Shown here: one piece after another, positions 1-64,000 of the stretch | Numbering within the stretch: the stretch's first letter is position 1 | Layout of the letters: each line of letters begins with the position of its first letter | Source of the DNA: Vulcanimicrobiota bacterium | GTDB lineage: Bacteria > Vulcanimicrobiota > Vulcanimicrobiia > Eremiobacterales > Eremiobacteraceae | Reading direction: 5' to 3' | DNA length: 64,000 nucleotides | Assembly: GCA_963805945.1 (NCBI GenBank) | Contig: CAWDVP010000008.1 | Span: forward strand, 1 to 64,000 | Notes under the pieces: model-generated | What the model saw: the letters and a program-made list of their open reading frames with translations, nothing else | Told to the model about the DNA's origin: nothing | The model's database searches: none | Translations under genes and position numbers: made by a program

Positions 1-1996
1 TGATCGAGCTGGCGAGATTCTGCTGCAGGTTGAAGTCCAGCGTGAGGTCGCTGTTGGGACTGAAGAGATGCTTGGCCTCGAAGTTATAGCTGGTGAGGCC
101 CGGCGTAGAGCGAACCCGCCGAAGGGGTTGTTGAAGCCGGTGGTCGCGGTCATGAAGTCGAAGCCGATACGAATTCGAACCCGAGACCTGCGTGAACATC
201 GCGTGGACCGCGCCGCCGCTCTCGCTCGGCCCGACGGTGGCGCCGAACACGGGGCCGTTCGTGGCGATGTGCGCGATGCTCGCGCGCAGGCGTGCGTCGT
301 CCCTTGCAAGCTCTGCTCGAAGAGCGTGAAGTTCGAGTCGCCTGAGGAATCGTTGACGTAGCCGAGGTTGAAACGCAGCGTCCCCGCGCGGTTGAGCAGC
401 AGGCTCGCGTGGCCGCCGGTCGTCTCGGCGTGCACGTTTGCGCCGCCGTACTCGTATTGCACCATGACGACCTGCGGGTTGAACCGATCGTCGTATGGCA
501 GCGGGATATTGATGAAGCGCATGAGGCCGGACGTGTAGTCGAGCGTGTAGTCGACGTTGCGCACGAGCGCATCTGGCTGAGCACCGCGCCGGTGCGCTTG
601 TCGAGCACGACCAGTGTGACGACGTCCGAGCCGACGACGATATCGGAATGCAGGATCTGACCCGCGATCGAGAGCCCGGTCGGGTTGAACTGCTGGCGCG
701 CGTACGGCGAAATCGTTGTTCGCGGTGAATCCCATGATGCGGGTCCGGCTCGTGCGTTCGAGCTTGGCGCCGTCGACGAGCAGATGGTAGCCGCCGTCGC
801 TGTCGGGCGAGCCATGGTCGGGCCGGAACTCGCCCCATACGAAGCTGCTCTGGTCGCGGTCGAGGCGCGCGTAGAGATGATCGCGCGAGAGCGCGTCGTC
901 GTACTGGTAGCTCGCGTCGCCGTAGGTCTGGAACGGACGGTCGTACGGGTCCTCGACATAGGGTCCGAGCAGGTTCTGCTGCAGCAGGTTCGCCGTGTCG
1001 TAGGCGACCGTCGCGAGGGTGTCGTTGTTGATGACGCCGGTGCCGAAGACGGCGATGCGTCCCTTGCGGGTCTGCTGGCCGTCGGGGACATCTGGCGGGC
1101 ATGCCGGCGAAACCGGGCACCGCGCCCGCGCCCGCGGTCCCCAGTCCGGTGACGAACGGCTTGCGCAGGTTCGGGTCGATATAGAAGCGCTCGATGTAGA
1201 CGACGTCGGCCGCCGTGACCTGCAGGACGGCCTCGCCGGGCAGCAGGCCCTGGACGAGATGGATCTGATTGAGACCGCCCGCCGCCACCGGCAGTTCCAC
1301 CGCCGACGAGGTGTGGTATTGCACCGGCTGGCCTTGCGACGTCGCGCTCGCGAGAAGAAAGCGCAGATCGCCCGCGACGACGCTCACCTTGATGATCGGC
1401 CCCGGGCATCGCCGGATTGTTCCAGCGGTCCGTCGCGGTGACGCTCAGCGTGTTCATCGTGACGCCGCCGTCCGCATGGAGTGGCCGGTCGAGATTAAAG
1501 ACGAAATGCGCCGGCTTGCCGGGGCCGAAGATCGTGTAGCGCGCCGTCAGGTCCGCGGATATCACCGTGCACCGAGCGGCGTGACCTCGACCGTGTTGGG
1601 ACCCGCGTCGAGCACGACGCCGTAGTACTCATAACGGGTCTCGCCGGTCTTCTTGTTCACCGAGCGCATGCCGATCTGTTTCGCCGAGATGACCTTGCCG
1701 TTGACGCGCAGCTCGACGCCCGCGCCGGAGACCGTCGAGACGAGGATCTTCGTGGCGATGCCGGTCGAGGCGGCGCCTGCGGCCGGCGAGAGCAGCGTCG
1801 CGCTCAGGTTCGAGGTCGCGCTATAGGTGAGGCTGCTCAGGTCGGCGCCGATCGGCGGCGCGGCGGTCGGCTGCGCGGTGGCCGGAGGCGCGCGGCCTGC
1901 GGCGCGGCAAGCGCCGGTGCGCCGAACAGCAGCGCTGCCAGCAACGCGACGACGTATGCGAGCGGTCGAATTCATTCGACCGACGCGCGCGCTCAC
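1..1996 (-). CDS. Large outer-membrane protein of DUF11 clusters (putative beta-barrel/usher-like); runs off the window's left edge; several frameshifts
   Basis: Pieces stitched across frames. GTG start overlaps the upstream stop. Signal-like 'YVVALLAALLFGAPALAA'. Ig-like 'VELRVNGKVI...YEYYGVVLDAGPNTVEV'. Then 'DPYDRPFQTYGDASYQYDDALSRDHLYARLDRDQSSFVWGEF' and 'NVDYTLDYTSGLMRF...VVMVQYEY', motifs I recall from large OM proteins next to TIGR01451 genes. Confidence 0.7.
1959..1982 (+). repeat. REP family B (24 nt) inside the 5' end of the OM protein gene
   Basis: CGAG-CGGTCGAA-TTCA-TTCGACCG; translated GRMNSTA. Confidence 0.8.
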
Positions 1997-4149
1997 TTCG
2001 ACGGCTCCAGCGCGAAGTTGATATCCTGCAGCAAGCCGGTGTCCAGCACGCCGTGGATCAGGCGCAGCATGCTGTGCGGGCTGTCGTAGTTGAGCGGGTT
2101 CGGATAGGGCTGCACGCCGGCGGGCAGCGTCGTCGTGTCGAGCCTGATGACGTGCATGCCCGGCCGCGCCGATGGGAACGAATACCGCCCGTAGCTATCG
2201 GTGATGACGTATTGTCCGTCTTCCAGATAGAGACGGACGCCCGAGACGCCCTTGTCGCCCGGCACGAAGAGCCCGCTGCCGGAGAAGTCGACGAACACGC
2301 GCCCCGTGATCGGGATGGTGAACGAGAACGCGCCACCGCCCAAGATCGCGAACGACGCCTGCGCCTGCGCGCTCAGCGGAGCGCCCTGCGCGTACGCGGT
2401 GAGCGCCGCGACGTTGACTTGTGTCGTGTTGATCTGCGCTTCCGGCAGCACGACCGCGGCGTACACTATCGTGTGGGTGACGCCCGGCGGCAAGGTGCCG
2501 AACGTCCAGGTGAGCGTGCGCCCGTTCACCTGCGGCTCGACCGCCACGCCGTCGACACGCGCCGTGCCGGGTCCGTACGCGACGCCCGGCGGCAGCGTGT
2601 CCACGAGCACCGCGTTGGTGAGCGTCGCGAGCGACGAATTGGTGAACGCGACCGCGAAGACGAGCCGGTCGCCGGTCTGCACCGCCTCGCGATCCACCAC
2701 CTTGGAGATGGTGATCGGGTTGGCGGTGAACATCGGGATGTTGTCGAGCAGGTTGAAGACGTTGGAAAGCGTGACGGGTCCGGCCGTCAGCGTGAAGCCG
2801 CCTGGCGCCGCGAGCAGCTCACCGTCGAGCGCGGTCAAGGTCGCGCTGTAGAGGGTGCCGCTCGGATCCGCCTTGAGCACGATGTCGATGCGGCGGTTGT
2901 TGTAGCTGGGCGCGGTGACCGTGAGGATGTAATGCGCGTTGCCGCCCGCGCCGCCGAATTGGCCAGGCCCGAAAGCGAACGAGAACAGCCCCGACGCCAA
3001 TGTGGTGTACGGGTTGACGTTGGAGTTGTTCGGCGCCACGCCGACGCCGGTGAGGCTGAACGGCGTGATGCTGGGCGGCTGCGTCAGCGTCATGACGGCG
3101 CCGCCGATGGTGTGCGTGCCGCCGCCGTAGCCGTCGAAGACGACGTTGCCCGTGCCGACGAAGACGCTCGCCGGCGACGAGGTGTACGGGCCGAGACCGG
3201 TCGCGGTCACGGTCGCCGTGTTCACGTATGTCGTGCCGAGCGTCGCGTTCGCGTCGACGACAGCATCAAAGGTGATGGTGATCGTCTGCAGGGCGTTGAC
3301 GGTCGGGATCGTCACCGTGAGCGTCTGTCCGACGAGCGTCGCCTGGCCGCCGGCCGGCACGCCGTTGATGAGCACGGATGCAAGCGAAGGATGCAGTCCG
3401 GTCGGCACGACGTCGGTGATGACGACGTTGTTGGCCGCCAGCCCGCCCGAATTGGTGAACGCGATCGAGAAGTTGACGGTGCCGTTCGGCGCGGCTTGCG
3501 TCGACGGCTCGTTGTTCACCAGCTTCTTGATCGAGCTGATGTTCGGGCCGATCACCGCGAGCGCCCAGCGCTGCCCGGTGTCCGATTGCAGCCCGTTGGC
3601 GGTGCCCGTCACCGTCGTCTGCGCTTTGATATTGATGGACCACGCCGTGCCGACGGTGATGGCCGCGGTGTTCACCGTGACGTCCACGAACATCGTGCCG
3701 CCCGGCACCACGCTCGGAGAGACGGTGGAACCGATCGTCACGGGGATGGGCGGGCCGGCCGGCGGCACGACGAAGTTGATCGCGGTGATCGTGCCCGCGC
3801 TCGTCGTGGCCGACTGGATCGTGTATGCGTCGGTGAGGTTGCTCGTGTTGGTGATGATGAAGCGCCGCGTCACCGGCGTGCCGACCGCGTACGAATCGAG
3901 CGCCGGATTCACCGCCGCCTCTTTGGGCGCGACCGTCAGCGACGCGACCGCCTGCACCTGCACGAGCACCGTGTTGGAGTCGGTGGCGTAGGTGGTGCCG
4001 GCGCCGTCCGCGTAGGTCGCGGACGCCGTGTTGCTGATGATCGTGCCGGCGGGCGTCGCGGCAAGGGTAGCGGCAAGCGCCGGCTGGGCCGCCAAAGCGA
4101 CCAAGCCGACGCTGGCCGCCGCCAACGCCGCGATGAACCAACGGAGCAC
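1993..4149 (-). CDS. Secreted DUF11 (TIGR01451) repeat protein with C-terminal SdrD-B-like domain, 718 aa
   Basis: Intact ORF with signal peptide. N-terminal TPAGTIISNTASATY. Two complete DUF11 domains (IKK..ITDVVP..VNTATV; ISK..LVDTLP..VNVAAL). C-terminal GRVFVDFSGSG..GDKGVSGVRLYLEDG..ITDSYGRYSF. Confidence 0.85.
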   Translation of the reverse strand: MLRWFIAALAAASVGLVALAAQPALAATLAATPAGTIISNTASATYADGAGTTYATDSNTVLVQVQAVASLTVAPKEAAVNPALDSYAVGTPVTRRFIITNTSNLTDAYTIQSATTSAGTITAINFVVPPAGPPIPVTIGSTVSPSVVPGGTMFVDVTVNTAAITVGTAWSINIKAQTTVTGTANGLQSDTGQRWALAVIGPNISSIKKLVNNEPSTQAAPNGTVNFSIAFTNSGGLAANNVVITDVVPTGLHPSLASVLINGVPAGGQATLVGQTLTVTIPTVNALQTITITFDAVVDANATLGTTYVNTATVTATGLGPYTSSPASVFVGTGNVVFDGYGGGTHTIGGAVMTLTQPPSITPFSLTGVGVAPNNSNVNPYTTLASGLFSFAFGPGQFGGAGGNAHYILTVTAPSYNNRRIDIVLKADPSGTLYSATLTALDGELLAAPGGFTLTAGPVTLSNVFNLLDNIPMFTANPITISKVVDREAVQTGDRLVFAVAFTNSSLATLTNAVLVDTLPPGVAYGPGTARVDGVAVEPQVNGRTLTWTFGTLPPGVTHTIVYAAVVLPEAQINTTQVNVAALTAYAQGAPLSAQAQASFAILGGGAFSFTIPITGRVFVDFSGSGLFVPGDKGVSGVRLYLEDGQYVITDSYGRYSFPSARPGMHVIRLDTTTLPAGVQPYPNPLNYDSPHSMLRLIHGVLDTGLLQDINFALEPSK

Positions 4150-4174
4150 CGTCAGGCTCCCCTCACCTTCCTCG

Positions 4175-6484
4175 TTACTTCACAGTAACGGCGAAGGTGA
4201 TGACTCCCTGATTCGTGCCGGCGACGCCGCTCGGCACGAGTTGGAACGCCGCGCCGCCGACCGTCGCGGTGAAGCTCGTCGAAGCCGCCGCGTTGCCGGT
4301 GTACGTGGTGCCGCCGGTGGTGTCGGTCGCCGGCGCGTTCAGTCCGTTGGTGAAGGTGGCCCAGTTGTTCGCGCCCGCCGCGCCGTTCTCGGTGATGACG
4401 AGCGTTCCCGCCGCCGTCAGGAGCTGCGCAGAGAGCGGTTCCGTGCCGGTGCCGCCTCCGACCATGATGTTCCGGTAGTCGACCGTGTAGGTGAGGATCG
4501 CACCCGGGCATGCGAACTGAGTCGCCGGCAACGGCGGCTGCGTGAACACACCGCAGGTGTTGTTGGTGATGGTGATGCCCTTGGTGAGGGCGATGAAGCT
4601 CGAGTAGAGCTCGTTGTGCGTCGTGTTCGTGCACGTCGGGCACGCGCCGCCGCCGATGCTCGCCGCGAGGATGTTGCCGTCGTAGCGTTTCAGCGACTGC
4701 GTCGGATTCGGCGAACTGTACACCGCCCAGTAGCACAGCGTCGCGCCGGATGTTACCGCGACGTTGTTGGCGACCGAAGTGGCGCCCGACCCTGCTCCGC
4801 CCAAGGCGGTGCCGCTCGGCGCGGTGCACGTGCCGCTGTCCTGGAACAGCTGGACGGTGAACCCGACCGGTGCGGTCGCGGTGATGGTGTACGTGTCGGC
4901 GACGTTGCCCGCGTTCATCACCTGGTTCGGCACGTTGATGCCGGACACGACGGCGGTGAAGTTGTTGCCGTTCGGCGTGCCCGGCACCGTGCCGCTGTTG
5001 ATGATGGTGAAGGCGGACTGCGTGAAGCTCACCGCGGTGAAGTCGTTGTTGTTATTCACCGCGACGACGCCGTCGTAGCTGCCGGTCGCGCCCGGCAGGC
5101 CCTTCGGCCCGTTGAGCACGGAGTAGTTCGACGGCATCGCCGAGCAGACGCTCTGCGAGGCGCCGCTGGGCGCGGCCAGCGTCGTCGAGTTGTTGATGGC
5201 GTTGTTGATCGCGGTGACCGCGGCAGGCGTGCCGTCGCTGATCAGCGTCACGATCGTCGGACCGATGACCTGCGGCTGCGTCACGAGGTAGTTGGCGTTG
5301 CCGCCGATCACCCCGTTGGCGATGTTGCTGATCGCGCAGGCGTTGCCTGAGCCCGCACCCGTCGGGCCGTTGACCGCGAAGGTCAACGTCACCGCTGCGG
5401 CAGGCACGTTACCCGCGGACGACCCGGCGTGCGCGTTGAGCGCCACCGCACCGCCCGAGATGTAGACGCCGATCCACAGCGCGCCGGCCGAACTCGTCGA
5501 CCAGCCGCTGGCGCCGCTTGCCACGTTCGAGTACACGATCGTGGCGCTCGCGGTGACCGGGAAGCCGTTCGCGGCGCTCGTCGCCACCGACGGCACGCCG
5601 TTGAGCGTGAGCGGCACCGCGGCGAACGTCGGGATCTTGTCGGCGATGAGCACGCCGGGGCTCGTGAAGGGCGCGCCTGCGCCAAGACCCTGCACGCTCG
5701 TGAGCATGCGGGCCGGCGAAGCGCCGCCGTTGTTACCGGCGACCGTATAGGTCACGACCGGCGCCGCCGACGTGCCGCTGACCACCGCTGACTTCTGCAG
5801 GTCGAGCCGCGCGTCGGCGATGATCGAGTCGGTGTAGCTGTTGGAGACGTTCGGCGAGGTCGTGTCGACCAATCCGGCCGGGTTCGGCTGATCGGCGGCC
5901 TTGTAGAGGATGTTGGCGGTGAGCGTCGTCGTGATCGTGCCTGGCGTCGCCGCACCGGTGATGCAGTAGTTGATGGTGATGGTCGCATAGCCCGCCGGCG
6001 CGATGAGCGCCGAGGCCGCGAGATTCGCCTGCAGCTGCGCGAACGTCAAACCGCTCGTCGTCGCGCCGCCGTTGTACGAGATCGAGTAACTCGTGGTGGC
6101 GACGCTGGCGGAGTCACTCCCGCCGAATACCGGTGCGCTCGGCAATTGGAAGCGTCCAAGGCCGTTGCCGGTATTGGTGAGCGTGTAGACGTCAGCGAGG
6201 CACGAGTTCGGCACGCCCGTGCCGGTGCCGGCCGCCGCGCCGTTATTCGTGGTCACGGTGAGCGAGGGCGCGTTCTGCACCTCGACGACGACCGTGTTGG
6301 ATTGCGTCGTATAGCTGACGCCGTTGGTGTCGGTATAGGTCGCCGACGCGGTGTTCGAGATCAGCGTGCCGGCGGCTGTCGCGGCGGCTGCGGGATGGCC
6401 CGTCAGCACGATCGCGCAACAGACGAACGCCGCGGCAAGCAACTCCGCCGGGCGGATGACGTACGTGAACCAAGATCGGTTCAT
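4175..6484 (-). CDS. Secreted DUF11/Ig-like repeat protein, putative major fibre subunit (start 6484 or 6517)
   Basis: Intact ORF with AAGGA SD before ATG 6484 and a signal peptide. N-terminal TAAGTLISNTASATY. Internal DUF11 (LQK..IADKIP..ISNIA). C-terminal truncated DUF11 ending ITFAVTVK. Confidence 0.85.
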   Translation of the reverse strand: MNRSWFTYVIRPAELLAAAFVCCAIVLTGHPAAAATAAGTLISNTASATYTDTNGVSYTTQSNTVVVEVQNAPSLTVTTNNGAAAGTGTGVPNSCLADVYTLTNTGNGLGRFQLPSAPVFGGSDSASVATTSYSISYNGGATTSGLTFAQLQANLAASALIAPAGYATITINYCITGAATPGTITTTLTANILYKAADQPNPAGLVDTTSPNVSNSYTDSIIADARLDLQKSAVVSGTSAAPVVTYTVAGNNGGASPARMLTSVQGLGAGAPFTSPGVLIADKIPTFAAVPLTLNGVPSVATSAANGFPVTASATIVYSNVASGASGWSTSSAGALWIGVYISGGAVALNAHAGSSAGNVPAAAVTLTFAVNGPTGAGSGNACAISNIANGVIGGNANYLVTQPQVIGPTIVTLISDGTPAAVTAINNAINNSTTLAAPSGASQSVCSAMPSNYSVLNGPKGLPGATGSYDGVVAVNNNNDFTAVSFTQSAFTIINSGTVPGTPNGNNFTAVVSGINVPNQVMNAGNVADTYTITATAPVGFTVQLFQDSGTCTAPSGTALGGAGSGATSVANNVAVTSGATLCYWAVYSSPNPTQSLKRYDGNILAASIGGGACPTCTNTTHNELYSSFIALTKGITITNNTCGVFTQPPLPATQFACPGAILTYTVDYRNIMVGGGTGTEPLSAQLLTAAGTLVITENGAAGANNWATFTNGLNAPATDTTGGTTYTGNAAASTSFTATVGGAAFQLVPSGVAGTNQGVITFAVTVK

Positions 6485-6513
6485 TGTGATGTTCCTTATC
6501 CTTTCGCGTGCGA

Positions 6514-7005
6514 TCATTTCACCCGGACCTCATAAAGAAACCGGACGCTCCCCTTCGGCGCCAACGGCTTTTCGGCGATCCACCGGATGTTGGTATATGA
6601 AGACGGGTCCGCTGGTTTCGTCACCGGGCCCGTCGAGGTCTGAACCGTCACCACGGGTTTGGACGACCACGTCTTGCCGCCGTCCAGCGAGAACTCCACG
6701 TTCCCTGCCGTGGTGCTTGCCGACCCCGCGATATACGCGGTGCCTGCGGGTATCTTATCCGACGGCGTGAAGTGCAGCGCCGGATCGGAACCTTTGTTGG
6801 TGCCGACGATCGTCCAGCGGACGACTTCGCCGGCCTTGAGCTTGACTGCGGGATCCAGCGGGATGAGCTTCTCGCCACCCCCGCTGACCTTGACGACCGT
6901 CACCCCGCTGAGATGGAGGCTGACATCCGGTTTCGCATATGCGGTCAGCGTGGTCAGTATCAGTGCCGCTGCGCAGGCGAATATCCCGGCGCTCACTAGG
7001 CGCAT
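6514..7005 (-). CDS. Small secreted single-DUF11-domain protein, about 163 aa
   Basis: AAGGA SD before ATG 7005. Signal peptide MRLVSAGIFACAAALILTTLTAYA. AGEVVRWTIVGTNKG..SDKIPAGTAYIAGSA..EFSLDGGKTW..TNIRW..LAPKGSVRFLYEVRVK. Confidence 0.85.
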   Translation of the reverse strand: MRLVSAGIFACAAALILTTLTAYAKPDVSLHLSGVTVVKVSGGGEKLIPLDPAVKLKAGEVVRWTIVGTNKGSDPALHFTPSDKIPAGTAYIAGSASTTAGNVEFSLDGGKTWSSKPVVTVQTSTGPVTKPADPSSYTNIRWIAEKPLAPKGSVRFLYEVRVK

Positions 7006-7180
7006 AGAAATTTCCTTCTTCTTATTAAGCAGGCCACCGAGGTGGCCTAGAAGTGTGACTCGGGCGGCTCCCGTTTTGTAAGCCCTGCCCCTTGTATTCA
7101 TATCGTCAAAAGTATGACCGCCAGCACGGCGAACTGCGATGTTTGTTGGCTTTACGCGACTTTTGTGGACATGGTCCGCT

Positions 7181-7205
7181 AGGGTCCCTGGGGACGCCGT
7201 CAGAA
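7181..7205 (+). promoter_or_regulatory. Candidate alternative-sigma promoter AGGG-N18-GAA upstream of thrS
   Basis: The same bipartite motif recurs upstream of purM, pepA, purB, the 43538/43633 divergent pair and the ABC operon. Confidence 0.4.
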
Positions 7206-7218
7206 GGCGGGGACGGAT

Positions 7219-8958
7219 ATGGAAAATTCCAGCCCCAAAGGTGACCTCGGTCACATGCGCCATACGGCCGCTCACCTGCTCGCCCATGCGGTGGTCGATC
7301 TCTATGGCGATGACGTGAAGCTGGCGATAGGTCCCGCCATCGAGAACGGCTTCTACTACGATTTCTCAAGGGCACGCCGTTCGTGCCTGAGGATCTGCCG
7401 CGCATCGAAACACGGATGCGCGAGCTCATCAAAGCGGATGTCGCGATGACCGGCCGCCCGATCACCAGGCCCGAAGCGGAGGCCTACTACCGAAAACGCG
7501 AGCAGCCGTTCAAACTCGATATCCTCGCCGGCATTCCCGAGGGCGAACCGCTCTCGATGTACACGATCGGCGATTTCACCGACCTCTGCCGCGGCGGGCA
7601 TCTGGAGCGCAGCGGCGAGATCGGCGCGATCAAGCTGTTGTCGATCGCAGGCGCCTATTGGCGCGGCGACGAGCACAATCCGATGCTGCAGCGCATCTAC
7701 GGCACGGCGTTCCCGTCGCAGGCAGAGCTCGACGAGCATCTTGCGCAGCTCGAAGAGGCGGAGCGAGCGCGATCACCGCCGCCTCGGCAAGGAGCTCGAG
7801 CTCTTCTCCATCGAGGAAGAGGCTGGCCCCGGTCTCATCTTCTGGCATCCCGCGGGCGGGCGCGTGCGCGAGGTCATCGAGGACTTCATCCAAGGCGAGC
7901 TGCGACGAGCGCGGCTACGAGCCGGTGTACACGCCGCACGTGGTGCACGAGGGTCTGTACGAGACCTCGGGCCATCTGCAGTCCTTCGTCGAGAAATGTT
8001 CGGGCCGCTCGAGCTCGACGAGCAGCGCTATCGCGTCAAGCCGATGAACTGCCCCGGGCACATCCTCATCTACAAGTCGCGCCCGCGCTCGTATCGCGAC
8101 CTGCCGCTGCGGCTGGCCGAATTCGGCACCGTATATCGCTACGAGCGCTCCGGCACGCTGCACGGACTGCTGCGCGTCCGCATGATCACGATGGACGACG
8201 CGCATCTCTTCTGCACCCCCGACCAACTGCAAGAGGAGTTCGAGAACACGGTCGACGCGGCGCTGACGGTCCTCAAGGCATTCCGCTTCGACGACTACAA
8301 GATGTTCGTCTCCACCAAGCCCGCGAACGCGCTCGGTGATGACGCCTTGTGGGAACGCGCGACAAAGGCGATCATCGCCGCCTGCGATCACGCCGGTCTG
8401 AAGTACGAGATGGATGAGGGCGGCGGCGCCTTCTACGGCCCGAAGCTCGACATCAAGGTCCGTGACGCCATCGGCCGCGAGTGGCAGCTGTCGACGGTGC
8501 AGGTCGACTTCAACCTGCCCGAGCGCTTCGGGCTCACCTATCGCGGCGCGGACGGCGCGGAGCACCGCCCGGTGATGATCCATCGCGCGCTGTGCGGCTC
8601 GCTCGAGCGCTTCTTCGGCGTGCTCATCGAGCACTACGCCGGCGCGTTCCCCGCGTGGCTCGCGCCGGTGCAAGCGGTGCTCGTGCCCATCTCCGAGGAC
8701 CAGCTCGCGTACGCGGACTCGGTCGCGGCCTCGCTGCGTTCGGCAGGCTTCCGCATCGAGGTGGACACCTCGAACGAACGACTTCAGAAGAAGATCCGCA
8801 ATCAGCAGATGCGCAAGGTGCCCTACATGCTCGTGGTCGGCAAGAGCGAAGTGGCTGATGCCAAGGTCAACGTCCGTTCACGCTCTGGTGAACAGGAGAC
8901 CATGACGGCGGAGGCGTTCGCGGTCAAGCTCGCTGAGGAAGTCCGCACCAAATCCTAG
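7219..8958 (+). CDS. thrS: Threonine--tRNA ligase (short form lacking N-terminal TGS domain); several apparent frameshifts
   Basis: [82 protein letters not shown] and PVMIHRA are spread over three frames. Confidence 0.96.
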
Positions 8959-8959
8959 T

Positions 8960-8985
8960 GTAGGGGCCGATCTTTAGATCGGCTC
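8960..8985 (+). repeat. REP family A (26 nt, GTAG plus palindrome), single copy
   Basis: GTAGG-GGCCGATC-TTTA-GATCGGCT-C between the convergent thrS and adhesin stops. Confidence 0.85.
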
Positions 8986-8987
8986 TT

Positions 8988-11900
8988 CTATTGCACCGTC
9001 ACCGTCAGGAACACGGTGCCCGACGCACCCGGGTTGAGCAAGCCGGTGAACGTCCAAGTGACGATCCCGCCGGACGGCCCCGATGGGGTGCAGGCCGTCA
9101 ACGCCGCGCCCAGCGGTCCGCAAGTGGCGCTCACAAACGTGGTGTTGGGCGGCACCGGATCCGTCACCGCGAAGTTCGTCTCCGGGAACACGCTGGTGTT
9201 GGTATAGGTGATCGTGTAGAGCAGCGTATCCCCAGGGCTTGCGCTGCCGGTGGTCGCGTTCGAGCTGCCGGTGGTCACGTTGCGCACGACCTTGGCCAGC
9301 GACATCGAGACATGGCCGATGGTGATCTTCGCGGACGCCGGCAAGAGATTGGTCAGCCCGCCCGGCGTGACGATGGCGCCGGCAGGTATCGTGTTGGTGA
9401 AGGTACCGAACTGCGTCGGCGTCGCGGTCGTGATGTACACGTAGACGACGCACGAGGCGCTCGCAGGAATCGTGAAGCTCGTGACGTTGAACGACGCGCC
9501 GCCCGGCACGCCGACGATCGTCGCGCCGCAGCCCGGCGGCGCGCCGCCCTGCGGCGGCGGTTGCGTGGTGATGTCCTTGATGACGATGGCGCTCGGCAGC
9601 GTGTCGGTCACCGTCGTGATGGGCTGCGCGACGGCGGACGGATTCTGGAAGGTGAGCGCGACCCAGGTCGTGCCGCTGGGCGGAATCGCCGGCGCTAAGA
9701 ACGCTTTCGTCAGGCCGATGTTCGCCGACGACGTGAGCGTCGCGCTTGCGCTGAACGAGTTCGTCGCGCCCGAGGTCGCGGTGATCGATCCGGCTGGGAT
9801 GGTGTTGGTCAGATTTCCCTCGGTGACCGCGGTGACGTCCACGGCGATCGTGCATGGCTGCAGCGCTCCGCCTGCAGTACGCGAGGGCAACGTGGCGCCG
9901 CTCAGGACCACCTGACCGCTGCCTGCGGTTGCGACCAGCGTTGCGTTCGCGCAGGTCGTGCTGGCGTTGGGGATCGCGGCGACGGTCATGCCGGCTGGCA
10001 ACGTATCGGTGAGCCCCACACCCGTCTCGTTGAAGACGATGCCGCCGGTATAGGCTTGCGCGTTGTTCGAGAGCGTGATCAGCAGATGCGAGGTGCCGGC
10101 GGCGGGGATGGTGTTGGGCGTGAAGGTTTTGTTGACGTTGATCTGCGACGGCGCCACGAACACGACGTTGTTCGCGCCGTTCAACGTCTGGAGATTGTCC
10201 TCGGTGCTCTGGACGGTCATATGGCCGGCGGTGTAGGTGCCGGCGACCGCCGAGATCACGAAGTACGAGATCGTGCACGTGTCTTTGAAGACGAAGTCGG
10301 GCGACGTCGCGGTGTAGGACGTGCCGCCCGCCCCAGGCGTGAACGTGAGCACAGAGCCTTTCGTGCACGTATAGGTGAACTGCGGCGCGGCGGCCAGGAC
10401 CACATTCGTGCCCGCTACGTTGAAGTTGAAGACCGCGACGAGGTTGTGGTCGTCCGTGCCGGCCGTCGATATGATCCGGTCGCTCACCGAGATCGTGCCC
10501 TTGATCGGCGCGACGCCGACCGTGGTCGCGCCGCTGCTCGAGAAGTAGTGGGTGAGGGTCAGCCCGTGGTTGACGGTGAGATTGGCGTTGACGTTGGCGG
10601 CGTTGGTGATGGTCACATTGGCCGAGGTGACCACGGAAAAGCCGCCCGGCGGGATGCTGTTCGTGAGCGTCACCGGTAATGGCGCCGCGACGGTCGGCGT
10701 CACAGGCACGCTGACCGTGCAGGTCCTGGCTCCCGCGGCGATGGTCCCATTCGTCACTGCGATCGACGTGCCGCCGATCGGCGCGATGATCGTCGGTGCG
10801 CCGCAATTGGCGTTCGCCGTCACCGCGGCGGCGACGATCAGACCCGCGGGCAGGTTGTCGGTGATGGTGACGGCGTGCAGCGCCAGTCCGCCCGTCGGAT
10901 TGATGACGTTGATGTTGAGCGTCGAATTGTTGGCGCGCGCCACGCTGGCCGGGCTGAACGCTTTGGTGAACGTCACGGTCGGCGTCGGCGTCGGTCCGAC
11001 GGTGAGCACCGCAGAGGTGTTGCTGTTCGCTTTGAGCCCCTGGTCGTTGGTCACCGTGCTGCCGGTGACGGTGTTCGTCGGCGTCTGCGACGGCGGTGCG
11101 GCAGGCACGAGCACGTCGAACGTGATCTTGCAAGTTGCGCCGTTCACTCCCAAGCTCGGCGCCGCCGGCAAGGTGAGGCCGGAGACGACGACGGTTGACG
11201 TGCCGGCGATCGTGCCCGCCGGTCCGCCGCAGGAGTTGGCGAAGTTCGGGACCGCTGCGAGCAAGAGACCGCCCGGCAACACGTCTGAGAAGCCGAAGTT
11301 GGTCAGGGGGATGAGGTCGCGGTTGATCGCCGAGATGGTGATGGTCACCGTCGCGCCGGGGACCGTCGTCGCCGGCGTGAAGCTCTTGACGATCGTCGGC
11401 GTGATCGGGAAGTAGGTCACGTCGGCGGTGGTGCCCGCGTTGTTCATCACGCCTTGCGCGCTGGTGATCGCCTGCGAGGCCACGGTGAGCCGCTGGCTGC
11501 GCTGTGAATTCGAGAACTGGCCGTTGACGCTCACCGTCACCTGCACCGTGCAGGAGCCATTGGCCGCGATGGTCGCTCCGGTGACGCTGAACGTCGGCGG
11601 GGATACCGCGTTGTTGAAGGTCGCGACGCCGCCGCAGGAATCGGTGACGCTGACGATGTGGAGCGTCGCGCCGCCGACCGGCGACGAGAGCGAACCGGGG
11701 ATGGTGACGTTGGTGATCGGCAGCGCGTTCGGATTGGTCACCGTGACGATGAAGACCGGTGATGCGGTCTCCGGCACCTGGTTTGGCGTGACGGTGATCG
11801 TGACGCCGAGGTTCCCCGGGTTGGTGACTTGGAGCGTCGCGGAGGCGGGCGATGAGTTCGTGCCGGCACTGGTGACGAGCGCGCCTGCCGGAATCGTGTT

Positions 11901-12302
11901 GGTGAAGTTCTGCGCCGAGTTGCCGAACACCGAGACGGTCACCGTGCACGCGCCTGGTGTGAACGCGTCCGGCGCCTGCGGGATGACGCCGCCGTTCAGC
12001 GTGATGCTGTTGGCGGTGGTGTTCACCACGCCCCCGGCGCACGTGGTCGTCGGCGTCACCGTTCCGTCGACCGTGAGGCCGGCAGGCAAGTTGTCCGTCA
12101 TGCTCGTGACGGTGACGCTCGTCGTCGTGTCGTTGTTGAGCAGCGTGATGGTGAGCGTCGAATCGGCGGCGAAATTGACGTTCGACGGATTGAATGCCTT
12201 GTTGATGCCGATCGTTCCGGCGGAACCCGCCGGCGACCACACGAACAGCGCCACCAGTACAGCCAGGGCGCAGCCCAGCGCCACGCGCGAGATCGCACGC
12301 AT
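8988..12302 (-). CDS. Large secreted Ig-like repeat adhesin (7 repeats plus C-terminal truncated DUF11 domain)
   Basis: Intact ORF with signal peptide from ATG 12302. Repeats of K-x-F-x-P..TD-x-LP..C..C..TNTIP. Ends SLAK..PGDTLLYTITYTN..VTDPVP..LNPGASGTVFLTVTVQ. Confidence 0.85.
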   Translation of the reverse strand: MRAISRVALGCALAVLVALFVWSPAGSAGTIGINKAFNPSNVNFAADSTLTITLLNNDTTTSVTVTSMTDNLPAGLTVDGTVTPTTTCAGGVVNTTANSITLNGGVIPQAPDAFTPGACTVTVSVFGNSAQNFTNTIPAGALVTSAGTNSSPASATLQVTNPGNLGVTITVTPNQVPETASPVFIVTVTNPNALPITNVTIPGSLSSPVGGATLHIVSVTDSCGGVATFNNAVSPPTFSVTGATIAANGSCTVQVTVSVNGQFSNSQRSQRLTVASQAITSAQGVMNNAGTTADVTYFPITPTIVKSFTPATTVPGATVTITISAINRDLIPLTNFGFSDVLPGGLLLAAVPNFANSCGGPAGTIAGTSTVVVSGLTLPAAPSLGVNGATCKITFDVLVPAAPPSQTPTNTVTGSTVTNDQGLKANSNTSAVLTVGPTPTPTVTFTKAFSPASVARANNSTLNINVINPTGGLALHAVTITDNLPAGLIVAAAVTANANCGAPTIIAPIGGTSIAVTNGTIAAGARTCTVSVPVTPTVAAPLPVTLTNSIPPGGFSVVTSANVTITNAANVNANLTVNHGLTLTHYFSSSGATTVGVAPIKGTISVSDRIISTAGTDDHNLVAVFNFNVAGTNVVLAAAPQFTYTCTKGSVLTFTPGAGGTSYTATSPDFVFKDTCTISYFVISAVAGTYTAGHMTVQSTEDNLQTLNGANNVVFVAPSQINVNKTFTPNTIPAAGTSHLLITLSNNAQAYTGGIVFNETGVGLTDTLPAGMTVAAIPNASTTCANATLVATAGSGQVVLSGATLPSRTAGGALQPCTIAVDVTAVTEGNLTNTIPAGSITATSGATNSFSASATLTSSANIGLTKAFLAPAIPPSGTTWVALTFQNPSAVAQPITTVTDTLPSAIVIKDITTQPPPQGGAPPGCGATIVGVPGGASFNVTSFTIPASASCVVYVYITTATPTQFGTFTNTIPAGAIVTPGGLTNLLPASAKITIGHVSMSLAKVVRNVTTGSSNATTGSASPGDTLLYTITYTNTSVFPETNFAVTDPVPPNTTFVSATCGPLGAALTACTPSGPSGGIVTWTFTGLLNPGASGTVFLTVTVQ

Positions 12303-12516
12303 GGCTAGCGCCGCCCCGGTATCAAGAGATCGTGAGCTCCACCCTCGTAAGACTCGGATCCGAACCCCCTGTGACGCGCGCGAAAGCCAGGTCGGAGACA
12401 ATGTCGCCGTACTATAGATATGCTCGGCAGGAACGACCTCACAGTTGAGCGCCGATCCTCATCAGGCTCTAGGGTAACGCCCATCGGGCGTGCAAGCGCC
12501 GGGAACGGAGGGTTCT

Positions 12517-13176
12517 ATGATGACGAACGATACCGACGGACTTACCTCTTTGACCGACCGCGTCAACGCCTTGGAGCGGGAGAACCGGCGCCTCAAGGGC
12601 GGCGGCGCGATGTTGCTCGCCGTGGTCGTCGCGCTGAGCGCGATGGGCGCAGGTGCTGTGGAGTCGTTGAACGCGCAGAAGTTGACCGTCACGGACACGA
12701 CCGGCTCGGTCACCATCTCGGGCTCGGATATCATCATGAAGAACCCGAACGGCACCGAGCGGCTCTTCCTCGGCCTCAGCGAGAAGGACCATCCGGTGCT
12801 GAACTTCTACGGGCCGGAGGGGAAGAACCGCGTCAGCCTCATCGGTTCCGATCTGCCGTTCCTGCGGTTGCTCGACGCGAAACAAGAGCGGGAATATATG
12901 GGCTTGACGACCGACAATCATCCGGTGCTGCGCCTGTACGCTTCCGACGGCACCGAGCGCGCCTTTCTCGGCGTGAGCACGCAGAACGATCCGAATCTTC
13001 TTATGTATGGCTCGAACGGGAAGCTGCGCGCCGCGCTCACCGCGACCGATCTGCCGTACTTCACCATGTATGACGCCGCCAACACGCCGCGCATCAACAT
13101 CCAAGTGAGCGACAGCAATATCGCCAAGATGTGGCTCGAGGATACCAGCGGAAGTTCGACCTGGCGCGCTCCGTAG
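12517..13176 (+). CDS. Hypothetical protein: short coiled coil, TM helix, then ~22-aa beta repeats
   Basis: GGAGG SD. LTDRVNALERENRRLK, hydrophobic segment, then repeated PVL-x-LY-xxx-G-x-ER-x-x-LG units. Confidence 0.75.
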   Translation: MMTNDTDGLTSLTDRVNALERENRRLKGGGAMLLAVVVALSAMGAGAVESLNAQKLTVTDTTGSVTISGSDIIMKNPNGTERLFLGLSEKDHPVLNFYGPEGKNRVSLIGSDLPFLRLLDAKQEREYMGLTTDNHPVLRLYASDGTERAFLGVSTQNDPNLLMYGSNGKLRAALTATDLPYFTMYDAANTPRINIQVSDSNIAKMWLEDTSGSSTWRAP

Positions 13177-13177
13177 C

Positions 13178-14194
13178 GTGCTCCTGCTGGGGATAGAGAC
13201 CTCGTGCGACGATACCGCCGCGGCGGTCGTCGCGGATGGCCGCGTCGTCGAGAGCAACGTGCTGGCGTCGCAGGACGAGTTCCACCGCCAGTACGGCGGC
13301 GTCGTGCCCGAGATCGCGAGCCGGCGGCATGCGGAGATGCTAGGCTCGGTCATCGAGCTCGCGCTGACCAAAGCCGGGCGCGGTTTCGACGCGCTCGACG
13401 GCGTCGCCGTCACCTGCGGACCGGGGCTCGCCGGCTCGCTGGTGGTCGGCGTCGCAGCGGCGCAGGCGATCGCGTTCGCGCGCGGGCTGCCCGCATACGC
13501 GGTCAACCATCTGCACGGCCACCTCTTCGCGAACTACCTCGAAAACCCGGACGCTCCGGACCAGGCGCCGCCGCAGACCCCGTTCATCTGCCTGATCGTC
13601 TCGGGCGGCCACACCGATCTCATCCACGTCGAATCACCCGGCAGGCATCACATCATCGGCCGGACGCTCGACGATGCCGCCGGCGAGGCGTACGACAAAG
13701 TCGCACGGCTACTCGGCCTCGGCTTCCCCGGCGGTCCCGCGCTCGACGCGCTCGCGCGATCTGGCGATCCGCGCGCTTTCGATTTCCCACGCAGCCTGCT
13801 CTCCGACGGCTCGTACGACTTCAGTTTCTCCGGGCTCAAGACGGCGGTGCGCTACCATCTTGACGCCCACCCGGATCACGTCGCGTCGCGCGCGGCTGAC
13901 GTCGCCGCGAGTTTCCAGGCGGCGGTCGTGGACGTGCTGTGCGTGAAGACGCTGCGCGCCGCTGAGACGTTCGGCGTGTCCACCGTGGCGCTCGCGGGGG
14001 GCGTCTCCGCCAATTCGGCTCTTCGCGCGGAGCTGCGCCGGCGCGGCCAGGAAAAGGGTTTACGGGTGCTCGTGCCCCCGCTCGCCTATTGCACCGACAA
14101 CGCGGCGATGATCGCCGCAGCCGCATATTACCGCGGCGACGCCGCGCGCGTGCCGGCCGCGGCGCTCCACGCGGACCCGAACTTTGCCTGGTGA
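13178..14194 (+). CDS. tsaD: tRNA t6A37 threonylcarbamoyltransferase TsaD
   Basis: LGIETSCDDTAAAV, YGGVVPEIASRRH, VNHLHGH, VSGGHT, DDAAGEAYDKVAR, FSFSGLKTA, CTDNAAMIA. Confidence 0.97.
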   Translation: MLLLGIETSCDDTAAAVVADGRVVESNVLASQDEFHRQYGGVVPEIASRRHAEMLGSVIELALTKAGRGFDALDGVAVTCGPGLAGSLVVGVAAAQAIAFARGLPAYAVNHLHGHLFANYLENPDAPDQAPPQTPFICLIVSGGHTDLIHVESPGRHHIIGRTLDDAAGEAYDKVARLLGLGFPGGPALDALARSGDPRAFDFPRSLLSDGSYDFSFSGLKTAVRYHLDAHPDHVASRAADVAASFQAAVVDVLCVKTLRAAETFGVSTVALAGGVSANSALRAELRRRGQEKGLRVLVPPLAYCTDNAAMIAAAAYYRGDAARVPAAALHADPNFAW

Positions 14195-14339
14195 CGGCGA
14201 ATACGACCGCGGCGAACGCAAGGAGCTGTCGCGGGAGTTCCGCATGTGGCTCGCCGGCTGCGGCATCGTGGTGCTGATCTTGGTCGTCTGCTTCGTGCTC
14301 TACGCGGTACTGCTCATCAGGAGCGGCTGGCACGGCTGA
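14184..14339 (+). CDS. Small single-pass membrane protein, 51 aa (not in the ORF track)
   Basis: TTG start overlapping the tsaD end. MPGDGEYDRGERKELSREFRMWLAGCGIVVLILVVCFVLYAVLLIRSGWHG*, with typical GC3-rich codons. Confidence 0.55.
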   Translation: MPGDGEYDRGERKELSREFRMWLAGCGIVVLILVVCFVLYAVLLIRSGWHG

Positions 14340-14350
14340 GCGCGGCCTAT

Positions 14351-14416
14351 GTAGGGGTCGACCTTTTGGTCGACCCGGTCACTGCGAAGCGGACCGACCT
14401 AAAGGTCGGTCCCTAC
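14351..14416. repeat. REP family A inverted doublet (REPIN/BIME-like)
   Basis: GTAGGGGTCGACCTTTTGGTCGACCC (14351-14376) plus GGACCGACCTAAAGGTCGGTCCCTAC (14391-14416). Confidence 0.9.
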
Positions 14417-14437
14417 ATGGATGCCAAATATCGCGGG

Positions 14438-15995
14438 ATGATTTCCCGCGCCGCCCTGTTCGCCGCCATCTTCTTGTCATGCGTGCTCTTGGCCGCGACC
14501 GCGCGCGCCGACACGCCCTCGCCGGCTCCGGGCGCGTCTACGAACCCGTCCGCAAGCCCGACCGCGACGCCGGTCGAGCCGACGCCGCCGGCGGACGTCT
14601 CGACGCATCACACCACCCAGCTCGACGGGCGCAGCATCCCCTATACCGCAACCGCCGGCACGATCACGCTGCGCGACGACGAGAACGAGCCGACCGCCTC
14701 CATGTTCTATGTCGCCTACACCCAAGACGGCGTCGGCAGATCTGAGCCACCGGCCGGTGACCTTCTTCTATAACGGCGGGCCAGGCGCGGGCACGATCTG
14801 GCTGCATATGGGCTCGTTCGCACCGAGGCGCGTCGTCGTGCCCAACGCCGGCGCCACGCGCGGACCGCCGTATCAGCTGGTCGACAACGAATACGGCTTG
14901 CTCGACAAGTCCGATCTCGTCTTCATCGACGCGCCGGGGACGGGCTTTTCGCGGCTCACCGGCAAGTCAAAGCCCAAGGACTTCTTCGGCATCGACAAGG
15001 ACGCCGCCGCGTTCGGACAGTTCATCCAGCGCTACCTCACCGCGAACAAGCGCTGGAACTCGCCGAAGTTCCTCTTCGGCGAGAGCTACGGCACGACGCG
15101 GTCGTGCGCGCTGGCCCGCTATCTGCAGCGGCATGAGATCAATGTCAACGGCGTCGTGCTGCTCTCGGCCGCGCTCAACTTCTTGCAGTTCCAAGGCGGC
15201 GATGGCAACGACATGCCGTACGTCACCTACGTGCCGACAGAGGCGGCGGTCGCGTGGTACCATCACAAAGTGCCGGACCCGCCCGCTGATTTCCAAGCGT
15301 TCCTCCGATCCGCGCAGGCCTTTGCGGTCGGAGAGTACGCCACCGCGCTCGCGCAAGGGTCGACGCTCAGCCCCGCCGCGCGCGAAGACGTCATCCATAA
15401 GCTGCACGGCTTCATCGGCATCAGCGAGGCCTATCTGCGCCGCGCCGATCTGCGCATCGAGCCCGACGAGTTCGAGAAGCAGCTGCTCGGCGGCTCGTAT
15501 CTCATCCTGGGCCGCTATGACGCGCGCTACGTCGGCGTCGACGTCTCGCCGAACGCCCAGGTTCCCGACTGGGATCCGTCCTACGATTACATCGCACCGC
15601 CATACGTCGCGACCTTGAACGACTACGTGCGCGGCGAACTCGGCTATCACACGACCGCGTTCTACAAGCCGCTCACGTTCTTAGGGGAGTGGGACTTCCA
15701 TCGCGCGGGTCAGCAGGCGGAGATCGACACCGGCGACGTCTTGCCCGATCTCATGCTCGCCATGACCACAAACCCGCGCCTGCGCGTGTTCTCGGCGAAC
15801 GGCTATTACGACATGGCGACGCCGTTCTTCGCGACCGAGTTCCTCATCGATCACATGGGGCTCAATCCGGCGCTCGCGGGGCACATCCAGTACAATTTCT
15901 ATCAGTCGGGGCACATGGTCTATCTGAACACGACGGCGCTGGCGGCCTTCAAGAAGGATCTCGCGCGCTGGTACGACATGGTCTTGTCGATGTAG
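14438..15995 (+). CDS. Secreted serine carboxypeptidase, peptidase S10 family; one frameshift near 14735
   Basis: Signal peptide, IPYTATAGT, RPVTFFYNGGPG, DLVFIDAPGTGFS, GESYGTTR, GYYDMATPF, YQSGHMVY. Confidence 0.93.
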
Positions 15996-16057
15996 GGGCC
16001 GACCTTTAGGTCGGCCCAAGCGCACGATCCAGGGTCGATCTAAAGATCGACCCCTAC
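15992..16057. repeat. REP family A inverted doublet
   Basis: GTAGGGGCCGACCTTTAGGTCGGCCC (15992-16017) plus GGGTCGATCTAAAGATCGACCCCTAC (16032-16057). Confidence 0.9.
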
Positions 16058-16068
16058 ATTGAAGTGCG

Positions 16069-17490
16069 TTAAGTCCCGGGACGCACGATCTTCAGGAAAT
16101 TGGTCTTGCCGCGCACGCCCATCGGCGTGCCGCCGACGATGACGACCGCCTCGCCCGGCGCGACCTCGCCGCCGCGCAGCAATTCGGCCTCGACGACCGC
16201 GATGAGCGCTTCCGTGTCCGCCGCGAAGTTGATGACCCGCGGCGCGACGCCCCAATCCAGCGTCAGGCGGCGGCCGATGGCTTCGTCGGCGACGAACGCG
16301 TAGATCGGCACGCGCGGCCGGTCCTTGCTCACGATGCGCGCGGAGAAGCCTGAACGGGTGAACGCGGCGATGCAGCGCACGTCGATGCTCTCGGTGATGC
16401 TGCAGGCGGCGTGCGAGATCGCGTGCGAATCGCTCTCGACGCGCAAGCTACGCCGCACGCGCGGCGGGAAGAACTCCTCCGTCTCGAGCGCGATGCGCAC
16501 CATGGTCTCCACCGCCTCCGCCGGGAACTCGCCCGCGGCCGTCTCGCCCGACAGCATGATGCCGTCGGTGCCGTCGATGATGGCGTTGGCGACATCCGAT
16601 GCCTCGGCGCGGGTCGGCCGCGGCGCGTGGATCATCGACTCGAGCATTTGCGTCGCGGTGATCACCGGTTTGAGCAGCGCGCCGGCGCGTTTGATGATCA
16701 TCTTCTGCAGGATGGGCACCCGCTCGGGCATCATCTCGACGCCGAGATCGCCGCGCGCCACCATGACGGCGTCGGCTGCGTTGATGATGTCGTCGAGGTG
16801 CTCGATCGCCTCCGGCTTCTCGATCTTCGCGATGACGGGCGTATCCCCGCCGGCCGCCGCGACCGCCGCCTTGGCTTCGACGACGTCGTTCGGATGCCGC
16901 ACGAACGACAGCGCGAGGAAATCCACGCCGGCGCGCACCGCGTGCTCCAGATCGACTCTGTCCTTCTGCGTCAGCGCGGGCGACGAGACCGCGACGCCGG
17001 GCAGGTTCATGCCGGCGTGTTCGGAGAGCATGCCGCCGTGGACCACGATGCAGCGCACGACGTCCCCCGACACCGCCTCGACGCGCAGCTCGACCGCGCC
17101 GTCGGAGAGCAGGATGCGGTCGCCAGGCTTCACATCGCGCGGCAGCGCCGCGTAACCGGTGCCGAGGCGTTCGCTCGAACCTTCGATGGGCTGGGTAGTG
17201 ATCTCGACGCGCGCGCCGTCAACCAATCGCACCGGTTCGTGACCGGCGAGCGTGCCGACGCGCAGCTTCGGACCTTGCAGGTCGGCGAGCATACCCACCG
17301 TGCGCCCGCGCGCCGCGGCGGCCGCACGGACCAGCGCCAGCCATTCGTCGAGTTCGCCGAGCGTCGCGTGCGAGAGGTTGACGCGGAACACGTCGATGCC
17401 GGCATCCACGAGCTTATCGAGCACGCCGGGCCGCCGGCAGCTCGGCCCAAGCGTGGCGACGATCTTGGTGCGGCGCAAACGCTCGGTCAT
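16069..17490 (-). CDS. pyk: Pyruvate kinase
   Basis: RRTKIVATLGPS, DLQGPKLRVG, IAKIEKPEA, MVARGDLGVE, ITATQMLESM, MLSGETA. ATGA overlap with the purN stop. Confidence 0.97.
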   Translation of the reverse strand: MTERLRRTKIVATLGPSCRRPGVLDKLVDAGIDVFRVNLSHATLGELDEWLALVRAAAAARGRTVGMLADLQGPKLRVGTLAGHEPVRLVDGARVEITTQPIEGSSERLGTGYAALPRDVKPGDRILLSDGAVELRVEAVSGDVVRCIVVHGGMLSEHAGMNLPGVAVSSPALTQKDRVDLEHAVRAGVDFLALSFVRHPNDVVEAKAAVAAAGGDTPVIAKIEKPEAIEHLDDIINAADAVMVARGDLGVEMMPERVPILQKMIIKRAGALLKPVITATQMLESMIHAPRPTRAEASDVANAIIDGTDGIMLSGETAAGEFPAEAVETMVRIALETEEFFPPRVRRSLRVESDSHAISHAACSITESIDVRCIAAFTRSGFSARIVSKDRPRVPIYAFVADEAIGRRLTLDWGVAPRVINFAADTEALIAVVEAELLRGGEVAPGEAVVIVGGTPMGVRGKTNFLKIVRPGT

Positions 17491-18119
17491 CGCTGGCGCT
17501 TCAGCCACGCGTTGATCCCTTCGCGCACGACGCGTTGTTCGACCGGGTGCAGCCGCGCGAGCGCGGCGGCGACGTCATCGCCGGGCTGCAGCGCGAACGG
17601 TTCGCGCGCGAGCACGGGGCCGCGATCGATCGCAGGCGTGATCTCGATGAGCGACGCGCCGGTCGTGCGCGCGCCGGCTGCCAGCGCATCGCGTAACGCG
17701 TGCGCACCGCGGAAGACCGGCGAGACGATGCCGTCGGGCAAGGTGACCTCATCTGCCGCCGGGTCGTCGGGCAGAAAGGCCGGATGGAGATTGAGCACGC
17801 CCGCGAAACCGGCGGCCAAGAACTCCGGCGCGAGCACGTGCATCCAGCCGAGCAGCAGCACGAGCTGCGCGCCGGAACTTCGTACTGCGGCCGCGAGGCG
17901 ATGCGCGTATGCAGCGCGAGATTCCGTATCGCGCGCGTACGGCATCACCAGAACCGGCACGCCTGCGCGGCGCGCCCGCTCGAGCGCGAAGGCATCGGGG
18001 TTGTTCGACACGACGAGCCGCACGTCAAGCGCCAGCGCGCCGCTTTTCGCGTCGTCGAGCACCGCCTGGAGATTCGTGCCGTTGCCGGAGGCGAACACCG
18101 CCGTCGGAAACGGTTTCAA
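17487..18119 (-). CDS. purN: Phosphoribosylglycinamide formyltransferase
   Basis: AVFASGNGTNLQAV, VVSNNPDAFALERA, LLGWMHVL, LNLHPAFLP, IDRGPVL. Confidence 0.92.
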   Translation of the reverse strand: MKPFPTAVFASGNGTNLQAVLDDAKSGALALDVRLVVSNNPDAFALERARRAGVPVLVMPYARDTESRAAYAHRLAAAVRSSGAQLVLLLGWMHVLAPEFLAAGFAGVLNLHPAFLPDDPAADEVTLPDGIVSPVFRGAHALRDALAAGARTTGASLIEITPAIDRGPVLAREPFALQPGDDVAAALARLHPVEQRVVREGINAWLKRQR

Positions 18120-19124
18120 GAGAGGATGACGGAGGGGCCGCACGGATGCAGCGGCTCGATGTCGCCGATCTCGATCGCGCCGCGCATCGCGGCGATCGCC
18201 TTGTCCGCGTCCGCCGGCGCCACGATCGCGCAAAAACCGATGCCCATGTTGAAGGTCCGGAAGGCGACGTCGCGCTCGAGCGCGGCCTCGCGCGCGACGA
18301 GCGCCACGATGTCGGGGACGGCCCAGCGCTGCGGATGCAGGCGCGCGGCGACGCCGGCGGGCAGCGCCCGCGGCAGGTTATCGAGCAGTCCGCCGCCGGT
18401 GATGTGCGCCATCGCCTTCACCGCGACGCCGGCGGCCTGCGCCGCTCGGATCGGCGCCGAGATAGCTCGGATGGACCGCCAGGAGCGCGTCGGCGATCGT
18501 CGCCGCGCCGAGGCGTTCGCTCCAGCGCGCCGCCGGCAACGTGTGCCGCACGAGTGAATACCCGTTCGTGTGGAATCCGTTGGAGGGCAGGCCGATGATG
18601 CGGTCGCCGACCGCGACCCGCGTCACGTCGATGAGCATGTCGCGCTCGACCGCGCCGACGATCGTGCCCGCGAGATCGAAATGCGCGGGCTGATACAACC
18701 CCGGCATCTCCGCAGTCTCGCCACCGAGCAGCGCCATGCCGTTCTCGGCGCACGCCGAGCCGATGCCGCCGACGATCGCCGCCGCCATCGCTGGGTCCAG
18801 CGTCCCGACCGCGAGGTAGTCCAAGAAGAACAACGGGCCTGCGTTGAGGCACAGGATATCATTGATGCAGTGGTTGACGAGGTCGCGGCCGATGGTGTCG
18901 TAGCGCCGCAGCTCGGCGGCGACCAGCAGCTTCGTGCCCACGCCGTCCGTGCTGGCGACGAGCACCGGCTCGCGGAAGCCGCTCAGCGCGAAGCAGCCGC
19001 CGAAACCCCCGATGCCATCGAGCACGCGGGGATCCCTGCGCTTCGGCAGCACGTCCCGGTAACGGGCCACGGCTTCGTTGCCCGCATCGATGTTGACACC
19101 TGCTCGAGCGTATGCGTCGGTCAC
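18116..19124 (-). CDS. purM: AIR synthetase; frameshift near 18450
   Basis: YARAGVNIDAGN, GGFGG, STDGVGTKL, NDILC, GGETAEMPG, HTNGYSLVR, AHITGGGL, RTFNMGIGF. Confidence 0.96.
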
Positions 19125-19263
19125 TGGGCATTCGTTTCGCGTGGAGTCGGCCAGCCCCTATGCGCTGTGTTTCCCAGGGCGCCCCGCAGGCCGCGTCGAA
19201 CGCCAATCCGTTCCGACGCTGATCGCAATCCCCGCCTCTTTATGATGAAAGGCTCGCTTCCGA

Positions 19264-20870
19264 ATGAAAATCCACGCTTCTGCGGAGAGCCCGCTGCGCG
19301 CCACCACCGATGCGCTCGTCGTGCCGGTGTTCTCAGACGGCGACGTCCCCGATGCGGTCGTGAAGATCGACAAACCGCTCGGCGGCATCCTCAAGCAGAT
19401 GTGGCACAGCCACGAGATCCAGGGACGCGTGGACGAACTGCACGTCATCCCGACCGGCGCCAAGTCGCGCGCCAAGCGCATCGTCGTCGTCGGGCTCGGC
19501 CCGGCAGCGAACCGCCGCGCCGCATCCATGTCGCGTCTCGCGGGCGTGGCCGTCCGCGCGGCACAGCGCCGCGGGCTGCGATCGGTGGCGGTGATCATGC
19601 CAGATCTTCCTGGCGTGGACCTGGCCGACGCAGGCGAGCTGTTCGCCGAGGGCGCGCTCATGGCGACCTTCAACGCTTCGCCCTACCGGACGAAGAACGA
19701 GACGCCGAGGACCGAAGTCACCTCGGTCACCCTGATCGCTCCCGACGAAGCGACCGCGCGCGGCCTCAAGGCGGGCTTCGCGCGCGGCAGCGTGCTCGGC
19801 GAAGCGGCCAACGTGACGCGCGAGATGGTCAACCTGCCCTCCAACGACATGACGCCCAGTCACATCGCCGAGCGGGCGACAGAGATCGCCAAGCGCTACA
19901 AGCTCAAGCTGACCGTGCTCGACCGCCCGCAGATGAAGAAACTCGGCATGGGCTCGTTCCTCTCGGTCGCGGCCGGCAGCGACGAACCGCCGAAGATCAT
20001 CGCGCTCGAATATGCGGGTGACAAGTCTTCTAAGGTGACGCTCGGCCTCGTCGGCAAGGGCATCACCTTCGACACCGGCGGCATCTCGCTCAAACCGGCG
20101 CTCGACATGGACGCCATGAAGGGCGATATGGCGGGCGGCGCCACCGTGATCGGCGCGATGGCCGCCATCGCGCAATTGAAGCCGAAGATCAACGTGGTCG
20201 GCATCGTCTGCGCGACCGAAAACATGCCGTCCGGCAAGGCCACCAAACCCGGCGACGTCGTCCGGGCCATGAACGGCAAGACGATCGAGGTCATCAACAC
20301 CGACGCGGAAGGCCGGCTCGTGCTTGCGGACGGGCTGTGCTTCGCGCGCAAGCTCGGCGCGACGCATCTCGTCGACATCGCGACCCTCACGGGCGCGGTC
20401 GTCGTCGCGCTCGGCAACCTCACGACCGGGGTGATGAGCAACGATCGCGAGCTGGTGGACCTCTTCAACACGCCAGCGCGCCGTATGGCGAGCGCTATTG
20501 GGAGCTGCCGCTCTTCCCCGAATACGCGGAGCTGATCAAGAGCCCGATCGCCGACATGAAGAACAGCGGCGGACGCCAGGCGGGCACGATCTTCGGCGCG
20601 ATGTTCCTCAAAGAGTTCGTCGGCGATACGCCCTGGATCCACCTGGATATCGCGGGGACGTCGTGGACGGACCGCGATCAGGGCGCGGTGGTCAAAGGTC
20701 CGACCGCGACCGGTCTGCGCCCCATGGTGCGGCTCGCGGAGATGCTCGAGGACCACGCGGTGCACGGCCGCGCAGATGAAGCGGCGTTCCGGCGCCTCGG
20801 CGCAGACCCGGGCAAGGCGGCGCACCAGGGCAACGGCAAGTCGAGCGGGGTGCGCGGGCGCAAACGCTGA
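19264..20870 (+). CDS. pepA: Leucyl aminopeptidase (M17); frameshift near 20470
   Basis: [58 protein letters not shown]. Confidence 0.95.
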
Positions 20871-20884
20871 CCGTTCTCAGGAAT

Positions 20885-20908
20885 GGAGCGGTCGAATTTA
20901 TTCGACCG
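20885..20908 (+). repeat. REP family B, intergenic after pepA
   Basis: GGAG-CGGTCGAA-TTTA-TTCGACCG. Confidence 0.85.
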
Positions 20909-20978
20909 CTCGCTTGTTAGCCTGAGATTAAGCATTGCTTGGAAACATCTGAGACTCAGCGACCTTTCATAGATCTCT

Positions 20979-20987
20979 TGGTAGTAT
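20979..20987 (+). promoter_or_regulatory. Extended -10 element, leaderless arrangement
   Basis: TG-G-TAGTAT, then 6 nt, then ATG 20994; no SD. Confidence 0.5.
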
Positions 20988-20993
20988 CTGCAC

Positions 20994-23900
20994 ATGGGTT
21001 CTCACCGGTTGGGTAAGGGCGCGGTCTTCGCGAGCGCAATCCTCGCGGCGGCCGCGCTGCTCTTCTCCGCCATCCCGGCCTCGGCCGACGACACCGGCAA
21101 CATCATCATCACGGTGACGGATGCCGCGACGCATGCGCCGCTCGGACTCGCCCGCGTGCTGCTCGACGGCCCCGTCATCACCAACGAGCTGTCCGGCCAG
21201 GACGGCAAGGTCTCGTTCACCGACGTGCCGAGCGGCATCTACCGAGCGCGCGTGGGCAAAAACGGCTATAGCCAGGTGACGTCCGCGCAGTTCGAGGTGC
21301 TCGAGGGGCGGCAGGTGACGGTGACGGTCGAACTCGTCAAGCCCGCGGTCAAGACCATCGGCAGCATCACTGTGCGCTCTTCGGCGACCATCAGCGAGAG
21401 CAGCGTCAACGACAGCACCGCTGTCCGCAAGCTCTCGGACACGCTCGCCGACGCGCTCGGAAAGCTCTCCGGCGTCAGCGTCGCCACCGACCCGAGCGGC
21501 TCGAGCGACAGCCAGGTGACGATCTCGCTCGAGGGCCACGATCCCTCGCAGACGAGCCTCACGCTCGACGGCGTGCCGCTCAACGCGCCGGGAGTGGCCG
21601 GCGATCTCCAGTCCATCAACACCGATCTCTTCAGCGCGGGCTCCGCCAACTTCGGGCCTAACGCGGGCTCGCTCGGCGGCTCCGTCAATTTCACCTCGAT
21701 CCAGCCCACGCTGAGCTGGCAAGGCAAGTTCACCACCTCCGTCGGTTCGTTCGGCAAAGCGGCGACGATCGTGTCCGCGTCCGGCACCGCCGGAGCGGTG
21801 GGCATCGCCTTCACGCACTCGATCCGCGGCGGCGACAACCCGATCACCGGCCTGGAATACCTCGACACGAGCGGTTTGGACTACATCCATAACGGCGCCG
21901 CGCAATCCGGCGGCGACCTCTTCAAGATCCGCACGCCCCTCGGCGCCGATCAGACGCTTTCGGCGACGTACGTCTCGACCAACAACTACAACAACCTGGT
22001 GTGCACGCTGTTCACGGGCCCGCTGCCCTGCGGCTACGGTCCCGGTAACTACAGCGATCGGCATTACTCCCTCGCGACGCTCACCGACACGGCGCTCGCC
22101 GGCATGGTCGCGCTGCAGTTCTCGCTCTTCGGCGGCACGTCGACCTTCAATCGCGACCTGCTCGACCGTTACGTCGCAGGCATCCCCGCACCGTTCGGCA
22201 CGGTGAGCGACAGCCGGACGAGCGGGGCGTCGCTGAACGCGACCCTACCGTCGCGCGAGCGTCACACCATCTCGTTCCAGGCGACGACGACCGATGCCAA
22301 GCTCACGACGATCGGGGTGATCTCGACGAGCTCGCCGTTCTCGAACTCGTCGAGCACGTCGAACTACAGCACGATCTCGATGAGCGACAAGATCCATTCG
22401 AGCAGCACGCTGACGCTCGGCGCCCGCCTCGGTATGAGCTTCTCGCCGCAGACCTCGAACTCGGTGATCGGCGGCGCGAGCGCCGTCTACACTCCGACCG
22501 CGTGGGATTCCGTGACCGGCAGCGTCGATATCGGCGGCGCCGGGGTGGGTCTCTCGCGCATCTTCCCGCTCAGCGATCCCGCGTCGCTGCGCTTCGACTG
22601 CAACGCCGGCAACGGCTACGGCGCGGGGCCGGGCGACTCGCCGGGGCCGACGAGTTCGACCTCGGAGCGGCTGACGTGGCAGCACCGCTTCAAGACGGGT
22701 CAGTTCTCGGCACAGCTCTACAGCCAAGTGCAGAACGACGTGCTGCTAAACACCTACGTCAACGGCTCGGTGCTGCCGCCGGGCTACTTGCCGCCCGGCT
22801 ATCTCGCCGCCGCGCAGCTCGTCTATCAGTCCAGCGGCGGCTGCGGCACCGCGCTGCCGTTCGGGCCGACGAATCTCTACATCAATCAGCCGGTGGCGAA
22901 CGTGCAGCGGCTCTACCAAGGCCTGCAGTTGACGGGCGGTTTCCGCGTCGGCAACGGCTTGGCGGTCGAACCGTACTACGACATCCAGAAAGCCGTCGCC
23001 AACACGAGCGACCCGCGGCTGACCGATCCATATTCGTTCGTGATCTCCGGCGCGCAGAGCGCGGGCGTGCCGCTTCAGCGCGGCGGCCTGACGCTCGACT
23101 ACAAGGCGCCGCACTCGGCGATCGAGTGGCTCGCCAACGGGACCTACGTCTCGGGTAACAACGCGCAGAATCTGCCCGGATATGTCACCGCCGACGCGGG
23201 CGTCGCGATCAACTTCAACAAGGGCACGCTGACCCTGGCGGGGACGAATCTGTTCAACAAGTACGGCTACTACTTCGCCTCGCCGGCCAATGCCGTGCCG
23301 CAGGAGACGGTAGGCGGCGAGCTGGTGCCAACGGTGGCGCGCCCGCTGTCACCGCGACAATACTCAGTCACGTACACCGTGAGGTTCGGCAACGTGCGGC
23401 AGAGCAGCTACACGCCGCCGCTGCTCGCCGATGCCGGCGCAGGGCCGAGCGGAACGCGCGGAGGCGGCGGACCGAATGGGGTTCCGGGCGGCGGGTTCGC
23501 GGCGCTACCGCCTTTGGCGAATACACCGCCGGAGCATCCACTGGATCCGGACACCACGCGCCAAGCCTGCACCGCCGACGCGGCGAAAAGCGTGAAGCCT
23601 TTCCTCGAACAGGTCAAGGCATACGTCGCGGCCGTCGAGGCCGCCAAGGGCGCGGATGGCTACCCTGCGTCTGCTCCCGCCAACGCGCCGGCGGTCGACG
23701 GCGTCAACATCGCCTACCATAAGACGCCGACGTCGTTCGCGCTCGTCTTCACGCCGACGAAGGCGGGTTCGCTCCGCAACTTCCTCGCCTGCGTGTCGCT
23801 GCACCTCGGCACGGCGGACGAGGCGAAGGCGCTCGGCCTGTACGTCCCGCCGACGAGCGCGTTCAGCCGCTTGCCGCTCGTCTACTCGCCGGAAGGCGGG

Positions 23901-24350
23901 CTCTACGTGGTGCGGCAGCCGCAGGTGGCGGGCAGAGAGCAGTTCCGGCTCTACAAACTGCCGACGACGCCGCCAGCGCAGCCGTTTGCGTTGGCATCAG
24001 GCACGTCGTGCACCGATGAGCTGAAACCGGCCGCGCAGACGCTGCTCGGCGCGTTGCAGACGTACTTCACCGGCTTCGATCCGGCGAGCCCGCCTGCGGC
24101 GCCGCCGGCCGGCTGGACCGTCACGACGCACAAGACCGCTGCCGGATACTGGAGCGAGTTGCAGCTCGACGACATCTCGCGCATCCCAGCCGTGCTGAAC
24201 TGCGGTCATGTCGCGACCGGCACGCCGGACGAGGTCAAGGCCGCCAAGCTCGACGGCGCGCGGCCGCCGACGCTGAACTACAGCCCGAAGTTCGGGATCT
24301 ATCTCATCCGACCGGCGGACCAGGGCACGGGCACCCCGCGACCGCAATAG
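20994..24350 (+). CDS. TonB-dependent-receptor-like outer membrane protein with N-terminal carboxypeptidase-regulatory-like domain and ~320-aa C-terminal extension
   Basis: Signal peptide. DGKVSFTDVPSGIYRARVGKNGY. Plug-like TLADALGKLSGV..ISLEG..TSLTLDGVPLN..GSLGGSVNF. Barrel end LPGYVTADAG..TNLFNK..PRQYSVTYTVRFG. Confidence 0.8.
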   Translation: MGSHRLGKGAVFASAILAAAALLFSAIPASADDTGNIIITVTDAATHAPLGLARVLLDGPVITNELSGQDGKVSFTDVPSGIYRARVGKNGYSQVTSAQFEVLEGRQVTVTVELVKPAVKTIGSITVRSSATISESSVNDSTAVRKLSDTLADALGKLSGVSVATDPSGSSDSQVTISLEGHDPSQTSLTLDGVPLNAPGVAGDLQSINTDLFSAGSANFGPNAGSLGGSVNFTSIQPTLSWQGKFTTSVGSFGKAATIVSASGTAGAVGIAFTHSIRGGDNPITGLEYLDTSGLDYIHNGAAQSGGDLFKIRTPLGADQTLSATYVSTNNYNNLVCTLFTGPLPCGYGPGNYSDRHYSLATLTDTALAGMVALQFSLFGGTSTFNRDLLDRYVAGIPAPFGTVSDSRTSGASLNATLPSRERHTISFQATTTDAKLTTIGVISTSSPFSNSSSTSNYSTISMSDKIHSSSTLTLGARLGMSFSPQTSNSVIGGASAVYTPTAWDSVTGSVDIGGAGVGLSRIFPLSDPASLRFDCNAGNGYGAGPGDSPGPTSSTSERLTWQHRFKTGQFSAQLYSQVQNDVLLNTYVNGSVLPPGYLPPGYLAAAQLVYQSSGGCGTALPFGPTNLYINQPVANVQRLYQGLQLTGGFRVGNGLAVEPYYDIQKAVANTSDPRLTDPYSFVISGAQSAGVPLQRGGLTLDYKAPHSAIEWLANGTYVSGNNAQNLPGYVTADAGVAINFNKGTLTLAGTNLFNKYGYYFASPANAVPQETVGGELVPTVARPLSPRQYSVTYTVRFGNVRQSSYTPPLLADAGAGPSGTRGGGGPNGVPGGGFAALPPLANTPPEHPLDPDTTRQACTADAAKSVKPFLEQVKAYVAAVEAAKGADGYPASAPANAPAVDGVNIAYHKTPTSFALVFTPTKAGSLRNFLACVSLHLGTADEAKALGLYVPPTSAFSRLPLVYSPEGGLYVVRQPQVAGREQFRLYKLPTTPPAQPFALASGTSCTDELKPAAQTLLGALQTYFTGFDPASPPAAPPAGWTVTTHKTAAGYWSELQLDDISRIPAVLNCGHVATGTPDEVKAAKLDGARPPTLNYSPKFGIYLIRPADQGTGTPRPQ

Positions 24351-24356
24351 CTGGAG

Positions 24357-25361
24357 CTACCACACGCGCCGACGGAGCGGCCCGGCGGACGCCTCAACGG
24401 GCTCGTCGAGCTGCGCGGTGATCAGATAGCTGCCTGGCCCCTGCCCGCGCACGGTGCGCCGCACGTGCGCCGTGCCGTCGGGCTGCACGTCGGCGGGCAT
24501 GATCGTGACCGTCTGCGGTGATCCCCCTGAAAGCGTCACGACCTCGGGCGTCTGATCGGTCAGCGTGAGGCTGATGGGCGCGGTGAGTTTGGCAAGTCCG
24601 CCGACGGTGAGCGTCACGGTGGCTTCTTCAGCGCCATGGAGCGCGAGATTCGTCGTCGTGAGCTTCACCGTCACGCAGCGCATCCGCCTGCTGGCAGTCA
24701 CGCCGCGATCGACGATCGTGAGTTGCGCCACGCCGCTCACATTGCTGGGCAGGGCGCCGACGAACTGGCGCGGACTTTCGGCGAGCACCTCCACCGGCTG
24801 ACCGCCGAGCGTCGCCGACGTGCTGCCGGCATCGCCGCCGAACGGCCCGAAGATCTGGATCGGCCGCCCTGCTTGCGCGATGTGCGGGAGCAGGTAGTCG
24901 GCTGCGCGCGCTGCGCCGCTGAACGGCGCGCCGGCCCGCGGGGATATCGGCACTGATGTCTGGCCTACGCTTTGACCTGCGGCGGAGCGGAGCACCAGAT
25001 TCGCCGCCGTCACGCCCGCGGGCACGATCCACCTGAAACTGCGATCGCTCGCCTTCACTTGCTGACCGCCGACCTCGACGACCGTGCCATGCAGCTCATC
25101 CGCGTTGCGCCGTTGCTCGTCGCTCGTCGCGCCGGCAGGGACGACGACCACCGTGCCGGTGATCGTGTCGCCGGCAGCCATATCATCTGGCAGGGTGACG
25201 GTGACCGTGCCTTGGGTCGTGCTGAAGACCGCGGCTGCAAGACCGTGGCCGGTATCCAGCGCGGGTGGAGGCGGCGTTCCAGTGACCGCGGCCGACGTCG
25301 CGCCTGCGATACCCACCAGGAGAACGCACAAAAGGGAAGCGCTGATGAATATGCGTTTCAC
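24357..25361 (-). CDS. Hypothetical secreted protein, beta-rich/Ig-like
   Basis: Likely GTG start 25361 giving signal peptide KRIFISASLLCVLLVGIAGA; long open frame. Confidence 0.65.
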   Translation of the reverse strand: MKRIFISASLLCVLLVGIAGATSAAVTGTPPPPALDTGHGLAAAVFSTTQGTVTVTLPDDMAAGDTITGTVVVVPAGATSDEQRRNADELHGTVVEVGGQQVKASDRSFRWIVPAGVTAANLVLRSAAGQSVGQTSVPISPRAGAPFSGAARAADYLLPHIAQAGRPIQIFGPFGGDAGSTSATLGGQPVEVLAESPRQFVGALPSNVSGVAQLTIVDRGVTASRRMRCVTVKLTTTNLALHGAEEATVTLTVGGLAKLTAPISLTLTDQTPEVVTLSGGSPQTVTIMPADVQPDGTAHVRRTVRGQGPGSYLITAQLDEPVEASAGPLRRRVW

Positions 25362-25375
25362 GGTAGCCCCCTTGA

Positions 25376-25399
25376 CGGTCGAACGAATTCGACCGCTAC
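25376..25399 (-). repeat. REP family B overlapping the TPR gene stop codon
   Basis: CGGTCGAA-CGAA-TTCGACCG-CTAC on the + strand. Confidence 0.85.
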
Positions 25400-25899
25400 A
25401 ATTTTTGCGCCTCCGTGAGTTCTTGCGCATAGCGAGCGACGGACCTGTTGTAACGCGGCAGATATTCCGAAAGGGCGGTAAGGGCGACGGCAACGGCTTC
25501 GCGCTCGCGCCCTATATCCACAAGCGCAAGCGCCAAGAAGGCTCGAACCGCGCCATTTAACGCGTCGGTTGCGACCTCTAGCTCGGCCGTTAGCAACGCC
25601 GCCGCTTCTCGAGGCTTTCCGAGATTCCGAAGCGAGCTGGCCATCTGGATGACTGCGCACCGACGACGCTCGCCCACCAAGCCCCCGTCAAGTGCGGCCT
25701 TGTATAGCGGTACCGCGAGATCGGGTTGACCGGTGGAATCGCGCGCTCCGGCACGCTCGAAGAACCCGATAGCGCTTCCCGGCGGCAACTCGGCGGCCAA
25801 AGCGTCGACCAGAGCCACGAACTCTTTCTCGTCGTGGTCGTCGATCGCGCTCCACAGGTCTGAGATCCGCTGCTCCCACGCTGCATCGGCGTCAGTCAC
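25396..25899 (-). CDS. Tetratricopeptide repeat protein
   Basis: FERAGARDSTG..AVPLYKAALDGGL..IQMASSLRNLG..RAFLALAL..PRYNRSV. Confidence 0.85.
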   Translation of the reverse strand: MTDADAAWEQRISDLWSAIDDHDEKEFVALVDALAAELPPGSAIGFFERAGARDSTGQPDLAVPLYKAALDGGLVGERRRCAVIQMASSLRNLGKPREAAALLTAELEVATDALNGAVRAFLALALVDIGREREAVAVALTALSEYLPRYNRSVARYAQELTEAQKL

Positions 25900-25913
25900 A
25901 GATCAGAGGTCCC

Positions 25914-27371
25914 CTAGATCTTCTGCAGCTCTCGCACTCGGCCGGTGAGCTCTTCATGGATGCCCGCGGGATAGCGGCCGGTGAAGCAGCCCATGCAGAA
26001 CTCCTTGCGCTCGCGCGCGGTGGACGCGACGAGGCCCTCTTCGCTCAAGTACGCGAGCGAATCGGCGTTGATGGTCGTCCGGATCTCGGGCACCGAATGG
26101 TTGGCCGCGATGAGCTCTTCGTACGTTGCCGTGTCCACGCCCAGGAAGCACGGATGGCGCATCGGCGGACAGGTGACCCGGACGTGCACCTCCGTCGCGC
26201 CGGCCTTGCGCAGCATGGCGACGATCTGCTTCGTGGTGGTGCCGCGCACGATCGAATCGTCGACGAGCACGACCCGCTTGCCCGCGAGATTGGCGTGCAG
26301 CGGGTTGAACTTCAGCTTGACGCCCTGCACGCGCATGCGGTGATCCGGATTGATGAAGGTGCGCCCGATGTAGCGGTTCTTCATCAAGCCTTCGATGTAC
26401 GGGATGCCGGATTCGTCCGCGTAGCCGATCGCCGCCGCGGTCGCTGAGTCGGGCACGCCCATGACGACGTCGGCTTCGACCGGGCTCTCCTTGGCGACGT
26501 TGCGACCCATCTGATAGCGCGCGAGATACAATTCGCGCCCCGCGACCTGCGAGTCGGGGCGGGAGAAATAGATGTATTCGAAGATGCAGTTCGCCGGCTT
26601 CTCGTCCGTCTTGATCATGCGGCTGCGCATGCCGTCCTTGTCGATGGTGATGATCTCGCCCGGCAGGATCTCGCGGACGTACTCCGCGCCGATGGTCGCA
26701 AGCGCGCAGGATTCCGAGGCCAGCGCCCAACCCGAGCCGTACTTGCCCAGGCACAGCGGGCGGATGCCCCATGGATCGCGGAAGCCGAAGAGCTGTTTCT
26801 CGGTCGCGAGCACGATCGAGAACGCGCCGATGCACTGGCGCATCGCCGCCTCGATGCGCTCTTCCATCGAGCCCTCGGGGGCGTTGGCGATGAGCCGCGC
26901 CATGATGTCCGAGTCCGAGTTGCTCGTGGGCACGAGCGTGTCGTGGAGCTGGTCGCGCAGCTCGTCGGTGTTCACCAGATTGCCGTTGTGCGCAAGCGCG
27001 AACTGCCCGAGGGCGCTGTCCGACAGCAGCGGCTGCGCGTTGTAGATGACCGACGAGCCGCTGGTGGAGTAGCGCGTGTGCCCCACCGACAAGTAGCCCG
27101 GCAGTTCGGCGAGCGTCTCTTCGGTGAAGATCTGGGAGATGAGCCCCATGTCTTTATGACAGCGCATCGTGTAGCCGTCGGAGACCGCGATACCGGCGCT
27201 CTCCTGACCGCGATGCTGGAGCGAGTAGAGCGCGAAGAACGTGGACCGGGCGACGTCTTCGCCGGGTGCGAAGATGCCGCACACGCCGCACGCGTCGCGG
27301 ATCGCGTCGTCGCCGCTCTTGGCCTGCCAGCCGTGGTAGGTCGGGGTGGGAGGCGCGTCGCTCATCGTCAC
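25914..27371 (-). CDS. purF: Amidophosphoribosyltransferase
   Basis: DACGVCGI, LQHRGQESAGI, GHTRYST, AHNGNL, CIFEYIYFSRPDS, VDDSIVRGTT. Confidence 0.98.
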   Translation of the reverse strand: MTMSDAPPTPTYHGWQAKSGDDAIRDACGVCGIFAPGEDVARSTFFALYSLQHRGQESAGIAVSDGYTMRCHKDMGLISQIFTEETLAELPGYLSVGHTRYSTSGSSVIYNAQPLLSDSALGQFALAHNGNLVNTDELRDQLHDTLVPTSNSDSDIMARLIANAPEGSMEERIEAAMRQCIGAFSIVLATEKQLFGFRDPWGIRPLCLGKYGSGWALASESCALATIGAEYVREILPGEIITIDKDGMRSRMIKTDEKPANCIFEYIYFSRPDSQVAGRELYLARYQMGRNVAKESPVEADVVMGVPDSATAAAIGYADESGIPYIEGLMKNRYIGRTFINPDHRMRVQGVKLKFNPLHANLAGKRVVLVDDSIVRGTTTKQIVAMLRKAGATEVHVRVTCPPMRHPCFLGVDTATYEELIAANHSVPEIRTTINADSLAYLSEEGLVASTARERKEFCMGCFTGRYPAGIHEELTGRVRELQKI

Positions 27372-27377
27372 GGCTTC

Positions 27378-27386
27378 ATTTTACCA
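27378..27386 (-). promoter_or_regulatory. Extended -10 element for purF, leaderless arrangement
   Basis: TG-G-TAAAAT, then 6 nt, then GTG 27371. Confidence 0.55.
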
Positions 27387-27403
27387 TAGCTGTGCCGTTG
27401 GTC

Positions 27404-28696
27404 CTATGCCCCGCGCTCGTCCCGGACCCGGTCTGCGATGTCGCCTCGATAGCGCAGCCGCGAGCCCTCCGGCACGCGTGCGACATAGGCGGCACAGGCG
27501 GCGTATGCGCGGCCCCGCGCCTCTCCTATCGTGTCGCCGACCGCGGTGATGGTCAAGACCCGGCCGCCGCTTGCTCGCACCGTCTGGCCGTCGAGCGCCG
27601 ACCCGCCCCAAAAGGCCGCCACGTGGGGCTCCGCGGAGGGCAGCGGCAGCCGGTCCATCGGGTCCGAGTGTTCCGGATAGCGCTCGGAGGTCAGCACGAC
27701 GCCGACGCAGGCCGACTTCGAGAATGTGGGCGCGGGCGCTTTGCCGTCCGCCAGTGCGATCGAATGGAGCAGCTCGAAGAGGTCGGATTCGAGCCGCGGC
27801 AGGACGACCTGGGTCTCCGGATCGCCGAAGCGGGCGTTGAACTCGAGCACGAATGGCCCGCGCTTGGTGATCATCAGGCCTGCGTACAGACAACCCCGGT
27901 AGTCGATGCCGTCGGCCGCCAGGCCGGCGCGCACCGGCTCGATGATGTGCTTGGCGACGCGATTCATGAGGTCGCCGCCGGCGACGTCCGGCGCGGGCGA
28001 GTACGCCCCCATGCCGCCGGTGTTGGCGCCCTCGTCGCCGTCGCGGGCGCGCTTGTAATCGCACGCCGGCGCGAGGACGTACGCGCGCGCGCCGTCGCAC
28101 ACCGCCATGACGGAGACCTCTTTGCCTTCGAGGCGCTCCTCGAGGACGAGCGTGGTGCCGCCGCCTGGCAGCGAGCGTTCGCCATACCAGCGCTCGATGG
28201 TCGGTTTGGCTTCTTCCGCTGAATCAAAGACGACGACGCCCTTGCCGGCGGCAAGGCCGTCGGCTTTGACGACGATGCCGCCTTGCCAGTTGCGCAGGAA
28301 GCGTTCGGCCTGTTTGCGGTCGTGCGCGACCTTGAACGCAGCGGTGGGGATGCCCCAGCGCAGCATGCACTGCTTGGCGAACGCCTTGCTCGACTCGAGC
28401 CGCGCGCCGCTGCGCCCCGGCCCGAACGTCGCGATCCCCGCTTGGCGCAGCGTGTCGGCGACGCCCGCCGCCAATGCCGCTTCCGGCCCGATCACCGCGA
28501 GGTCGACCGCTTCTTCTACGGCACGGTTGGTGATGGCGTGCGTGTCCGTAGCGGAGATGTCGGACCAATTCGTGCCGAGCAGCGCCGTGCCCGCATTGCC
28601 CGGCGCGGCGACGATCGCTTCGACCTGCGGCGACTGCGCCAATTTCCATGCGAGCGCGTGTTCACGCGCTCCTGATCCGACGACGAGTACCTTCAC
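27404..28696 (-). CDS. purD: Phosphoribosylamine--glycine ligase
   Basis: GSGAREHALAW, LESSKAFAK, KADGLAAGKGV, NTGGMGAYSP, EFNARFGDPETQ, GGRVL. Confidence 0.98.
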   Translation of the reverse strand: MKVLVVGSGAREHALAWKLAQSPQVEAIVAAPGNAGTALLGTNWSDISATDTHAITNRAVEEAVDLAVIGPEAALAAGVADTLRQAGIATFGPGRSGARLESSKAFAKQCMLRWGIPTAAFKVAHDRKQAERFLRNWQGGIVVKADGLAAGKGVVVFDSAEEAKPTIERWYGERSLPGGGTTLVLEERLEGKEVSVMAVCDGARAYVLAPACDYKRARDGDEGANTGGMGAYSPAPDVAGGDLMNRVAKHIIEPVRAGLAADGIDYRGCLYAGLMITKRGPFVLEFNARFGDPETQVVLPRLESDLFELLHSIALADGKAPAPTFSKSACVGVVLTSERYPEHSDPMDRLPLPSAEPHVAAFWGGSALDGQTVRASGGRVLTITAVGDTIGEARGRAYAACAAYVARVPEGSRLRYRGDIADRVRDERGA

Positions 28697-28734
28697 GACG
28701 AGGCGTTTATGGCTGCGGCGCGAACTGACCTCTC

Positions 28735-29310
28735 GTGAGCCTCGAGCTTTGGAGCACCATCGCTTCCGTTGGCACGTTCGTCGTGATCACCGCGACGGCG
28801 ATCGCCGCCGTCATCCAACTTATCCACATCCGGAGCGGCAACCAGATCGCGATCCTCAATGACTTTCGCATCGCGACGGAAGATCCAGAATTCCGCGCAG
28901 CGATGGAGTTCATCTACACGCTGCCGTCCAAGGTCGGCGATCGCGAGTTCCGCGCCTTGCTCGAACGCGACACGTTGCCGGTGGAGTTCTACCCGATTCA
29001 TCGAGTGGGGCGTCTCTACGAGCTGTTCGGATTCTACGTCAATCGCGGCATACTTGATGCCGACATGGTCTGCGACCTGTGGGCACCCGTCATCCAAGGG
29101 GTGTGGGACAACATGGCGGACACCATCGTCGTGATGCGGCGTTCGCGCGGGCCCGAACTCTTGGAGAACTTCGAATACCTCGCCCTCTTGAGCGCGCGCT
29201 ATCTCAAACGCAACCAGAGCGTCTACCCGAAGAACTTGCCCCGCATCGCGCACGCCGATAAATGGGCGGCGCAGGATGCGGCCACGCCGTCTACTCCCAC
29301 TCGATCGTAG
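28735..29310 (+). CDS. DUF4760-like hypothetical protein with N-terminal TM helix
   Basis: [51 protein letters not shown]. Family assignment from memory. Confidence 0.7.
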
Positions 29311-30829
29311 CGGGCGGCTTGCTCGTGATGTCGTAGGCGATCCGATTGACGCCCGACACCTCGTTGACGATGCGCGTCGCGATGCGCTGCAGCGTCTCCG
29401 GCGACAGCCGCGCCCAGTCCGCCGTCATGCCGTCGTCGCTCGTCACCGCCCTGATGGCGACCATATTGGAATACGTCCGGCCGTCGCCCATGACGCCGAC
29501 GCTTTGCAGCGGCGTCAGCACCGCGAAGTACTGCCATGGGATCTCTTCTTCTTTTTCGATCTCCTCGCGCGCGATCGCATCGGCGCGGCGCAGGACGTCG
29601 AGGCGTTCGCGCGTGACCGCGCCGAGGATGCGCACGGCGAGCCCGGGTCCCGGGAAGGGTTGACGATTCACGATATGTTCGGGCAGCCCGAGCTCCCGCC
29701 CGAGCGACCGCACTTCATCTTTGAACAGCAGGCGCAGCGGCTCGATGAGCTTGAGGTGCATGCGCTCCGGCAGACCGCCGACGTTGTGATGCGTCTTGAT
29801 CTTGTGCCCGGCCTTGCTGTCGGACGTCTTGCTCTCGATGACGTCGGGGTAGAGCGTGCCCTGCACGAGGAAATCGACGCCGGCGAGCTTGGCCGCCTGC
29901 CCTTCGAAGACCGCGATGAACTCGCGGCCGATGATCTTGCGCTTCTCCTCCGGGTCCGAAACGCCCGCCAGCGCGGTGAGGAACTGGTCGGTGGCGTCGA
30001 TATGGATGAGATTGAGGTGCAGCTGATCGCGGAACGCCTCGACGACCTGTTTGGCCTCGTCCTGGCGCAACAGGCCGTGGTCGACGAAGATGCAGGTGAG
30101 CCGATTGCCGATGGCGCGCGCCACGAGCGTCGCGGCGACCGCGCTGTCGACGCCGCCGGAGAGGCCGCAGACCGCATTGGACTCGCCGACCTGCGCGCGG
30201 ATCTGCTCGACGCTGCGCTCGATGAAGGACGACATCTCCCAGCGCTGCGACAGTCCGGCGACCGAGCGTAGGAAGTTACGGATGACGCGGCGCCCGGCAT
30301 CGGTGTGCTTCACCTCCGGGTGGAACTGCACGCCGTACCAGTTCTTGCCCGGATCGCCGACCGCGGCTTGCGCGCAGGCGCCGGTGTGGGCGAGCGTCAT
30401 GAAGCCCTCGGGCAGCGCGGTGACCGTGTCGCCATGGCTCATCCACGCCTGCGAGTGGGTCGGCACTTCTTCGAACAGCGGCGAGTGGACCGCGTCGACC
30501 ACCAGCTCCGTCCTGCCGAACTCGCGGATCTCGCCGGGCACGACCGTGCCGCCGAGCGCGCGCATCATGTCCTGCATACCGTAGCAGATGCCGAGAATGG
30601 GCTTGTCAGATTTCAGCAGCTCTTCGGGCACGTGCGGCGCGCCGGGCGCGACCGCGCTCTCGGGCCCGCCCGTGAGGATGAACGCTGCCGGCTCGCGCGC
30701 CTCGATCTCCGACCAGGGCGCATCATAGGGCATCACCTCAGAATACACGCCCTCTTCGCGCACGCGCCGCGCGATGAGCTGCGCGTACTGCGCCCCAAAA
30801 TCGAGGATGACGACCGTTTCCTGCCCCAT
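29291..30829 (-). CDS. guaA: GMP synthase (glutamine-hydrolysing)
   Basis: [62 protein letters not shown]. Confidence 0.98.
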
Positions 30830-31961
30830 CAGGTGCAGACGCTTCCAAGCGTGCCGGCGTCGCGCGCCATGACGACTTCCTTCGCGATGCGTTCACCGAC
30901 AGAGATCTCGCGACCCCAACGGTAGGCGGAATATGGTGTGTACTTCGTGCCGGGCGAACCCGGGATGCGCAGGCTGACGTCGTACACCACGAACGACTTC
31001 GGCGGCCCCGCTGCGATGACGCACTGCAGCGCGAACGGCCCGATGATGCCCGGCGGCCGCGCGGCGCGCGCCGCCGCGACGAAACGCTCGCCCATGTCGA
31101 AGGCCTGCTCGAGCATGGATTCGGTGAGCGTCGCCGCGATGTGGCCCGCCTCTTCCATCGAGGGCATGAACGCGCCGCCGAGCGACGCCTGCTCGATCGC
31201 CAGCAGATTCCTGGCCCCGTCGACGTCGGTCTGACGCCGCGTGTCCGTGCCGAGCAGCTCGAGCTCGCCGGACAGCGGCGAATAGAAGAAATTCAGATTG
31301 ATGCTCGGGCCGAGCACGTACTCCTCGAGCACCGCGCCCGCGAGGCCTTGCTCGCTGATCACACCCGCGGCGAGGAGCGTCTGGGAACGGCGTTTGTACT
31401 GCTCCGGCGAAGCGGCGACGAAGAAGGCGCGCTCGAATGTCACCTTGGCGTGCGGCGCCTTGATCAGCGTCAGGCCCGCGATCTCGTCGGGCGAGCGGAG
31501 CCGCCGCGGAAAACGGATGCCGGCCGCTTCAAGCAGCTTGTACTGGTTGTCGGGCTCGTCGCGCTCCTCCGCGCGCAGCAGGCGGCGCGAGCCGAAGAAC
31601 GGCACGCGCATGCCGCGTTCGATCTCGTCGTAGCTGTGGCGCTGGCGTGCGTACACCTCGAATGATCGGTTCGGCACGAAGATCGCGTTGCGCTCGAGCA
31701 GCTCTTTCTGGACGTCGGCGCCAGGATGTCGGCGAAGTGCTCCACCAGCAGCGTCTCGTCGACGCAGCCGGTGCCATCGGGTCGCGCGGCGTAATGTTTG
31801 GTATAGGTGCGCTCGCGGCCGCGCATGCCGACGACGAGATTGCGCAGGCCCTCGCGCTTCGCGCCGAGGCAGACGTCGAGCGCGGAATGGCTGCCGATGC
31901 AGCAGAGGGTGAGCGAGGCGAGGTCGTAACCGGCGAGGACGTCCGCGACGCCCTCACTCAA
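30829..31961 (-). CDS. purP: PurP-like ATP-grasp protein, second paralog (DUF1246/DUF1297); frameshift near 31715
   Basis: [78 protein letters not shown]. Confidence 0.85.
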
Positions 31962-33079
31962 TTCGCCGGGACTCCCGGTCCTAGGATGCGCGCCGGCTTC
32001 GCGGCCAGCTTGCCGTTGCCGTCGTCGAAGGTGAGCAGGCTGCCCTGATCGAGCACGAGCGACAGGCTGTTGGTGAGCAGCGCGTTCTTGATCTCGCGCG
32101 CGATGCGGCGTCCGGTGGACATCGGCTCGGTGTAGTTGAGGTACGAATACGGCGAACCGTCGATGAAGAGATTCGTGCCGGCCACGATGCGCGCGGAGAT
32201 CTCCATGAGGTAGAACTCCGCCTCCGGGGTCACGATCGTCTCGAGGCAGAACGCGCCGAACAGCCCGCGGTCCGGGCACAGCTCGCGGCTCACGCGCACG
32301 ACCGCCTCGCCCATGTGGAAGGCCTCGGCGAGCAGCGACTCGCGCAAGCTGATGGGCTGGTTGCCGATGACGACGTAGCTGGGCTGGATATCCCAGCCCT
32401 CCTGGCTCGCCGACGGGATGCGTCCGAGCGAGTCGACGTTGCTCTCGTAGCGCCGGTCCATGGACATGATCTCGAGCTTGCCGGTGAGCGGCGAATAGAA
32501 ATAGTGGATGTACACTGGCACGCCGATGATGTATTCCTGCATGATGTACTTCTGCTCGACGAGATGCGCGGCGCGCGCGTGGAAATCGTCCGCGTTCTTG
32601 ACGAAGAGATAGCCCTTGCCGCCATGGGCGCCGTAGAGCTTCACGATGACCGGCCGGTCGATCTCGCTCGCCTTGGTGAACTGGCGCGGCATCTTCAGGC
32701 CTGCCGTGAGCAGCCAGTCGCGCTGGCGCATTCGATCGGCTTCGAGATCCAGCACGGCCTTGTTGCCGAAGTACGGCGTCGTCATCGCCTTGTGCTGTTC
32801 GAGCGAGAGATAGGCGACGAACGAGCCGTGCGGCACGAGCACGACTTTGCGCTGGTTGAGCTGATCTTCGACCTTGGGGAAATCGCTGTAACGCGCGATG
32901 ACCATGACTTCATCGACGAAGCTGAAGCTCGAGTACAGGCTCTCGTTCTGCGGCGTGGTGACGGCGAGGGTGTGGAAGCCTTCGTCCTTGGCGCCCTTGA
33001 GGATCTGCAGCGCGGAGTGGCTGCCGAGCGTGGCGATGGTGTACAGCGCGGGGAGCTGGGAGGACGATTTGCGTGCCAT
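31958..33079 (-). CDS. purP: Formate-dependent FAICAR synthetase (archaeal-type PurP)
   Basis: IATLGSHSALQILKGAKDEGF, VPHGSFVAY, FGNKAVL, GGKGY, HYFYSPL, MDRRYESNVD, GAFCLE, EISARIVAGTN, GSPYS, MSTGRRIAREIK. Confidence 0.92.
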   Translation of the reverse strand: MARKSSSQLPALYTIATLGSHSALQILKGAKDEGFHTLAVTTPQNESLYSSFSFVDEVMVIARYSDFPKVEDQLNQRKVVLVPHGSFVAYLSLEQHKAMTTPYFGNKAVLDLEADRMRQRDWLLTAGLKMPRQFTKASEIDRPVIVKLYGAHGGKGYLFVKNADDFHARAAHLVEQKYIMQEYIIGVPVYIHYFYSPLTGKLEIMSMDRRYESNVDSLGRIPSASQEGWDIQPSYVVIGNQPISLRESLLAEAFHMGEAVVRVSRELCPDRGLFGAFCLETIVTPEAEFYLMEISARIVAGTNLFIDGSPYSYLNYTEPMSTGRRIAREIKNALLTNSLSLVLDQGSLLTFDDGNGKLAAKPARILGPGVPAN

Positions 33080-33119
33080 TATTGCGTGTTCTCCTTCGCT
33101 CCGGCGGCCCGAATTCCCC

Positions 33120-33623
33120 TCACGCCTCCACTGCGACGCGCGCCGGCATCTCCCGGACCGCGAACGTCTGCGAGTGCGGGTTGGCGAGCAGTTCACGACA
33201 CGCCCATTCGAGGCGCTCGCGCGGCGCCGGTCCGCCGCTCTCGTACAGCCGCCACGCGACGGCGCGCGACAGCGAGCGCAGCTGCGCCATGCCGAACGGC
33301 CCCTGCAGCAGCGAGAGCAGGCCCGTCGTGTCGTCGTCGCGATCCTCCACGACCGCTTCGAACCCGGTATCGTCATCCGATCGCCGCGCCGCTCCGGTCG
33401 TCGAGAGCGAAAGCCGGTGCTTGTTCGGGTTGAACAGCACTTCGGCGTGCGCGATGCCGCGGGCAAGCGCTTCTGGACTGTCCTCCTCGGCGTTCAAGCG
33501 CAGGATCTCCGAGCGCTCCACCCGCGCGAGCGCATCGTAGCCAAGCTGCCGCAGCGCGACGAGCACCGTGTACGCGGTGTTGTCCGGCATGCGCAGGTCG
33601 ATCGCGACTTCGACGTCGCTCAT
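33120..33623 (-). CDS. purS: PurS-like protein, apparently a tandem double PurS domain (~167 aa)
   Basis: Sits just downstream of purQ. Two halves each end in an NP motif (VLFNPNKH; ELLANPHSQ), resembling the PurS LLANP signature. Confidence 0.6.
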   Translation of the reverse strand: MSDVEVAIDLRMPDNTAYTVLVALRQLGYDALARVERSEILRLNAEEDSPEALARGIAHAEVLFNPNKHRLSLSTTGAARRSDDDTGFEAVVEDRDDDTTGLLSLLQGPFGMAQLRSLSRAVAWRLYESGGPAPRERLEWACRELLANPHSQTFAVREMPARVAVEA

Positions 33624-34193
33624 GCCGGTGTCGGCCTCGGCGGCGGGCCGGCGCGGCGCACCAGGGTCACGATGAGCACCACCATGCCGGCGCCGAGGCA
33701 GGCGAACGAGACGGCGAGCCATTTCAGCAACGCGGCCGCGAGGTCCGGCGCGACCGGCGGCGCGATCGCCAGCGCGATGCGCGCTCCCTTGCCGCCGGGA
33801 TAGCCGCACGTCATGACGTACGTGCCGACCTGCGGCGCGAGGAACTGCTCGATCGCCTTGCCGGACCTTCCGCCGAAATCGTATTCCGCGTCGAGCGCCG
33901 GGGGTTCGAGCGCGAGCGCGCTGCCGCTCTGCTTCGACGTCACCGCGCACTTGATGTCGGTGGTCGCCGCGGTCGCGAAGGGCTCGCCGTCGACGGTGCT
34001 CTTGCGCTCGTAGTACACCACGTACTGCCCCGGCGTGCGGACGTGAAGATCCGATCGTGCCGGGCGCGATAAAGCGCACGAAGTCCGATTGCAAGGCCGA
34101 CGCGTCGCGCAGCGCGCCGTTGACGCTCGCGACCAGACCGCCGATGATGATGAGCGCGCCGAGCGCGTACCAGAGGCCGCTCGGCTTACGCAT
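33620..34193 (-). CDS. Hypothetical membrane protein (TM, Ig-like domain, TM); frameshift near 34050
   Basis: MRKPSGLWYALGALIIIGG.. joined to ..PGQYVVYYE..IKCAV..GTYVMTC..WLAVSFACLGAGMVVLIVTLVRR. Overlaps both neighbours. Confidence 0.7.
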
Positions 34194-34942
34194 GCGGGCG
34201 CTCCGCCCGCTCGCGCAAGAAACGCGCCATGCAGCTGAAGATCGCGTGCCCGGCGACCATCTGGTTCGGGTCGCCCCCGCGCAGCTCGGGCCGCCGGAAC
34301 AAGACGTTGAGCGCCCATGCGGCCCGCTCCGGATGCGGCATGAGCGCCAAGACGTTGCCCCGCTCGTTGCAGATGCCTGCGGCGCGGCGCATCGCCCCGT
34401 TGGGCGCGGCACCCGCGTAGCGAAGGACGATGCGCCCGTGCTCTTCGAGATCGTCGAAGGTCGGTCGCCTCGCCGGTGAAGCGGCCTTCGCCGTGCGCCA
34501 GCGCCATGGTCATCGCCGTGCCGGGCGCGAGACCCGCGGTGAACGCGCAACGCTCCGGCTCCCGATCGGTCACGACCTCGACGAGCTGCGCTTGGAAGTG
34601 GTGCGAGGGCAGGTTGTGCGCGATCGCCACGCGTCCGAGCATGCCGCTCTCCGCGACGATCTGCGCGCCGTTGCACAGCCCGAGCACGAGCTTGCCGCGC
34701 TCCGCTTCTTCCTTTATCACCGCGACGATCTCGCTCTTGGCCGCGATGGCGCCGGCGCGCACGCGATCCTCGTGCGCGAACCCGCCGGCGATCACGTAGC
34801 CGTCGAAGTCGCGCAAGGCGTTTGGATTCTCCGCCCACCAGAACAGGCGCGCGTCGATGCCGGCGTCGCGGCACGCATCGACCGTCTCGGTCTCGGAGTT
34901 CGTGCCGGGGAAGACGATGACGGCGACGCCTGGCTCAGGCAT
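34186..34942 (-). CDS. purQ: FGAM synthase glutaminase subunit; frameshifts near 34400-34470
   Basis: IVFPGTNSE, AGGFAHEDRVRAG, LGLCNGAQI, AHGEGRF, GNVLALMPHPER. Confidence 0.95.
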
Positions 34943-37336
34943 AGAGCTTCTTCAGCGGCTCCGACCACGCGGCCCGCGCGTCGCCGAGCGGTACGTCACA
35001 GGCGCCGGCGACGGTGATGTTCGGGCCGCCGGTCACACCGAGGCGCAGCGCTCGTGCGGGCACGGCGGCGCAGATCGCTTCGAAGGCGGCGACCTTATCG
35101 CGCGCCACTTCGACGACGAAGCCGGGCTGCTCGCCGAACAGCGCCGCCTGCAGGTCGACATCGCGCGCCCATTCGCGCGGGTCGACGAGACGCGCCCCGA
35201 GGGCGCCGTCGGCATCGCCGCCCAAACACATCTCCGCGACGCAGGCGAGCAGCCCGCCGTCCGAGATGTCGTGCGCTGCGCTGATGACGCCCTCCCGTAT
35301 CCCGTTGACGACCGCGCAGAATCGAGGCGTTCGCCTCGGCGTAGTCGAGCGTCGGCAGGTCGGACGCATCGCCGGCAGCGCCGCCGGTCGCCGCTGCCAG
35401 CACCGATCCGGCGAGCTTGTCCGTGCGAGCGCCGAACAGGAAGAGCAGTCGATCCGGCGCGGTGATCTGCATGGTGGCGACGCGGGCGACGTCGTCGACG
35501 CGGCCGATGCAGGCGACGATCGCCGAGGGTGCGATCGCGCGACCCGCCGACGACTCGTTGTACAGACTCACGTTGCCGCTCACGAACGGCAGCGGCTCGC
35601 CCGGCGCGTTGAGCTGGAGCGATGTCGCCGCTTCCGCGAGTCCCTCGATGCCGTCGACGAGTTGGCGATAGGCGATCGGATCCTCGGGATTGCCGTAGTT
35701 CAGGCAATCGGTGAGACCGATCGGCTGCGCTCCGACTGCCGCGACGTTGCGCGCGGACTCGACGACCGCGTGCGCCGCCGCGAGCTTCGCGCTGAGGGCG
35801 CCGTAGCGGGGATTGCCGTCGACCGAGAGCGCGATGCCTGCGCGCTCGCCGCGCTTGATGATGAAGACGCCGGCGTCCGCATAGCCAGACGGGATGACCG
35901 TGGCGCCGCGCACGAACATATCGTAATGGGTGATGAGCGGCCGCCGGCTGCACACGTCCAGATGGGAGAGAACCGCCAGCAACGCTCGACTGAAGTCGAC
36001 CGCTCCATTTCCACGGCGTATGGAGCGGTCGGATTTATCCGACCGGAGCTCTATCGGCGGCGCCGCTTTCCGCTCCGCCACGATCGGGCCTGCGAGCACG
36101 TCGATCGGCAGGTCGATCAACTTTTCGCCGGCGGCGCGCACGACGTAGCGTTTCGCCTCCGTCACCGTGCCGATGACCGCGGCGCGCGCGTCGGCGGCGA
36201 TCTCCGGCAGCGTGAAGTGCTGGTTGTAGATCTGGAGCAGCCGTCGGCGTGAACGATGGCGGCACCGCCCACAGCATGCGCTCTTGCGTCTCCGCGCAGG
36301 CGATGACGAAGGGCGGCAGCCCGCTCGCCGCCTGCGGCACTTTGTCGATGTCGATCGCGGCCCCGAATCCGCCGGCGTTGCTCAGCTCACACGAGCTGCC
36401 CATGATGCCGCCGGCGCCGAGGTCCTTGAAACCGACCTGCAGCCCGAGCCGCTCGATCTCCGCGAACACCGCGTATGACGCGCGCATGATAACGCTCTTG
36501 AGGAACGGATCGGGGACCTGGACCGCGCTCTTGTTGGCCTGCGCTTCCGCCGCGTCGAGCACCAGCGAGGCGAACGCGGCGCCGCCGAAGCCCGATGCGT
36601 CGGTCGCCTTGCCGACGAGCACGAGATCGTATCCGGCGCCGCCGGCCGGCACGCGGCTATGAAGGATGCGGTCGGCGCGCACGATGCCGAGCGCCACCAC
36701 GTTCACCAGGCAATTGTCGGTGAACGACTCGTTGAAGTAGACGTCGCCGGCGATGTTCGGCACGCCGACAGCGTTGCCGTACCCGCCGATCCCGTCCACC
36801 GCGGCCGCCGCGACGTATGCGGCATGCGAGCCGGGCGTCGGCAGGCCGAAGCGCAGCGGATCGGCGCTCGCCACGACCTCGGCGCCCATGCACAACACAT
36901 CGCGCAGGATGCCGCCGACGCCGGTCGCCGCTCCCTCGAACGGCACGACCTGCGATGGATGGTTGTGGCTCTCGTGCGCCACGACGACGCCGTAGTCCAC
37001 GCCGTCGAGGGTGGCCGCGCGCAAAATGCCGGCATCTTCGCCGACGCCGACGAGCACGTCGGCGCTGCGCACCGGCAGCGCTTTGAGCAACGGCCGCGAG
37101 CTCTTATACGAGCAATGCTCGCTCCACTGGATCGCGAACGCGTGGGCTTCGGCGCGCGTCGGATCGCGTCCGATGCGCGCTGCGATGGAGCGCAGTTCTT
37201 CCGCCGAAAGCGCGAGCGCCTCGCGGCGTGCGAGGCGCTTGAGGTCCTCGTCCGAGGCGCCGGTGATCGAAAGCGGCTCCGCCGACAAGGAGACTGATGG
37301 AGCGGTCGATGCCGTTCGACCGTCCTTTTCTCTCAC
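34935..37336 (-). CDS. purL: FGAM synthase subunit PurL (small type); several frameshifts
   Basis: QWSEHCSYKSS, ESHNHPSQVVPFEGAATGVGGILRD, DLGAGG, ETQERM, TDCLNYGNPE, FVSGNVSLYNE, AHDISDGGL. Confidence 0.96.
35983..36045. repeat. Two REP family B copies inside purL
   Basis: CGCTCGACTGAAGTCGACCGCTCC (35983-36006) and GGAGCGGTCGGATTTATCCGACCG (36022-36045). Confidence 0.82.
37299..37322 (+). repeat. REP family B, degenerate, inside the purL 5' end
   Basis: GGAGCGGTCGATGCCGTTCGACCG; translated GRTASTA. Confidence 0.72.
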
Positions 37337-38604
37337 GCGCCGGTCTTACCGTTGGGCGGCGCGTTGAGCCGTGCGTCCGATGCGATGACGTTGTTGCGGC
37401 TGCGATACTGCGAGACGAGCACCCTGCCGTAGAGCACGGTGTCGTCGACCGCGAGGATCTTCGCCGCCGCGAGCGCCGCGTTCTCGGGCTCGAGCACGAC
37501 CGTGCTCGCCACGCCCGAGGGCAGGTGCAGGCTCGAAAGCACTTCCATGCCGCCCCAATTCGAGCCGATGACCGGACACGCGATGACCGGGTTGGCGGTC
37601 GCCGCGTCCACGAACGCGGAGAGCGCATTGCTCCGCCCGGCGATGGTGATATAGACGACGCGACCCAACGTGCTGTCGGTCTGCTGGATGCGTGTCAGCG
37701 CGAACACCGGCGTCTTGTGCGCCGAGGCGACATGCTTGGTGTTGGGCACGCCGAGCGCGGAGAGCGCCTTGGCGATGCGCTCCGCGTGCGCCGCGTCCGA
37801 CGCCGAGCCCATCATGATCGACACGAAACCACCGCTGCTCTTCTGGAAACGCGCGACCCGCTCGGCGACCTCTTCGTACTTGTCTTTGACGTCGCTCAGA
37901 TCGCTGTCTTTGGGCGCGCTCATGTTGCGGTAGACCTGCTTGTCGAGCATGCGCGTCTGGTCGCCCGCCGGCCAGATCCGCCACGAGTCGTTGTCGATGA
38001 CGTCGGCGAGCAGGATCTCGCTGCCGCCGCCGGCGCTCGGGATGCGGCCGAACTCCACCTTGAGGTCGACGAGCTGGACGTCTTGCTGCTTCCACGCATG
38101 GGCGAGGATCTCGAACACGAGCCGGGCTTGGTCGCTCATCTCGACGATTTCCGCCGGCGTGGCGATCTTCTCGGCGACGATCTGCTCGGCGGTGTACTGC
38201 GGGTCGTGGCGCGCGTCGTCTTTGAAGAAATACTCGACGAGGCGCGGCGCGAAGATCGTGCCTTGCGCCACGCCCGGGTTGCGCTTGAGGTAGGAGCCGG
38301 CCGCGACGCCGCGCACCACCACCTCGATCGGGATCATCTCGCATCGGCGTACGACCATCTCGTTGTCGTCGGCGTCTTCGCCGCCGCTCAAGTAGTGGGT
38401 CGGCAAGCCGCATGCGTTGAGCAGGCGGAAGATCCGCGCCGTGGTGAGCGCCGCGAGGCGGCCCTTGCCGGTGATGGTATTGCGTTTGGCGCCGTCGCCG
38501 GCGGTGATGCTGTCCTGCGACGACACGATCACCGCGTCGGGCTGATCCGGGTGCTGGTAGAGGACCTTCGTCTTGCCCCGGGCGACTTCGACTCCCTTAT
38601 GCAT
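37333..38604 (-). CDS. purC: Bifunctional SAICAR synthetase / AIR carboxylase (PurC-PurE fusion, PAICS-like)
   Basis: One intact frame: GKTKVLY, IPIEVVVR..AAGSYLKR, LVDLKVEFG, LADVIDNDSWRIWP, then MGSASD, VASAHKTP, AGRSNALS, LPSGVASTVV, PENAALAA. Confidence 0.93.
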   Translation of the reverse strand: MHKGVEVARGKTKVLYQHPDQPDAVIVSSQDSITAGDGAKRNTITGKGRLAALTTARIFRLLNACGLPTHYLSGGEDADDNEMVVRRCEMIPIEVVVRGVAAGSYLKRNPGVAQGTIFAPRLVEYFFKDDARHDPQYTAEQIVAEKIATPAEIVEMSDQARLVFEILAHAWKQQDVQLVDLKVEFGRIPSAGGGSEILLADVIDNDSWRIWPAGDQTRMLDKQVYRNMSAPKDSDLSDVKDKYEEVAERVARFQKSSGGFVSIMMGSASDAAHAERIAKALSALGVPNTKHVASAHKTPVFALTRIQQTDSTLGRVVYITIAGRSNALSAFVDAATANPVIACPVIGSNWGGMEVLSSLHLPSGVASTVVLEPENAALAAAKILAVDDTVLYGRVLVSQYRSRNNVIASDARLNAPPNGKTGA

Positions 38605-39998
38605 GCGTTGCTTTCTCCATCGCGCGGACTTTCGCCGCGAAGAGGTGTGCGCGCTCGGCGGCGAGGCCGACGTGCGCCGCGGGTTCTAGGAGTGCTTTCA
38701 TCTCCGCCGGTTTGAGGTGGACGGTGAACGCCTCATCCTTTGACAGCATCTCCGGCAGCGGGTTTTTCTCGTCCTTCTCTATCGCTTCCCAGGCCTTCAT
38801 CGAGGCTTCCCGCAGCTTCTCGTGCAGCGCCTGCCGGTCGGCGCCGCGCCGCGCCGCCGCCATGAGCACCGCCTCGGTCGCGGCGAACGGGCCGAAGGTG
38901 GCGAGGTTCGCGGCGATCCGATTCTTGTCGACCCGTAGGCCGCTCATCACCTTGCTCGCCAGCGAGACGATCTCGTCGGCGGCCAAAAAGCTCTCCGCCA
39001 GCACGAAGCGGCGGTTCGCGGAATCGTCGAGCGTGCGTTCGAGCAGGTTGTCCGCGGCGTTCTGCCACGTCACCATCGCGTTGGCGGCGATCGGGCCGCG
39101 CGAGCGAGCAGATGCGCTCGCACATGATGGGATTGCGCTTGAACGGCATCGCCGACGAGCCGACCTGTTTGGCCTCGAAGGGCTCGCCTACTTCGCCGAA
39201 CGGGCTGCTCGCCAGCACGCGCACGTCGAAGGCGAATTTGCTCGCGGTCGCGGCGAGCGCGGCGACGTTGGCCACGACGATATAATCGAGGCGCCGCGAG
39301 TACGTCTGCCCTGTGATGAGCGACGCGGTCAGCCCGAACGCCGACATGACGTCGCGTTCGACCTGGTCGGGCGTGACGTCCGAGCCCTTGAGCAGCGCCG
39401 CGTACGACGCAGAAGTGCCCACCGCGCCGCGCAGCCCTTTGCTCGGCAGCCACGCGGCGAGGCATTTCAGATTCTCGTAGTCGAGATAGAGATCGTGCGC
39501 CCACAGGCTCATGCGATAGCCGAGCGTCGTGGGCTCGGCCGCCTGCAGATGCGTGTACGCCATGCACGGCAGGTCGGCGTATTTCTCGATCTGCCCGGCG
39601 AAGACATCGAGCAGCGAGCGCAGCCCGTCGCTGAGCATCGAAAGCGCCTGCTTCAGGCGCGCGGTCTCGACGTTGTCCTCGACGTCCATGGAGGTCGCGC
39701 CGAGGTGCAGCTTGCCGCCGCCGAGCTTGGCCTGCCTCGCGTAGACGCGCAGTTCGGCCATGAGGTCGTGATGGATCTCTTTTTCGATCTCGTGGGCTGC
39801 CGCCAGATCCACCGCGTCCACGTGGCGGCGCAGGTCCGCCAGCTCTTCCTCGGTGACCAGGCCCGCCTTGGCCTGCGCGGTCGCCAGCTCGAGCCAGAGC
39901 CGGCGCCACATGCGGCGTTTGGTCTCCTCGGAGAACAGTTCGCGCATAGCGGGACGGCCGTATCGCCAGGAAAACGGTGAGGAATACGCTGTTGTCAC
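38597..39998 (-). CDS. purB: Adenylosuccinate lyase; frameshift near 39095
   Basis: YSSPFSWRYG, HDLMAE, LHLGATSMDVEDN, THLQAAEPTT, GSSAMPFKRNP, LERTLDDSANRR. Confidence 0.95.
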
Positions 39999-40109
39999 TG
40001 TGCTGATTTCGTTCGGCGCGGGACGCTAGCGCCCTTTCCGAGCCTCAAGAGAGAGCGGTAAATCCGCCGCATCGAGGACCCGCATCCAACAGGTGAACAA
40101 TCGCTATGT

Positions 40110-41136
40110 CTATTTCCGCGCCGTGAGGCGCACGATCACTTCTTCGAGCGCTTGGTCAGCCTGACGCCGGCCCGTGATCGAACGCTCGAGCGCCGCCATC
40201 GTGACGTCGACACGCTCTTTCAATTCTTTCTTCGACAGGCCGCGTCCGACGCCCAAGAGCTTGTTGACGCGCCACGCGTTCTGACCGCTCGCGGTGGCGT
40301 ATTCATTGCCGCGCGCGCCGTTGTGCAGTTCCCAGATGATCTGCTGCTCGCCGGCGAGCCACACTAGCGGGCCGATCGCCGCGCTCGGATCGGTCGTGAG
40401 CTCCTTCGCGAGCTTGAGCGCGAGATCGGTTTTGCCGTCGTTGATCGCGCCGGCGAGGTCCCAGAACTTCACATCGCTGCTCGGCAGCGCGTACTCGCGC
40501 ACGTCCGCCTCCTTGATGTCCTTCTTCAGCAGCGACAGCAGGTCGATGGCGTTCTTGATCTCGGCGACGTTCTCGAGCGAGGCGAGCGCGTTCACCGCGC
40601 CGGCGTCCATCGCCACCTTGATCTGCGCGGCATAGTCCTCGATGTACTTCTTGCAGCCCGCCGCGTTGAGCGTCACGTCGATGACGATCGAATCGTCGCA
40701 GGCCTTGGCGAATGCCGCCGCCTCGTCCATCGGCTTGCGTCCTTGCGGCCTGGAAGGCTTGCCGCTGTGGTCGATGAGCAGCAGCGCCTGCTCGGGCGTG
40801 TCTTCCGCTGCGGAGACGATCTCGTCGCGGTCTTCCTTCTTGAGATCGATGGTGCCGCGCACCACCACGACGCGGCGCGCGGCGAGGAACGGCATCGCGG
40901 CGGTCTTCTCGGCGATCGCGCCCAAGCCGCCCGCGCCGCGCGCATCCACGACGTCGACGTTGAGCGCGCGCATCGATGCATCGGGCACTGCCGCGGCGAG
41001 ATCAGCCGTGCCACGACCTCGTCCGCGAGGATCGTCTCCTTGCCCGCGATCACCACGAGCCGAGGCGGCCAGTGCGGCTGGGCTGGCGGCGAACTGCAGA
41101 GTAGCCGATCTTGCCCGCCGGCTTCTTCGCAGGCAC
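40110..41136 (-). CDS. holA: DNA polymerase III delta subunit (divergent); frameshifts near the 5' end, start uncertain
   Basis: [54 protein letters not shown]; overall HolA-like layout. Confidence 0.7.
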
Positions 41137-41137
41137 C

Positions 41138-42229
41138 TTAGGGACGGACCGCCGCGCGGATCGGCTCGCGCGCGAGCATCTCCGCGATGGCGACGCCGAA
41201 CGGCGGCCGCAGGTCGCCGAACTCGGTCGCGAAGGCGCTGATATAGACGAGCAGGCGTCACGTCGAACGACGGATTGGCGACCGGCGCGTCCGGCGGCGC
41301 GATCGGCGTGCCGCGCACTTGCAGCACTTCTTTCGCATCGCGCTCCTCGATCGGGATATCGTCGCCTGTCGCCATGCTCGCGTCGAACGTCGAACGCGGC
41401 GCCGCGACGTAAAAGGGTATGCCGTGCTCGCGTGCGAGCACCGCGAGACCGTAGCTGCCGATCTTGTTCGCGGTGTCGCCGTTGGCGGCGATGCGGTCGG
41501 CGCCCACGATGACGGCTCCGATCTCGCCGCGGCGCATGAAGTAGGCCGCCATGCGCGTCGGTGATGAGCGTGAACGGGATGCCGTCGCCGAGCAGCTCGT
41601 ACGTGGTGAGCCGCGCGCCCTGCAGCTGCGGGCGCGTCTCGCCCACGTACACCGCGCGCAGCTTGCCCGCGCGCCAAGCGGAGCGGATGACGCCGAGCGC
41701 CGTGCCGTAACCGCCGGTGGCGAAGTCGCCGGTATTGCAATGGGTGAGCACTTGCACGCCGTCGGGCAGCAGCGCCTCGCCGGCGGCGCCGATGCGGCGG
41801 CATGCCTCGATATCGTCAGCGTGCAGCGCCGCGGCCGCGACCTGCAGCTGTGCGGCGACGGTCTTGGCCGACGCACCGCCGTTGATGTTGCGCTTGGCCT
41901 CGTTGAGCAATTCGTTGACCGCCCAAGGCAGGTTGACCGCGGTCGGCCGCGCCGACGCGAGCGTCTGCGCCGCGTCGGAGAGCATGGCGAGGAAATGGTC
42001 CGGGCTATCGGCTTTTTGCGCCGCGTCGAGCGCCGCGATCGCCAGGCCGTATGCCGCCTGCGATGCCGATGGCCGGCGCGCCGCGCACGCGCATCTCGCG
42101 GATCGCGTTGACGACCGCCGCCGGCGAGTCGAGCGACAGCACCTCGACCGCGTCGGGCAGTTTGGTCTGATCGATGAGGCGCAGGATTGCCGGCTCGTAG
42201 GCGATGTGCGGCGGGCGCTGCGGGGTCAT
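41138..42229 (-). CDS. mtnA: S-methyl-5-thioribose-1-phosphate isomerase; several frameshifts
   Basis: [74 protein letters not shown]. Confidence 0.94.
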
Positions 42230-43538
42230 GCGCGCGCGAACTCCTGGTCGGCGACGCTGAGCGCCTCGCCGATGATGCGCGCCGCCTCGTCCGCCTGCGC
42301 GATGGTGACGACGAGCGGCGGTTGGATCCGCAGCGTGCTCGCATACAGCCCGCCGCGCCCGATGAGCAGGCCTTTGTCTTTGCACAGGTTGAGGACGCGC
42401 TCTGCCGCTGCCCCGGCCGGCTCTTTGGTGGCGCGATTGATGACGAGTTCCACGCCGATCATGAGCCCGCGCCCGCGCACCTCGCCGACGATCGGATGAC
42501 GCGCGGCAAGCGCGCGCAGCGACGCCATGAGGTGCGCGCCGACCTTGCCGGCGTTGGCCGTCAGGTTCTCTTCTTCTACCACCTCGAGCGCGGCGACCGC
42601 GGCGCGCGAGGACAGCGGATTGCCGCCGAACGTGTTGATATGCGGTCCTTGATATGCGTCGGCGATCTCCCGGCGCGCGATCACCACCGAGATCGGCAGT
42701 CCGTTGCCCAGGCCCTTCGCCGAGGTGATGATGTCCGGCGTGACGCCCCAATCGGTGATCCCGAACATGTTCGAGCCGAGCCGGCCCCATGCCGTCTGCA
42801 CTTCGTCGGCGATGAAGAGGATGCCGTGGCGGTCGAGGATCTCCTTGACCTTCGGGTAGTACTCGGGCGGCGGCGTGATGATGCCGCCGACGCCTTGGAT
42901 CGTCTCGGCGAAGTAACCGGCGACGTGGCCAGACGTCTCGGTCTTGATGATGTTCTCGATGGCGTCCGCGCACGCGATCTCGCACGATGGATAGGTGAGG
43001 TTGAGCGGGCAGCGATAGCAGTACGCGTTGGGCGCGAACACGATCTTGCTCGGCTCGCCGCCGAAGTTGCGCCACGCCGCTAAGCCGGTGATGCCCACCG
43101 TCCACGCGGAGCGGCCGTGGTAGGCGTGGGCGAGCGCGATGAACTCCGAATGTTTGGTGAAGTGGCGGGCCAGCACGCGCCGCCAGTTCATTCGCCTCGG
43201 TGCCGGAGTTGCCGATGAAGACCTTGTCCAGGCCGGGCGGCGAGATCTCGGAGAGCTTCTCCGCCAGATCGAGCATCGGCTCGTTCAAGTACAAGCGTCG
43301 AGGTGTGGACGATCTTGTCCACCTGATCGTGGACGGCGGCCTTCACCTTCGGGTGGTTGTGGCCGGCGACGAGCACCGCGATGCCGGCGAAGAAGTCGAG
43401 ATAGCGGCGGCCTTCGTCGTCGGTGACATACGCGCCGTCACCCGAGACCAACGTCAGCGGCTCCGGATAGTAGGTCTTGGCGCAGTCCATGAGATACGCG
43501 GCCTTGCGTGCTGCGTTGCGGTTCGCTACTTTCGCCAT
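42226..43538 (-). CDS. Class III (PLP) aminotransferase, AGXT2-like; frameshifts near 43190 and 43295
   Basis: [73 protein letters not shown]. Confidence 0.92.
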
Positions 43539-43632
43539 GGTGGCGCTGAAGGTTCTACGCCCCCGGCACACGCGCCCCCCGGGGCACGCGCCGCGCGGGG
43601 ATGGCGCGTGCTCCGGGCGAACGCGCCAGCGC

Positions 43633-44466
43633 GTGCATCACCATTTCCGGCTTGCCTTGGCCTGCGCGGTCGCGGTCGGCGTCGCGGCGCTCGCGTCGCC
43701 GCTGGGCGCCCGATCCGACGATGCGCCGGCCGACGACGATCCCTGCCTTTCGCTGCTCGCGGTCGTCAACAGGCCCACCATCGGCACGAGTCCGTGCTCG
43801 GTCAAGCCCGGCAAGGTGCTATTGGAAGCAGGCTACACGAACGGGGCGTCCGGCGACCTTCACATCAACCTCGCCACCGCGCCGCAGTCGGTGTTCCGCA
43901 TCGGTCTGCCGCACGATCTCGAGGTCGACGTCACGCCGCCGTCGGAGAACTGGCAGTCCACGGCGGGCGGTGTCGCGAGCGCGGGCACGAGCGATTCCGG
44001 CATCGGCATCAAGTACGAGATCGGGCACCATCGACGCTTCGCGTATGCGGCCGGTCTCAACGCGACGTTTCCGACTGGTTCGCTCTCCTTCACCAGCGGC
44101 TCGCCCGTGTACACGTTGAGTTTCGACGAGTCGTATGCGCTCAGCCGCACCGTCGGCCTAGCCGCGTCGCAGTACGTCATCAGCGCGACCGGGAGAAATG
44201 CGGCCGGCGGACTGACGCGCTTCATCTCCTTCGCACCCACGGTCGTCGTCAGCCAGGCGTTGGGCCTGGACGCGCAAGCGTATCTCGAAGGGTATAGCGC
44301 GATCCCGTTCACACCGGGCGGCGGACCGCGCTACTTCTACGATGGGGGCGTGCAGCAGGCGATCGCCAACCGCGTGGAGCTCGACGTCGAGGTGGGATCG
44401 AACTTCGCGACCGCTTCGAGCGGTCATTCGCACTACGTCGGGTTCGGCCTCGCGATATTGTTCTGA
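43633..44466 (+). CDS. Putative outer-membrane beta-barrel 'transporter' (MetA-pathway-like)
   Basis: Signal peptide, NRPT..S..VKPG..LEAG, R-x-GL, SDSGIGIKY, C-terminal alternating strand ending in F. Confidence 0.7.
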   Translation: MHHHFRLALACAVAVGVAALASPLGARSDDAPADDDPCLSLLAVVNRPTIGTSPCSVKPGKVLLEAGYTNGASGDLHINLATAPQSVFRIGLPHDLEVDVTPPSENWQSTAGGVASAGTSDSGIGIKYEIGHHRRFAYAAGLNATFPTGSLSFTSGSPVYTLSFDESYALSRTVGLAASQYVISATGRNAAGGLTRFISFAPTVVVSQALGLDAQAYLEGYSAIPFTPGGGPRYFYDGGVQQAIANRVELDVEVGSNFATASSGHSHYVGFGLAILF

Positions 44467-44481
44467 CGGGCGATCGAGCCG

Positions 44482-47400
44482 CTAGATCTTGTGGAAGCCC
44501 AGCAGGCGGCGCAGCACGCCCGTGAAGGTGAGCAGGGCGAAGGGTATGAGCAGCCATCCGGCCGCACGCAGCAGGCCGGCGGACGAGGCGGCGGTGACGG
44601 GCGAACCCGGGATGCCGCACCCGGAGACGCGCCACGACGTGAGCAGCGCAGGATCGAGCGACGCGTAGGTCGCGATGCCGAGCGCCGCGGCGTCGTCGAG
44701 CGGCGCGCGCTCGTCGCACGCAGCCGTTGTAGCGGTCGAATTTATTCGACCGTCCGCCGGCACCGCTGAGCCCGGCACGAATGCGAAGATGAGGAACGCG
44801 ATAAGCACCGGCGCGAGCAGCCACGCGAGCATGCGCCACGGCCGCACGCCGTAGCCCGGGATCGCGCGCAGCACGCGGTCGCCCAGCAAGCGCAACAGAT
44901 CCGCCCAGCAGGCCGCGGTCCACGGCGGATTGCGGAACGGCCGGATCGCGTCTCCCTCGAGTTCGCGTCGCATGTAGAACGCGTCGGCCGCCATGCGGGC
45001 CTGCGCGCGCGGCGAGTGCGCGGGACCGCGCTGTCCTTTGTCGACGGCGCGCGCCGGGAACACCGCATCGTCGCTCGGCGCTTGCGACGCGGACTGCAGC
45101 ACGACGAAATGACCGCCGCGCAGGTCGAGGGTGAGGCCATGGTCGCTCGAACGCGCCGGCGCCGGCGCGGGCGTGAGTTCGCCGTTGCCGCGCGCAGGCC
45201 GCCCCGAGACTGCTTGCGCGCGCACGCTCTTCGCCGCGGCGCGCTCGCCGATGCGCAGGCCGCGGAAATGCATCCAGCGCAGATCGAGCGGCGCCTCGAA
45301 CGTCGCATCGGAGAACACCGCGTCGCGGCCGACGCGGCTGCCGACAAAACGGGTCTCGGCGGCGAAACTCGCGCGCTCGCACAGCAGGTCTGAGGTCACG
45401 TCCGCACCATCGAAGATCGCTCGGCGGGCGAACGCTGCGCCGCTGCAATCGAGCTGTCCGCCGATGTGTGCGGCGTCGAAGCGCGCGTCGCCGCCGAAGC
45501 GAGCACCCGAGCACAGCATGTCCGACTGCACGCTTGCGCCTTCGAAGTCGGCCGGCCCATCGAAGCGCGTCGTGCGCAGCTGCAGCCCCTCGCCGAACGT
45601 CGCACCTGAGAATTCCGCGCGCGCGGCGAACGTGGCATCGTCGAAGCTCGAGTCTTTGCCTGCGCTGATCCTGTGGAACAGGGTGTCGCCGCCGAACGTC
45701 GCGCCACTCGCGTCGACGCCGCCGGCGATGCCGACGTCGTTGCAACGCACTTCGCCCTGCAGTCGTGCCGCCCGCATGCCGAGCGCTCCCCGCACCTCTG
45801 CGCCGTCGAACAACGCGGCGCGCGCGAAGACCGCCTTATCGAAGGACGCGCTGCCGCCGATACGAGCGCCGCGGAAATCTGCATCCGCATCAAATGCGGC
45901 AGCGCCGCATTCCAACGAGCCGCCGGTCTGCACGGCGCCGAACTGCGCCGCGCCGGTGAAATGGGATCCCGTCAGGGTGGCGCCGGCGCCGATGCGCGCC
46001 GCGCCGAAATTGGCCTCACGGGCGAAAGTGGCGCTCGTGCCTGCGACGCCGCCACCGACGACGAGCGAGCGGAACGTCGCGGGGCCATCGAAGCGAGCGC
46101 CATCGATCTTCAGATCGCCGCCGACCTTGGCGTGCGCAAAGGTCGCGTCCTCGCAGAAATGCGCTTTGCTGGCGAGCAGCGCGCCCTTGCAGGAAAGGCT
46201 CGCGAAGCGCGCCGCGCGCGCGAGGGTCGCGCCGCTCAGGTCCACGTCGCCGCCGCTCTCGGCGGCGCTCAGATCGATCTCGCCGCGGCACTCGACGTTG
46301 GCAGCGGCGATCGCGCCGGCGCGCAGGCTCGGCATCGCGGTGGCGCCCGCGAAAACCGTCCAGGCGAAGCACGCCCGCCCGTCCACGCGGACGTTCGGCA
46401 GAGTCAGCTGCGGCGGCGAAGGTCGCGCGCGTGCAGTCGAGCGAGCCCAGGCGCGCGTTGGCAAAGGTGACAGGACCATGGAACGCCGCGTGCGTGAAGT
46501 CGGCTTCGCCGGCGACGCGCAATTCGCTCAGGTCGGCGCCGCGGTCGAACGAGGCGGACTCGCACGACAGCGCGCCGCCGACGTCGCAGCCGCGCAGATC
46601 CGCGCCTCGCCTTGAATTTCGCGTCCTCGAGGTTCAGGTCCGCGCCGACGCCCATGCCCGCGAAACTCACGTCGCGCTCGAACACCGATTGCAGGCACAG
46701 CACGTTGCGCGCCATCGCGCGCCTCTTTGAGCGACACGGTCGCGGCGAACACGATGTTCGACAGCGTGAGCTGCGCCAGCTGGGCGCCTTCGAACGCCAC
46801 CTCGCCGCCAAAGGACGCGCCGGTGGCGATGACCGCCTCCGTGACGCGGATCGACGGGAACAGCGCGCGTCGCCGGAAGTGCGACTCCGAAAGATCGAGC
46901 TGGCCGCCGATCTGCGCGCGCTCGAGCCGCACGTCGCCGTCGAAGGCCGCGCGCTTGAGGCTCGCATGCCGCACGACCGAGAGGTCGATGAGGGCGACGT
47001 CGCCGGCGACGAGCGCGCCCTCGAGGATGAGGTCGCCGCCGATCTGCAGTTCTTGGCACTCGAACGGTCCATGGATCTTCAGCGCGTCGCCCGTGAGCGA
47101 GCCGCCGATCCTGGCGCCTTTGGCGCGCAGCGCGTCCGTCGACGTCGGCGTCATGCAGGCTCAGTGCGCCGCCGATCGCGACACCCGCGAGATCGAGTTC
47201 GCCGCTGAACTTCACGCCCGCGAAACTGACGTCGCCTTCGCCGCGCATGCCGGCGAGGATCACGCGGCCGCCGAACGCCGTGCCGTCGAAGCGGACCGCC
47301 TGCAAGAAGCGCGCATCGCCGAGTGAGATGCCCGCGGCGCGCGAATTGGTGATTGCGAACGAAGCCGGCACGTAGCGTCCGCTCAAGTCGAGGTCGCCCG

Positions 47401-47563
47401 CGATCACCGCGTTGTCGATGTCGACCGCAAGGCCGAGGCGGACCGCCTCGAGGATCCAGTCGGCGCGGACGACGCGCGCGGCTTCGCCGGCCTCGCCAGG
47501 AAGATGCAGCGGCGTGCCGGCGAGCAGCGCCTGGAGGTTGCTATCGCCGACGACGTCCATCAA
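44482..47563 (-). CDS. Large pentapeptide-like beta-helix repeat protein with C-terminal membrane segment; several frameshifts
   Basis: Many ~20-aa units of type A-x-F-xxx-A-x-F-x-G-A-x-I-G-G-x-L. C-terminal GYGVRPWRMLAWLL TM region and a second TM ending FTGVLRR. Confidence 0.75.
44729..44752 (+). repeat. REP family B inside the beta-helix protein gene
   Basis: GTAGCGGTCGAATTTATTCGACCG; translated GRINSTA. Confidence 0.88.
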
Positions 47564-48063
47564 TCGAACTTCCTACGCAGTTGTGCCATCGCGACGGCGC
47601 TGCACGCCGCATCGTAGCCCTTATTGGATGTAGCGGTCGAATTTATTCGACCGGGCGGACGGTCGACTGAAGTCGACCGCTCCATATGCTCCGCGGCATT
47701 TCCGCCGTCTGCGGCCGAGCGCTCGCGCGCCTGCTGCTCGTTCTCGGTGGTGAGCACGCCGAAGATGACCGGGATGCCGGTTTTCAGCGCGACGTCCGCG
47801 ATGCCCCGCGCCGCTTCGCCCGCGACGTATTCGAAGTGAGGCGTGTCACCGCGGATGACGCAGCCCAGGCACACCACGGCGTTGTACGTCTTGGTCTGCG
47901 CCGCCCACAGCGCGGCGACCGGCAGCTCGAACGCGCCGGGCACCTCGAAGACGTCGACGAGGTCCGCCTCGATCTTCGCCTCGGCGAAGCCGCGGCGCGC
48001 GCCGTCGAGCAGCGCCTGCGTGATCGGCCCGTTGAAACGGCTGCGGATGACTGCGAAACGCAC
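47560..48063 (-). CDS. ribH: Lumazine synthase with in-frame palindrome-derived insertion
   Basis: SRFNGPIT, VPGAFELP, LGCVIRGDTPHFEYVA, PVIFGVLTT, NKGYDAA. Confidence 0.95.
   Translation of the reverse strand: MRFAVIRSRFNGPITQALLDGARRGFAEAKIEADLVDVFEVPGAFELPVAALWAAQTKTYNAVVCLGCVIRGDTPHFEYVAGEAARGIADVALKTGIPVIFGVLTTENEQQARERSAADGGNAAEHMERSTSVDRPPGRINSTATSNKGYDAACSAVAMAQLRRKFD
47630..47683. repeat. REP family B inverted doublet inside ribH
   Basis: GTAGCGGTCGAATTTATTCGACCG (47630-47653) plus CGGTCGACTGAAGTCGACCGCTCC (47660-47683). Confidence 0.9.
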
Positions 48064-48072
48064 CGAGGCGCT

Positions 48073-49281
48073 CTACTGGCCCGTCTTCTCGAAGAGGTGG
48101 CCGAGCTTCTCTTTCTTCACGCGCAGATAGTCGGCGTTGTACTCGTCGCCGTCCACGATGAGCGGCACTCTGCCGGTCATCTTCAACCCGTAGCCCTCGA
48201 GCCCGACGATCTTGCGCGGATTGTTGGTGATGATCTTCATCTCGCGCACGCCCAGGTCGTGGAGGATCTGCGAACCGGTGCCGTACTCGCGATTGTCGAC
48301 GGGCAAGCCGAGCCGCTGATTGGCCTCGACCGTGTCGGCGCCTTCGTCCTGCAGCTCGTAGGCGCGCAATTTGTTGGCGAGCCCGATGCCGCGCCCTTCT
48401 TGATGCAGGTAGAGGAACACGCCGCGCCCGTTGCGCGCGATGATGTGCAGCGCGGCGTCGCGCTGCGCGGCGCAGTCGCAGCGCTTGCTGCCGAGCGCGT
48501 CGCCGGTGAGGCATTCGGAGTGCACGCGCACGGGAACGTCGCGGCCGTCGCCGATCTCGCCCATGACGAGCGCCACGTGGCACGCGTGGTCGACGAGCGA
48601 CTCGTAGCCGTAGCCGGTGAAATCGCCGAAGCGCGTCGGCATCTTGAAGGTGGCGATGCGCTTCACGAGCTTCTCGTGGCGCATGCGATAGGCGATGAGG
48701 TCGGTGACGGTGATGAGCTTCATGCCGTGCTCCGCGGCGAACAGCTCGAGCCGCGGGCGGCGCATCATCTTGCCGTCGTCGTCGAGGATCTCGCAGATGA
48801 CGCCGGCCGGATACAGGCCCGCGAGCTGAGCGAGATCGACGCCCGCTTCGGTCTGTCCGGCGCGCACGAGCACGCCGCCTTCGCGCGCGCGCAGCGGGAA
48901 CGTGTGCCCGGGGCAGACGAAGTCGCTCGGCTTCGAGCGCGGATCGAGCAGCGCGGCGATGGTCGACGCGCGATCGTGCGCCGAGATGCCGGTGGTCGTC
49001 CGGCCTTTAGCCTCGACCGACACGGTGAACGCCGTCTCGAGCGGCGAGGTGTTCTCGCGCACCATCATCGGGATGTGCAGCTCGTCGAGCCGGCGTCCGA
49101 TGATCGGCACGCAGATCAGCCCGCGACCGTGCTTCGTCATGAAGTTGATCGCCTCGGGCGTCACCATCTGCGCCGCCATGGTGAGGTCGCCTTCGTTCTC
49201 GCGATCCTCATCGTCCATGACGACGATCATCTTGCCGGCGCGGATGTCGGCGATGGCTTCTTCTATTGTGGCAAGCGGCAT
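48073..49281 (-). CDS. ribBA: Bifunctional DHBP synthase / GTP cyclohydrolase II
   Basis: DDEDRENEGDL, TGISAHDR, RAGQTEA, VRVHSECLTGD..CDC, QEGRGIGL, TNNPRK. Confidence 0.97.
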   Translation of the reverse strand: MPLATIEEAIADIRAGKMIVVMDDEDRENEGDLTMAAQMVTPEAINFMTKHGRGLICVPIIGRRLDELHIPMMVRENTSPLETAFTVSVEAKGRTTTGISAHDRASTIAALLDPRSKPSDFVCPGHTFPLRAREGGVLVRAGQTEAGVDLAQLAGLYPAGVICEILDDDGKMMRRPRLELFAAEHGMKLITVTDLIAYRMRHEKLVKRIATFKMPTRFGDFTGYGYESLVDHACHVALVMGEIGDGRDVPVRVHSECLTGDALGSKRCDCAAQRDAALHIIARNGRGVFLYLHQEGRGIGLANKLRAYELQDEGADTVEANQRLGLPVDNREYGTGSQILHDLGVREMKIITNNPRKIVGLEGYGLKMTGRVPLIVDGDEYNADYLRVKKEKLGHLFEKTGQ

Positions 49282-49862
49282 AAGGCCTCGACGTAGCGTG
49301 CGACCGGATCGATCTCGAGGTTGAGGGTCGCGCCTGCGGCTTTGCTGCCGAACGTCGTCCGCGCCAGCGTCTCCGGTATCAACGCGACGGCGAACGCGGC
49401 GTTGTCCGCGTCCACGGCGGCGACCGTCAGACTGACGCCGTCGAGCGCGACATACCCCTTCTCTACGATCATCGGAGCTATCTTCGACGGGATTGAGCAC
49501 CACACCCTGAAGCCTTGTCCTTCGGGGGTTTTCGCGCGTATGACGCTGGTCGCATCGACGTGCCCGTAGACGAGATGCCCGCCCATCGGATCGCCGAGGC
49601 GCAGGCTCGGCTCGAGATTCACGTCGTCGCCCATAGCCAGCGTGCCGAGATCGCTGCGCGCGAGCGTCTCGGGGATGACGTCGAACGCCATCGTATCGCC
49701 GGCGATGCCGGCGACCGTCAGACAGACGCCGTTGACGTTGACGCTCGCGCCGGGCTTCTCGCCGCGCGCGAGCGCCGCGCACTCGATGACGAGCCGTTTG
49801 CCGCCGCCCGCCGCGGCGATCTCCGCGACGCGGCCCGAGTTGGTGATGAGACCGGTGAAGAT
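49263..49862 (-). CDS. ribE: Riboflavin synthase (alpha chain); start codon reads ATC
   Basis: (I/M)FTGLI after a GGAGG SD, VNGVCLTV, VNLEPSL, GGHLVYGHVD, KGYVALDGVSLTV, NLEID. Confidence 0.93.
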   Translation of the reverse strand: MFTGLITNSGRVAEIAAAGGGKRLVIECAALARGEKPGASVNVNGVCLTVAGIAGDTMAFDVIPETLARSDLGTLAMGDDVNLEPSLRLGDPMGGHLVYGHVDATSVIRAKTPEGQGFRVWCSIPSKIAPMIVEKGYVALDGVSLTVAAVDADNAAFAVALIPETLARTTFGSKAAGATLNLEIDPVARYVEALCRLPQ

Positions 49863-49865
49863 GTG

Positions 49866-50954
49866 CGTGCCTCCGGATCCGCGCTCACGAGCACATCGCG
49901 GCCGAGCCGCCGCACCGCCTCGACGCGAGCGCGCGCGGCGAGCGGGCTCGCGACTCCGGCGACTGAACCGCCGCTCGGCGCGCCGAGCGTGATGGGAGCG
50001 ATGATCCAATGGATGCGGTCGACGCAGCGCGCGGCGAGCAACGCGCGCGCAAGTGCCGGACCTCCTTCGCATAACACGCTGAGGCATCCTTGGCGCCCGA
50101 GCCGCGCGAGCATATCGCGCACGTCGACGCGCCCGCTCGGCGTGCTGCTTGCACTGCATGACGGACACGCCGCGAGCCTCGAGCGCCGCGCGCGTCGCGC
50201 GCGGCATCGCGTTCGTCGTCGCCACGATGGTCTGCGCCGCGCGATGATCGCGGACGAGCTTTGAATCGAGAGGGATGCGGCCGCGCGAGTCCACCACGAT
50301 GCGCTGATACGGGACTGCGCGTTTGTGCGCGGGCCGCACCGTGAGCAGCGGGTCGTCCACGATGGCGGTCTCGACGCCGATCATGACGGCATCGTGCTCG
50401 ATGCGCTGCGTGCGCGTGAAGCGCGCCGCCTGCGCGCCGCTGATGCTGCGTGCGTTCGCCGCGCCGGCGCGCGACGAATCCATCGAGCGATTGCGCGAGC
50501 TTAAGGGTCACGTATGGGATGCCAGTGAGGCGTTGCTTGCGGTACATGCGATTCTGTTCTTGCGCTTCGCGGCGCCGTCGCCCAGCTCGACGACGAGGCC
50601 GGCTCCGCGCAGCGCTGCGACGCCGGCGCCGCGCACATGCTTGTCCGGATCCTCGATTGCGATGACCGCACGCGCGATGCCGACGCGCGCGATCGCGGCG
50701 ACGCATGGCGGCGTACGACCGCGATGCGCGCATGGCTCGAGGGTGACGTAGATGGTCGCACCGCGCGCGCGCGCGCCTGCTTGGCGCAGAGCGACGATCT
50801 CGGCGTGCGGCGCGCCGGCGCGCTGGTGATAGCCGGAGCCGACAACCCGCCCGTCGGCGACGATCACCGCGCCGACGAGCGGATTAGGACTTGTGTCGCC
50901 GGTCGCGCGCGCCGCGAGGGCAAGTGCTCGGCGCATGAAGCGCGACGTCGCCAT
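49866..50954 (-). CDS. ribD: Riboflavin biosynthesis deaminase/reductase; frameshifts, 3' end approximate
   Basis: TSPNPLVGAVIV, HAE, TLEPCAHRGRTPPC, LKLAQSLDG, DDPLLTVR, LCEGG. Confidence 0.93.
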
Positions 50955-50977
50955 GAACGCCCGTTTTCTGCGCAACT

Positions 50978-51061
50978 GTAGGTGCCGACCTTTGGTGTAG
51001 GGGCCGACCTTTAGGTCGGCCCAGAAAAAATCGAAGGGTCGATCTGAAGATCGACCCCTAC
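50978..51061. repeat. REP family A partial copy plus inverted doublet
   Basis: Partial GTAGGTGCCGACCTTTGG (50978-50995), full copy 50997-51022, inverted copy 51036-51061. Confidence 0.9.
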
Positions 51062-51068
51062 AGACGCG

Positions 51069-51701
51069 CTACAAACGCGCGGCGAGGCATGCTGCAGCGA
51101 CCGATACCACACCGAGGCGCCGTAGGACGAGCGCGCACGCCCGTAGCGTCGCGCCGGTTGTCACGACATCGTCGACCAGGATGACGTCACGGCCTGCCAA
51201 GTGCAGCGCATCAACACCAGGCGCGAATGCGCCGGCGACATTCGCGTCGCGCGCGCCGAGGTCAAGTGAACTCTGCCGCTCGGTTGCGCGCGCGCGGCGC
51301 AGCGCGTCGCCAAGGGCGGGCGGCGAACCGAGCGCAGCCGCCAGCGCGCGCGCGATCACCTCGGCTTGATTGTAGCCACGAGAGCGCAAGCGCGCTGCGT
51401 GGAGCGGCACCGGCACGAGGATGCCTTCGACAGGCATCATGCGTCTGGCAAGAGCCTCGGCAAGCCGCGCGCCGACGGCACGCCTGCCCGCGTACTTGAA
51501 GGCGAGAATAGCGCTGCGCAGCATCCCTTCGTATGCGCCAAGCGCGGTGACCCGCTCGAGCCCGTCGATATCGCGCCGCACGATGGGCGTGCGCACGCCG
51601 ATGGCGCAAACGCATGCGTCGCACACGTCCGCTCCGAACTCCGCGCATCCGGCGCAACGTCGCGGCGCGAGCACGTCGGCAAGACCTGTAGCATCTGCCA
51701 T
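51069..51701 (-). CDS. comF: ComF family (double zinc ribbon plus PRTase) protein
   Basis: CAGC..CDAC, FKY, PVPLH..RGYNQAE, LVDDVVTTGATL. Confidence 0.9.
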   Translation of the reverse strand: MADATGLADVLAPRRCAGCAEFGADVCDACVCAIGVRTPIVRRDIDGLERVTALGAYEGMLRSAILAFKYAGRRAVGARLAEALARRMMPVEGILVPVPLHAARLRSRGYNQAEVIARALAAALGSPPALGDALRRARATERQSSLDLGARDANVAGAFAPGVDALHLAGRDVILVDDVVTTGATLRACALVLRRLGVVSVAAACLAARL

Positions 51702-51733
51702 CCGTCACGCTTGCGAGCAGTGCCGACAAGCGC

Positions 51734-51759
51734 GGGTCGATCTGAAGATCGACCCCTAC
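51734..51759 (-). repeat. REP family A single copy
   Basis: GGGTCGATCTGAAGATCGACCCCTAC, identical to 51036-51061. Confidence 0.88.
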
Positions 51760-51897
51760 ATACGAAGCGGTCGTTAGATCGACTACATCGAGGCTGGTGG
51801 GGGGAGGGCGCAGTGGCGGCGCGACGAACCTTGTGCTCCTTCGGCACGCGGCGCGGTTCCAGTGCGCTGTGGCTGTCGCTCGAAAGAGGGGACCTGC

Positions 51898-53080
51898 ATG
51901 GGCCTGACGCGACGTGATTTCCTCAAAGCCGGGCTCGCTGCCGGCGGGCTGGGCTTGCTGCCGCAGACGCTGCCGTCGCGCGCCGCGGCGAAAGATGCCC
52001 TGAAGATCGGCGTCATCTTGCCGTCATCAGGCGTCTATGCGGAGCTCGGTGACCAGATCGGCAAAGGCATGCGCCTCTACTTCGACGAGGTGCACAACAA
52101 GGCGGGCGGCCGCGAGATCGTGGTCATCAACGAGAACGAATCGAGCGATCCGAGCGTCGCCGTCACCAAGGCGACCAAGTTATCCAGTCCGACAAGGTCG
52201 ACCTGCTCGCCGGCATCGTCGCGACCCCTGCCGCGTACGCCATCCGCGATCTCGTCACCGATCGCAGGTCCCGCTCATCATCGCGAACGCAGGCGGCAAC
52301 GCGTTGACGCGCGCGCGCAAGAGCCCGTACATCTTCCGCACGAGCTTCAGCGCCTGGCAGTTCGCCAATCCGCTCGGCACGTGGACCGCCAACCATCTCA
52401 ACAAGCAGGTCTTCGTCATCGCCGCCGATTACGCGTACGGCCGCGAGAGCGCGCAAGGATTCAAAGACGCGTTCGTCGCCGCCGGCGGCAAGGTCACGGA
52501 TGAGGTCTACCCGCCATTGGGCAGCCCCGACTTCACCCCGTACATCGCCAAGATCGCATCGGCCAAGCCCGACGTGCTCTTCGGCTTCCTGGCGGGCAGC
52601 GACGCCACCATCTTCTTACGCCAGTTCCAGCAGTTCGGACTTTCGAAATCGATCAAGCTCGCGGTGATCGGCGACATGGTCGAGGAGAACACGCTGTCGG
52701 CCGTCGGCGACGCGGCGCTCGGGGCGCATAGCACGTTGCACTGGGCGCTGCTGCTCAAGAACCCGGAGAACGACCGCTTCGTGCAAGACTACTCGATCCG
52801 CTACGGCGGCGATCCGAGCGTCTATTCGATGCGCGGCTTCGACACCGCGCACACCATCGTCGACGCGGTCAACCGGCTCGACGGCGACACCTCCAACAAG
52901 AAAAACGTCATCGCGGCGTTCGAGGCGGTGCGCTTCAATAGTCCGCGCGGCCCGTTCGAATTCGACCCGGTCACGCACAACGTCATCCAGGACATCTACC
53001 TGCGCGAGGTGATCCTCACCGGCACGGGCGTGCACAACAAGGTGGTCGCCGACCTCGGGCGCATCCGCGACCCAGGCTAA
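51898..53080 (+). CDS. ABC transporter substrate-binding protein (Liv/aromatic-acid type), Tat signal; frameshifts near 52180-52265
   Basis: TRRDFLK Tat motif, KIGVILPSSGVYAELG, YIFRTSF, ADYAYG, SPRGPF..THNVIQDIYLREV. Confidence 0.9.
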
Positions 53081-53116
53081 AGGCGGCGCGGCGGCCGACG
53101 GCGCACTACAATAGCC

Positions 53117-53977
53117 GTGCCGCCACAGCTCCTCGCGATACAAGGGCTCAACAGCGTGGCATTCGCCATGCTGTTGTTCTTGTTGGCCGCCGGCTTCTCG
53201 CTCATCTACGGCGTCGGGCGCATCGCGAACCTCGCGCACGGCACGTTCTACATGCTGGGCGCGTACGTCGGCTACACGGTGGCGCAGCGGACGGGGAACT
53301 TCTGGCTGGCGCTCCTCGTCGCGCCGCTGTTAGGCGCCGCGCTCGGCTGGCTGGTGGAGCGCACGCTCCTGCGACGGCTGCACGGCCGAGAGCTCGACCA
53401 AGTGCTGCTCACCGTCGGACTCGCCTTCATCCTCGCCGATGTCATCCGCGCGATCTGGGGCGCCGACATCCGATCCTCGCCGACCCCGCCCGGCCTGAGC
53501 ACGCTCGTGCCGATCTTCGGCCTGCAGTATCCGGCCTACCAGCTCTTCGTCATCGGCGTCGGCGTCGGCGTCTTCATCGGACTGCAGCTGGCGCTGCGCA
53601 GCGCGTGGGGCGCTCGGCTGCGGGCGGTGGCGACCGATCCCGAGATCGCCGCCTCGCTCGGGGTGAGCGCAGGCGCGATCGCATCGATCACATTCGCCGC
53701 CGCGGTCGCGCTCGCTGCGTTCGGCGGAGCAGTGGGTGGACCGATCATCGCGCTCGCGCCGGGGCTGGATCTCACGATGATGCTGCTCGCGCTCATCGTC
53801 GTCGTCGTCGGCGGTCTCGGCAGCGTCGCGGGAGCGATGCTCGGCGCGATCATCGTCGCGCTCGTCGACGGTTTCGGCCGGGTGCTGTTCCCGGAGTACG
53901 CGACGTTCCTCATCTTCGCGCTCATGGTGATCGTGCTGGGGTTCCGTCCGCAAGGGCTGCTCGGCAGACGTGGCTAG
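53117..53977 (+). CDS. Branched-chain amino acid-type ABC permease (LivH-like)
   Basis: GFSLIYGV..NLAHGTFYMLGAY, VVVVGGLGSV, RPQGLLG. Confidence 0.93.
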   Translation: MPPQLLAIQGLNSVAFAMLLFLLAAGFSLIYGVGRIANLAHGTFYMLGAYVGYTVAQRTGNFWLALLVAPLLGAALGWLVERTLLRRLHGRELDQVLLTVGLAFILADVIRAIWGADIRSSPTPPGLSTLVPIFGLQYPAYQLFVIGVGVGVFIGLQLALRSAWGARLRAVATDPEIAASLGVSAGAIASITFAAAVALAAFGGAVGGPIIALAPGLDLTMMLLALIVVVVGGLGSVAGAMLGAIIVALVDGFGRVLFPEYATFLIFALMVIVLGFRPQGLLGRRG

Positions 53978-54882
53978 CGGACACTACAGATCGTACATAC
54001 TTGTGGGCGTCGGCGCGCTTGCCGCCCTCATCCCATTCGCGCTGCACGGCTATCCGCTGTATCTCGCGACCGAAGTCGTCCTCTATGCCGTCGCCGCGGT
54101 CGCGCTCGACCTGCTCGTCGGCTACGCCGGGCTCACCTCGCTCGGCCAAGCGGCCTTCTTCGGCATCGGCGCGTACGCCGCGGCGATCGTCGCCTCGCAC
54201 TACGGGCCGGTCCTCGCGCTCACGCTCGCGGCGGGGTTCGCCGCGGCAGCGCTGTTCGGCGCCGTCATCGCGCCGCTGTGCCTGCGCAGCGCGGGCATCT
54301 TCTTCCTTATGATAACGCTCGCGTTCGCGCCAGCTGGTGTGGGCGACCGCCGACAAGTGGCATGCGCTCACCGGCGGCAGCGACGGGCTCGTGGTCGCGA
54401 AGCTGCCTATGAGCGACACCGTCTTCTACGCGATATCGGTCGCGCTGTTGATCGCGGTGCTGCTCGGTCTCGGCCGTTTGGTGCGCTCGCCGTTCGGACG
54501 CGTGCTCGATGCGGTCCGTCAGAACGAGACCCGCGCGCGCGCGCTCGGGCTCGCCGCCTTCTGGTACAAGTACTGGGCCTTCGTGCTTGCCGGCGGCATC
54601 ACCGCGCTCGCGGGCGTGCTGCACGCGCACCATCGCAATTTCGTCAGCCTCGCCGACTTGAGCTGGAGCAATTCGGTCTTGCTGCTCGTCATGGTGCTGC
54701 TCGGCGGCGCGCGCACGCTGTGGGGCGGCGTGCTGGGCGCGGCGATCTTCGTGCTGCTCCAGGCGTGGATCAGCTCGAAGACCGATCAGTGGGAGAGCTT
54801 CGTCATCGGCGCGGTGCTCATCGCCATCGTGCTCTTCACCCGCCGCGGACTCGCCAGCTTGGTGGAGGTCCGACATGGTTGA
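53970..54882 (+). CDS. Branched-chain amino acid-type ABC permease (LivM-like); frameshift near 54330
   Basis: GYAGLTSLGQAAFFGIGAY, FLMITLAF, TGGSDG, SPFGRVL..RQNE, LLGG..TLWG. Confidence 0.92.
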
Positions 54883-56341
54883 ACTGCGCGTCGAGGCGCT
54901 CACCAAACGTTTTGGCGGCGTGCTCGCGCTCGATGCCGTCAGCCTCAGCGTCGCGGGCGGCGAACGCCGTGCGATCATCGGCCCCAACGGCGCGGGCAAG
55001 AGCACGCTGTTCGCGTGCATCAGCGGGCAGGAGCGGCCGACCGCCGGCAGCGTCGCGATCGCCGGACGCGCGACGCGCGGCATGCCGTCCGAGGCCATCG
55101 CGCGCCTCGGCGTCGCGCGCACGTTCCAGATGAGCAGCCTCTTCACCGAGTGCAGCGTGCTCGAAAACGTCGTGTTCGGTGCGCTCGCCGCGACCGGCCA
55201 CGCGTGGAGCATCGGTAAACCCCTCGACCGTTTTCCGGACTGCGAGCGCGCCGCACGCGCAGCGCTCGACGCGGTCGGTCTCGCCGGCAAAGCCGATGAT
55301 GATGCCGCGTCGCTGTCGCACGGCGAGTCACGCCAGCTCGAGATCGCGGCCGCGCTGGTGCAGCGCCCCACGCTGCTGCTGCTCGACGAACCGCTCGCCG
55401 GTCTCGCCGCAAGCGAGCGCGAGCGCATCGGCAAACTCTTGCTCGGCTTGCCGCGCGACATCACCGTGCTCCTCATAGAACACGACCTCGACTTCGCGCA
55501 GGCCTTCGCCGATCGGACGACCGTGCTCGACAACGGCGTCGTGCTCGCCGAAGGCACGCCGTTCGAGGTGCGCGATGACCCGGCCGTGCAGGCCGTGTAT
55601 CTGGGCACCGGCGGCGCCGCGCCCGCCCGGCCGGAACGCGGCGGCGGCGAGGAGTTGCTGCGCGTGCGCGGGCTCTCGTGCGGCTATGGTCCTTCGCTCG
55701 TGCTCGACGATATGAACATCGAAGTGCGGCGCGGCGAGGTCGTGGCGATCCTCGGCCGCAATGGCATGGGCAAGAGCACGCTGCTGAACTGCATCATGGG
55801 GTTCTTGCCGGCCCGTTCCGGCGTCATCGCGCTGGCCGGCGCCGACGTCACGAAGGCTTCGACGCTCACCCGCGCGCGGCGCGGTTGCGCGGTCGTGCCG
55901 CAGGGCCGACGCATGCTCGAGGGCTTGACGGTGGCCGAGGAGCTCACCTTGGCCTCGCATCCCGGACCCTGGACGCGCGAGCGCGTGCTCGCGCTGTTCC
56001 CGCGACTCGTCGAACGGCTCAATTCGCAAAGCCAGACCCTTTCGGGAGGCGAGCAGCAGATGACGGCGATCGGCCGGGCGTTGATGCGCAACCCCGCGCT
56101 GCTCATGATGGACGAACCGAGCGAGGGCTTGAGTCCGACGCTGGTCCGCGCGCTCGAGCGGACCATCTCCTCGCTGCGCGATGACGGCGAGACGGTGCTG
56201 CTCGCCGAGCAGAACGTCGATCTCGCGCTGGCCGTCGCCGATCGCGTCTACGTCATCGAGCACGGCAAGGTGGTCGAACACGGATCCGCCGCCGCATTGT
56301 CCGCGCAACGCTCGCGCCTGGCCGAGAGCCTGGGGCTCTAA
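54875..56341 (+). CDS. Fused double ABC ATPase (LivG+LivF-like)
   Basis: Two Walker A motifs (GPNGAGKST; GRNGMGKST) with LSHG/LLLDEP and LSGGEQQM/MMDEP in one frame. Confidence 0.93.
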   Translation: MVELRVEALTKRFGGVLALDAVSLSVAGGERRAIIGPNGAGKSTLFACISGQERPTAGSVAIAGRATRGMPSEAIARLGVARTFQMSSLFTECSVLENVVFGALAATGHAWSIGKPLDRFPDCERAARAALDAVGLAGKADDDAASLSHGESRQLEIAAALVQRPTLLLLDEPLAGLAASERERIGKLLLGLPRDITVLLIEHDLDFAQAFADRTTVLDNGVVLAEGTPFEVRDDPAVQAVYLGTGGAAPARPERGGGEELLRVRGLSCGYGPSLVLDDMNIEVRRGEVVAILGRNGMGKSTLLNCIMGFLPARSGVIALAGADVTKASTLTRARRGCAVVPQGRRMLEGLTVAEELTLASHPGPWTRERVLALFPRLVERLNSQSQTLSGGEQQMTAIGRALMRNPALLMMDEPSEGLSPTLVRALERTISSLRDDGETVLLAEQNVDLALAVADRVYVIEHGKVVEHGSAAALSAQRSRLAESLGL

Positions 56342-56344
56342 GCC

Positions 56345-57073
56345 CTACTTCGCGATGGCGTAGCGCACTTCGAGCGTCGGTCCGTAGACCGCGTTCTTGT
56401 CGGCCAGATCCTGCGTCGGGACGAAGTGCGCGATGTAGTTGATCGCGCGGAAGCCGAGCGCGTAGCTAAAGCGTTTATCGCGCAGCACGTAGGCGAAGGA
56501 CACGTCGGTGGCTTCGGCCTTTTCGCTCGTGAGATTGGCGGCCGGCACTTCGACGCCGGCGACAAGGTAGCTGACTTTGCCCTGCAGCGACGGCATGAAC
56601 GCCGCACGCAGCTCGAGAGAGCCGGAGCGGCCGGAGGGCAGATACGCCACCGCCTCGTACCGGCCGCCGGCCAGGCGCGACGCCGCGGCGAGCGGCGGCG
56701 AGCCCAGCGACGTGATCTGATTGAAGATCGTGACGCCGCCGCCGAGCCAGTAGCGTCCCGTCCGCTCGAGCCTGACGTGCGAGACGGCGCTGAACAGCGA
56801 GAAGGACGTGAACGGTTGCGGATAGCCGGAGGGCGTGGCGAGATAGCCGTGCCCGCCGGTCGTGGGCACTCCCTCCAGCTCGAGATCGAGAGCGCGCCAG
56901 GCCTGCCGCGCGCGCAGCAGCGCTGCCACACCGCTGATCGGCGTCGTGGTGTCGGGCTGGAGATGTGCACCGGTGATGGCGATGCCCTGGATGCCGATCG
57001 TCGTCTCGGCGAGCGCCGGCGCCCGCAGCAGCGCGAGCAGGGCGATGAGGAGCAGACCTATTCGCAGGGCCAC
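56345..57073 (-). CDS. Hypothetical secreted protein, probable small outer-membrane beta-barrel
   Basis: Signal peptide LRIGLLLIALLALLRAPALA, alternating beta strands, C-terminal YGPTLEVRYAIAK. Confidence 0.6.
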   Translation of the reverse strand: MALRIGLLLIALLALLRAPALAETTIGIQGIAITGAHLQPDTTTPISGVAALLRARQAWRALDLELEGVPTTGGHGYLATPSGYPQPFTSFSLFSAVSHVRLERTGRYWLGGGVTIFNQITSLGSPPLAAASRLAGGRYEAVAYLPSGRSGSLELRAAFMPSLQGKVSYLVAGVEVPAANLTSEKAEATDVSFAYVLRDKRFSYALGFRAINYIAHFVPTQDLADKNAVYGPTLEVRYAIAK

Positions 57074-58059
57074 TAACGCGTCAGGGTCGCCGCCGCGTGC
57101 TCGCCACCCTCCACCACAGCGCCCGGTTCCACGCTGACGCCCGCGCCGATGACCGCGTCGGTCACCCGCGCGCCCGCGCCGATCTTCGCGCCGCTCCACA
57201 AGATGGAGCGCTCGATCTTCGCGCCGGCGCCGATCACCGCATCGCTGCCGATGCACGACGGCGCCACGACGGTCGCGCTCGAGTCGACGCTGCAACCGCG
57301 CCCGAGCAGCACGCCGTCGAGCATCACCGCGCCGTCGCCCGGCGTGAGCCGGACGCGGCCTTCGAGCGCGTCGCGATGGACGCGCCGGTATTCGGCCGGC
57401 GTGCCGACGTCGCACCAATACGCGTCTTGGCTCATGCCGAAGAAGCGCTCTTCAGAATGGAGCAGATGCGGGAACACCTGTTTACCGAAATCGTAGAACG
57501 TGTTCGCCGGGATGTGCTCGAGGACGCTCGGCTCGAAGATATAGACGCCGGTGTTGACGAGCTTGGAGAGCTCGGTTCCCGGAGCCGGTTTCTCTTGGAA
57601 GCTGCGGATGCGGCCGTCCTCATCCGTGACGACGACGCCATATTGGCTGACGTCCGCCGCGCGCGTGAGCACGATCGTCGCGGTCGCCCGCCGCGCGCGG
57701 TGGAAGGCGAGCGCCGCCGGCAAGTCGATGGTGGTCACGTCGTCGCAGCCGATGACGATGAACGTCTCGGTGAAGCTGCCCGCGAGCTGCTTGACCGCGC
57801 CGGCGCTGCCCATGAGCTCGGTCTCGTGGAGGTAGTTGACCTTCGCGTTCCAGCGCGAGCCGTCGCCGACGAACTGTCGCACCGCGTCCGAGAAGTAGTG
57901 GACGTTGATGGCGATATCGCCGACGCCTGCACGCTGGAGATAGTCGAGCACGTGGGCCACGACCGGGCGGTCGAGCACGGGTACGAGCGGCTTCGGCAGC
58001 TTCAGCGTCAAGGGATAGAGCCGTGTCGAAAGACCACCGGCCAATATCATGCCGCGCAC
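57073..58059 (-). CDS. NDP-sugar pyrophosphorylase (mannose-1-phosphate guanylyltransferase-like)
   Basis: ILAGGLSTRLYPLT..PKPLVPV, GSAGAVK, FQEKP, NTGVYIF, YWCDVGT, hexapeptide tail. Confidence 0.92.
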   Translation of the reverse strand: MRGMILAGGLSTRLYPLTLKLPKPLVPVLDRPVVAHVLDYLQRAGVGDIAINVHYFSDAVRQFVGDGSRWNAKVNYLHETELMGSAGAVKQLAGSFTETFIVIGCDDVTTIDLPAALAFHRARRATATIVLTRAADVSQYGVVVTDEDGRIRSFQEKPAPGTELSKLVNTGVYIFEPSVLEHIPANTFYDFGKQVFPHLLHSEERFFGMSQDAYWCDVGTPAEYRRVHRDALEGRVRLTPGDGAVMLDGVLLGRGCSVDSSATVVAPSCIGSDAVIGAGAKIERSILWSGAKIGAGARVTDAVIGAGVSVEPGAVVEGGEHAAATLTR

Positions 58060-58084
58060 GATCTACATCCTCGGTTCTTAGAGC

Positions 58085-58838
58085 TTACGAGTGCTGTCTG
58101 CTCCGCAGCGCTTGGCCCATCGCCCGTGCGGCGAACACCGGCAGCACGAGCTGCCTTCGCAGTCTGCGCGGTTCGCGCACGAGCCGGTAAAGCCATTCCA
58201 AGCCCGCGCTCCGGAGCGCCTGGGGCGCTCGCGCCAGTTTTCCGGAGAGCACATCGAACGAACCGCCGACGCCGACGCACACCGCGCCGCCGACCTCGGC
58301 GAGGTTGTCGCGGATCCAGTATTCCTGTCGCGGGAATCCCAGGCCGGCGAAGACGAGCCGCGCGCCCGATGCGCGAATCCGCAAGCAGACGTCGTCGCTC
58401 TCATCGTCGTCGAAGTAGCCGTGCTCGGCGCCGGCGATCTTCAGTCCTTGATGACGCTGCGCGAGGGCGGCGGCTGCGGCAGCGGCGACGCCATCCGCGC
58501 CTCCCACCGAGATAGATGGGATCGCCGCGGCGCGCGGCCTCGGCGCACACGCGCTCCAAGAGGTCGATGCCTGCGACGCGCTCGGGGACCGGTTTGCCGA
58601 GCCAGCGCGCCGCCATCACGATGCCCACGGTGTCCGGCACGACGAGGTCGGCCGCGTTGATGACGTCGCGGTAGCGTTCGTCGCCATACGCGAGGTTCGC
58701 CATCTCCGCGCCGAGGGTCACGACGTGGGCCGGGCGCCTGCGTCGAGCAGCGCTACGATGCGGGCGACCGCGTCCTCGGCGCCGACCCGGTCGACGCGGC
58801 AGCCGAGAACGTGCAAGGCGATCGGGCGAGTCGCTCAA
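58085..58838 (-). CDS. WecB/TagA/CpsF family glycosyltransferase; frameshifts
   Basis: HVVTLGAE, ADLVVPDTVG, ERVAGIDL, HGYF, GLGFPRQE, GVGGSFDV, LEWLYRL..EPRR. Confidence 0.9.
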
Positions 58839-59741
58839 ACCGTCGATTTCGCCCGGCCGACGCGCTCGCTCCATGCGTCGAGCGCCTTGGCAAGCGCGCG
58901 CGCCTGTTCCGGGTCGAGTTCGCACAGCGGCGCTCGACAGCGTCCGGCCGAGAAGCCGAAGCGCTGCATGGCCGCCTTCACCGGGATGGGGCTCGTCACC
59001 GCGAACAGCGCCTTGATGAGCGGCAGCAACGTTTGGTGCAGCGTGGCGGCGAGCAGGACCTCGCCCGCCTCATAGGCGACGCACATCTCGAGTTATCTCG
59101 TCGCCGGCGACATGGCTGGCGACGCTCACGACGCCGCAGCCGCCGATCGCCAGCACGGGCAGCGTGAGATGATCGTCACCGGAGTAGACATCGAAGCCCT
59201 CCGGCGCTTTGACGATGAGCTCGCCGATCTGCATCAGGTCGCCGCTCGACTCCTTGACCGCCACGATGCGCGGATGCTTGCTCAGCGCGACGATGGTGTC
59301 CGGGAGGATGTTGACGGCCGTGCGCCCGGGGATGTTATAGATCATGATCGGCAGGTCCACGCTGTCCGCGATCTGCGTGTAGTGCGCGATGAGACCCGCC
59401 TGCGGCGGCTTGTTGTAGAACGGCCCGACGACGAGCAGGGCGTCGACGCCGCTCGCCTCGGCCTTCTTGCTCAATTCAATGGAGTGGCGCGTGCTGTTGC
59501 CGCCGGTGTTCGCGATGATCTTCGCCCGCCCGCCGATCTCCGCGACCACCTCGGCGAACAGCTTGGTCTTCTCGGCGTCGTCGAGCGTCGGCCCCTCGCC
59601 GGTCGTTCCGGCGAGCACCAAGCCGCTGCTGCCGTGTTCGCAGAGCCAGCTCGCCAACCGCCGCGCCTGCGCGTAGTCCACCGCGCCGTCGTCGCGCATC
59701 GGCGTGATCATCGCGGTGACGACCGGTCCGAAACGTGCCAT
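58835..59741 (-). CDS. dapA: 4-hydroxy-tetrahydrodipicolinate synthase; frameshift near 59085
   Basis: TAMITP, GTTGE, FYNKPPQ, YNIPGRT, VKESSG, SGDD, SPIPVKAA. Confidence 0.96.
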
Positions 59742-59770
59742 TGCCGTGTTCCTTCTGCCGCGCTGCGCGG

Positions 59771-61012
59771 CTAGAGATCGAAGTGTTTGTGGAGCGCCGC
59801 CTCTGCCGTCGGCGCGAGCACGCCGGGCACGAGGATGGAGATGGTGATGTTCGAGTCCGTGCTATGGATGATCGGCACGCCTGCCTCGACGAGCGCCTGC
59901 ACGACCGCGAACATGACGCCGGGTCGATCGCGCATGCCTGCGCCGACGATCGAGACCTTCGCACAGTCGCGCGTCGCGCGCGCCGCGACCGACATCGCGT
60001 CGAGGAGCTTGCGGCTGCGCTCCAAGTCGCGTTCGCGCACGGTGAAGAACACGCCGGCGCGGTTGACGTTGATGCAGTCGAGGTTGATATTCGCCTCGGC
60101 GAACGCCCTGAACACCTCGCGCTCCCAGCCGCCGGGCATGGCGGCGGCTTCCGGCAGGACGTGAAGGAACGCATAACCGCCGACCGAGGCGATGCCCGAC
60201 ACCGGTTTGTCCGGATCGATCGTGCGCTCGCCGGTCACCGTCGTGCCTGCGCCCGAACGCATGCCGCGCACCGCATAGGGGATGTGGGACTCGTACGCGA
60301 GCTGCGCCGCGCGGTCGTGCATGACGCCGGCGCCATTGGCGGCGAGCTCGTTCACTTCTTCAAAGGTGAGCGCACTGACCCCGTGCGCGTCGTTCACGCG
60401 TTTCGGGTCTGCGGTCATGACGCCGTCCACGTCGGTGAAGATCTCGCAGCGCACGTCGCCCAGCGCCCGCGCGAGCGCCACCGCGCTCAGATCGCTGCCG
60501 CCGCGGCCAAGGGTCGTGACCGTGCCGTCCGGTGCGGCGCCTTGGAAGCCGGCGATGACCGGCACGACGCCGCTATCGAGGAGCGCCTTCACGGCCGCAG
60601 GATCCACTGCGGCGATGCGTGCGCCGCCATGCTGCGCATCGGTGCGGATACCGGCCTGCGCACCGGTGAGCGCGAGTGAGGCGACGCCGTCGGACTCGAG
60701 CAGCGCGGCGAAGATCCCCGCGCTGATCGTCTCGCCGCACGACAGCAGCAGATCGCGGTTGGCGCCGTCGCCGCCGGGTGCGAGCGCGAGCAGTGAGTCG
60801 GTGGCGTACGGCGCGGGCGAGCGGCCCATGGCGGACACGACGACGGCCGGACGCCGCCCGGCGGCGACGGCCGCCTTGACGTGCTGCACCGCGATGTGCC
60901 GCAACTCGTCGCTCGCGAGCGACGAGCCGCCGAACTTCATGACGACGACCTCACTCTTGTTTGCGGGCTTTGGAGCGGTCGACTTCAGTCGACCGTCGTC
61001 TTTCGACTTCAC
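59771..61012 (-). CDS. Aspartate kinase (DapG/LysC-like)
   Basis: MKFGGSS, VVVSAMGR..PYATD, GFQG..TTLGRGGSD, TDVDGVMTADP, KVSIVGAGM. Confidence 0.95.
   Translation of the reverse strand: MKSKDDGRLKSTAPKPANKSEVVVMKFGGSSLASDELRHIAVQHVKAAVAAGRRPAVVVSAMGRSPAPYATDSLLALAPGGDGANRDLLLSCGETISAGIFAALLESDGVASLALTGAQAGIRTDAQHGGARIAAVDPAAVKALLDSGVVPVIAGFQGAAPDGTVTTLGRGGSDLSAVALARALGDVRCEIFTDVDGVMTADPKRVNDAHGVSALTFEEVNELAANGAGVMHDRAAQLAYESHIPYAVRGMRSGAGTTVTGERTIDPDKPVSGIASVGGYAFLHVLPEAAAMPGGWEREVFRAFAEANINLDCINVNRAGVFFTVRERDLERSRKLLDAMSVAARATRDCAKVSIVGAGMRDRPGVMFAVVQALVEAGVPIIHSTDSNITISILVPGVLAPTAEAALHKHFDL
60972..60995 (+). repeat. REP family B inside the aspartokinase 5' end
   Basis: GGAGCGGTCGACTTCAGTCGACCG; translated GRLKSTA. 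Confidence 0.85.
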
Positions 61013-62022
61013 GCCGGCACCTTCGCCGCCCGCAGGGCGCATTCGACGATCTGCACCGCGTTGGTCGCCGCGCCTTTGCGGAGATTGTCGCACACGATCC
61101 AGCACGAGAAGCCGCCCGGGTGGGCGGTGTCGGCGCGCAGACGGCCGACCGCCACGTCGTCGGTGCCCGCGACGTCGAGCGCGCTCGCATAGCCGTTGCC
61201 GTCTTCAAAGCGCACGCCTGGCGCGCTGCGCAGGATATCGCGCAGCTGCTCGCGCGTGGCGGGCCTGTGGGTCGCGAACGACACCGCTTCGCTGTGGCCG
61301 ATCGCCACAGGCACGCGCACGCACATGGCCGAGACGCGCAGGTCGGGCCGCGCGAGGATCTTCTTCAGCTCCGCGGCGATCTTGCGCTCCTCGTCGCCAT
61401 AGCCGGAGGCATCAAAATCGCCGACCTCCGGCACGACGTTGCCCGCGATGCGCCGCGGCAGCACCAGTGCGTTCGTGCTCCCCGCGAGTTGAGCGCGATA
61501 CTCTTCGACCGCATCTTTGCCGGCGCCGGACACGCTTTGATAGGTCGCCACGCTCACCCACGTGAGACCGAAGACCTTCTCGATCGGCGAGAGCGCGACG
61601 GCGAGCGGAATGGTGGAACAGTTCGGATTCGCGACGAGCATCTGCGTGCCGATCGCCTCGGCATTCGCTTCGGGCACGACGAGCGGCACCGCCGGATCGA
61701 GCCGATAGACGCCTGACTTGTCGACGACGAACGCGCCCGCGTCCACCGCGGCGCGCGCGTACGTGCGGCTCGCCGCGTCGCCCGCGGCGAAGAACGCGAC
61801 GTCGATGCCCTTGAACGGGTCGCGCGCCTCGGCGAGCGGTTCGACCGCGACCTCGCGGCCGCCGGCGTGCAGGTGCGCGCCGGCTGAGCGGGCGGTGCCG
61901 AACGCGCGCAGTGAGCGCAGCGGAAAGCGCCGTTCGTCGAGGATGCGTGCGAGCGTCTCGCCGACCAAGCCGGTCGCGCCCACGATGGCGACGTTGAGGC
62001 CGTTCGTCGACGTGAGGCTCAC
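61009..62022 (-). CDS. asd: Aspartate-semialdehyde dehydrogenase
   Basis: VGATGLVG, VPLVVPEAN, ANPNCSTI, TYQSVSGAG, CVRVPV..GHSE, DNLRKGAATNAVQI. Confidence 0.97.
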   Translation of the reverse strand: MSLTSTNGLNVAIVGATGLVGETLARILDERRFPLRSLRAFGTARSAGAHLHAGGREVAVEPLAEARDPFKGIDVAFFAAGDAASRTYARAAVDAGAFVVDKSGVYRLDPAVPLVVPEANAEAIGTQMLVANPNCSTIPLAVALSPIEKVFGLTWVSVATYQSVSGAGKDAVEEYRAQLAGSTNALVLPRRIAGNVVPEVGDFDASGYGDEERKIAAELKKILARPDLRVSAMCVRVPVAIGHSEAVSFATHRPATREQLRDILRSAPGVRFEDGNGYASALDVAGTDDVAVGRLRADTAHPGGFSCWIVCDNLRKGAATNAVQIVECALRAAKVPA

Positions 62023-62771
62023 AGCAGCTCTCCGAGGCCGTCGACGAAATGATCGAGCGTCGCGGCAGCTCTTACCGCGAGCAGCACGCCGGCCATGAAG
62101 GACTCGCGCGAGAACGAATCGTGTCGTATGGTGAGCAGCTCGCCCTTGCCGCCGAAGAGCACTTCTTGATGCGCGACGACGCCCGGCAGGCGCAGGCTGT
62201 GGATGCCGATGCCTGCATGTTCCGCGCCGCGTGCGCCGTCGATCTTCACCGCAGCGGTCGCGGGCCGCTTGAAGTTGCCGGCGGCCGTGAGACGTCGCGC
62301 GGTCGCCATCGCGGTCCCGGACGGCGCGTCCTTCTTGCCCGTCTCGTGCATCTCGACGATCTCGACCGCGGGATAATGTTTCGCGGCCGCATCGGCGAAC
62401 TGCATCATGAGCACGGCGCCGATGGCGAAGTTGGGCGCGAACACCGCACCGACGTGATTTTTCGCGCACGCAGCTTTGAGCGCAGCGATGTCGTCCGCGC
62501 CGTAGCCCGACGCGCCGATGACCGGCCGCACACCGCGCTCGATCGCTCCCAGCGCGATGCGCTTCGAATCAGGGAAAAGCGAGAAATCCACGAGCACTTG
62601 AGGCTTTGCCCGAGCGACGAACGCGTCGAGATCATCGAACTCGAGCGGCCCTTGTGCAGTCCCCGACCGTACCAACCCGCCCACGTAGTCGATGTCGTCG
62701 GCGTCGGCGAGCGCGCCGGCCGTCGTCCGCCCCATTTTGCCGTGTGCTCCGGCCACGCCAGCCCGTATCAT
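62019..62771 (-). CDS. dapB: 4-hydroxy-tetrahydrodipicolinate reductase
   Basis: GAHGKMG, VDFS, APNFAIG, EMHETGKKDAPSGTA, HSLRLPG..AHQEV, RHDS. Confidence 0.96.
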   Translation of the reverse strand: MIRAGVAGAHGKMGRTTAGALADADDIDYVGGLVRSGTAQGPLEFDDLDAFVARAKPQVLVDFSLFPDSKRIALGAIERGVRPVIGASGYGADDIAALKAACAKNHVGAVFAPNFAIGAVLMMQFADAAAKHYPAVEIVEMHETGKKDAPSGTAMATARRLTAAGNFKRPATAAVKIDGARGAEHAGIGIHSLRLPGVVAHQEVLFGGKGELLTIRHDSFSRESFMAGVLLAVRAAATLDHFVDGLGELL

Positions 62772-62817
62772 CGCATCTCCAACGTTCAATGGCGGGACAG
62801 GGCGGCCCTCCGGGCGT

Positions 62818-64000
62818 CTATTTCGCCGACGCTTTTTCCAGCTTCGTGTAATTGAGCATGATGCTCTTGCGGCCCGCCGACGCGAAGTCGACCGTGACGA
62901 ACGCGTCGCCGCCGGCGCCGCGCACCTCGAGCACGACGCCCGGGCCGAATTTCGGGTGCGTGACGGTGTCGCCGGCGACCAGTTCGACCTCGCGCTCGAT
63001 CGGCGCGGGCGCGGCGATCTCATCCCACGTGCCGCCCACCCCGATCGGCGAGATCGGCGCGACGTTGAGGAACTCGAGGCCGGTCATCTCGTTGAGGAAG
63101 CGCGACGGCGGGTGCAGATACGAGCTGCCGAAGGTGGTGCGACGCTTGGCGTAGGTGAGGTACAGCTCGTCGATGGCGCGCGTCACGCCCACGTAGCACA
63201 GGCGCCTTTCTTCTTCTATCTCGCTCGGATCCACCAGCGCGCGGTTGTGCGGGAACACACCTTCCTCGAGTCCGCACAGGAACACCACCGGGAATTCCAG
63301 GCCTTTGGCCATGTGCAGCGTCATGAGGGTGACGGCCGAGCCGCCCTTGTCCATCGCGTCGAGATCCGATACGAGCGAGATGTTCGCCAAGAAGCCGGCG
63401 ACGTCGGGACCCTCGCGCTCCTCGTACTCGCGCGCGACGCCGATGAGCTCTTCGAGGTTCTCGAGGCGCGAGCGCGCTTCCACCGTGTCCTCCTCGCGCA
63501 ACGCTTGAACGTAGCCGGTGTCTTCGAGCACGGAGACGAGCGCGCCGGCCGGACCTTGCTCGGCGATGATCGCGAATGCTTCGACATCTTTGAAGAACGC
63601 CGCGAGATCTTTCGCCTTCTTGGGCGCGACCGCCGCGATGACGTCCGCATCGAGCATCGCGCGCGCGAACGACAGCCCGCGCCGGGCGCCTTCGTCGCCG
63701 ATGGCATTGAGCGTCGCTTGGCCGATGCCGCGGCGCGGCGCGTTGATGATGCGTCGCAGGCTGATGCCGTCGTCGCGATTGGTGATGTAGCGCAGATAGG
63801 CGAGAGCGTCCTTGATCTCGGCGCGCGCGTAGAAGCCGACGCCGCCGACGACGCGGTACGGCATGCCGGCGACGAGCAGCGCTTCTTCGAACGCGCGCGA
63901 CTGCGCGTTGGTGCGGTAGAGCACGACGAAGTCGCTTAAGGCCCGCCCTTCGTCGTCGACCGCGGCGTGGATCGTCTCGACGACGAAGCGCGCCTCGTCG
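62818..64000 (-). CDS. pcrA: PcrA/UvrD family DNA helicase, 3' part (5' end outside window)
   Basis: LYRTNAQSR, FYARAEIKD, PRRGIG, TLMTLHMAKGLEFP, EEERRLCYVGVTRA, PSRFL, HPKFG. Confidence 0.95.
   Translation of the reverse strand, partial: DEARFVVETIHAAVDDEGRALSDFVVLYRTNAQSRAFEEALLVAGMPYRVVGGVGFYARAEIKDALAYLRYITNRDDGISLRRIINAPRRGIGQATLNAIGDEGARRGLSFARAMLDADVIAAVAPKKAKDLAAFFKDVEAFAIIAEQGPAGALVSVLEDTGYVQALREEDTVEARSRLENLEELIGVAREYEEREGPDVAGFLANISLVSDLDAMDKGGSAVTLMTLHMAKGLEFPVVFLCGLEEGVFPHNRALVDPSEIEEERRLCYVGVTRAIDELYLTYAKRRTTFGSSYLHPPSRFLNEMTGLEFLNVAPISPIGVGGTWDEIAAPAPIEREVELVAGDTVTHPKFGPGVVLEVRGAGGDAFVTVDFASAGRKSIMLNYTKLEKASAK

Follow-up and report, generated by a model that had tools for sequence, protein, structure and literature searches.

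The locus described here lies at the start of a 64,000-nt stretch of contig CAWDVP010000008.1 from a Vulcanimicrobiota bacterium (the whole stretch is hereafter called the window) and holds genes for four secreted proteins, P1 to P4, together with the gene of a large outer-membrane (OM) protein, all on the minus strand (Table 1). P1, whose likely ATG is at 12302 in a frame that stays open up to a TTG at 12401, consists of a signal peptide, seven DUF7933 Ig-like repeats (Pfam, E 3.5e-85 over seven stretches) and, in last place, a truncated DUF11 domain (50.9 bits), and it is collinear with counterparts in loci L001–L003. P3 is built of a signal peptide, a donor hairpin, Ig-like domains and a C-terminal acceptor domain, in this order, and its 100 relatives from Eremiobacterota are all unnamed or termed "hypothetical." P4 runs from a signal peptide through a donor hairpin and complete isopeptide domains to an SdrD_B-like C-terminal domain. 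The stop codon of P2 overlaps the start of P3 (ATGA), and the P4 stop likewise overlaps the start codon of the gene that follows (GTGA). Inside the interval, the plus strand carries a frameshifted ThrRS-like gene that is unrelated (7383–8958). DUF11, DUF7933, and DUF7925 count as isopeptide domains, either established or predicted (available text of PMC12617251).

Table 1. Features of the cluster, with positions in the window.
Feature	Position	Strand	Description
P1	8988..12302	minus	Predicted acceptor-only tip/stalk protein; stop at 8988 after ..VFLTVTVQ
P1 C-terminal acceptor domain	8991..9266	minus	Lys in ..SLAKVV.., Asp in ..VTDPVP.., without the Asn hairpin
P2	6514..7005	minus	163-aa secreted protein, one truncated DUF11-like domain, acceptor only; stop after ..FLYEVRVK
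P3	4175..6517	minus	780 aa, putative shaft subunit; stop after ..ITFAVTVK
P3 donor hairpin	6275..6382	minus	Residues 46-81, invariant Asn55
P3 acceptor domain	4178..4612	minus	Residues 636-780; Lys646, Glu710; C-terminus ITFAVTVK
P4	1993..4149	minus	718 aa, donor-only putative base/terminator
P4 donor hairpin	3952..4065	minus	Residues 29-66, Asn40
P4 complete unsplit isopeptide domain	3205..3537	minus	Lys209, Asp246, Asn310
Large OM protein gene	1..1996	minus	N-terminal ~650 codons, at least 8 frame switches, rest of the gene beyond the start of the window

An earlier sequence-only reading of this DNA had claimed that three secreted proteins stop just short of the end of a DUF11 domain and that two others begin with the missing piece. 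The three truncated ends are indeed present in the ORF list (stops at 4175, 6514, and 8988), and both donor starts follow a hydrophobic leader, TAAGTLISNTASATYTD..SNTVVVEVQ in P3 and TPAGTIISNTASATYAD..SNTVLVQVQ in P4; the string it had quoted for a complete domain, ITFDAVVDANATLGTTYVNTATVTA, is located in P4. The D-x-x-P motif it had given for complete domains occurs in P1, P2, and P4 but not in P3, which has T-E-N-G at that place. Profile searches, hhalign and comparison with giant adhesins agree that the domain is indeed split, and at one precise position: P1, P2, and P3 stop exactly before the last beta-hairpin of a complete DUF11/CLIPPER isopeptide domain. Against the Pfam DUF11 profile of 114 positions (cut-off 24.6 bits), P4 gives full-length matches (2–96, 59.0 bits), the last domain of P1 covers 8–84 (residues 1049–1136 of 1137) and P2 covers 12–82 (26.5 bits); P3 has no Pfam match at all, its acceptor domain included. 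The complete domain of P4 also matches TIGR04226 of NCBIfam (positions 3–121 of 123, 65.2 bits vs. a cut-off of 30) and, being unsplit, serves as an internal reference for what the split domains are missing. Aligned with it by hhalign, P2 covers template columns 5–104 of 140 (probability 96%, E 4.6e-9) and the P3 acceptor 8–104, a weak match (probability 20%, E 1.1e-3).

An independent HMM of the complete domain was built from eight repeats of an unrelated tandem DUF11 protein 3372 aa long and has 124 positions, with the key residues at 8 (Lys), 41 (Asp), and 98 (Asn). On this model, P1 residues 1046–1136 of 1137 fall on positions 7–86 (iE 1.1e-11), P3 residues 44–80 on positions 87–123 (iE 1.4e-4), and the P4 donor on positions 67–122 (iE 7.7e-4). 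The C-terminal domains of the distant relatives P0163, P0241, P0367, and P0462 end at positions 86–87, at most two residues from the C-terminus, and the domain is cut at the same position in several phyla. In giant unsplit adhesins, each repeat reads ..VEVKV and then GT...LLRNTATLYYSDANGNPY...VVVT, and the window proteins are cut precisely between these two pieces. The same terminal strand ends 47 of 48 aligned P3 homologues, and P2 relatives terminate in ..YEVRVK. Of the 621 six-frame ORFs of the window, a donor HMM made from P3 relatives matches P3 (E 5.2e-22) and P4 (E 1.6e-14) and no other, a specificity which takes the pattern beyond chance. Among its best 150 matches, 139 carry the donor solely inside the first 100 residues and six have at least three internal copies. 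Direct similarity between the donors and complete-domain tails is weak (hhalign E 0.0085–0.032, probability 1.6–4.7%), and an HMM of the tail of the complete P4 domain missed the donors. The complete-domain HMM formally recognized the C-terminal end in three of 42 full-length donor-bearing representatives; four have P4-like ends, and most of the 35 with undetected ends finish in a similar strand by eye. Overall, the parts are those that the sequence-only reading had listed: P4 is donor-only, P3 has donor and acceptor, P1 and P2 are acceptor-only, and a large OM protein completes the set.

The residues that would make an isopeptide bond are distributed accordingly over the parts. Lys, acid, and Asn occur inside one single domain only in P4 internal domains; in P1 and P3, the Lys and acid lie on the C-terminal domain, and the Asn is found on the N-terminus of P3 and P4. 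In the solved CLIPPER domain 9IFR, the triad is Lys715, Asp748, and Asn806 (available text of PMC12617251). Co-conservation of the donor Asn with the acceptor Lys and acid, a check proposed by the sequence-only reading for the Asn and Lys, was found in three divergent families whose mutual identity is 30–40% or less: the P3 family (n = 88; Asn 88/88, Lys 85/88, Glu/Asp 88/88, with three relatives that lack the Lys and keep the Asn), a cyanobacterial family (n = 118; Asn 118/118, Lys 116/118, Glu/Asp 118/118) and a Balneolota/Pseudomonadota family (n = 120), in which each residue is kept in 120/120 and the same C-terminal end in 114/120. The donor Asn of P4 is present in 47 of 48 relatives, and its internal complete domain keeps the Lys in 46, and the Asp and Asn in all 48. 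Acceptor-only proteins encoded after the OM gene have the Lys in all 34 aligned of 35. Donor and acceptor columns shared no more mutual information than controls did (Neff 48).

P2 is the part for which the earlier interpretation has to be revised. The claim of a small acceptor-only cap or chaperone stands with regard to fold and truncation, but the chemistry does not follow, as the Lys is found in 18/49 and the Asp/Glu in 10/49 P2 relatives; since most lack them, P2 would in general be unable to act as a covalent acceptor. We read P2 as a non-covalent binder of donor hairpins, which may serve as cap, initiator or "inverse" chaperone. Of the remainder of the interpretation, the split, the parts list, the co-conserved triad, the lack of a sortase motif, and similar clusters elsewhere were supported.

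The AF2 model of P3 is nearly all beta (mean pLDDT 92.3, pTM 0.77), and its fold matches are multi-Ig adhesin stalks and pilins. In mature P3, the 36 N-terminal residues are modelled as four beta-strands (block pLDDT 72–89; the rest mostly >90) and thus not as a disordered tail; these strands could pack against the C-terminal domain of the same chain or against the adjoining domain, or have no specific partner. The P4 family profile matches the LPXTG pilin 8kb2_A (E 6.1e-11) and the CLIPPER structure 9ifr_A (E 6.7e-5).

Relatives of the OM gene are intact and encode 1057–1311 aa; given that the gene is broken in the window, this copy may have lost its function, provided that the frameshifts are real. 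In AF2, the orthologue from L001 (mean pLDDT 73) shows Ig-like domains at 40–250, followed between 484 and 1047 by some 32 long strands of 8–16 residues with pLDDT mostly 65–92, and the OM protein has 20 amphipathic stretches beyond residue 600. The best barrel matches among solved structures are LptD barrels (E ~3e-7), a loose match with TMt 0.26–0.28; intimin D00-D0 (TMt 0.40) and the Ig domains of intimin/invasin were also matched. Two intact orthologues hit no family in Pfam or NCBIfam, usher family PF00577 included, and OM orthologues gave no PDB sequence match; no usher appears among the ~45 fold matches listed for the model. As modelled, the protein combines Ig-like domains with a large predicted barrel that resembles LptD.

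The cluster is conserved well beyond this genome. The gene order P2-P3-P4-OM is kept in 63 of 80 Eremiobacterota loci, most others being cut contigs, and clusters homologous to it are present in Thermus, Deinococcus, cyanobacteria, and Pseudomonadota. All four families cross phyla: their HMMs find homologues in Synechococcus, Deinococcus, Thermus, Acinetobacter, and Pacificitalea at E-values between 1e-13 and 1e-77. In Acinetobacter haemolyticus p4 (P4 E 8.9e-58, OM E 2.4e-57) and in Pacificitalea (P4 E 3.9e-31, OM E 3.2e-49), a single polypeptide comprises both P4 and the OM protein; this P4::OM fusion in two Pseudomonadota supports P4 as the "base." Minimal clusters comprise P2, P3, and P4::OM only. 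In Acinetobacter, a gene of the OmpA family lies downstream of the fusion. The sequence-only reading had pointed to similar clusters in other diderms, and the homologous loci inspected do carry such names as "conserved repeat domain protein." The donor profile matches 1188 representative proteins at E <= 0.001, and two related families have more than 800 members each at E <= 1e-10. Some hosts are tractable, among them Thermus thermophilus HB8 (on plasmid pTT27), Nostoc/Anabaena and Synechococcus, which makes direct tests possible.

We consider that the cluster probably encodes a modular surface fibre whose subunits would be joined in trans via a reconstituted split DUF11/CLIPPER (CnaA-like) isopeptide domain. 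The sequence logic fits an N-terminal donor that completes the Ig fold of a neighbour. The acceptor, i.e., the C-terminal domain of P1 and P3, would be an Ig-like sandwich with a first-strand Lys and a catalytic Asp/Glu that lacks its last beta-hairpin, and the donor, the mature N-terminus of P3 and P4, would supply this hairpin together with the Asn. Once the subunits have been exported by Sec, the hairpin of each would enter the open domain of the subunit that lies next on the distal side, and the completed domain would form an autocatalytic Lys-Asn isopeptide bond that locks the two chains. The predicted order leads from the tip (P1, or in relatives the acceptor-only proteins encoded after the OM gene) through (P3)n to P4, which would end the chain because it has no acceptor. 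P4 in turn would be coupled to the large dedicated outer-membrane barrel, with which it is fused in some phyla and which may anchor or export the fibre.

The alternative to which we give most thought, although it seems unlikely, is a defined split adhesin, that is, a large fibrillar adhesin delivered in pieces, in which a single tip, a single P3 adaptor and a single P4/OM anchor are each ligated once into a stalk of fixed length with no P3 homopolymer. The split-domain evidence fits this equally, the unsplit relatives are giant single-chain DUF11 adhesins, the minimal clusters have just P3 and P4::OM beside P2, and the P3 donor might enter the tip acceptor only. However, the P3 and P4 donors are so alike, as the E-value of the P3-family HMM on P4 indicates, that an acceptor for one should accept the other, and P3 bears both halves in all three families, as a repeating unit needs. 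Very improbable, in our view, is that there is no trans interaction at all and that these are independent secreted Ig-repeat proteins with shorter but complete C-terminal domains, the hairpin packing in cis, either on the domain beside it or, in a closed ring, on the C-terminal domain of the same protein. The confident monomer model of P3 with its structured N-terminal strands fits such docking, and the weak donor-tail similarity and lack of a covariation signal lean the same way; yet P4 has a donor but no truncated domain of its own, the reverse is true of P1, P2, and the tip proteins, and these unpaired halves make sense only in trans, besides which the cut lies at one position across several phyla.

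Donor-strand complementation without the covalent bond, as in chaperone-usher pili, with Lys, Asp, and Asn kept for folding or otherwise, has little chance of being the explanation. Since the P2 family keeps the truncated fold mostly without the Lys or acid, non-covalent acceptance seems possible there, and an N35A mutant of Clostridium perfringens BsaA still gave SDS-resistant oligomers (available part of bioRxiv 10.1101/2024.11.04.621531). Against this, the triad is near-invariant across the three divergent families and identical to that of the solved CLIPPER domain (PMC12617251). It is hardly to be expected, finally, that the chain is an envelope tether, periplasmic or linking the outer membrane to another layer with the barrel merely as an anchor. 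The OmpA-family gene in Acinetobacter, a P4::OM fusion whose topology may fit either arrangement, and the complex envelopes of many hosts (Thermus, Deinococcus, cyanobacteria) are in its favour, but the tip proteins have large adhesin-like N-terminal regions such as the seven DUF7933 repeats of P1 and, in relatives, an AgmC_N-like region (below cut-off), and the nearest structural relatives are surface adhesins and pilins.

The proposed covalent fibre would share with chaperone-usher pili (type 1, P, and CFA/I) an N-terminal extension by which one subunit fills in the unfinished Ig-like fold of its neighbour, an acceptor-only tip, a shaft with both elements, a non-accepting terminator and a large outer-membrane barrel encoded in the operon. 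It differs in that the donor is a two-strand hairpin with a reactive Asn, the link is predicted to be covalent, and the small accessory protein P2 would offer a groove and donate no strand; P1–P4 match no family of PapD-like strand-donating chaperones in Pfam or NCBIfam. Homology to the chaperone-usher system was rejected on Pfam, NCBIfam, and PDB sequence searches, in which the OM orthologues had no usher match, and on fold comparison, with LptD as best barrel match. With sortase-assembled Gram-positive pili, it shares subunits that are strings of CnaA/CnaB-type isopeptide domains, the expectation of covalent inter-subunit links, and the matches of P4 to TIGR04226 and of its family profile to the LPXTG pilins 8kb2_A/8kcl_A. 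The bond is instead proposed to form autocatalytically inside a reconstituted domain, with no sorting-signal transpeptidation, and the hosts are diderm. As the sequence-only reading had stated, no sortase is seen in the window, in which the 621 six-frame ORFs hold no TLxTC motif; LPxTG is absent from the cluster proteins, its only instances being in two arginine-rich off-frame ORFs, and P1–P3 terminate directly in a beta-strand with no sorting signal.

SpyTag/SpyCatcher is a man-made split CnaB2 domain of which the two chains reassemble and ligate spontaneously, the tag carrying the Asp; the pair proposed here would be natural and CnaA-like, with an Asn on the donor hairpin. Head-to-tail donor-strand complementation with spontaneous intermolecular isopeptide bonds ("donor-strand exchange and lock") is described for the threads of Sulfolobus acidocaldarius (available text of PMC9715654) and, with an N-E-K triad, for C. 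perfringens BsaA (bioRxiv 10.1101/2024.11.04.621531). The fold families differ, however (thread subunit and TasA-like vs. DUF11/CLIPPER), the hosts there, one an archaeon and the other a monoderm bacterium, have no outer-membrane component, and their subunits are of a single domain, compared with 700–1100-aa multi-domain proteins here; neither a TasA/camelysin-like fold nor a SipW-type signal peptidase had a Pfam match in P1–P4 or 36 other window ORFs. Unsplit DUF11/CLIPPER adhesins (9IFR and giant tandem-repeat proteins) have the same domain, the same triad, and the donor sequence as last hairpin of each repeat (PMC12617251), but their bond is intramolecular within one chain, whereas here the domain is split over two genes with a signal peptide between.

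The system is not described in the literature searched, and it looks like an undescribed, widespread diderm route to a covalently linked surface fibre. Tentatively, and with rather less assurance than for the fibre itself, we suggest that "split-CLIPPER pili" may be an unrecognized, phylum-spanning class of diderm fibre defined by hairpin complementation, a Lys-Asn lock, a dedicated LptD-sized barrel coupled or fused to the terminator, and P2 as "inverse chaperone," whose non-reactive groove would hold donor hairpins until handover to a reactive acceptor. Such fibres would be the natural trans-acting counterpart of SpyTag/SpyCatcher, in hosts including T. thermophilus HB8, Deinococcus, many cyanobacteria, Acinetobacter, and Eremiobacterota, and the system is no curiosity of one candidate phylum. 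The available part of a comprehensive pilus review of October 2026 mentions no sortase-free covalent fibre route in diderms; if true, our proposal would add such a route, absent from current pilus classifications, and would be a natural source of orthogonal protein-ligation pairs with hairpin tags. A function would also be given to thousands of proteins now named "conserved repeat domain," "beta strand repeat-containing" or "DUF7925," and to a family of >1000-aa outer-membrane proteins that has no family assignment.

The five minus-strand genes of positions 1-12400 look co-transcribed. They encode the secreted proteins P1 to P4, each of which starts, as read by eye, with a hydrophobic leader plus A-x-A-like site, and a large predicted outer-membrane protein, here termed OM; an ATGA overlap joins the P2 stop to the P3 start. 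The G+C content of the window is about 63-70%, and a promoter and terminator scan returned nothing notable (no promoter-like sites; 12 terminator-like sites against 7.2 +/- 2.6 expected). The sequence-only reading had proposed that these proteins build a head-to-tail, self-crosslinking fibre through split DUF11 domains, and the strings on which it relied are all present in the ORF translations at the stops it gave. We call a C-terminal domain that lacks its last beta-hairpin an acceptor and an N-terminal hairpin carrying the Asn a donor; P1 and P2 are then acceptor-only, P3 carries both and P4 is donor-only.

Features of the window, with coordinates and strand
Feature	Coordinates	Strand	Remarks
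P1	8988-12401	-	likely ATG at 12302, giving 1104 aa
P2	6514-7005	-	163 aa from MRLVSAG
P3	4175-6517	-	780 aa
P4	1993-4149	-	718 aa
OM gene	1-1996	-	begins at P4 stop (GTGA overlap), runs off window
ThrRS-like gene	7383-8958	+	between P1 and P2; two frames, 7383..8339 and 7741..8958
228-aa ORF	12490-13176	+	divergent from P1; one hydrophobic segment, repeated beta-rich units, no Pfam match
purM	18378-19124		N-terminal part only
TonB-dependent-receptor-like gene	20994-24350	+	1118 aa; CarboxypepD_reg and Plug domains
Tandem DUF1246/DUF1297 (PurP-like) genes	30829-31677 and 31958-33466	-	inside purine-biosynthesis stretch; most of DUF1246 missing in 30829-31677
purL	34935-35369 and 36035-37336		in pieces
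Adenylosuccinate lyase	38597-39076		C-terminus only
DHDPS			spans 214/289 profile positions
Frame-switch patches	1-2000, 7000-8050, 33000-36400, 41000-43500, 46400-47500, 58000-59200		

The ThrRS-like gene is no part of the fibre system. It apparently begins with the editing domain and lacks a TGS domain, and its orthologue in the relative's locus L001 (7544-9316, minus strand) is an unbroken frame of 590 aa, the position being kept in L001-L003. The OM gene of the window changes frame at least eight times within 2 kb. It could be read as a true pseudogene, and the freedom of P1, P3 and P4 from any frame switch over 7.9 kb would be in keeping with that; patchy indel or consensus errors of the assembly are nevertheless the likelier cause of the frameshifts in both the OM and the ThrRS-like gene, because the latter is also broken here while intact in L001 and several housekeeping genes in other parts of the window are incomplete. 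The TonB-dependent-receptor-like protein, as an outer-membrane receptor, fits a diderm host.

Curated profiles already show that P1 and P2 are truncated. In P1, seven DUF7933 repeats precede a final DUF11 match (residues 1049-1136 of 1137), which covers profile positions 8-84 of 114, and P2 matches DUF11 over positions 12-82 of 114 (26.5 bits, cut-off 24.6). P4 holds two DUF11 stretches (59 bits) and an SdrD_B-like end in Pfam, and it matches NCBIfam TIGR04226 (“isopeptide-forming domain-containing fimbrial protein”) over 3-121 of 123 positions with 65.2 bits against a cut-off of 30. Bare donor peptides hit no Pfam family; neither does P3, so that its truncation needed other proof. Searches of PDB sequences gave no match for P4 and P1 (phmmer), nothing useful for the P3 family profile, and 9ifr_A at a weak E of 0.14 for the P2 profile.

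Profile-profile alignment was made against the complete domain of P4 as template (140 columns). P2 covers columns 5-104 (probability 96%, E 4.6e-9) and the P3 acceptor columns 8-104, the latter weakly (E 1.1e-3, probability 20%). The P3 and P4 donors fall on columns 106-131 and 104-126, respectively, in both cases with Asn on Asn and again weakly (E 0.03 and 0.02); a tail HMM built from the complete domain of P4 itself missed them. Given the weakness of the donor matches, independent evidence was sought with a donor profile of 42 columns from 81 sequences, searched against 1.84 billion representative proteins. It matched 1188 proteins at E <= 0.001, 49 of them at E <= 1e-10. When the best 150 matches were rescored, 139 had the motif solely inside the first 100 residues, five were mixed, and six were giants of 2633-5081 aa with at least three internal copies. 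Pfam recognises 19 DUF11 stretches in one of these giants, P0110 (3372 aa), and its 124-residue repeat runs ..EFSK.. (Lys) ..KITDTIP.. (Asp) ..ITITVEVKV and then GTADKTLLRNTATLYYSDANGNPY....VVVT; the first piece, up to VEVKV, corresponds to the acceptor end of the window proteins and the second to the donor.

A complete-domain HMM from eight P0110 repeats, with Lys at position 8, Asp at 41 and Asn at 98 of 124, places both halves on a single scale. P1 residues 1046-1136 map to positions 7-86 (iE 1.1e-11), the P3 donor (residues 44-80) to 87-123 (iE 1.4e-4), the P4 donor to 67-122 (iE 7.7e-4) and one cyanobacterial donor to 85-123, and the C-terminal domains of four further representatives (P0163, P0241, P0367 and P0462) stop at positions 86-87, at most two residues from the C-terminus. 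The domain is thus split at one position, with complementary halves on different proteins. Diverged acceptors of the P3 type are poorly recognised by this HMM: of 42 full-length representatives that carry a donor at the N-terminus, only 3 had their C-terminal end formally placed, four have P4-like ends and 35 went undetected, most of these showing by eye a similar x-F-x-V-x-V-K terminal strand. P0102 (937 aa) was considered as an unsplit junction or fusion and rejected, since a second signal peptide and a near-identical donor at residues 690-753 mark it as read-through of two adjacent paralogous donor-bearing genes.

DUF11 has been renamed CLIPPER, and in the crystal structure PDB 9IFR an intramolecular isopeptide joins Lys715 to Asn806, alongside Asp748; the same work predicts DUF7933 and DUF7925 to be isopeptide domains (PMC12617251). 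The split domain distributes this triad over its two halves, acceptor (Lys and acid) and donor (Asn), yet the three residues are co-conserved. The sequence-only reading had suggested a survey of donor Asn against acceptor Lys, and both proved near-invariant in three families. In the eremiobacterotal P3 family (n=88) the donor Asn is found in 88, the acceptor Lys in 85 and the acid (Glu/Asp) in 88; the cyanobacterial family (n=118) has 118, 116 and 118 (Glu/Asp). A family from Balneolota, Bacteroidota, Pseudomonadota and Verrucomicrobiota keeps Asn, Lys and Asp in 120 of 120, and 114 of these proteins stop at the same residue. The donor Asn of P4 is present in 47/48 sequences, and the triad of its internal complete domain in 46/48 (Lys), 48/48 (Asp) and 48/48 (Asn). 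Mutual information between donor and acceptor columns showed no enrichment. The P2 family has Lys in 18/49 and Asp/Glu in 10/49 at the aligned columns, so that P2 as a family keeps the open fold but not the ligation chemistry; the window's own P2 has both Lys and acid.

Relatives of the window carry the names Candidatus Eremiobacteraeota, Vulcanimicrobiota or Baltobacteraceae. Gene order was examined in 80 loci taken with the P3 alignment (of 114 pattern matches, 84 were confirmed). The order P2-P3-P4-OM occurs in 63 of the 80, the other 17 being mostly short or cut contigs and, in three cases, ORF-caller artefacts; the window's arrangement, with P1 and the ThrRS-like gene, recurs collinearly in L001-L003. 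An extra P3- or P1-like ORF follows the OM gene in 37/80 loci. Nearly all of the donor-less ORFs at this place (35 aligned, >=450 aa) stop at the same truncated strand, and the 34 of the 35 that could be aligned all have the Lys. Such acceptor-only proteins (for example L014, 17839-20280; L054, 14417-17341) have an N-terminal region similar, at a score under the cut-off, to the N-terminal domain of AgmC, a gliding protein of Myxococcus (NF047640, E 3.5e-30; 105 bits against 275); glycine-rich stretches come next.

Family HMMs built from Eremiobacterota sequences only were scored on named plasmids of other phyla. They recovered the system in Synechococcus sp. NIES-970 (E for P2 1.9e-32, P3 8.9e-30, P4 8.8e-37, OM 6e-77), in Deinococcus aquaticus (P3 1.6e-25, P4 2.8e-63, OM 1.9e-13; none for P2) and, with the gene order of the window, in Thermus thermophilus HB8 pTT27 (P2 3.5e-18, P3 9.6e-31, P4 1.3e-43, OM 5.1e-17). 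In Acinetobacter haemolyticus p4 (P4 8.9e-58, OM 2.4e-57) and Pacificitalea manganoxidans pDY25-D (P4 3.9e-31, OM 3.2e-49), P4 and OM match one protein of about 2000 aa, which begins with signal peptide and donor and carries the P4 match in its first ~880 and the OM match in its last ~1000 residues. These fusions physically tie the donor-only subunit to the OM protein and, with the P2 homologue that precedes each of them, define a minimal system of P2, P3 and P4::OM. The Acinetobacter plasmid has an intact P2 homologue and an intact fusion, the latter followed by an OmpA-family gene, and its P3 homologue (8484-10687) is annotated as four short CDSs and apparently disrupted. Public annotation says little about these proteins (“hypothetical”, “DUF11 domain-containing”, “conserved repeat domain-containing”, “beta strand repeat-containing”, “DUF7925 domain-containing”), and Atlas look-alikes of the OM protein and P2 were only unnamed or DUF11-named clusters, which serve as leads; the cluster members of P0099 and P0100 yielded no names.

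Two intact OM orthologues matched no Pfam or NCBIfam family, and the OM family profile matched no PDB sequence. The AF2 model of the L001 orthologue (mean pLDDT 73.4, pTM 0.48) has confident Ig-like domains at 40-250, a low-confidence linker at 253-349 and about 32 long strands over 484-1047. Foldseek against PDB returned LptD barrels (E ~3e-7, TMt 0.26-0.28, ~600 aligned columns) and intimin D00-D0 or invasin Ig domains (TMt 0.40). We read OM as a non-usher protein outside the described families, predicted to form a large outer-membrane barrel whose Ig domains lie in the periplasm or at the surface. Mature P3, modelled with 88 relatives, is almost all beta (mean pLDDT 92.3, pTM 0.77); in the PDB it comes closest to multi-Ig adhesin stalks and pilins (PrgB, CfaB fusion trimer, antigen I/II C123), with TM at most 0.28 owing to multi-domain geometry. 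Its first 36 residues form four short strands (block pLDDT 84, 72, 77 and 89), a segment modelled as structured and no floppy tail. These strands may dock on the C-terminal acceptor domain, the self-complementation that monomer models of donor-strand pilins often show, or elsewhere.

The CLIPPER domain itself is already known, and so is the principle of donor-strand complementation with a spontaneous intermolecular isopeptide: it is established in Sulfolobus threads (PMC9715654), and mutational data back its proposal for BsaA of C. perfringens (bioRxiv 10.1101/2024.11.04.621531). The tafi of archaea exchange donor strands but form no covalent lock (PMC11821415). The CLIPPER paper covers, in its accessible text, intramolecular bonds only, and the terms “split”, “truncated” and “strand complementation” are absent there (PMC12617251). 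Two candidates for a prior description were set aside from what is accessible of them, namely the cyanobacterial tubular pilus, which has a different fold (PMC12397347), and the grappling-hook DUF11 protein of Litorilinea, whose giant chain is single and unsplit (bioRxiv 10.1101/2025.08.19.671072). We found no description of a split DUF11/CLIPPER fibre system within open-access papers and bioRxiv, and the accessible part of a review of October 2026 mentions none. What is new is a CnaA-like isopeptide domain naturally divided between genes, its occurrence in diderms alongside a dedicated, predicted OM barrel and a non-reactive acceptor protein, and its broad distribution.

The divided and conserved triad, the cross-phylum synteny, the P4-OM fusions and the predicted giant barrel are the established parts of this picture, and beside them we propose a route of assembly. 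After Sec export, the donor hairpin would enter an acceptor domain, and the Lys-Asn bond would then form within the completed domain. The halves that each part carries would set the polarity of the fibre: the N-terminal donor of each subunit would face the more distal subunit, as in chaperone-usher pili, giving the order tip (P1 or the downstream acceptor-only proteins), (P3)n, P4 and barrel, with P4, having no acceptor, as chain terminator. P2 might bind donor hairpins reversibly, and one may speculate that it initiates assembly, that it caps the distal donor in minimal systems, or that as a chaperone it would keep ligation in the periplasm from occurring prematurely or in cis.

Follow-up and report, generated by a model that had tools for sequence, protein, structure and literature searches.

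Gene-split CLIPPER (DUF11) domains as the candidate basis of a covalently linked surface chain in Vulcanimicrobiota and other diderm bacteria

The window analysed here is a 64,000-nucleotide stretch of contig CAWDVP010000008.1 (assembly GCA_963805945.1), from a Vulcanimicrobiota bacterium. At its start, five minus-strand genes encode secreted proteins, and one self-crosslinking adhesin-type domain (DUF11/CLIPPER) is split among them. The genes and their parts, named by the roles that we propose for them, are:

8988..12302, minus strand: tip, acceptor-only terminal subunit of 1104 aa; a leader and seven Ig repeats of DUF7933 type precede a truncated DUF11 domain
8991..9314, minus strand: tip acceptor domain; K1004 (codon 9293) and D1048 (9161) kept, Asn-bearing last two strands absent
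6514..7005, minus strand: small secreted protein of acceptor shape, 163 aa; its DUF11 domain is truncated and contains an inserted hairpin
4175..6484, minus strand: shaft, donor-plus-acceptor subunit of 769 aa; after the leader come the donor hairpin, three Ig-like domains and a truncated final domain
6275..6382, minus strand: shaft donor hairpin, residues 35-70; N44 (codon at 6355)
4178..4603, minus strand: shaft acceptor domain, residues about 628-769; K635 (4582) and E699 (4390)
1993..4149, minus strand: base, donor-only subunit of 718 aa; the leader is followed by the donor hairpin, a pair of complete DUF11 domains and a C-terminal SdrD_B-like module
3952..4059, minus strand: base donor hairpin, residues 31-66; N40 (codon at 4032)
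1..1996, minus strand: gene of a predicted large outer-membrane barrel, 5' part (about 650 of 1060 codons), running off the contig start

Every subunit starts with a leader peptide that ends in an Ala-rich cleavage site and has no Cys, and the donors directly follow these hydrophobic N-terminal leaders. The earlier note on this DNA had three secreted proteins stopping short of the last strands of the domain and two others beginning with the missing piece. The sequence confirms this: the acceptor stops lie at 4175 (shaft), 6514 (small protein) and 8988 (tip) on the minus strand, and the donor stretches at 6382-6275 and 4059-3952, right after the leaders. The tip is set apart from the operon by thrS (7219-8958, plus strand), which sits between its gene and the small gene; tip orthologs occupy the same position in three same-genus genomes, at 68-73% identity, and no separate adhesive head was recognised in the tip. 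Five of its repeats hold the full Lys/Asp/Asn triad (35/70/135, 306/340/410, 447/482/548, 725/766/833 and 866/900/970). The Ig-like domains of the shaft span about 71-224, 226-452 (with a triad of its own, K231/D282/N387) and 451-630, and the complete domains of the base carry K209/D246/N310 and K483/D517/N579; an acceptor domain is absent from all 718 residues of the base. Taken one domain at a time, the internal repeats have Lys, Asp and Asn together, and the three terminal domains are without the Asn strand.

The barrel gene is frameshifted into four frame pieces in this assembly. A pseudogene is the less likely explanation, because thrS is likewise split here, over three frames, and because the barrel gene is whole in three same-genus loci (1057-1071 aa). 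The intact protein is predicted to consist of two Ig-like domains and a barrel of roughly 36-40 strands, in a model of middling confidence (pLDDT 68.6, pTM 0.49). SlpA, FimD, PapC, LptD and porins are among the listed fold matches of this model, all at high rmsd and none specific, and four intact barrel orthologs matched no Pfam family. The genome encodes LpxA and Omp85. The absence of a sortase, noted earlier for the window, extends to the genome (81.9% complete), in which neither sortase (PF04203) nor usher (PF00577) was found; the cluster proteins have no hydrophobic C-terminal segment.

The truncated domains and the hairpins look like two halves of one fold. By profile alignment, the acceptor profile corresponds to columns 6-95 of the 135-column complete-domain profile (probability 98.9), and the donor profile to columns 99-127, a moderate match (probability 74, E 2.8e-5). 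The halves tile the complete domain, adjacent and without overlap, with the donor Asn over the domain's own Asn. On the 114 positions of Pfam DUF11, the last domain of the tip covers 8-84, the small protein 12-82 and a complete base domain 2-96. When PF01345 and PF25564 were used as tests, the tip, the small protein and the base exceeded the gathering scores, and the shaft had zero Pfam matches; its final domain is an insertion-rich variant in which K635/E699 occupy the same profile columns as tip K1004/D1048. The tiling of the halves supports donor-strand exchange, and we consider it very likely that the donor hairpins dock into the acceptors in trans.

Because the shaft holds both halves in one chain, its hairpin might instead complete its own C-terminal domain, as in a circular permutation or a head-to-tail ring, the truncations of the tip and small protein then being stable short folds. 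We regard such self-closure as highly improbable. Three domains separate the shaft halves, and the predicted structure places the donor without confidence, as the least confident ordered part of the chain (pLDDT 55-64); no fold match to the first domain begins before residue 68. The tips lack a donor and carry an acceptor in which Lys and Asp are present, whereas base and fused base-barrel proteins carry the donor and never the acceptor (an SdrD_B module is joined to an acceptor at 0 of 80 loci in other phyla). A truncated domain can nonetheless exist without a donor, since some genomes retain the small protein by itself, and unrelated repeat proteins may likewise end truncated, though just 7 of 129 multi-repeat DUF11 proteins do so in a comparable way; these 129, used as background only, are taken from the long matches of a small-protein profile search that such proteins had swamped. 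Fold searches with the shaft returned generic Ig and CnaA-type matches (BcpA, RrgB, SpaD; Z 8-9) that did not cover its last domain, and the solved CLIPPER structure (PDB 9IFR) was absent among those listed. When solved structures were searched by sequence, no relative turned up for a base domain, for the end of the tip or for the barrel, and atlas searches gave DUF11 or unnamed clusters and nothing else.

In that solved CLIPPER, as given in the available text of PMC12617251, the residues are Lys715, Asp748 and Asn806, in the same order as here. The same residues are kept on the two sides of the split. Among shaft orthologs, donor N44 is present in 24/24, acceptor K635 in 23/24 (Ala replaces it in the remaining one) and Asp/Glu699 in 24/24, and the base donor has Asn at N40 in 23/23 orthologs, both sets being chosen by whole-protein similarity. 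Tip acceptors have Lys in 19/20 (one unaligned) and Asp/Glu in 20/20. Donor-plus-acceptor proteins of other phyla, from loci that were selected by motif and include many kin, show Lys in 89/91 (2 unaligned) and Asp/Glu in 91/91, with no Asn strand following; their donors have Asn in 88/92 and 37/39, counts that are biased towards Asn, which was a requirement of the seed set. Joint conservation of Asn in the donor and of Lys and Asp/Glu in the acceptor held when surveyed, in this phylum and in other diderm phyla. Once docking is granted, an isopeptide bond between the chains is likely to form.

A hairpin could also complete the fold with no inter-chain bond, Lys, Asp and Asn being kept for packing or hydrogen bonds. 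This is an improbable reading, even though the bond is missing in some DUF11 domains (PMC12617251, available text), since Lys is readily lost from complete internal domains that lack Asn (kept in 45/117, vs 2489/2635 with Asn) yet is retained in the acceptors. In the tip itself, two repeats without the Asn motif are also without the Lys motif, yet the last domain retains Lys and Asp. Divergence of the shaft acceptor, which has Glu in 18/24 where CLIPPER has Asp, would suit a non-covalent fibre; but Glu is the catalyst in BsaA of Clostridium perfringens, as described in the accessible part of bioRxiv 10.1101/2024.11.04.621531. Similarly, a second donor Asn, N63, is equally conserved in the phylum (24/24), but outside it falls to 46/92, against the seed-biased 88/92 of the first Asn.

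The order small-shaft-base-barrel recurs at 24 of the 26 loci of the phylum. Elsewhere, 55 of 80 motif-found loci have a donor-plus-acceptor gene, and the SdrD_B module and barrel share one reading frame at 46/80, with a donor in front at 35 of those 46. Named carriers include Sphingomonadales, Gammaproteobacteria, Geobacter relatives, Gemmatimonadota, cyanobacteria and Thermus (annotated loci include L057 and L060-L062). Among the carriers in culture are Novosphingobium sp. THN1, Picosynechococcus NIES-970, Thermus brockianus and Sphingopyxis. The parts list drawn up in the earlier note (a base with only a donor, a shaft with both halves, a tip with only an acceptor, the small acceptor-shaped protein and the large outer-membrane barrel) was recovered both in this phylum and in other diderm phyla.

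We lean towards a fibre of variable length over a chain fixed at three parts. The donors of shaft and base are near-identical (24/35 residues) and therefore nothing seen blocks the addition of shaft on shaft. The halves could pair in trans, and may lock, and still form only a short modular adhesin, a fixed chain of base, one or two shafts and tip that is made in pieces for export. Subunits as large as those here (718-1104 aa) would fit such an adhesin, and a shaft of four domains and 769 aa is large for a major pilin, which counts against a fibre. Moreover, two different shafts, whose visibly different donors could fix their order, are encoded at 32 of 60 companion-bearing loci of other phyla, and single-chain adhesins with the same C-terminal module adjoin barrel paralogs at L058, L059, L184 and L185, where small, shaft and donor genes are all absent. 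Barrel paralogs also serve such adhesins without split domains, so the barrel is no proof of polymer growth. The single chain at L184 also speaks for the proposed chain: it has tip-like repeats (32% over 1135 columns) and the base C-terminal module (45% over 223) in one protein. We nevertheless think the short adhesin unlikely: this phylum has one shaft type, bearing both halves and a donor close to that of the base, many relatives have small shafts (about 330-400 codons), and a dedicated small holder is kept almost solely in split systems.

The small protein itself was put forward earlier as an acceptor-only cap or chaperone. Its shape is indeed that of an acceptor, but it has Leu at the column where acceptors have Lys, its family has no conserved Lys, and the catalytic Asp column is mostly Gly or Asn; it therefore cannot be a covalent cap. 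From these residues, the small protein is a non-covalent holder at most, and its most likely task, for which we see an even chance, would be to hold donor hairpins reversibly until needed. At 20 of the 80 motif loci the small gene has no companion within 10 kb (some adjoin helicase or FtsH genes), so it is able to exist alone.

We propose that the cluster probably builds a surface chain, tip-(shaft)n-base, whose subunits complete one another's split CLIPPER (DUF11, CnaA-like) domains in trans, and that this chain is anchored at the giant barrel. The subunits would be exported to the periplasm, where the small protein, with its acceptor shape and no reactive Lys, would shield the donor hairpins until use. 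Each hairpin would then dock in the open edge of the last domain of the preceding subunit, rebuilding the Lys-Asp/Glu-Asn triad between two chains, and the isopeptide bond would form unaided. The polarity would be that of chaperone-usher pili: the acceptor-only tip first, shaft copies next and the donor-only base last. The SdrD_B-like end of the base would stay at the giant barrel, which would both pass and anchor the chain.

How does such a chain compare with known systems? The fibrillar adhesins built of CLIPPER/DUF11 (PF01345) and DUF7933 domains belong to the same domain family, with the same Lys-Asp-Asn order and complete triad copies within our tip, shaft and base. In those adhesins, as described in the available text of PMC12617251, the bond lies within one chain, whereas in our cluster separate genes encode the halves of the terminal domain; the phrase 'strand complementation' is absent from the main text of that paper. 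A precedent for the chemistry is BsaA, a TasA-family protein, in which donor-strand exchange and an autocatalytic intermolecular Lys-Asn bond with Glu ('exchange and lock') are mutant-supported and sortase-free, according to the accessible part of the preprint (bioRxiv 10.1101/2024.11.04.621531). Here too a donor Asn is co-conserved with an acceptor Lys and an acidic residue, but BsaA has the TasA fold, a single short donor strand, the SipW peptidase and a Gram-positive envelope with no barrel. The cluster proteins had no TasA-family match, and no peptidase gene was seen in the operon.

Sortase-assembled pili rely on a sortase and on a C-terminal sorting signal with a membrane segment, neither of which was found here, in the genome (81.9% complete) or on the cluster proteins. 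The type IX translocon SprA is a 36-strand barrel that takes cargo via a C-terminal domain. Our system resembles it in having a very large barrel and a conserved C-terminal module on the cargo side, but the barrel here is about half the length of SprA, and TIGR04189 matched 13 of the 21 barrel homologs only weakly, with a best E of 0.0016, far below the 200-bit cut-off of the family. The SprA barrel chain was also absent among the listed fold matches of the barrel model, whose confidence is middling. Type V pili of Bacteroidota are assembled from lipoprotein precursors through protease processing and a C-terminal donor strand, whereas the donor is N-terminal here and the leaders lack Cys.

Chaperone-usher pili (Fim, Pap), whose mechanism is treated in the portions of PMC11821415 and PMC9715654 available, resemble the proposed chain in their architecture: an N-terminal donor completes the neighbour's Ig fold, and there are tip, shaft and terminator subunits, a periplasmic helper and an outer-membrane barrel. 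Our system differs in that no usher is matched (FimD and PapC match the barrel model as generic barrels only, at rmsd 9-15), the barrel is predicted to be far larger, and the donor is made of two strands, a hairpin that bears the reactive Asn. The candidate helper has the shape of an acceptor here, whereas in chaperone-usher pili it donates a strand, and the base is often fused to the barrel. Neither a PapD-like chaperone nor fimbrial-family pilins were matched by Pfam or NCBIfam on any cluster protein. The archaeal thread Saci_0406, as far as PMC9715654 describes it in its available part, is also a filament whose subunits join head to tail through donor strands, with isopeptide links, and its cap is missing one half; however, its Asn is bonded to the N-terminal amine of subunit n+2, its fold is another one, and its archaeal host has no outer membrane. 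From the text available for each, tafi (PMC11821415), F-ENA (PMC12357932), the Litorilinea hooks (10.1101/2025.08.19.671072) and Elr pili (10.64898/2026.10.17.759780) are other systems, and PMC6329079 and PMC13723633 concern DUF1127, which is unrelated to this DUF11 system.

No description of a split-CLIPPER system was found in the literature searched. The novelty suggested in the earlier note stands for the system and not for covalent exchange as such: Lys-Asn-locked donor-strand exchange has already been published for BsaA, at least in the part of that preprint accessible to us, so the novelty lies in the domain family, in its use by a diderm and in the barrel rather than in the chemistry.

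The recognised diderm pili that the available part of PMC9715654 lists (chaperone-usher, curli, type IV and type V) are not known to be covalently linked. Tentatively, and with somewhat less than even confidence, we envision a widespread, undescribed diderm pilus class in which gene-split CLIPPER domains act as tag-and-catcher pairs for enzyme-free covalent welding and an inert acceptor serves as an inverted chaperone. Its barrel of 36-40 predicted strands would be a new translocon family, which may export the folded chain, display single-chain DUF11 adhesins as well, and become the covalent end of the fibre where it is fused to the base. If true, this would add a covalent pilus class to two-membrane bacteria across far-apart lineages and explain what a large, so far unannotated family of barrels does. 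It would also provide natural, possibly orthogonal peptide-protein ligation pairs, with peptides of about 36 residues.

The cluster lies at the beginning of contig CAWDVP010000008.1, in a 2.3-Mb genome of 81.9% completeness. It encodes an acceptor-only tip, a shaft (donor plus acceptor), a donor-only base, a small acceptor-shaped protein and a large outer-membrane barrel, the donor being an N-terminal hairpin with an Asn and the acceptor a truncated C-terminal DUF11 domain. The small, shaft, base and barrel genes abut one another on the minus strand, beyond thrS from the tip gene:

12302-8988, minus: tip gene, 1104 aa
7219-8958, plus: thrS, in three frames, separating the tip from the small gene
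7005-6514, minus: small gene, 163 aa
6484-4175, minus: shaft gene, 769 aa
4149-1993, minus: base gene, 718 aa
from about 1996 off the contig start, minus: barrel gene, incomplete, in four frame pieces

As judged by hydropathy rather than by a signal-peptide predictor, the tip, small, shaft and base proteins have a hydrophobic N-terminus and no further membrane-like segment. thrS is convergent with the tip gene, a placement (tip, thrS, small) repeated in three same-genus genomes; since thrS is also broken, assembly indels seem the likelier cause of the frame breaks in both genes. Divergent from the tip gene, 12517-13176 (plus) encodes a 219-aa protein with a short coil, a hydrophobic segment, numerous short beta-type repeats and no Pfam match. 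The genome carries LpxA and an Omp85 gene, so the host is a diderm, and no sortase or usher was found in the 81.9% recovered, which agrees with the sortase-less diderm of the earlier note.

That note had also claimed DUF11 domains split into donor and acceptor halves. The split is real and far beyond chance: the half profiles match adjacent columns of the complete domain. Of the 114 positions of Pfam DUF11, the terminal domain of the tip covers 8-84 and the small protein 12-82, both matches running to the stop, while one base domain covers 2-96; the shaft has no Pfam match. The complete-domain profile that we built draws on base orthologs plus 400 repeats taken from long DUF11 proteins, and the acceptor and donor profiles on the C-terminal domains and N-terminal stretches of the cluster genes. 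In profile-profile comparison the acceptor aligned with columns 6-95 of 135 of the complete domain (probability 98.9), the small family with columns 12-95 of 135 (probability 98.5) and the donor with columns 99-127 of 135 (probability 74, E 2.8e-5), the donor Asn falling on the Asn of the complete domain. In the structure of CLIPPER, a DUF11 domain with a Lys-Asn isopeptide (PDB 9IFR), Costa et al. report a Lys715-Asn806 bond with Asp748 adjacent (PMC12617251). Thus, from the alignment and these bond residues, Lys and Asp lie in the acceptor and Asn in the donor.

The reading that we favour, with fair confidence, is a donor-hairpin chain in which tip-(shaft)n-base would be joined in this order through the hairpins, an isopeptide bond would probably lock successive subunits, and the giant barrel would anchor the chain. 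The chemistry (donor Asn, acceptor Lys and Glu) is like that of Clostridium perfringens BsaA, where the residues reported are donor Asn35, Lys74 and Glu56, with mutants in support (10.1101/2024.11.04.621531), and the polarity is like that of chaperone-usher pili, but membership tests place the cluster outside both. An archaeal thread is among the closest mechanisms beside BsaA (PMC9715654). Open PubMed Central/bioRxiv text held no report that combines DUF11 with both a donor strand and an isopeptide, nothing on TIGR01451, and for CLIPPER with pilus only Costa et al. (PMC12617251); there we could find no described kind to which the system as a whole belongs.

The arrangement is conserved within the phylum. 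The small protein is matched in 28 of 151 genomes, and profiles from the phylum loci match the shaft in 27/151 and the barrel in 34/151; of the 26 genomes in which the small protein matches strongly, 25 have the shaft, partly by construction. The order small-shaft-base-barrel was found in 24 of 26 loci retrieved, the exceptions being a locus that meets a contig edge past the shaft and a solitary small gene. In one locus (L038) the small and shaft pair is duplicated in tandem ahead of a single base and barrel. Residues were counted in shaft and base orthologs chosen on whole-protein similarity, independently of the motif, omitting both exceptions and one frameshifted locus, with one locus contributing two shafts. 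The co-conservation that the earlier note wished to see surveyed is there: shaft N44 in 24/24, K635 in 23/24, Asp or Glu at 699 in 24/24, and base N40 in 23/23. Twenty additional phylum genes, mostly past the barrel, have the same truncated terminal domain behind diverse N-terminal parts (lectin, kelch-like, unknown), with Lys in 19/20 (one unaligned) and Asp/Glu in 20/20.

As a control we took the internal domains of 129 long multi-repeat DUF11 proteins. Lys is present in 2489 of 2635 domains with the Asn, in 45 of 117 with a different residue in its column and in 9 of 19 with no residue there, so that a partnerless Lys is shed; the acceptors nonetheless retain theirs. Seven of the 129 proteins (P0057, P0075, P0079, P0108, P0163, P0172, P0183) have a truncated terminal domain, five of them with Lys and Asp. 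The tip shows the same dependence inside a single chain: all three triad residues are present in five repeats, two lack both Lys and Asn motifs, and the terminal domain has Lys and Asp and no Asn strand.

The small protein, proposed earlier as an acceptor-only cap or chaperone, does have the acceptor outline, with an inserted hairpin, but not the bond-forming residues. No first-strand column of the family holds a conserved Lys; the likely position, its register inferred, is Leu in the window protein and in 22/22 close homologs. The catalytic column is mostly Asn or Gly (Asn 44, Asp 17 in 77 other-phyla homologs among the matches listed; Gly 16, Asp 4 in the 22 close ones). It should therefore be unable to form the bond, and a reversible holder of donor hairpins fits best as a candidate role, the inverse of a PapD-type chaperone. 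Solitary copies mean that it may also have roles beyond the fibre genes.

The shaft model (25 sequences; pLDDT 78.9, pTM 0.63) has a hairpin at 41-68 (pLDDT 55-64), three Ig-like domains and, after them, a terminal domain that finishes with a strand at the C-terminus. Its fold matches are generic, and the triad-bearing domain 226-452 resembles CnaA-type pilin domains. The barrel model, from a same-genus genome (21 sequences; pLDDT 68.6, pTM 0.49), shows two Ig-like domains and, leaving aside an insert of low confidence, 39 strands, thus a predicted barrel of roughly 36-40 strands; its fold matches are generic large barrels, and an SprA profile matches 13/21 homologs weakly.

Beyond this phylum, plasmids searched with an intact barrel ortholog yielded the same set of genes in Picosynechococcus NIES-970, Kovacikia, Novosphingobium THN1 and Thermus brockianus; base and barrel are separate genes in Cyanobacteria and Thermus, as in the window. 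In T. brockianus (L062:11866-23204) the cluster lies directly downstream of a carotenoid and photolyase operon on the same strand, a lead to expression conditions. The small-protein pattern gave at least 120 loci, of which 80 were analysed with flanks and 40 short ones (<720 bases) omitted. Among these 80 (of at least 120), a companion gene lies within 10 kb in 60 and is lacking in 20; 55 have a donor-plus-acceptor gene and 53 an SdrD_B-like module (the C-terminus of the base). A barrel is present in 49, module and barrel share a single frame in 46 (35 with the donor too), and none has module and acceptor in one protein. The solitary loci, small-protein homologs or motif matches, include L066, L093, L067 and 17 others; two precede a helicase gene and one follows FtsH. 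Across the 80 loci and the four plasmid loci, many of them kin, donor-plus-acceptor proteins among the matches listed have Lys in 89/91 (two unaligned) and Asp/Glu in 91/91; Lys is present in 31/37 of the acceptor-only frames listed, a set that includes some frameshift fragments or missed shafts. Donor Asn is found in 88/92 and 37/39 of listed matches, from seeds that required it.

Barrel paralogs also adjoin long DUF11/DUF7933 proteins ending in an SdrD_B-like module (L058 Roseivivax, L059 Devosia, L184, L185), where no small, donor or acceptor genes were detected; paralogs at L183 and L186 likewise adjoin single-chain DUF11/DUF7933 repeat proteins. Such a pair may be a two-gene display system with its own secretion route. 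The L184 protein matches the tip (32% over 1135 columns) and the final 223 residues of the base (45%), so tip and base resemble opposite ends of one chain. These relatives support pairing in trans and anchoring by module and barrel; they also keep alive the rival of a product that is only a short chain. Tip and base look like the two ends of an ancestral-type chain severed within a CLIPPER domain, and the shaft like a unit that could be inserted between them.

Follow-up and report, generated by a model that had tools for sequence, protein, structure and literature searches.

A putative pilus shaft subunit of Eremiobacterota with the probable halves of a split DUF11/CLIPPER isopeptide domain at its two ends

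Results

Gene Content of the Locus

The window analysed is a stretch of 64,000 nucleotides at the start of contig CAWDVP010000008.1, and all the genes described here lie on its minus strand. The open reading frame of P0001, the candidate shaft subunit carrying both a tag and a catcher, extends over positions 4175–6517 (780 aa). Its probable start is Met12 at position 6484, with an AAGGA motif resembling a ribosome-binding site 8 nt upstream, giving a protein of 769 aa; P0001 shares 96% identity with a homologue of 769 aa. Residues are numbered from Met1 at position 6517, and 11 is to be subtracted if the start is at 6484. The span 4708–6267 was covered without any gap by a contig of a related strain. 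Two sets of soil-metagenome contigs shared 5–6% of the sampled words, corresponding to related strains 90–95% identical and not to the source organism; no RNA data set was among the matches listed. A promoter and terminator scan of positions 1800–7600 gave no signal exceeding that of shuffled sequences.

Six segments could be distinguished along P0001. The translation begins with a Sec-type signal peptide (6377..6484), with the hydrophobic core LLAAAFVCCAIVL and an Ala-rich cleavage region; the likely cleavage site, read by eye, leaves about 5–10 residues before the tag. The tag itself is an N-terminal hairpin of two strands (residues 48–82, 6272..6376) containing N55 (codon 6353–6355), D63 (6329–6331), S73 and N74 (6296–6298). 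It is followed by domain D1 (residues 83–235, 5813..6271), which lacks an isopeptide lysine, and by an internal domain (residues 236–425, 5243..5812) with a complete triad formed by K242 in LQK (5792–5794), D293 in ADKIP (5639–5641) and N398 in ISNIA (5324–5326). An unassigned stalk region, putatively of one or two domains (residues 426–635, 4613..5242), leads to the catcher, a C-terminal DUF11-type body (residues 636–780, 4178..4612) with K646 in ALTK (4580–4582), E710 in VITEN (4388–4390) and two conserved cysteines. All these codons were assigned by translation, and those of the donor asparagine in ISNTAS near the mature N-terminus, of the catcher lysine and of the catcher acid are the ones named in the original prediction.

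Downstream of P0001, the gene of P0002 (718 aa, 1993..4149) encodes a tag-only subunit with a signal peptide, a tag, two complete DUF11/isopeptide domains and an SdrD_B-like C-terminal domain. The P0002 tag (3949–4053, with Asn40 at 4030–4032) matched that of P0001 with an E-value of 2.8e-17, and a search of this genome with the tag HMM returned P0001 and P0002 only. Upstream, P0003, the "small" protein (163 aa counted from Met95 of its open reading frame, 6514..7005), consists of a signal peptide and one truncated DUF11 body. The reading frame of P0001 opens with an ATG that overlaps the P0003 stop codon. P0004 (8988..12302) is a catcher-only stalk protein with six DUF7933 stretches and a C-terminal truncated DUF11 domain (8991–9314, with K1037 at 9291–9293 and D1081 at 9159–9161), and it has no tag. 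Its residues 1049–1136 of 1137 correspond to positions 8–84 of the 114 of the DUF11 model, the domain stopping at the penultimate residue. The gene is syntenic in loci L001–L003. Finally, the 5' part of a gene for an outer-membrane protein, homologous to the 1064 aa P0105, occupies positions 1..1996. This organism may possess an intact system, which stays putative because the outer-membrane protein gene is cut by the contig start and is spread over several frames in this assembly. This family of proteins of about 1060 aa, P0105 included, gave no Pfam, NCBIfam or PDB match. Its N-terminus, with the conserved motif GDL[TS]HLTFTAT, was considered as a Lys-free tag, but its comparison with the tag profiles (hhalign E-value of at least 0.2) led us to discard this idea, as far as the sequences of this lineage go.

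The same arrangement was recovered widely. The complete cassette (small protein, shaft protein, tag-only protein and membrane protein) was present in 65 of 80 loci, and in 68 of the 80 the tag-only gene was followed downstream by the outer-membrane protein gene. An additional catcher-only gene was seen in 37 of the 51 loci having at least 2.5 kb of downstream sequence. The open reading frames of the loci comprised 68 with tag and catcher, 81 with a tag only and 41 with a catcher only, the latter two counts including fragments. At the scale of the phylum, 31 of 201 genomes had catchers and those same 31 had tags, exactly two of them in 29 genomes.

Conservation and Position of the Reactive Residues

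In A1, the alignment of 90 P0001 homologues, the four tag residues N55, D63, S73 and N74 were present in 90/90 sequences, whereas the catcher residues reached 86/90 for K646 and 89/90 for E/D710 (58 Glu and 31 Asp). N55, S73 and N74 were invariant across 119 tags from both classes of tag-bearing proteins, and the tag Asn was found in 65 of 66 tag-only proteins. Among 93 aligned C-terminal domains, the lysine was present in 59/61 shaft catchers and 32/32 catcher-only proteins, and the acid in 60/61 and 32/32, respectively, so that two shaft catchers lacked the lysine and one the acid. The Asn-strand motif [ILVM]xN[TSIV]A was absent from the last 45 residues of all 93 catchers, in agreement with the earlier observation that the C-terminal domain of P0001 has no Asn strand of its own.

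The internal domain was likewise correctly recognised as bearing a full triad: K242 was conserved in 83/90 homologues, D293 in 87/90 and N398 in 80/90, with nine more sequences showing Asp at the last position. The spacings between these residues are 51 and 105, those of DUF7925 (PF25546) being about 62 and 89, with a total distance from Lys to Asn of 156 compared to the 151 given for DUF7925 in Table 1 of the available text of PMC12617251. In the Atlas clusters nearest to this domain (0.97), PF25546 occurred in 58–99% of the members; the domain itself had no direct Pfam match. Judging from its sequence, the segment 236–425 probably forms its isopeptide bond internally, as a self-contained domain resembling DUF7925.

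The positions of the tag and the catcher were strictly terminal. The tag match began inside the first 80 residues in 183 of 185 cases, and the catcher match ended at most 5 residues from the C-terminus or stop in 196 of 201. Such positions are the behaviour expected of sorting signals, and the catcher-type C-terminal domain is joined to varied N-terminal parts. It could thus be imagined that the hairpin is a part of the first domain or an export element, that the C-terminal domain is a sorting domain to which the outer-membrane protein binds, comparable to a C-terminal secretion domain, and that the two never meet. The lack of a direct family match for the C-terminal domain of P0001 goes in the same direction. 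The restriction of Lys and the acid to catchers, and of Asn to tags, finds no explanation in this reading, and the relationship of both elements to complete DUF11 domains, described below, makes it quite improbable.

Tag and Catcher as Probable Halves of One Domain

The profile built from the tag and D1 matched natural fused adhesins, namely P0230, P0162 and the L081 protein, and its first position coincided exactly with the Asn hairpin by which a complete K...D...N DUF11 domain is closed. In P0230, five of the seven matching stretches started at profile position 2–3 (i-E-values from 6e-16 to 3e-18). The L081 protein matched over residues 574–737 (i-E-value 6.5e-19), the match beginning with AISNTAH. 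In P0162, residues 461–568 were recognised as positions 3–98 of the Pfam DUF11 model, with the closing hairpin inside the match. In the fused adhesins the hairpin is internal and closes a Pfam-recognised DUF11 domain, so that its origin does not lie in a terminal signal. D1 directly follows the hairpin in the split and fused forms alike. In ten aligned fused repeats, the triad residues were found in 8/10 (K), 10/10 (D) and 10/10 (N), and the K479-D514-N577 spacing of the L081 protein is similar to the K715-D748-N806 spacing of the crystal structure 9IFR, as listed in Table 1 of PMC12617251 in its available text.

The comparison of the catcher led to the same domain. The catcher profile aligned with the P0004-type truncated DUF11 at 94.6% (hhalign, E-value 6.5e-8), with ALTK placed on SLAK and coinciding ends, and K646 and E/D710 aligned with the K and D of the truncated and fused DUF11 domains. 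The catcher thus shares homology with DUF11 bodies, and it breaks off exactly ahead of the Asn strand, at the point where the hairpin of a complete domain would start; this stands against a sorting role of the C-terminal domain. The absence of the Asn strand from the 93 catchers and the presence of a homologous strand at the N-terminus indicate that the terminal domain of P0001 corresponds to a split form and not to a canonical DUF11. The split domain that had been predicted from P0001 is in this way supported at the sequence level, the tag matching the closing hairpin of the fused adhesins and the catcher the truncated body.

The direct comparisons were collinear but weak, with E-values of 0.013–0.092 for the tag against the hairpins of complete domains and 0.016 for the shaft catcher against fused DUF11 bodies. 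Comparing the P0001 domains among themselves also gave collinear, insignificant matches. P0001 as a whole and its pieces 40–100, 234–437 and 630–780 had no Pfam match, even at E-values up to 10, while single catchers matched DUF7927 in 19/93 cases and DUF11 in 9/93 (E-values of 0.002 or weaker, and of 0.0066 or weaker for DUF11). Sequence and profile searches of the PDB with profiles A1 and A2 and with P0105 returned nothing meaningful, and D1 and residues 426–635 gave no match in Pfam and none to DUF11-type profiles in profile-profile comparisons. No internal shaft-type catcher was found in longer proteins with the query region 630–780, which is weak evidence. The proposal that tag and catcher are the halves of one DUF11/CLIPPER-type (CnaA-like) domain is supported by the profile matches to the fused adhesins and to truncated DUF11 bodies.

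Two further loci show how the pieces are joined elsewhere and speak for the polarity proposed below. At L081, a single chain contains an N-terminal part similar to P0004 (E-value 9e-21), a complete DUF11, D1-like domains and a C-terminal part similar to P0002 (E-value 6e-18), and its gene adjoins a homologue of the outer-membrane protein (E-value 1e-16). At L082, the outer-membrane protein (E-value 9e-24) forms a single chain with a P0002-like tag-bearing protein (E-values 3e-22 and 9e-8), and the fusion is preceded by a gene ending in a truncated DUF11.

Closure Within or Between Chains

One chain of P0001 holds both halves, with about 550 residues of domains between them, and the tag might fold back into its own catcher to give a covalently cyclised monomeric adhesin. 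The tag-only and catcher-only proteins of the same operons are incapable of such self-closure and nevertheless keep the reactive residues (Asn in 65/66 and Lys and acid in 32/32 each, as above). For these orphan halves, completion is possible only in trans. In the fused homologues, body, hairpin and D1 follow one another in series as a tandem array; we infer from this order that the two poles of the domain face different neighbours. The tags of the shaft and tag-only proteins moreover co-vary within loci: they were 49.5% identical within the same locus compared to 45.6% across loci, a value reached by 0 of 5000 reshuffles, an excess that may be inflated by relatedness and by differences in rate between lineages. 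The D1 control gave 24.0 versus 23.5 (451/5000 reshuffles). The similarity of shaft and tip catchers of the same locus was marginal (0.329 versus 0.318, 87/5000). No specific coupling of tag with catcher columns emerged from mutual information with APC (199 sequences, Neff 111), the output being dominated by positions 81–85 against all columns. Cyclisation of the monomer appears very improbable, and the intermolecular closure favoured in the original prediction is backed, from the sequences, by the orphan tags and catchers that these operons encode besides P0001.

Closure between chains might also take place with no covalent bond, the hairpin completing the neighbouring subunit in a donor-strand polymer and the Lys, acid and Asn being merely engaged in buried hydrogen bonds. 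Some DUF11 domains have no bond according to the survey of isopeptide domains (PMC12617251, available text), the lysine is missing in two of the ten fused repeats, and chaperone-usher pili are stable without covalent links, as described in the accessible part of PMC13721041. The "small" protein is another case. It has the same truncated body (96.2% against truncated DUF11, with coinciding ends), and its family has Lys in 0/75 members and Asp or Glu in 11/75, so that non-covalent acceptors of DUF11 fold would exist in the system. On the other side, the triad is kept at 96–100%, Asn across two protein classes and Lys and the acid across two, and it is difficult to see why selection would act on all three residues in a non-covalent polymer. 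The intact homologous domain family does form the bond, as established by crystallography (9IFR; PMC12617251, in its available text). A purely non-covalent polymer is therefore unlikely.

Discussion

A Model for the Assembly

We propose that P0001 is the repeating subunit of a pilus shaft, in which a DUF11/CLIPPER domain is split between successive subunits that lock themselves covalently in the order tip, shaft and base. Based on the sequences, we consider this reading reasonably probable. In this model, the subunits would first be exported by the Sec pathway. The tag would then insert into the catcher of the subunit ahead, a donor-strand complementation performed with a hairpin. Lys646 would attack the carboxamide of Asn55 with the assistance of Glu710, with the release of ammonia, leaving an isopeptide bond. 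The order of the subunits would be set by the halves that each protein carries. Catcher-only proteins with varied N-terminal parts, represented here and in this genus by P0004, would be distal and form the tip; P0001 would be repeated as the shaft; and the tag-only P0002 would be the cell-proximal base or terminator, together with the adjacent outer-membrane protein of about 1060 aa. P0001 being the only class with both halves, the shaft role initially suggested for it receives support from the gene set. The formation of the Lys–Asn bond, the docking, the length of the homopolymer and the export route are elements that we infer, as is any role of the Lys-less P0003.

A broader and more tentative reading, which could well prove wrong, is that these proteins constitute a separate class of pili of diderm bacteria. 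The class would derive from an adhesin cut within its self-crosslinking CLIPPER domain, with self-ligation in a fixed order requiring no chaperone, usher, sortase or ATP, and with P0003 as a periplasmic escort. P0003 would in that case be a reversible acceptor, keeping the tags until their transfer to a reactive catcher at the outer-membrane protein.

A search of the openly available literature found no description of a pilus with a split DUF11/CLIPPER domain or a hairpin tag, and none of pili of Eremiobacterota. The word DUF11 does not appear in the available 300,000 characters of a 2026 review of bacterial surfaces.

Comparison with Known Systems

The closest relatives are the CLIPPER/DUF11 domains (PF01345; 9IFR, PMC12617251), which, in the available text of this survey, are of the same domain type, with the same Lys, Asp/Glu and Asn logic, in secreted stalk proteins of diderms. 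They belong to single-chain adhesins, including the fused relatives P0230, P0162 and the L081 protein. In the P0001 system, in contrast, the final two strands are separated from the rest of the domain, and the resulting halves are placed at opposite ends of separate polypeptides, so that the bond would be intermolecular and would build a fibre instead of stabilising a domain. The survey covers intramolecular bonds, and the five uses of "intermolecular" in its available text concern ubiquitin, fibrin, sortase pili, phage capsids and thioesters (PMC12617251).

A "donor strand exchange and lock" is described for BsaA of Clostridium perfringens, a protein of the TasA family, in the accessible text of a preprint (bioRxiv 10.1101/2024.11.04.621531). 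As would be the case for P0001, an N-terminal strand bearing Asn enters the sheet of the neighbour, where Lys and Glu complete an autocatalytic triad, and mutants of the triad lose the oligomers. According to the same text, BsaA differs by its TasA-like fold (CnaA/DUF11 for P0001), by the use of one strand instead of a hairpin, by its monoderm host, SipW and type IV pilus-linked secretion, and by having no set of tip, shaft and base proteins. BsaA is backed by experiment, and the P0001 system is a prediction from sequence. No TasA-related family was among the Pfam matches of the six open reading frames of the locus or of the L002 homologues.

The chaperone-usher pili (type 1 and P pili) follow the grammar proposed here, in which an incomplete Ig-like fold is completed by the N-terminal extension of the next subunit. 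They also have, as in our model, an adhesin acting purely as acceptor, shaft subunits working both ways and a last subunit at an outer-membrane platform (available text of PMC13721041 and PMC12122975). In the system described here, however, a CnaA-like domain would provide the donor in the form of a hairpin of two strands, subunits are probably linked covalently and the membrane protein family of about 1060 aa is unrelated to the usher. In the genome, which is 82% complete, there were no matches to the PapD-like chaperone (PF00345, PapD_N), to the usher (PF00577) or to sortase (PF04203). The sortase pili of monoderms likewise have isopeptide-stabilised Cna-type domains and covalent links between subunits, but these links are made by sortase at LPXTG, and neither was found for P0001, the C-terminus of which (...GVITFAVTVK) shows no LPXTG-type sorting motif.

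In the SpyTag/SpyCatcher system, spontaneous ligation takes place between the two parts of an isopeptide domain, a short reactive peptide and its larger partner; this pair and its kin are laboratory products derived from a CnaB-type domain, with a single strand bearing Asp. The P0001 pair, unlike these, would be natural, of CnaA/DUF11 type, with an N-terminal hairpin bearing Asn, and would serve an ordered polymerisation. The type V pili of Bacteroidota are built from lipoprotein precursors by a protease-triggered strand exchange with a C-terminal donor strand. The donor of P0001 is N-terminal, in contrast, and no lipobox was seen by eye in the signal peptides of P0001 and P0002. The threads of Sulfolobus acidocaldarius, non-type-IV filaments, also combine donor-strand complementation with a proposed intermolecular isopeptide bond, but they are archaeal, have another fold and lack the Lys/acid triad and an outer membrane (PMC9715654, in its available text).

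Significance

If the model is true, it would add one more to the few known principles of pilus assembly: donor-strand exchange would be made irreversible by the isopeptide bond that a split CnaA/DUF11 domain forms autocatalytically, and assembly would take place at a dedicated outer-membrane protein with no chaperone, usher or sortase. It would give a role to numerous operons encoding functionally unassigned "DUF11 repeat proteins"; 2438 cluster representatives matched the profile of the P0001 family alone. Because fused and split forms both occur here, it would also indicate a route of interconversion between single-chain adhesins and multi-subunit fibres. Protein engineers would gain a new type of Tag/Catcher pair that is natural and co-evolved and comes with its own chain starters and terminators. 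Vulcanimicrobium alpinus is a cultured species of Eremiobacterota (PMC9758169), and for this widespread phylum of diderm soil bacteria the proteins described here would offer a first handle on surface structures.

Gene, Start and Putative Reactive Residues of P0001

The proposed shaft subunit P0001, a multi-domain protein, corresponded to an ORF of 780 aa on the reverse strand (4175-6517), and its residues are numbered from Met1 of this ORF. Met12 at position 6484, which the original prediction had taken as the start, is the likelier one: an AAGGA motif precedes it by 8 nt, and the first ATG overlaps the stop codon of the gene before. In the public collection the protein has 769 residues. The G+C content of the window was 63-70%. 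Homologues of P0001 came from Eremiobacterota (Vulcanimicrobiota) metagenome-assembled genomes and aligned with it from end to end, and the region 4708-6267 was covered gap-free by the contig of a related strain.

The original prediction described a donor asparagine at the mature N-terminus (ISNTAS), a C-terminal domain keeping a lysine and an acidic residue without an Asn strand, and a complete triad in an internal domain. Translation placed N55 (6353-6355), K646 (4580-4582), E710 (4388-4390), K242 (5792-5794), D293 (5639-5641) and N398 (5324-5326), all on the reverse strand, at the codons assigned to them. In an alignment of 90 homologues with 34-96% identity to P0001, residues N55, D63 and N74 were invariant, K646 was conserved in 86 sequences and position 710 was acidic in 89 (58 Glu, 31 Asp). 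Of the internal triad, K242 was conserved in 83/90 and D293 in 87/90, and position 398 had Asn in 80/90 with Asp in another nine. In a second alignment, made of 93 C-terminal domains (the catchers) from related loci, an Asn-strand motif was present in the last 45 residues of none. The observation was therefore confirmed in full.

Assembly Quality and Gene Content of the Window

The thrS gene (7219-8955, forward strand), present as a single copy in the genome, was spread over three frames, which change near 7362-7374 and 7741-7766. Relative to this sequence, related soil strains had single-base indels at 7671/7674, 7766, 7908 and 7995 in their contigs, and the breaks are probably assembly indel errors rather than the sign of a pseudogene. 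The gene of the cassette's putative outer-membrane protein (1-1996, reverse strand; below, the membrane protein) is cut by the contig start and spread over at least three reading frames. Of its ~1,064 residues, only those from about 30 to 647 are encoded here. Indel errors probably explain the split frames of both genes.

The segment 12400-64000 contained housekeeping genes: tsaD, pyruvate kinase, purine and riboflavin synthesis, a branched-chain amino-acid ABC transporter, dapA, an aspartokinase-like gene and uvrD. Frame errors are again suggested by several ORFs that match their family models incompletely, such as 38600-39076 and 54337-54879. The segment further holds a TonB-type receptor-like gene (20994-24347), two pentapeptide-repeat genes (44485-47154) and a ribH ORF (47563-48063) whose match to DMRL synthase covers 163 residues, the model having 139 positions.

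The Two Ends of P0001 as Probable Halves of a DUF11 Domain

P0001, whole or in pieces, had no match in Pfam or NCBIfam, and its sequence profile matched no solved structure, so that the identity of the two ends was taken from relatives. A profile search of 1.84 billion representatives returned 2,438 proteins at E <= 0.001. Among them were long fused proteins, P0230 (1,977 aa), its cluster mate P0246 (2,646 aa) and P0162 (1,872 aa, from an Acidoferrales MAG), which are built of tandem units, each with a complete DUF11 domain and then one resembling D1, the P0001 domain after the tag. When the profile of tag and D1 (P0001 residues 46-235) was placed on P0230, five of seven stretches started at profile position 2-3 (i-E 6e-16 to 3e-18), which is the "..GT.SISNTASV.." hairpin. 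On P0162 the hairpin was included in one of six stretches and the others started in D1. The body "..LALTKTDNGPW...ITVTDTLP..." directly precedes the hairpin in the fused proteins, and the Pfam DUF11 model spans body and hairpin together (P0162 461-568 corresponds to model 3-98, with Asn562 inside). The triad was found in the ten fused repeats as Lys 8/10, Asp 10/10 and Asn 10/10. As the hairpin lies inside the DUF11 match, the N-terminus of P0001 is homologous to the last two strands of DUF11/CLIPPER, the isopeptide domain family, and does not belong to D1. In the CLIPPER/DUF11 crystal structure 9IFR, an intramolecular isopeptide bond involves Lys715, Asp748 and Asn806 (PMC12617251).

At the other end, the 93-catcher profile matched the C-terminal domains of proteins of the catcher-only P0004 type with 94.6% probability (E 6.5e-8). 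The ALTK of the catcher aligned on their SLAK, and the alignments reached the last residue of both in permissive and global modes. In P0004 the Pfam DUF11 match reaches residue 1136 of 1137 but only position 84 of the 114-position model; the Asn strand of complete DUF11 domains lies beyond, near model positions 90-97. Direct comparisons of the shaft tag and catcher with complete domains were collinear, N on N and K on K, with individually weak scores (E 0.0001-0.09), and single catchers matched DUF7927 in only 19/93 and DUF11 in 9/93 cases. That the ends carry unrelated terminal signals is very improbable. Assigning the P0001 terminal domain to CLIPPER/DUF11 by membership fails because the Asn strand is not in the domain.

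The internal domain (residues 236-425) has a complete triad and is probably an isopeptide domain of the ordinary kind, closing intramolecularly. K and N lie 156 apart in it, close to the 151 of DUF7925 (PMC12617251, Table 1), and the nearest Atlas clusters carry DUF7925.

Orphan Halves and Proposed Closure between Molecules

In 244 proteins, 196 of 201 full catcher matches ended no more than 5 residues from the C-terminus and the others no more than 15; of 185 tag matches, 183 started within the first 80 residues. The tag profile matched only two proteins of the source genome, P0001 and P0002, the product of the next gene. P0002 is composed of a signal peptide, a tag, two complete DUF11/isopeptide domains and an SdrD_B-like end, without a catcher. 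Its tag resembled that of P0001 (E 2.8e-17 by profile comparison), and the Asn was retained in 65/66 members of its family. Conversely, P0004 has a catcher and no tag: six matched DUF7933 stretches precede a truncated DUF11 with K1037 and D1081. Many related loci have an extra gene after the membrane-protein gene, with a differing N-terminal part and a catcher end; Lys and acid were each conserved in 32/32 catchers of catcher-only proteins. In two such proteins, encoded after the membrane-protein gene (L040, 17890-20346; L052, 18041-21001; both forward strand), the N-terminal part resembled the N-domain of the Myxococcus gliding protein AgmC (NF047640; E 6e-35 and 7e-21, below cut-off), and other loci showed propeller-like N-terminal parts with a truncated DUF11 end.

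Stop-to-stop ORFs over 80 loci comprised 68 with tag and catcher, 81 tag-only and 41 catcher-only; fragments of broken or cut genes add to both of the latter figures. The cassette small, shaft, tag-only and membrane protein was complete in 65/80 loci, the remainder being cut by contig ends. Of the 51 loci that extend 2.5 kb or more downstream, 37 have a catcher-only gene in addition. Among 201 sampled genomes of the phylum, 31 had the catcher, in two families (3/15 and 27/113), and none of 72 genomes from 19 other families did. The tag occurred in the same 31 genomes and one more, and 29 of the 31 had exactly two tags. Shaft and tag-only tags were 49.5% alike within a locus and 45.6% between loci, a difference reached in none of 5000 reshuffles; the adjacent D1 segment showed no within-locus excess in this test. 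The likeness is as expected of two tags that have to suit one catcher, although relatedness and unequal rates among lineages can inflate a test of this kind. Because of the terminal positions, orphan halves, linkage and within-locus tag likeness, closure of the split domain should occur between molecules, and the preference of the original prediction for this mode is supported. Self-closure of the P0001 monomer, which does carry both halves, is very improbable.

The small protein P0003 (6514-7005, reverse strand) is also a truncated DUF11 body (96.2%, E 2.6e-9, coinciding ends), without the reactive Lys. In its family Lys was found in 0/75 members and an acid in only 11/75, and its gene directly precedes the shaft gene in 76/80 loci. 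P0003 may act as an escort, a cap or a first subunit. As a guess, it could hold tags reversibly in one of the first two roles.

Natural Fusions and Predicted Polarity of the Chain

In the metagenome locus L081 (2-6332, forward strand), a membrane-protein homologue (BLASTP E 1e-16 over about 820 residues) adjoins a single 1,145-aa adhesin. The N-part of the adhesin matches P0004 (E 9e-21), its middle contains a complete DUF11 (K479, D514, N577) and then two D1-like domains (i-E 6.5e-19 and 1.6e-21), and its end matches the P0002 C-part (E 6e-18). It is an unsplit series of the parts that the window spreads over P0004, P0001 and P0002, in the order predicted for these three. Locus L082 belongs to a genome (G100) of a different family of the same phylum. 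One of its genes has a product of 557 residues with a truncated DUF11 at the end (Pfam 463-555, model 15-84). The next gene (2068-7536, reverse strand) encodes one 1,823-aa protein starting with a signal peptide and tag. It follows the P0002 layout (DUF11 473-580, SdrD_B 610-665; BLASTP E 3e-22 and 9e-8) and runs on into a whole membrane protein (810-1785 against 56-1036 of the 1,064-aa homologue P0105, E 9e-24). Membrane protein and tag-bearing base, fused in G100, are usually separate genes in Eremiobacterota. These two fusions fix the subunit order, so that the tag-only subunit is predicted to belong at the outer membrane, with the chain growing outward to the catcher-only proteins.

In L002 (14498-17692, forward strand) the membrane protein is 1,064 aa long. 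It had no family or structure match; from its sequence and Atlas leads it may be a beta-barrel. A conserved strand-like GDL(T/S)HLTFTAT, with His at the place of the tag Asn, stands at its start and follows a Pro/Ala/Ser-rich linker of very variable length. This N-terminus was rejected as a tag, having no similarity to it in profile comparison. The source genome contained one Omp85 match just above cut-off. The envelope of one cultured species of the phylum is of the ordinary Gram-negative type and includes an outer membrane (PMC9758169).

Comparison with Known Systems and Proposed Model

SpyTag/SpyCatcher is the engineered analogue of the proposed split domain. Mechanistically, BsaA of Clostridium perfringens comes closest: its N-terminal strand, which carries Asn35, inserts into the neighbouring subunit and is locked there by Lys74 and Glu56, and oligomers are lost in mutants (bioRxiv 10.1101/2024.11.04.621531). 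BsaA differs by its TasA-type fold and monoderm host. In Sulfolobus threads, strand complementation goes together with an isopeptide link of another kind. The proposed grammar of tip, shaft and base is that of chaperone-usher pili, but neither an usher nor a PapD-type chaperone, the proteins that define such pili, was found in the source genome (82% complete). The genome also gave no sortase match. By descent, the parts of the P0001 system are CLIPPER-type adhesin domains. In the non-subscription literature searched, neither a split DUF11/CLIPPER pilus nor one with a hairpin tag was described.

The subunits of the system fall into three classes, one gene is dedicated to the membrane protein, and natural fusions give the order. 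Translations showed signal peptides on all subunits. Of the predicted triad, the Asn was confined to N-terminal hairpins and the Lys and acid to truncated bodies at the C-terminus; a split-domain fibre held together non-covalently is rather unlikely. We propose, with some confidence, that the most likely arrangement is a head-to-tail split-domain fibre, covalently locked, for which we infer docking, bond, repetition and termination. Following export by the Sec route, an incoming subunit would complete the catcher of the previous one with its hairpin, and K646, N55 and E710 would form an isopeptide bond as intact CLIPPER domains do. P0001 would be the repeating unit of the chain, and P0002 would terminate it at the membrane protein.
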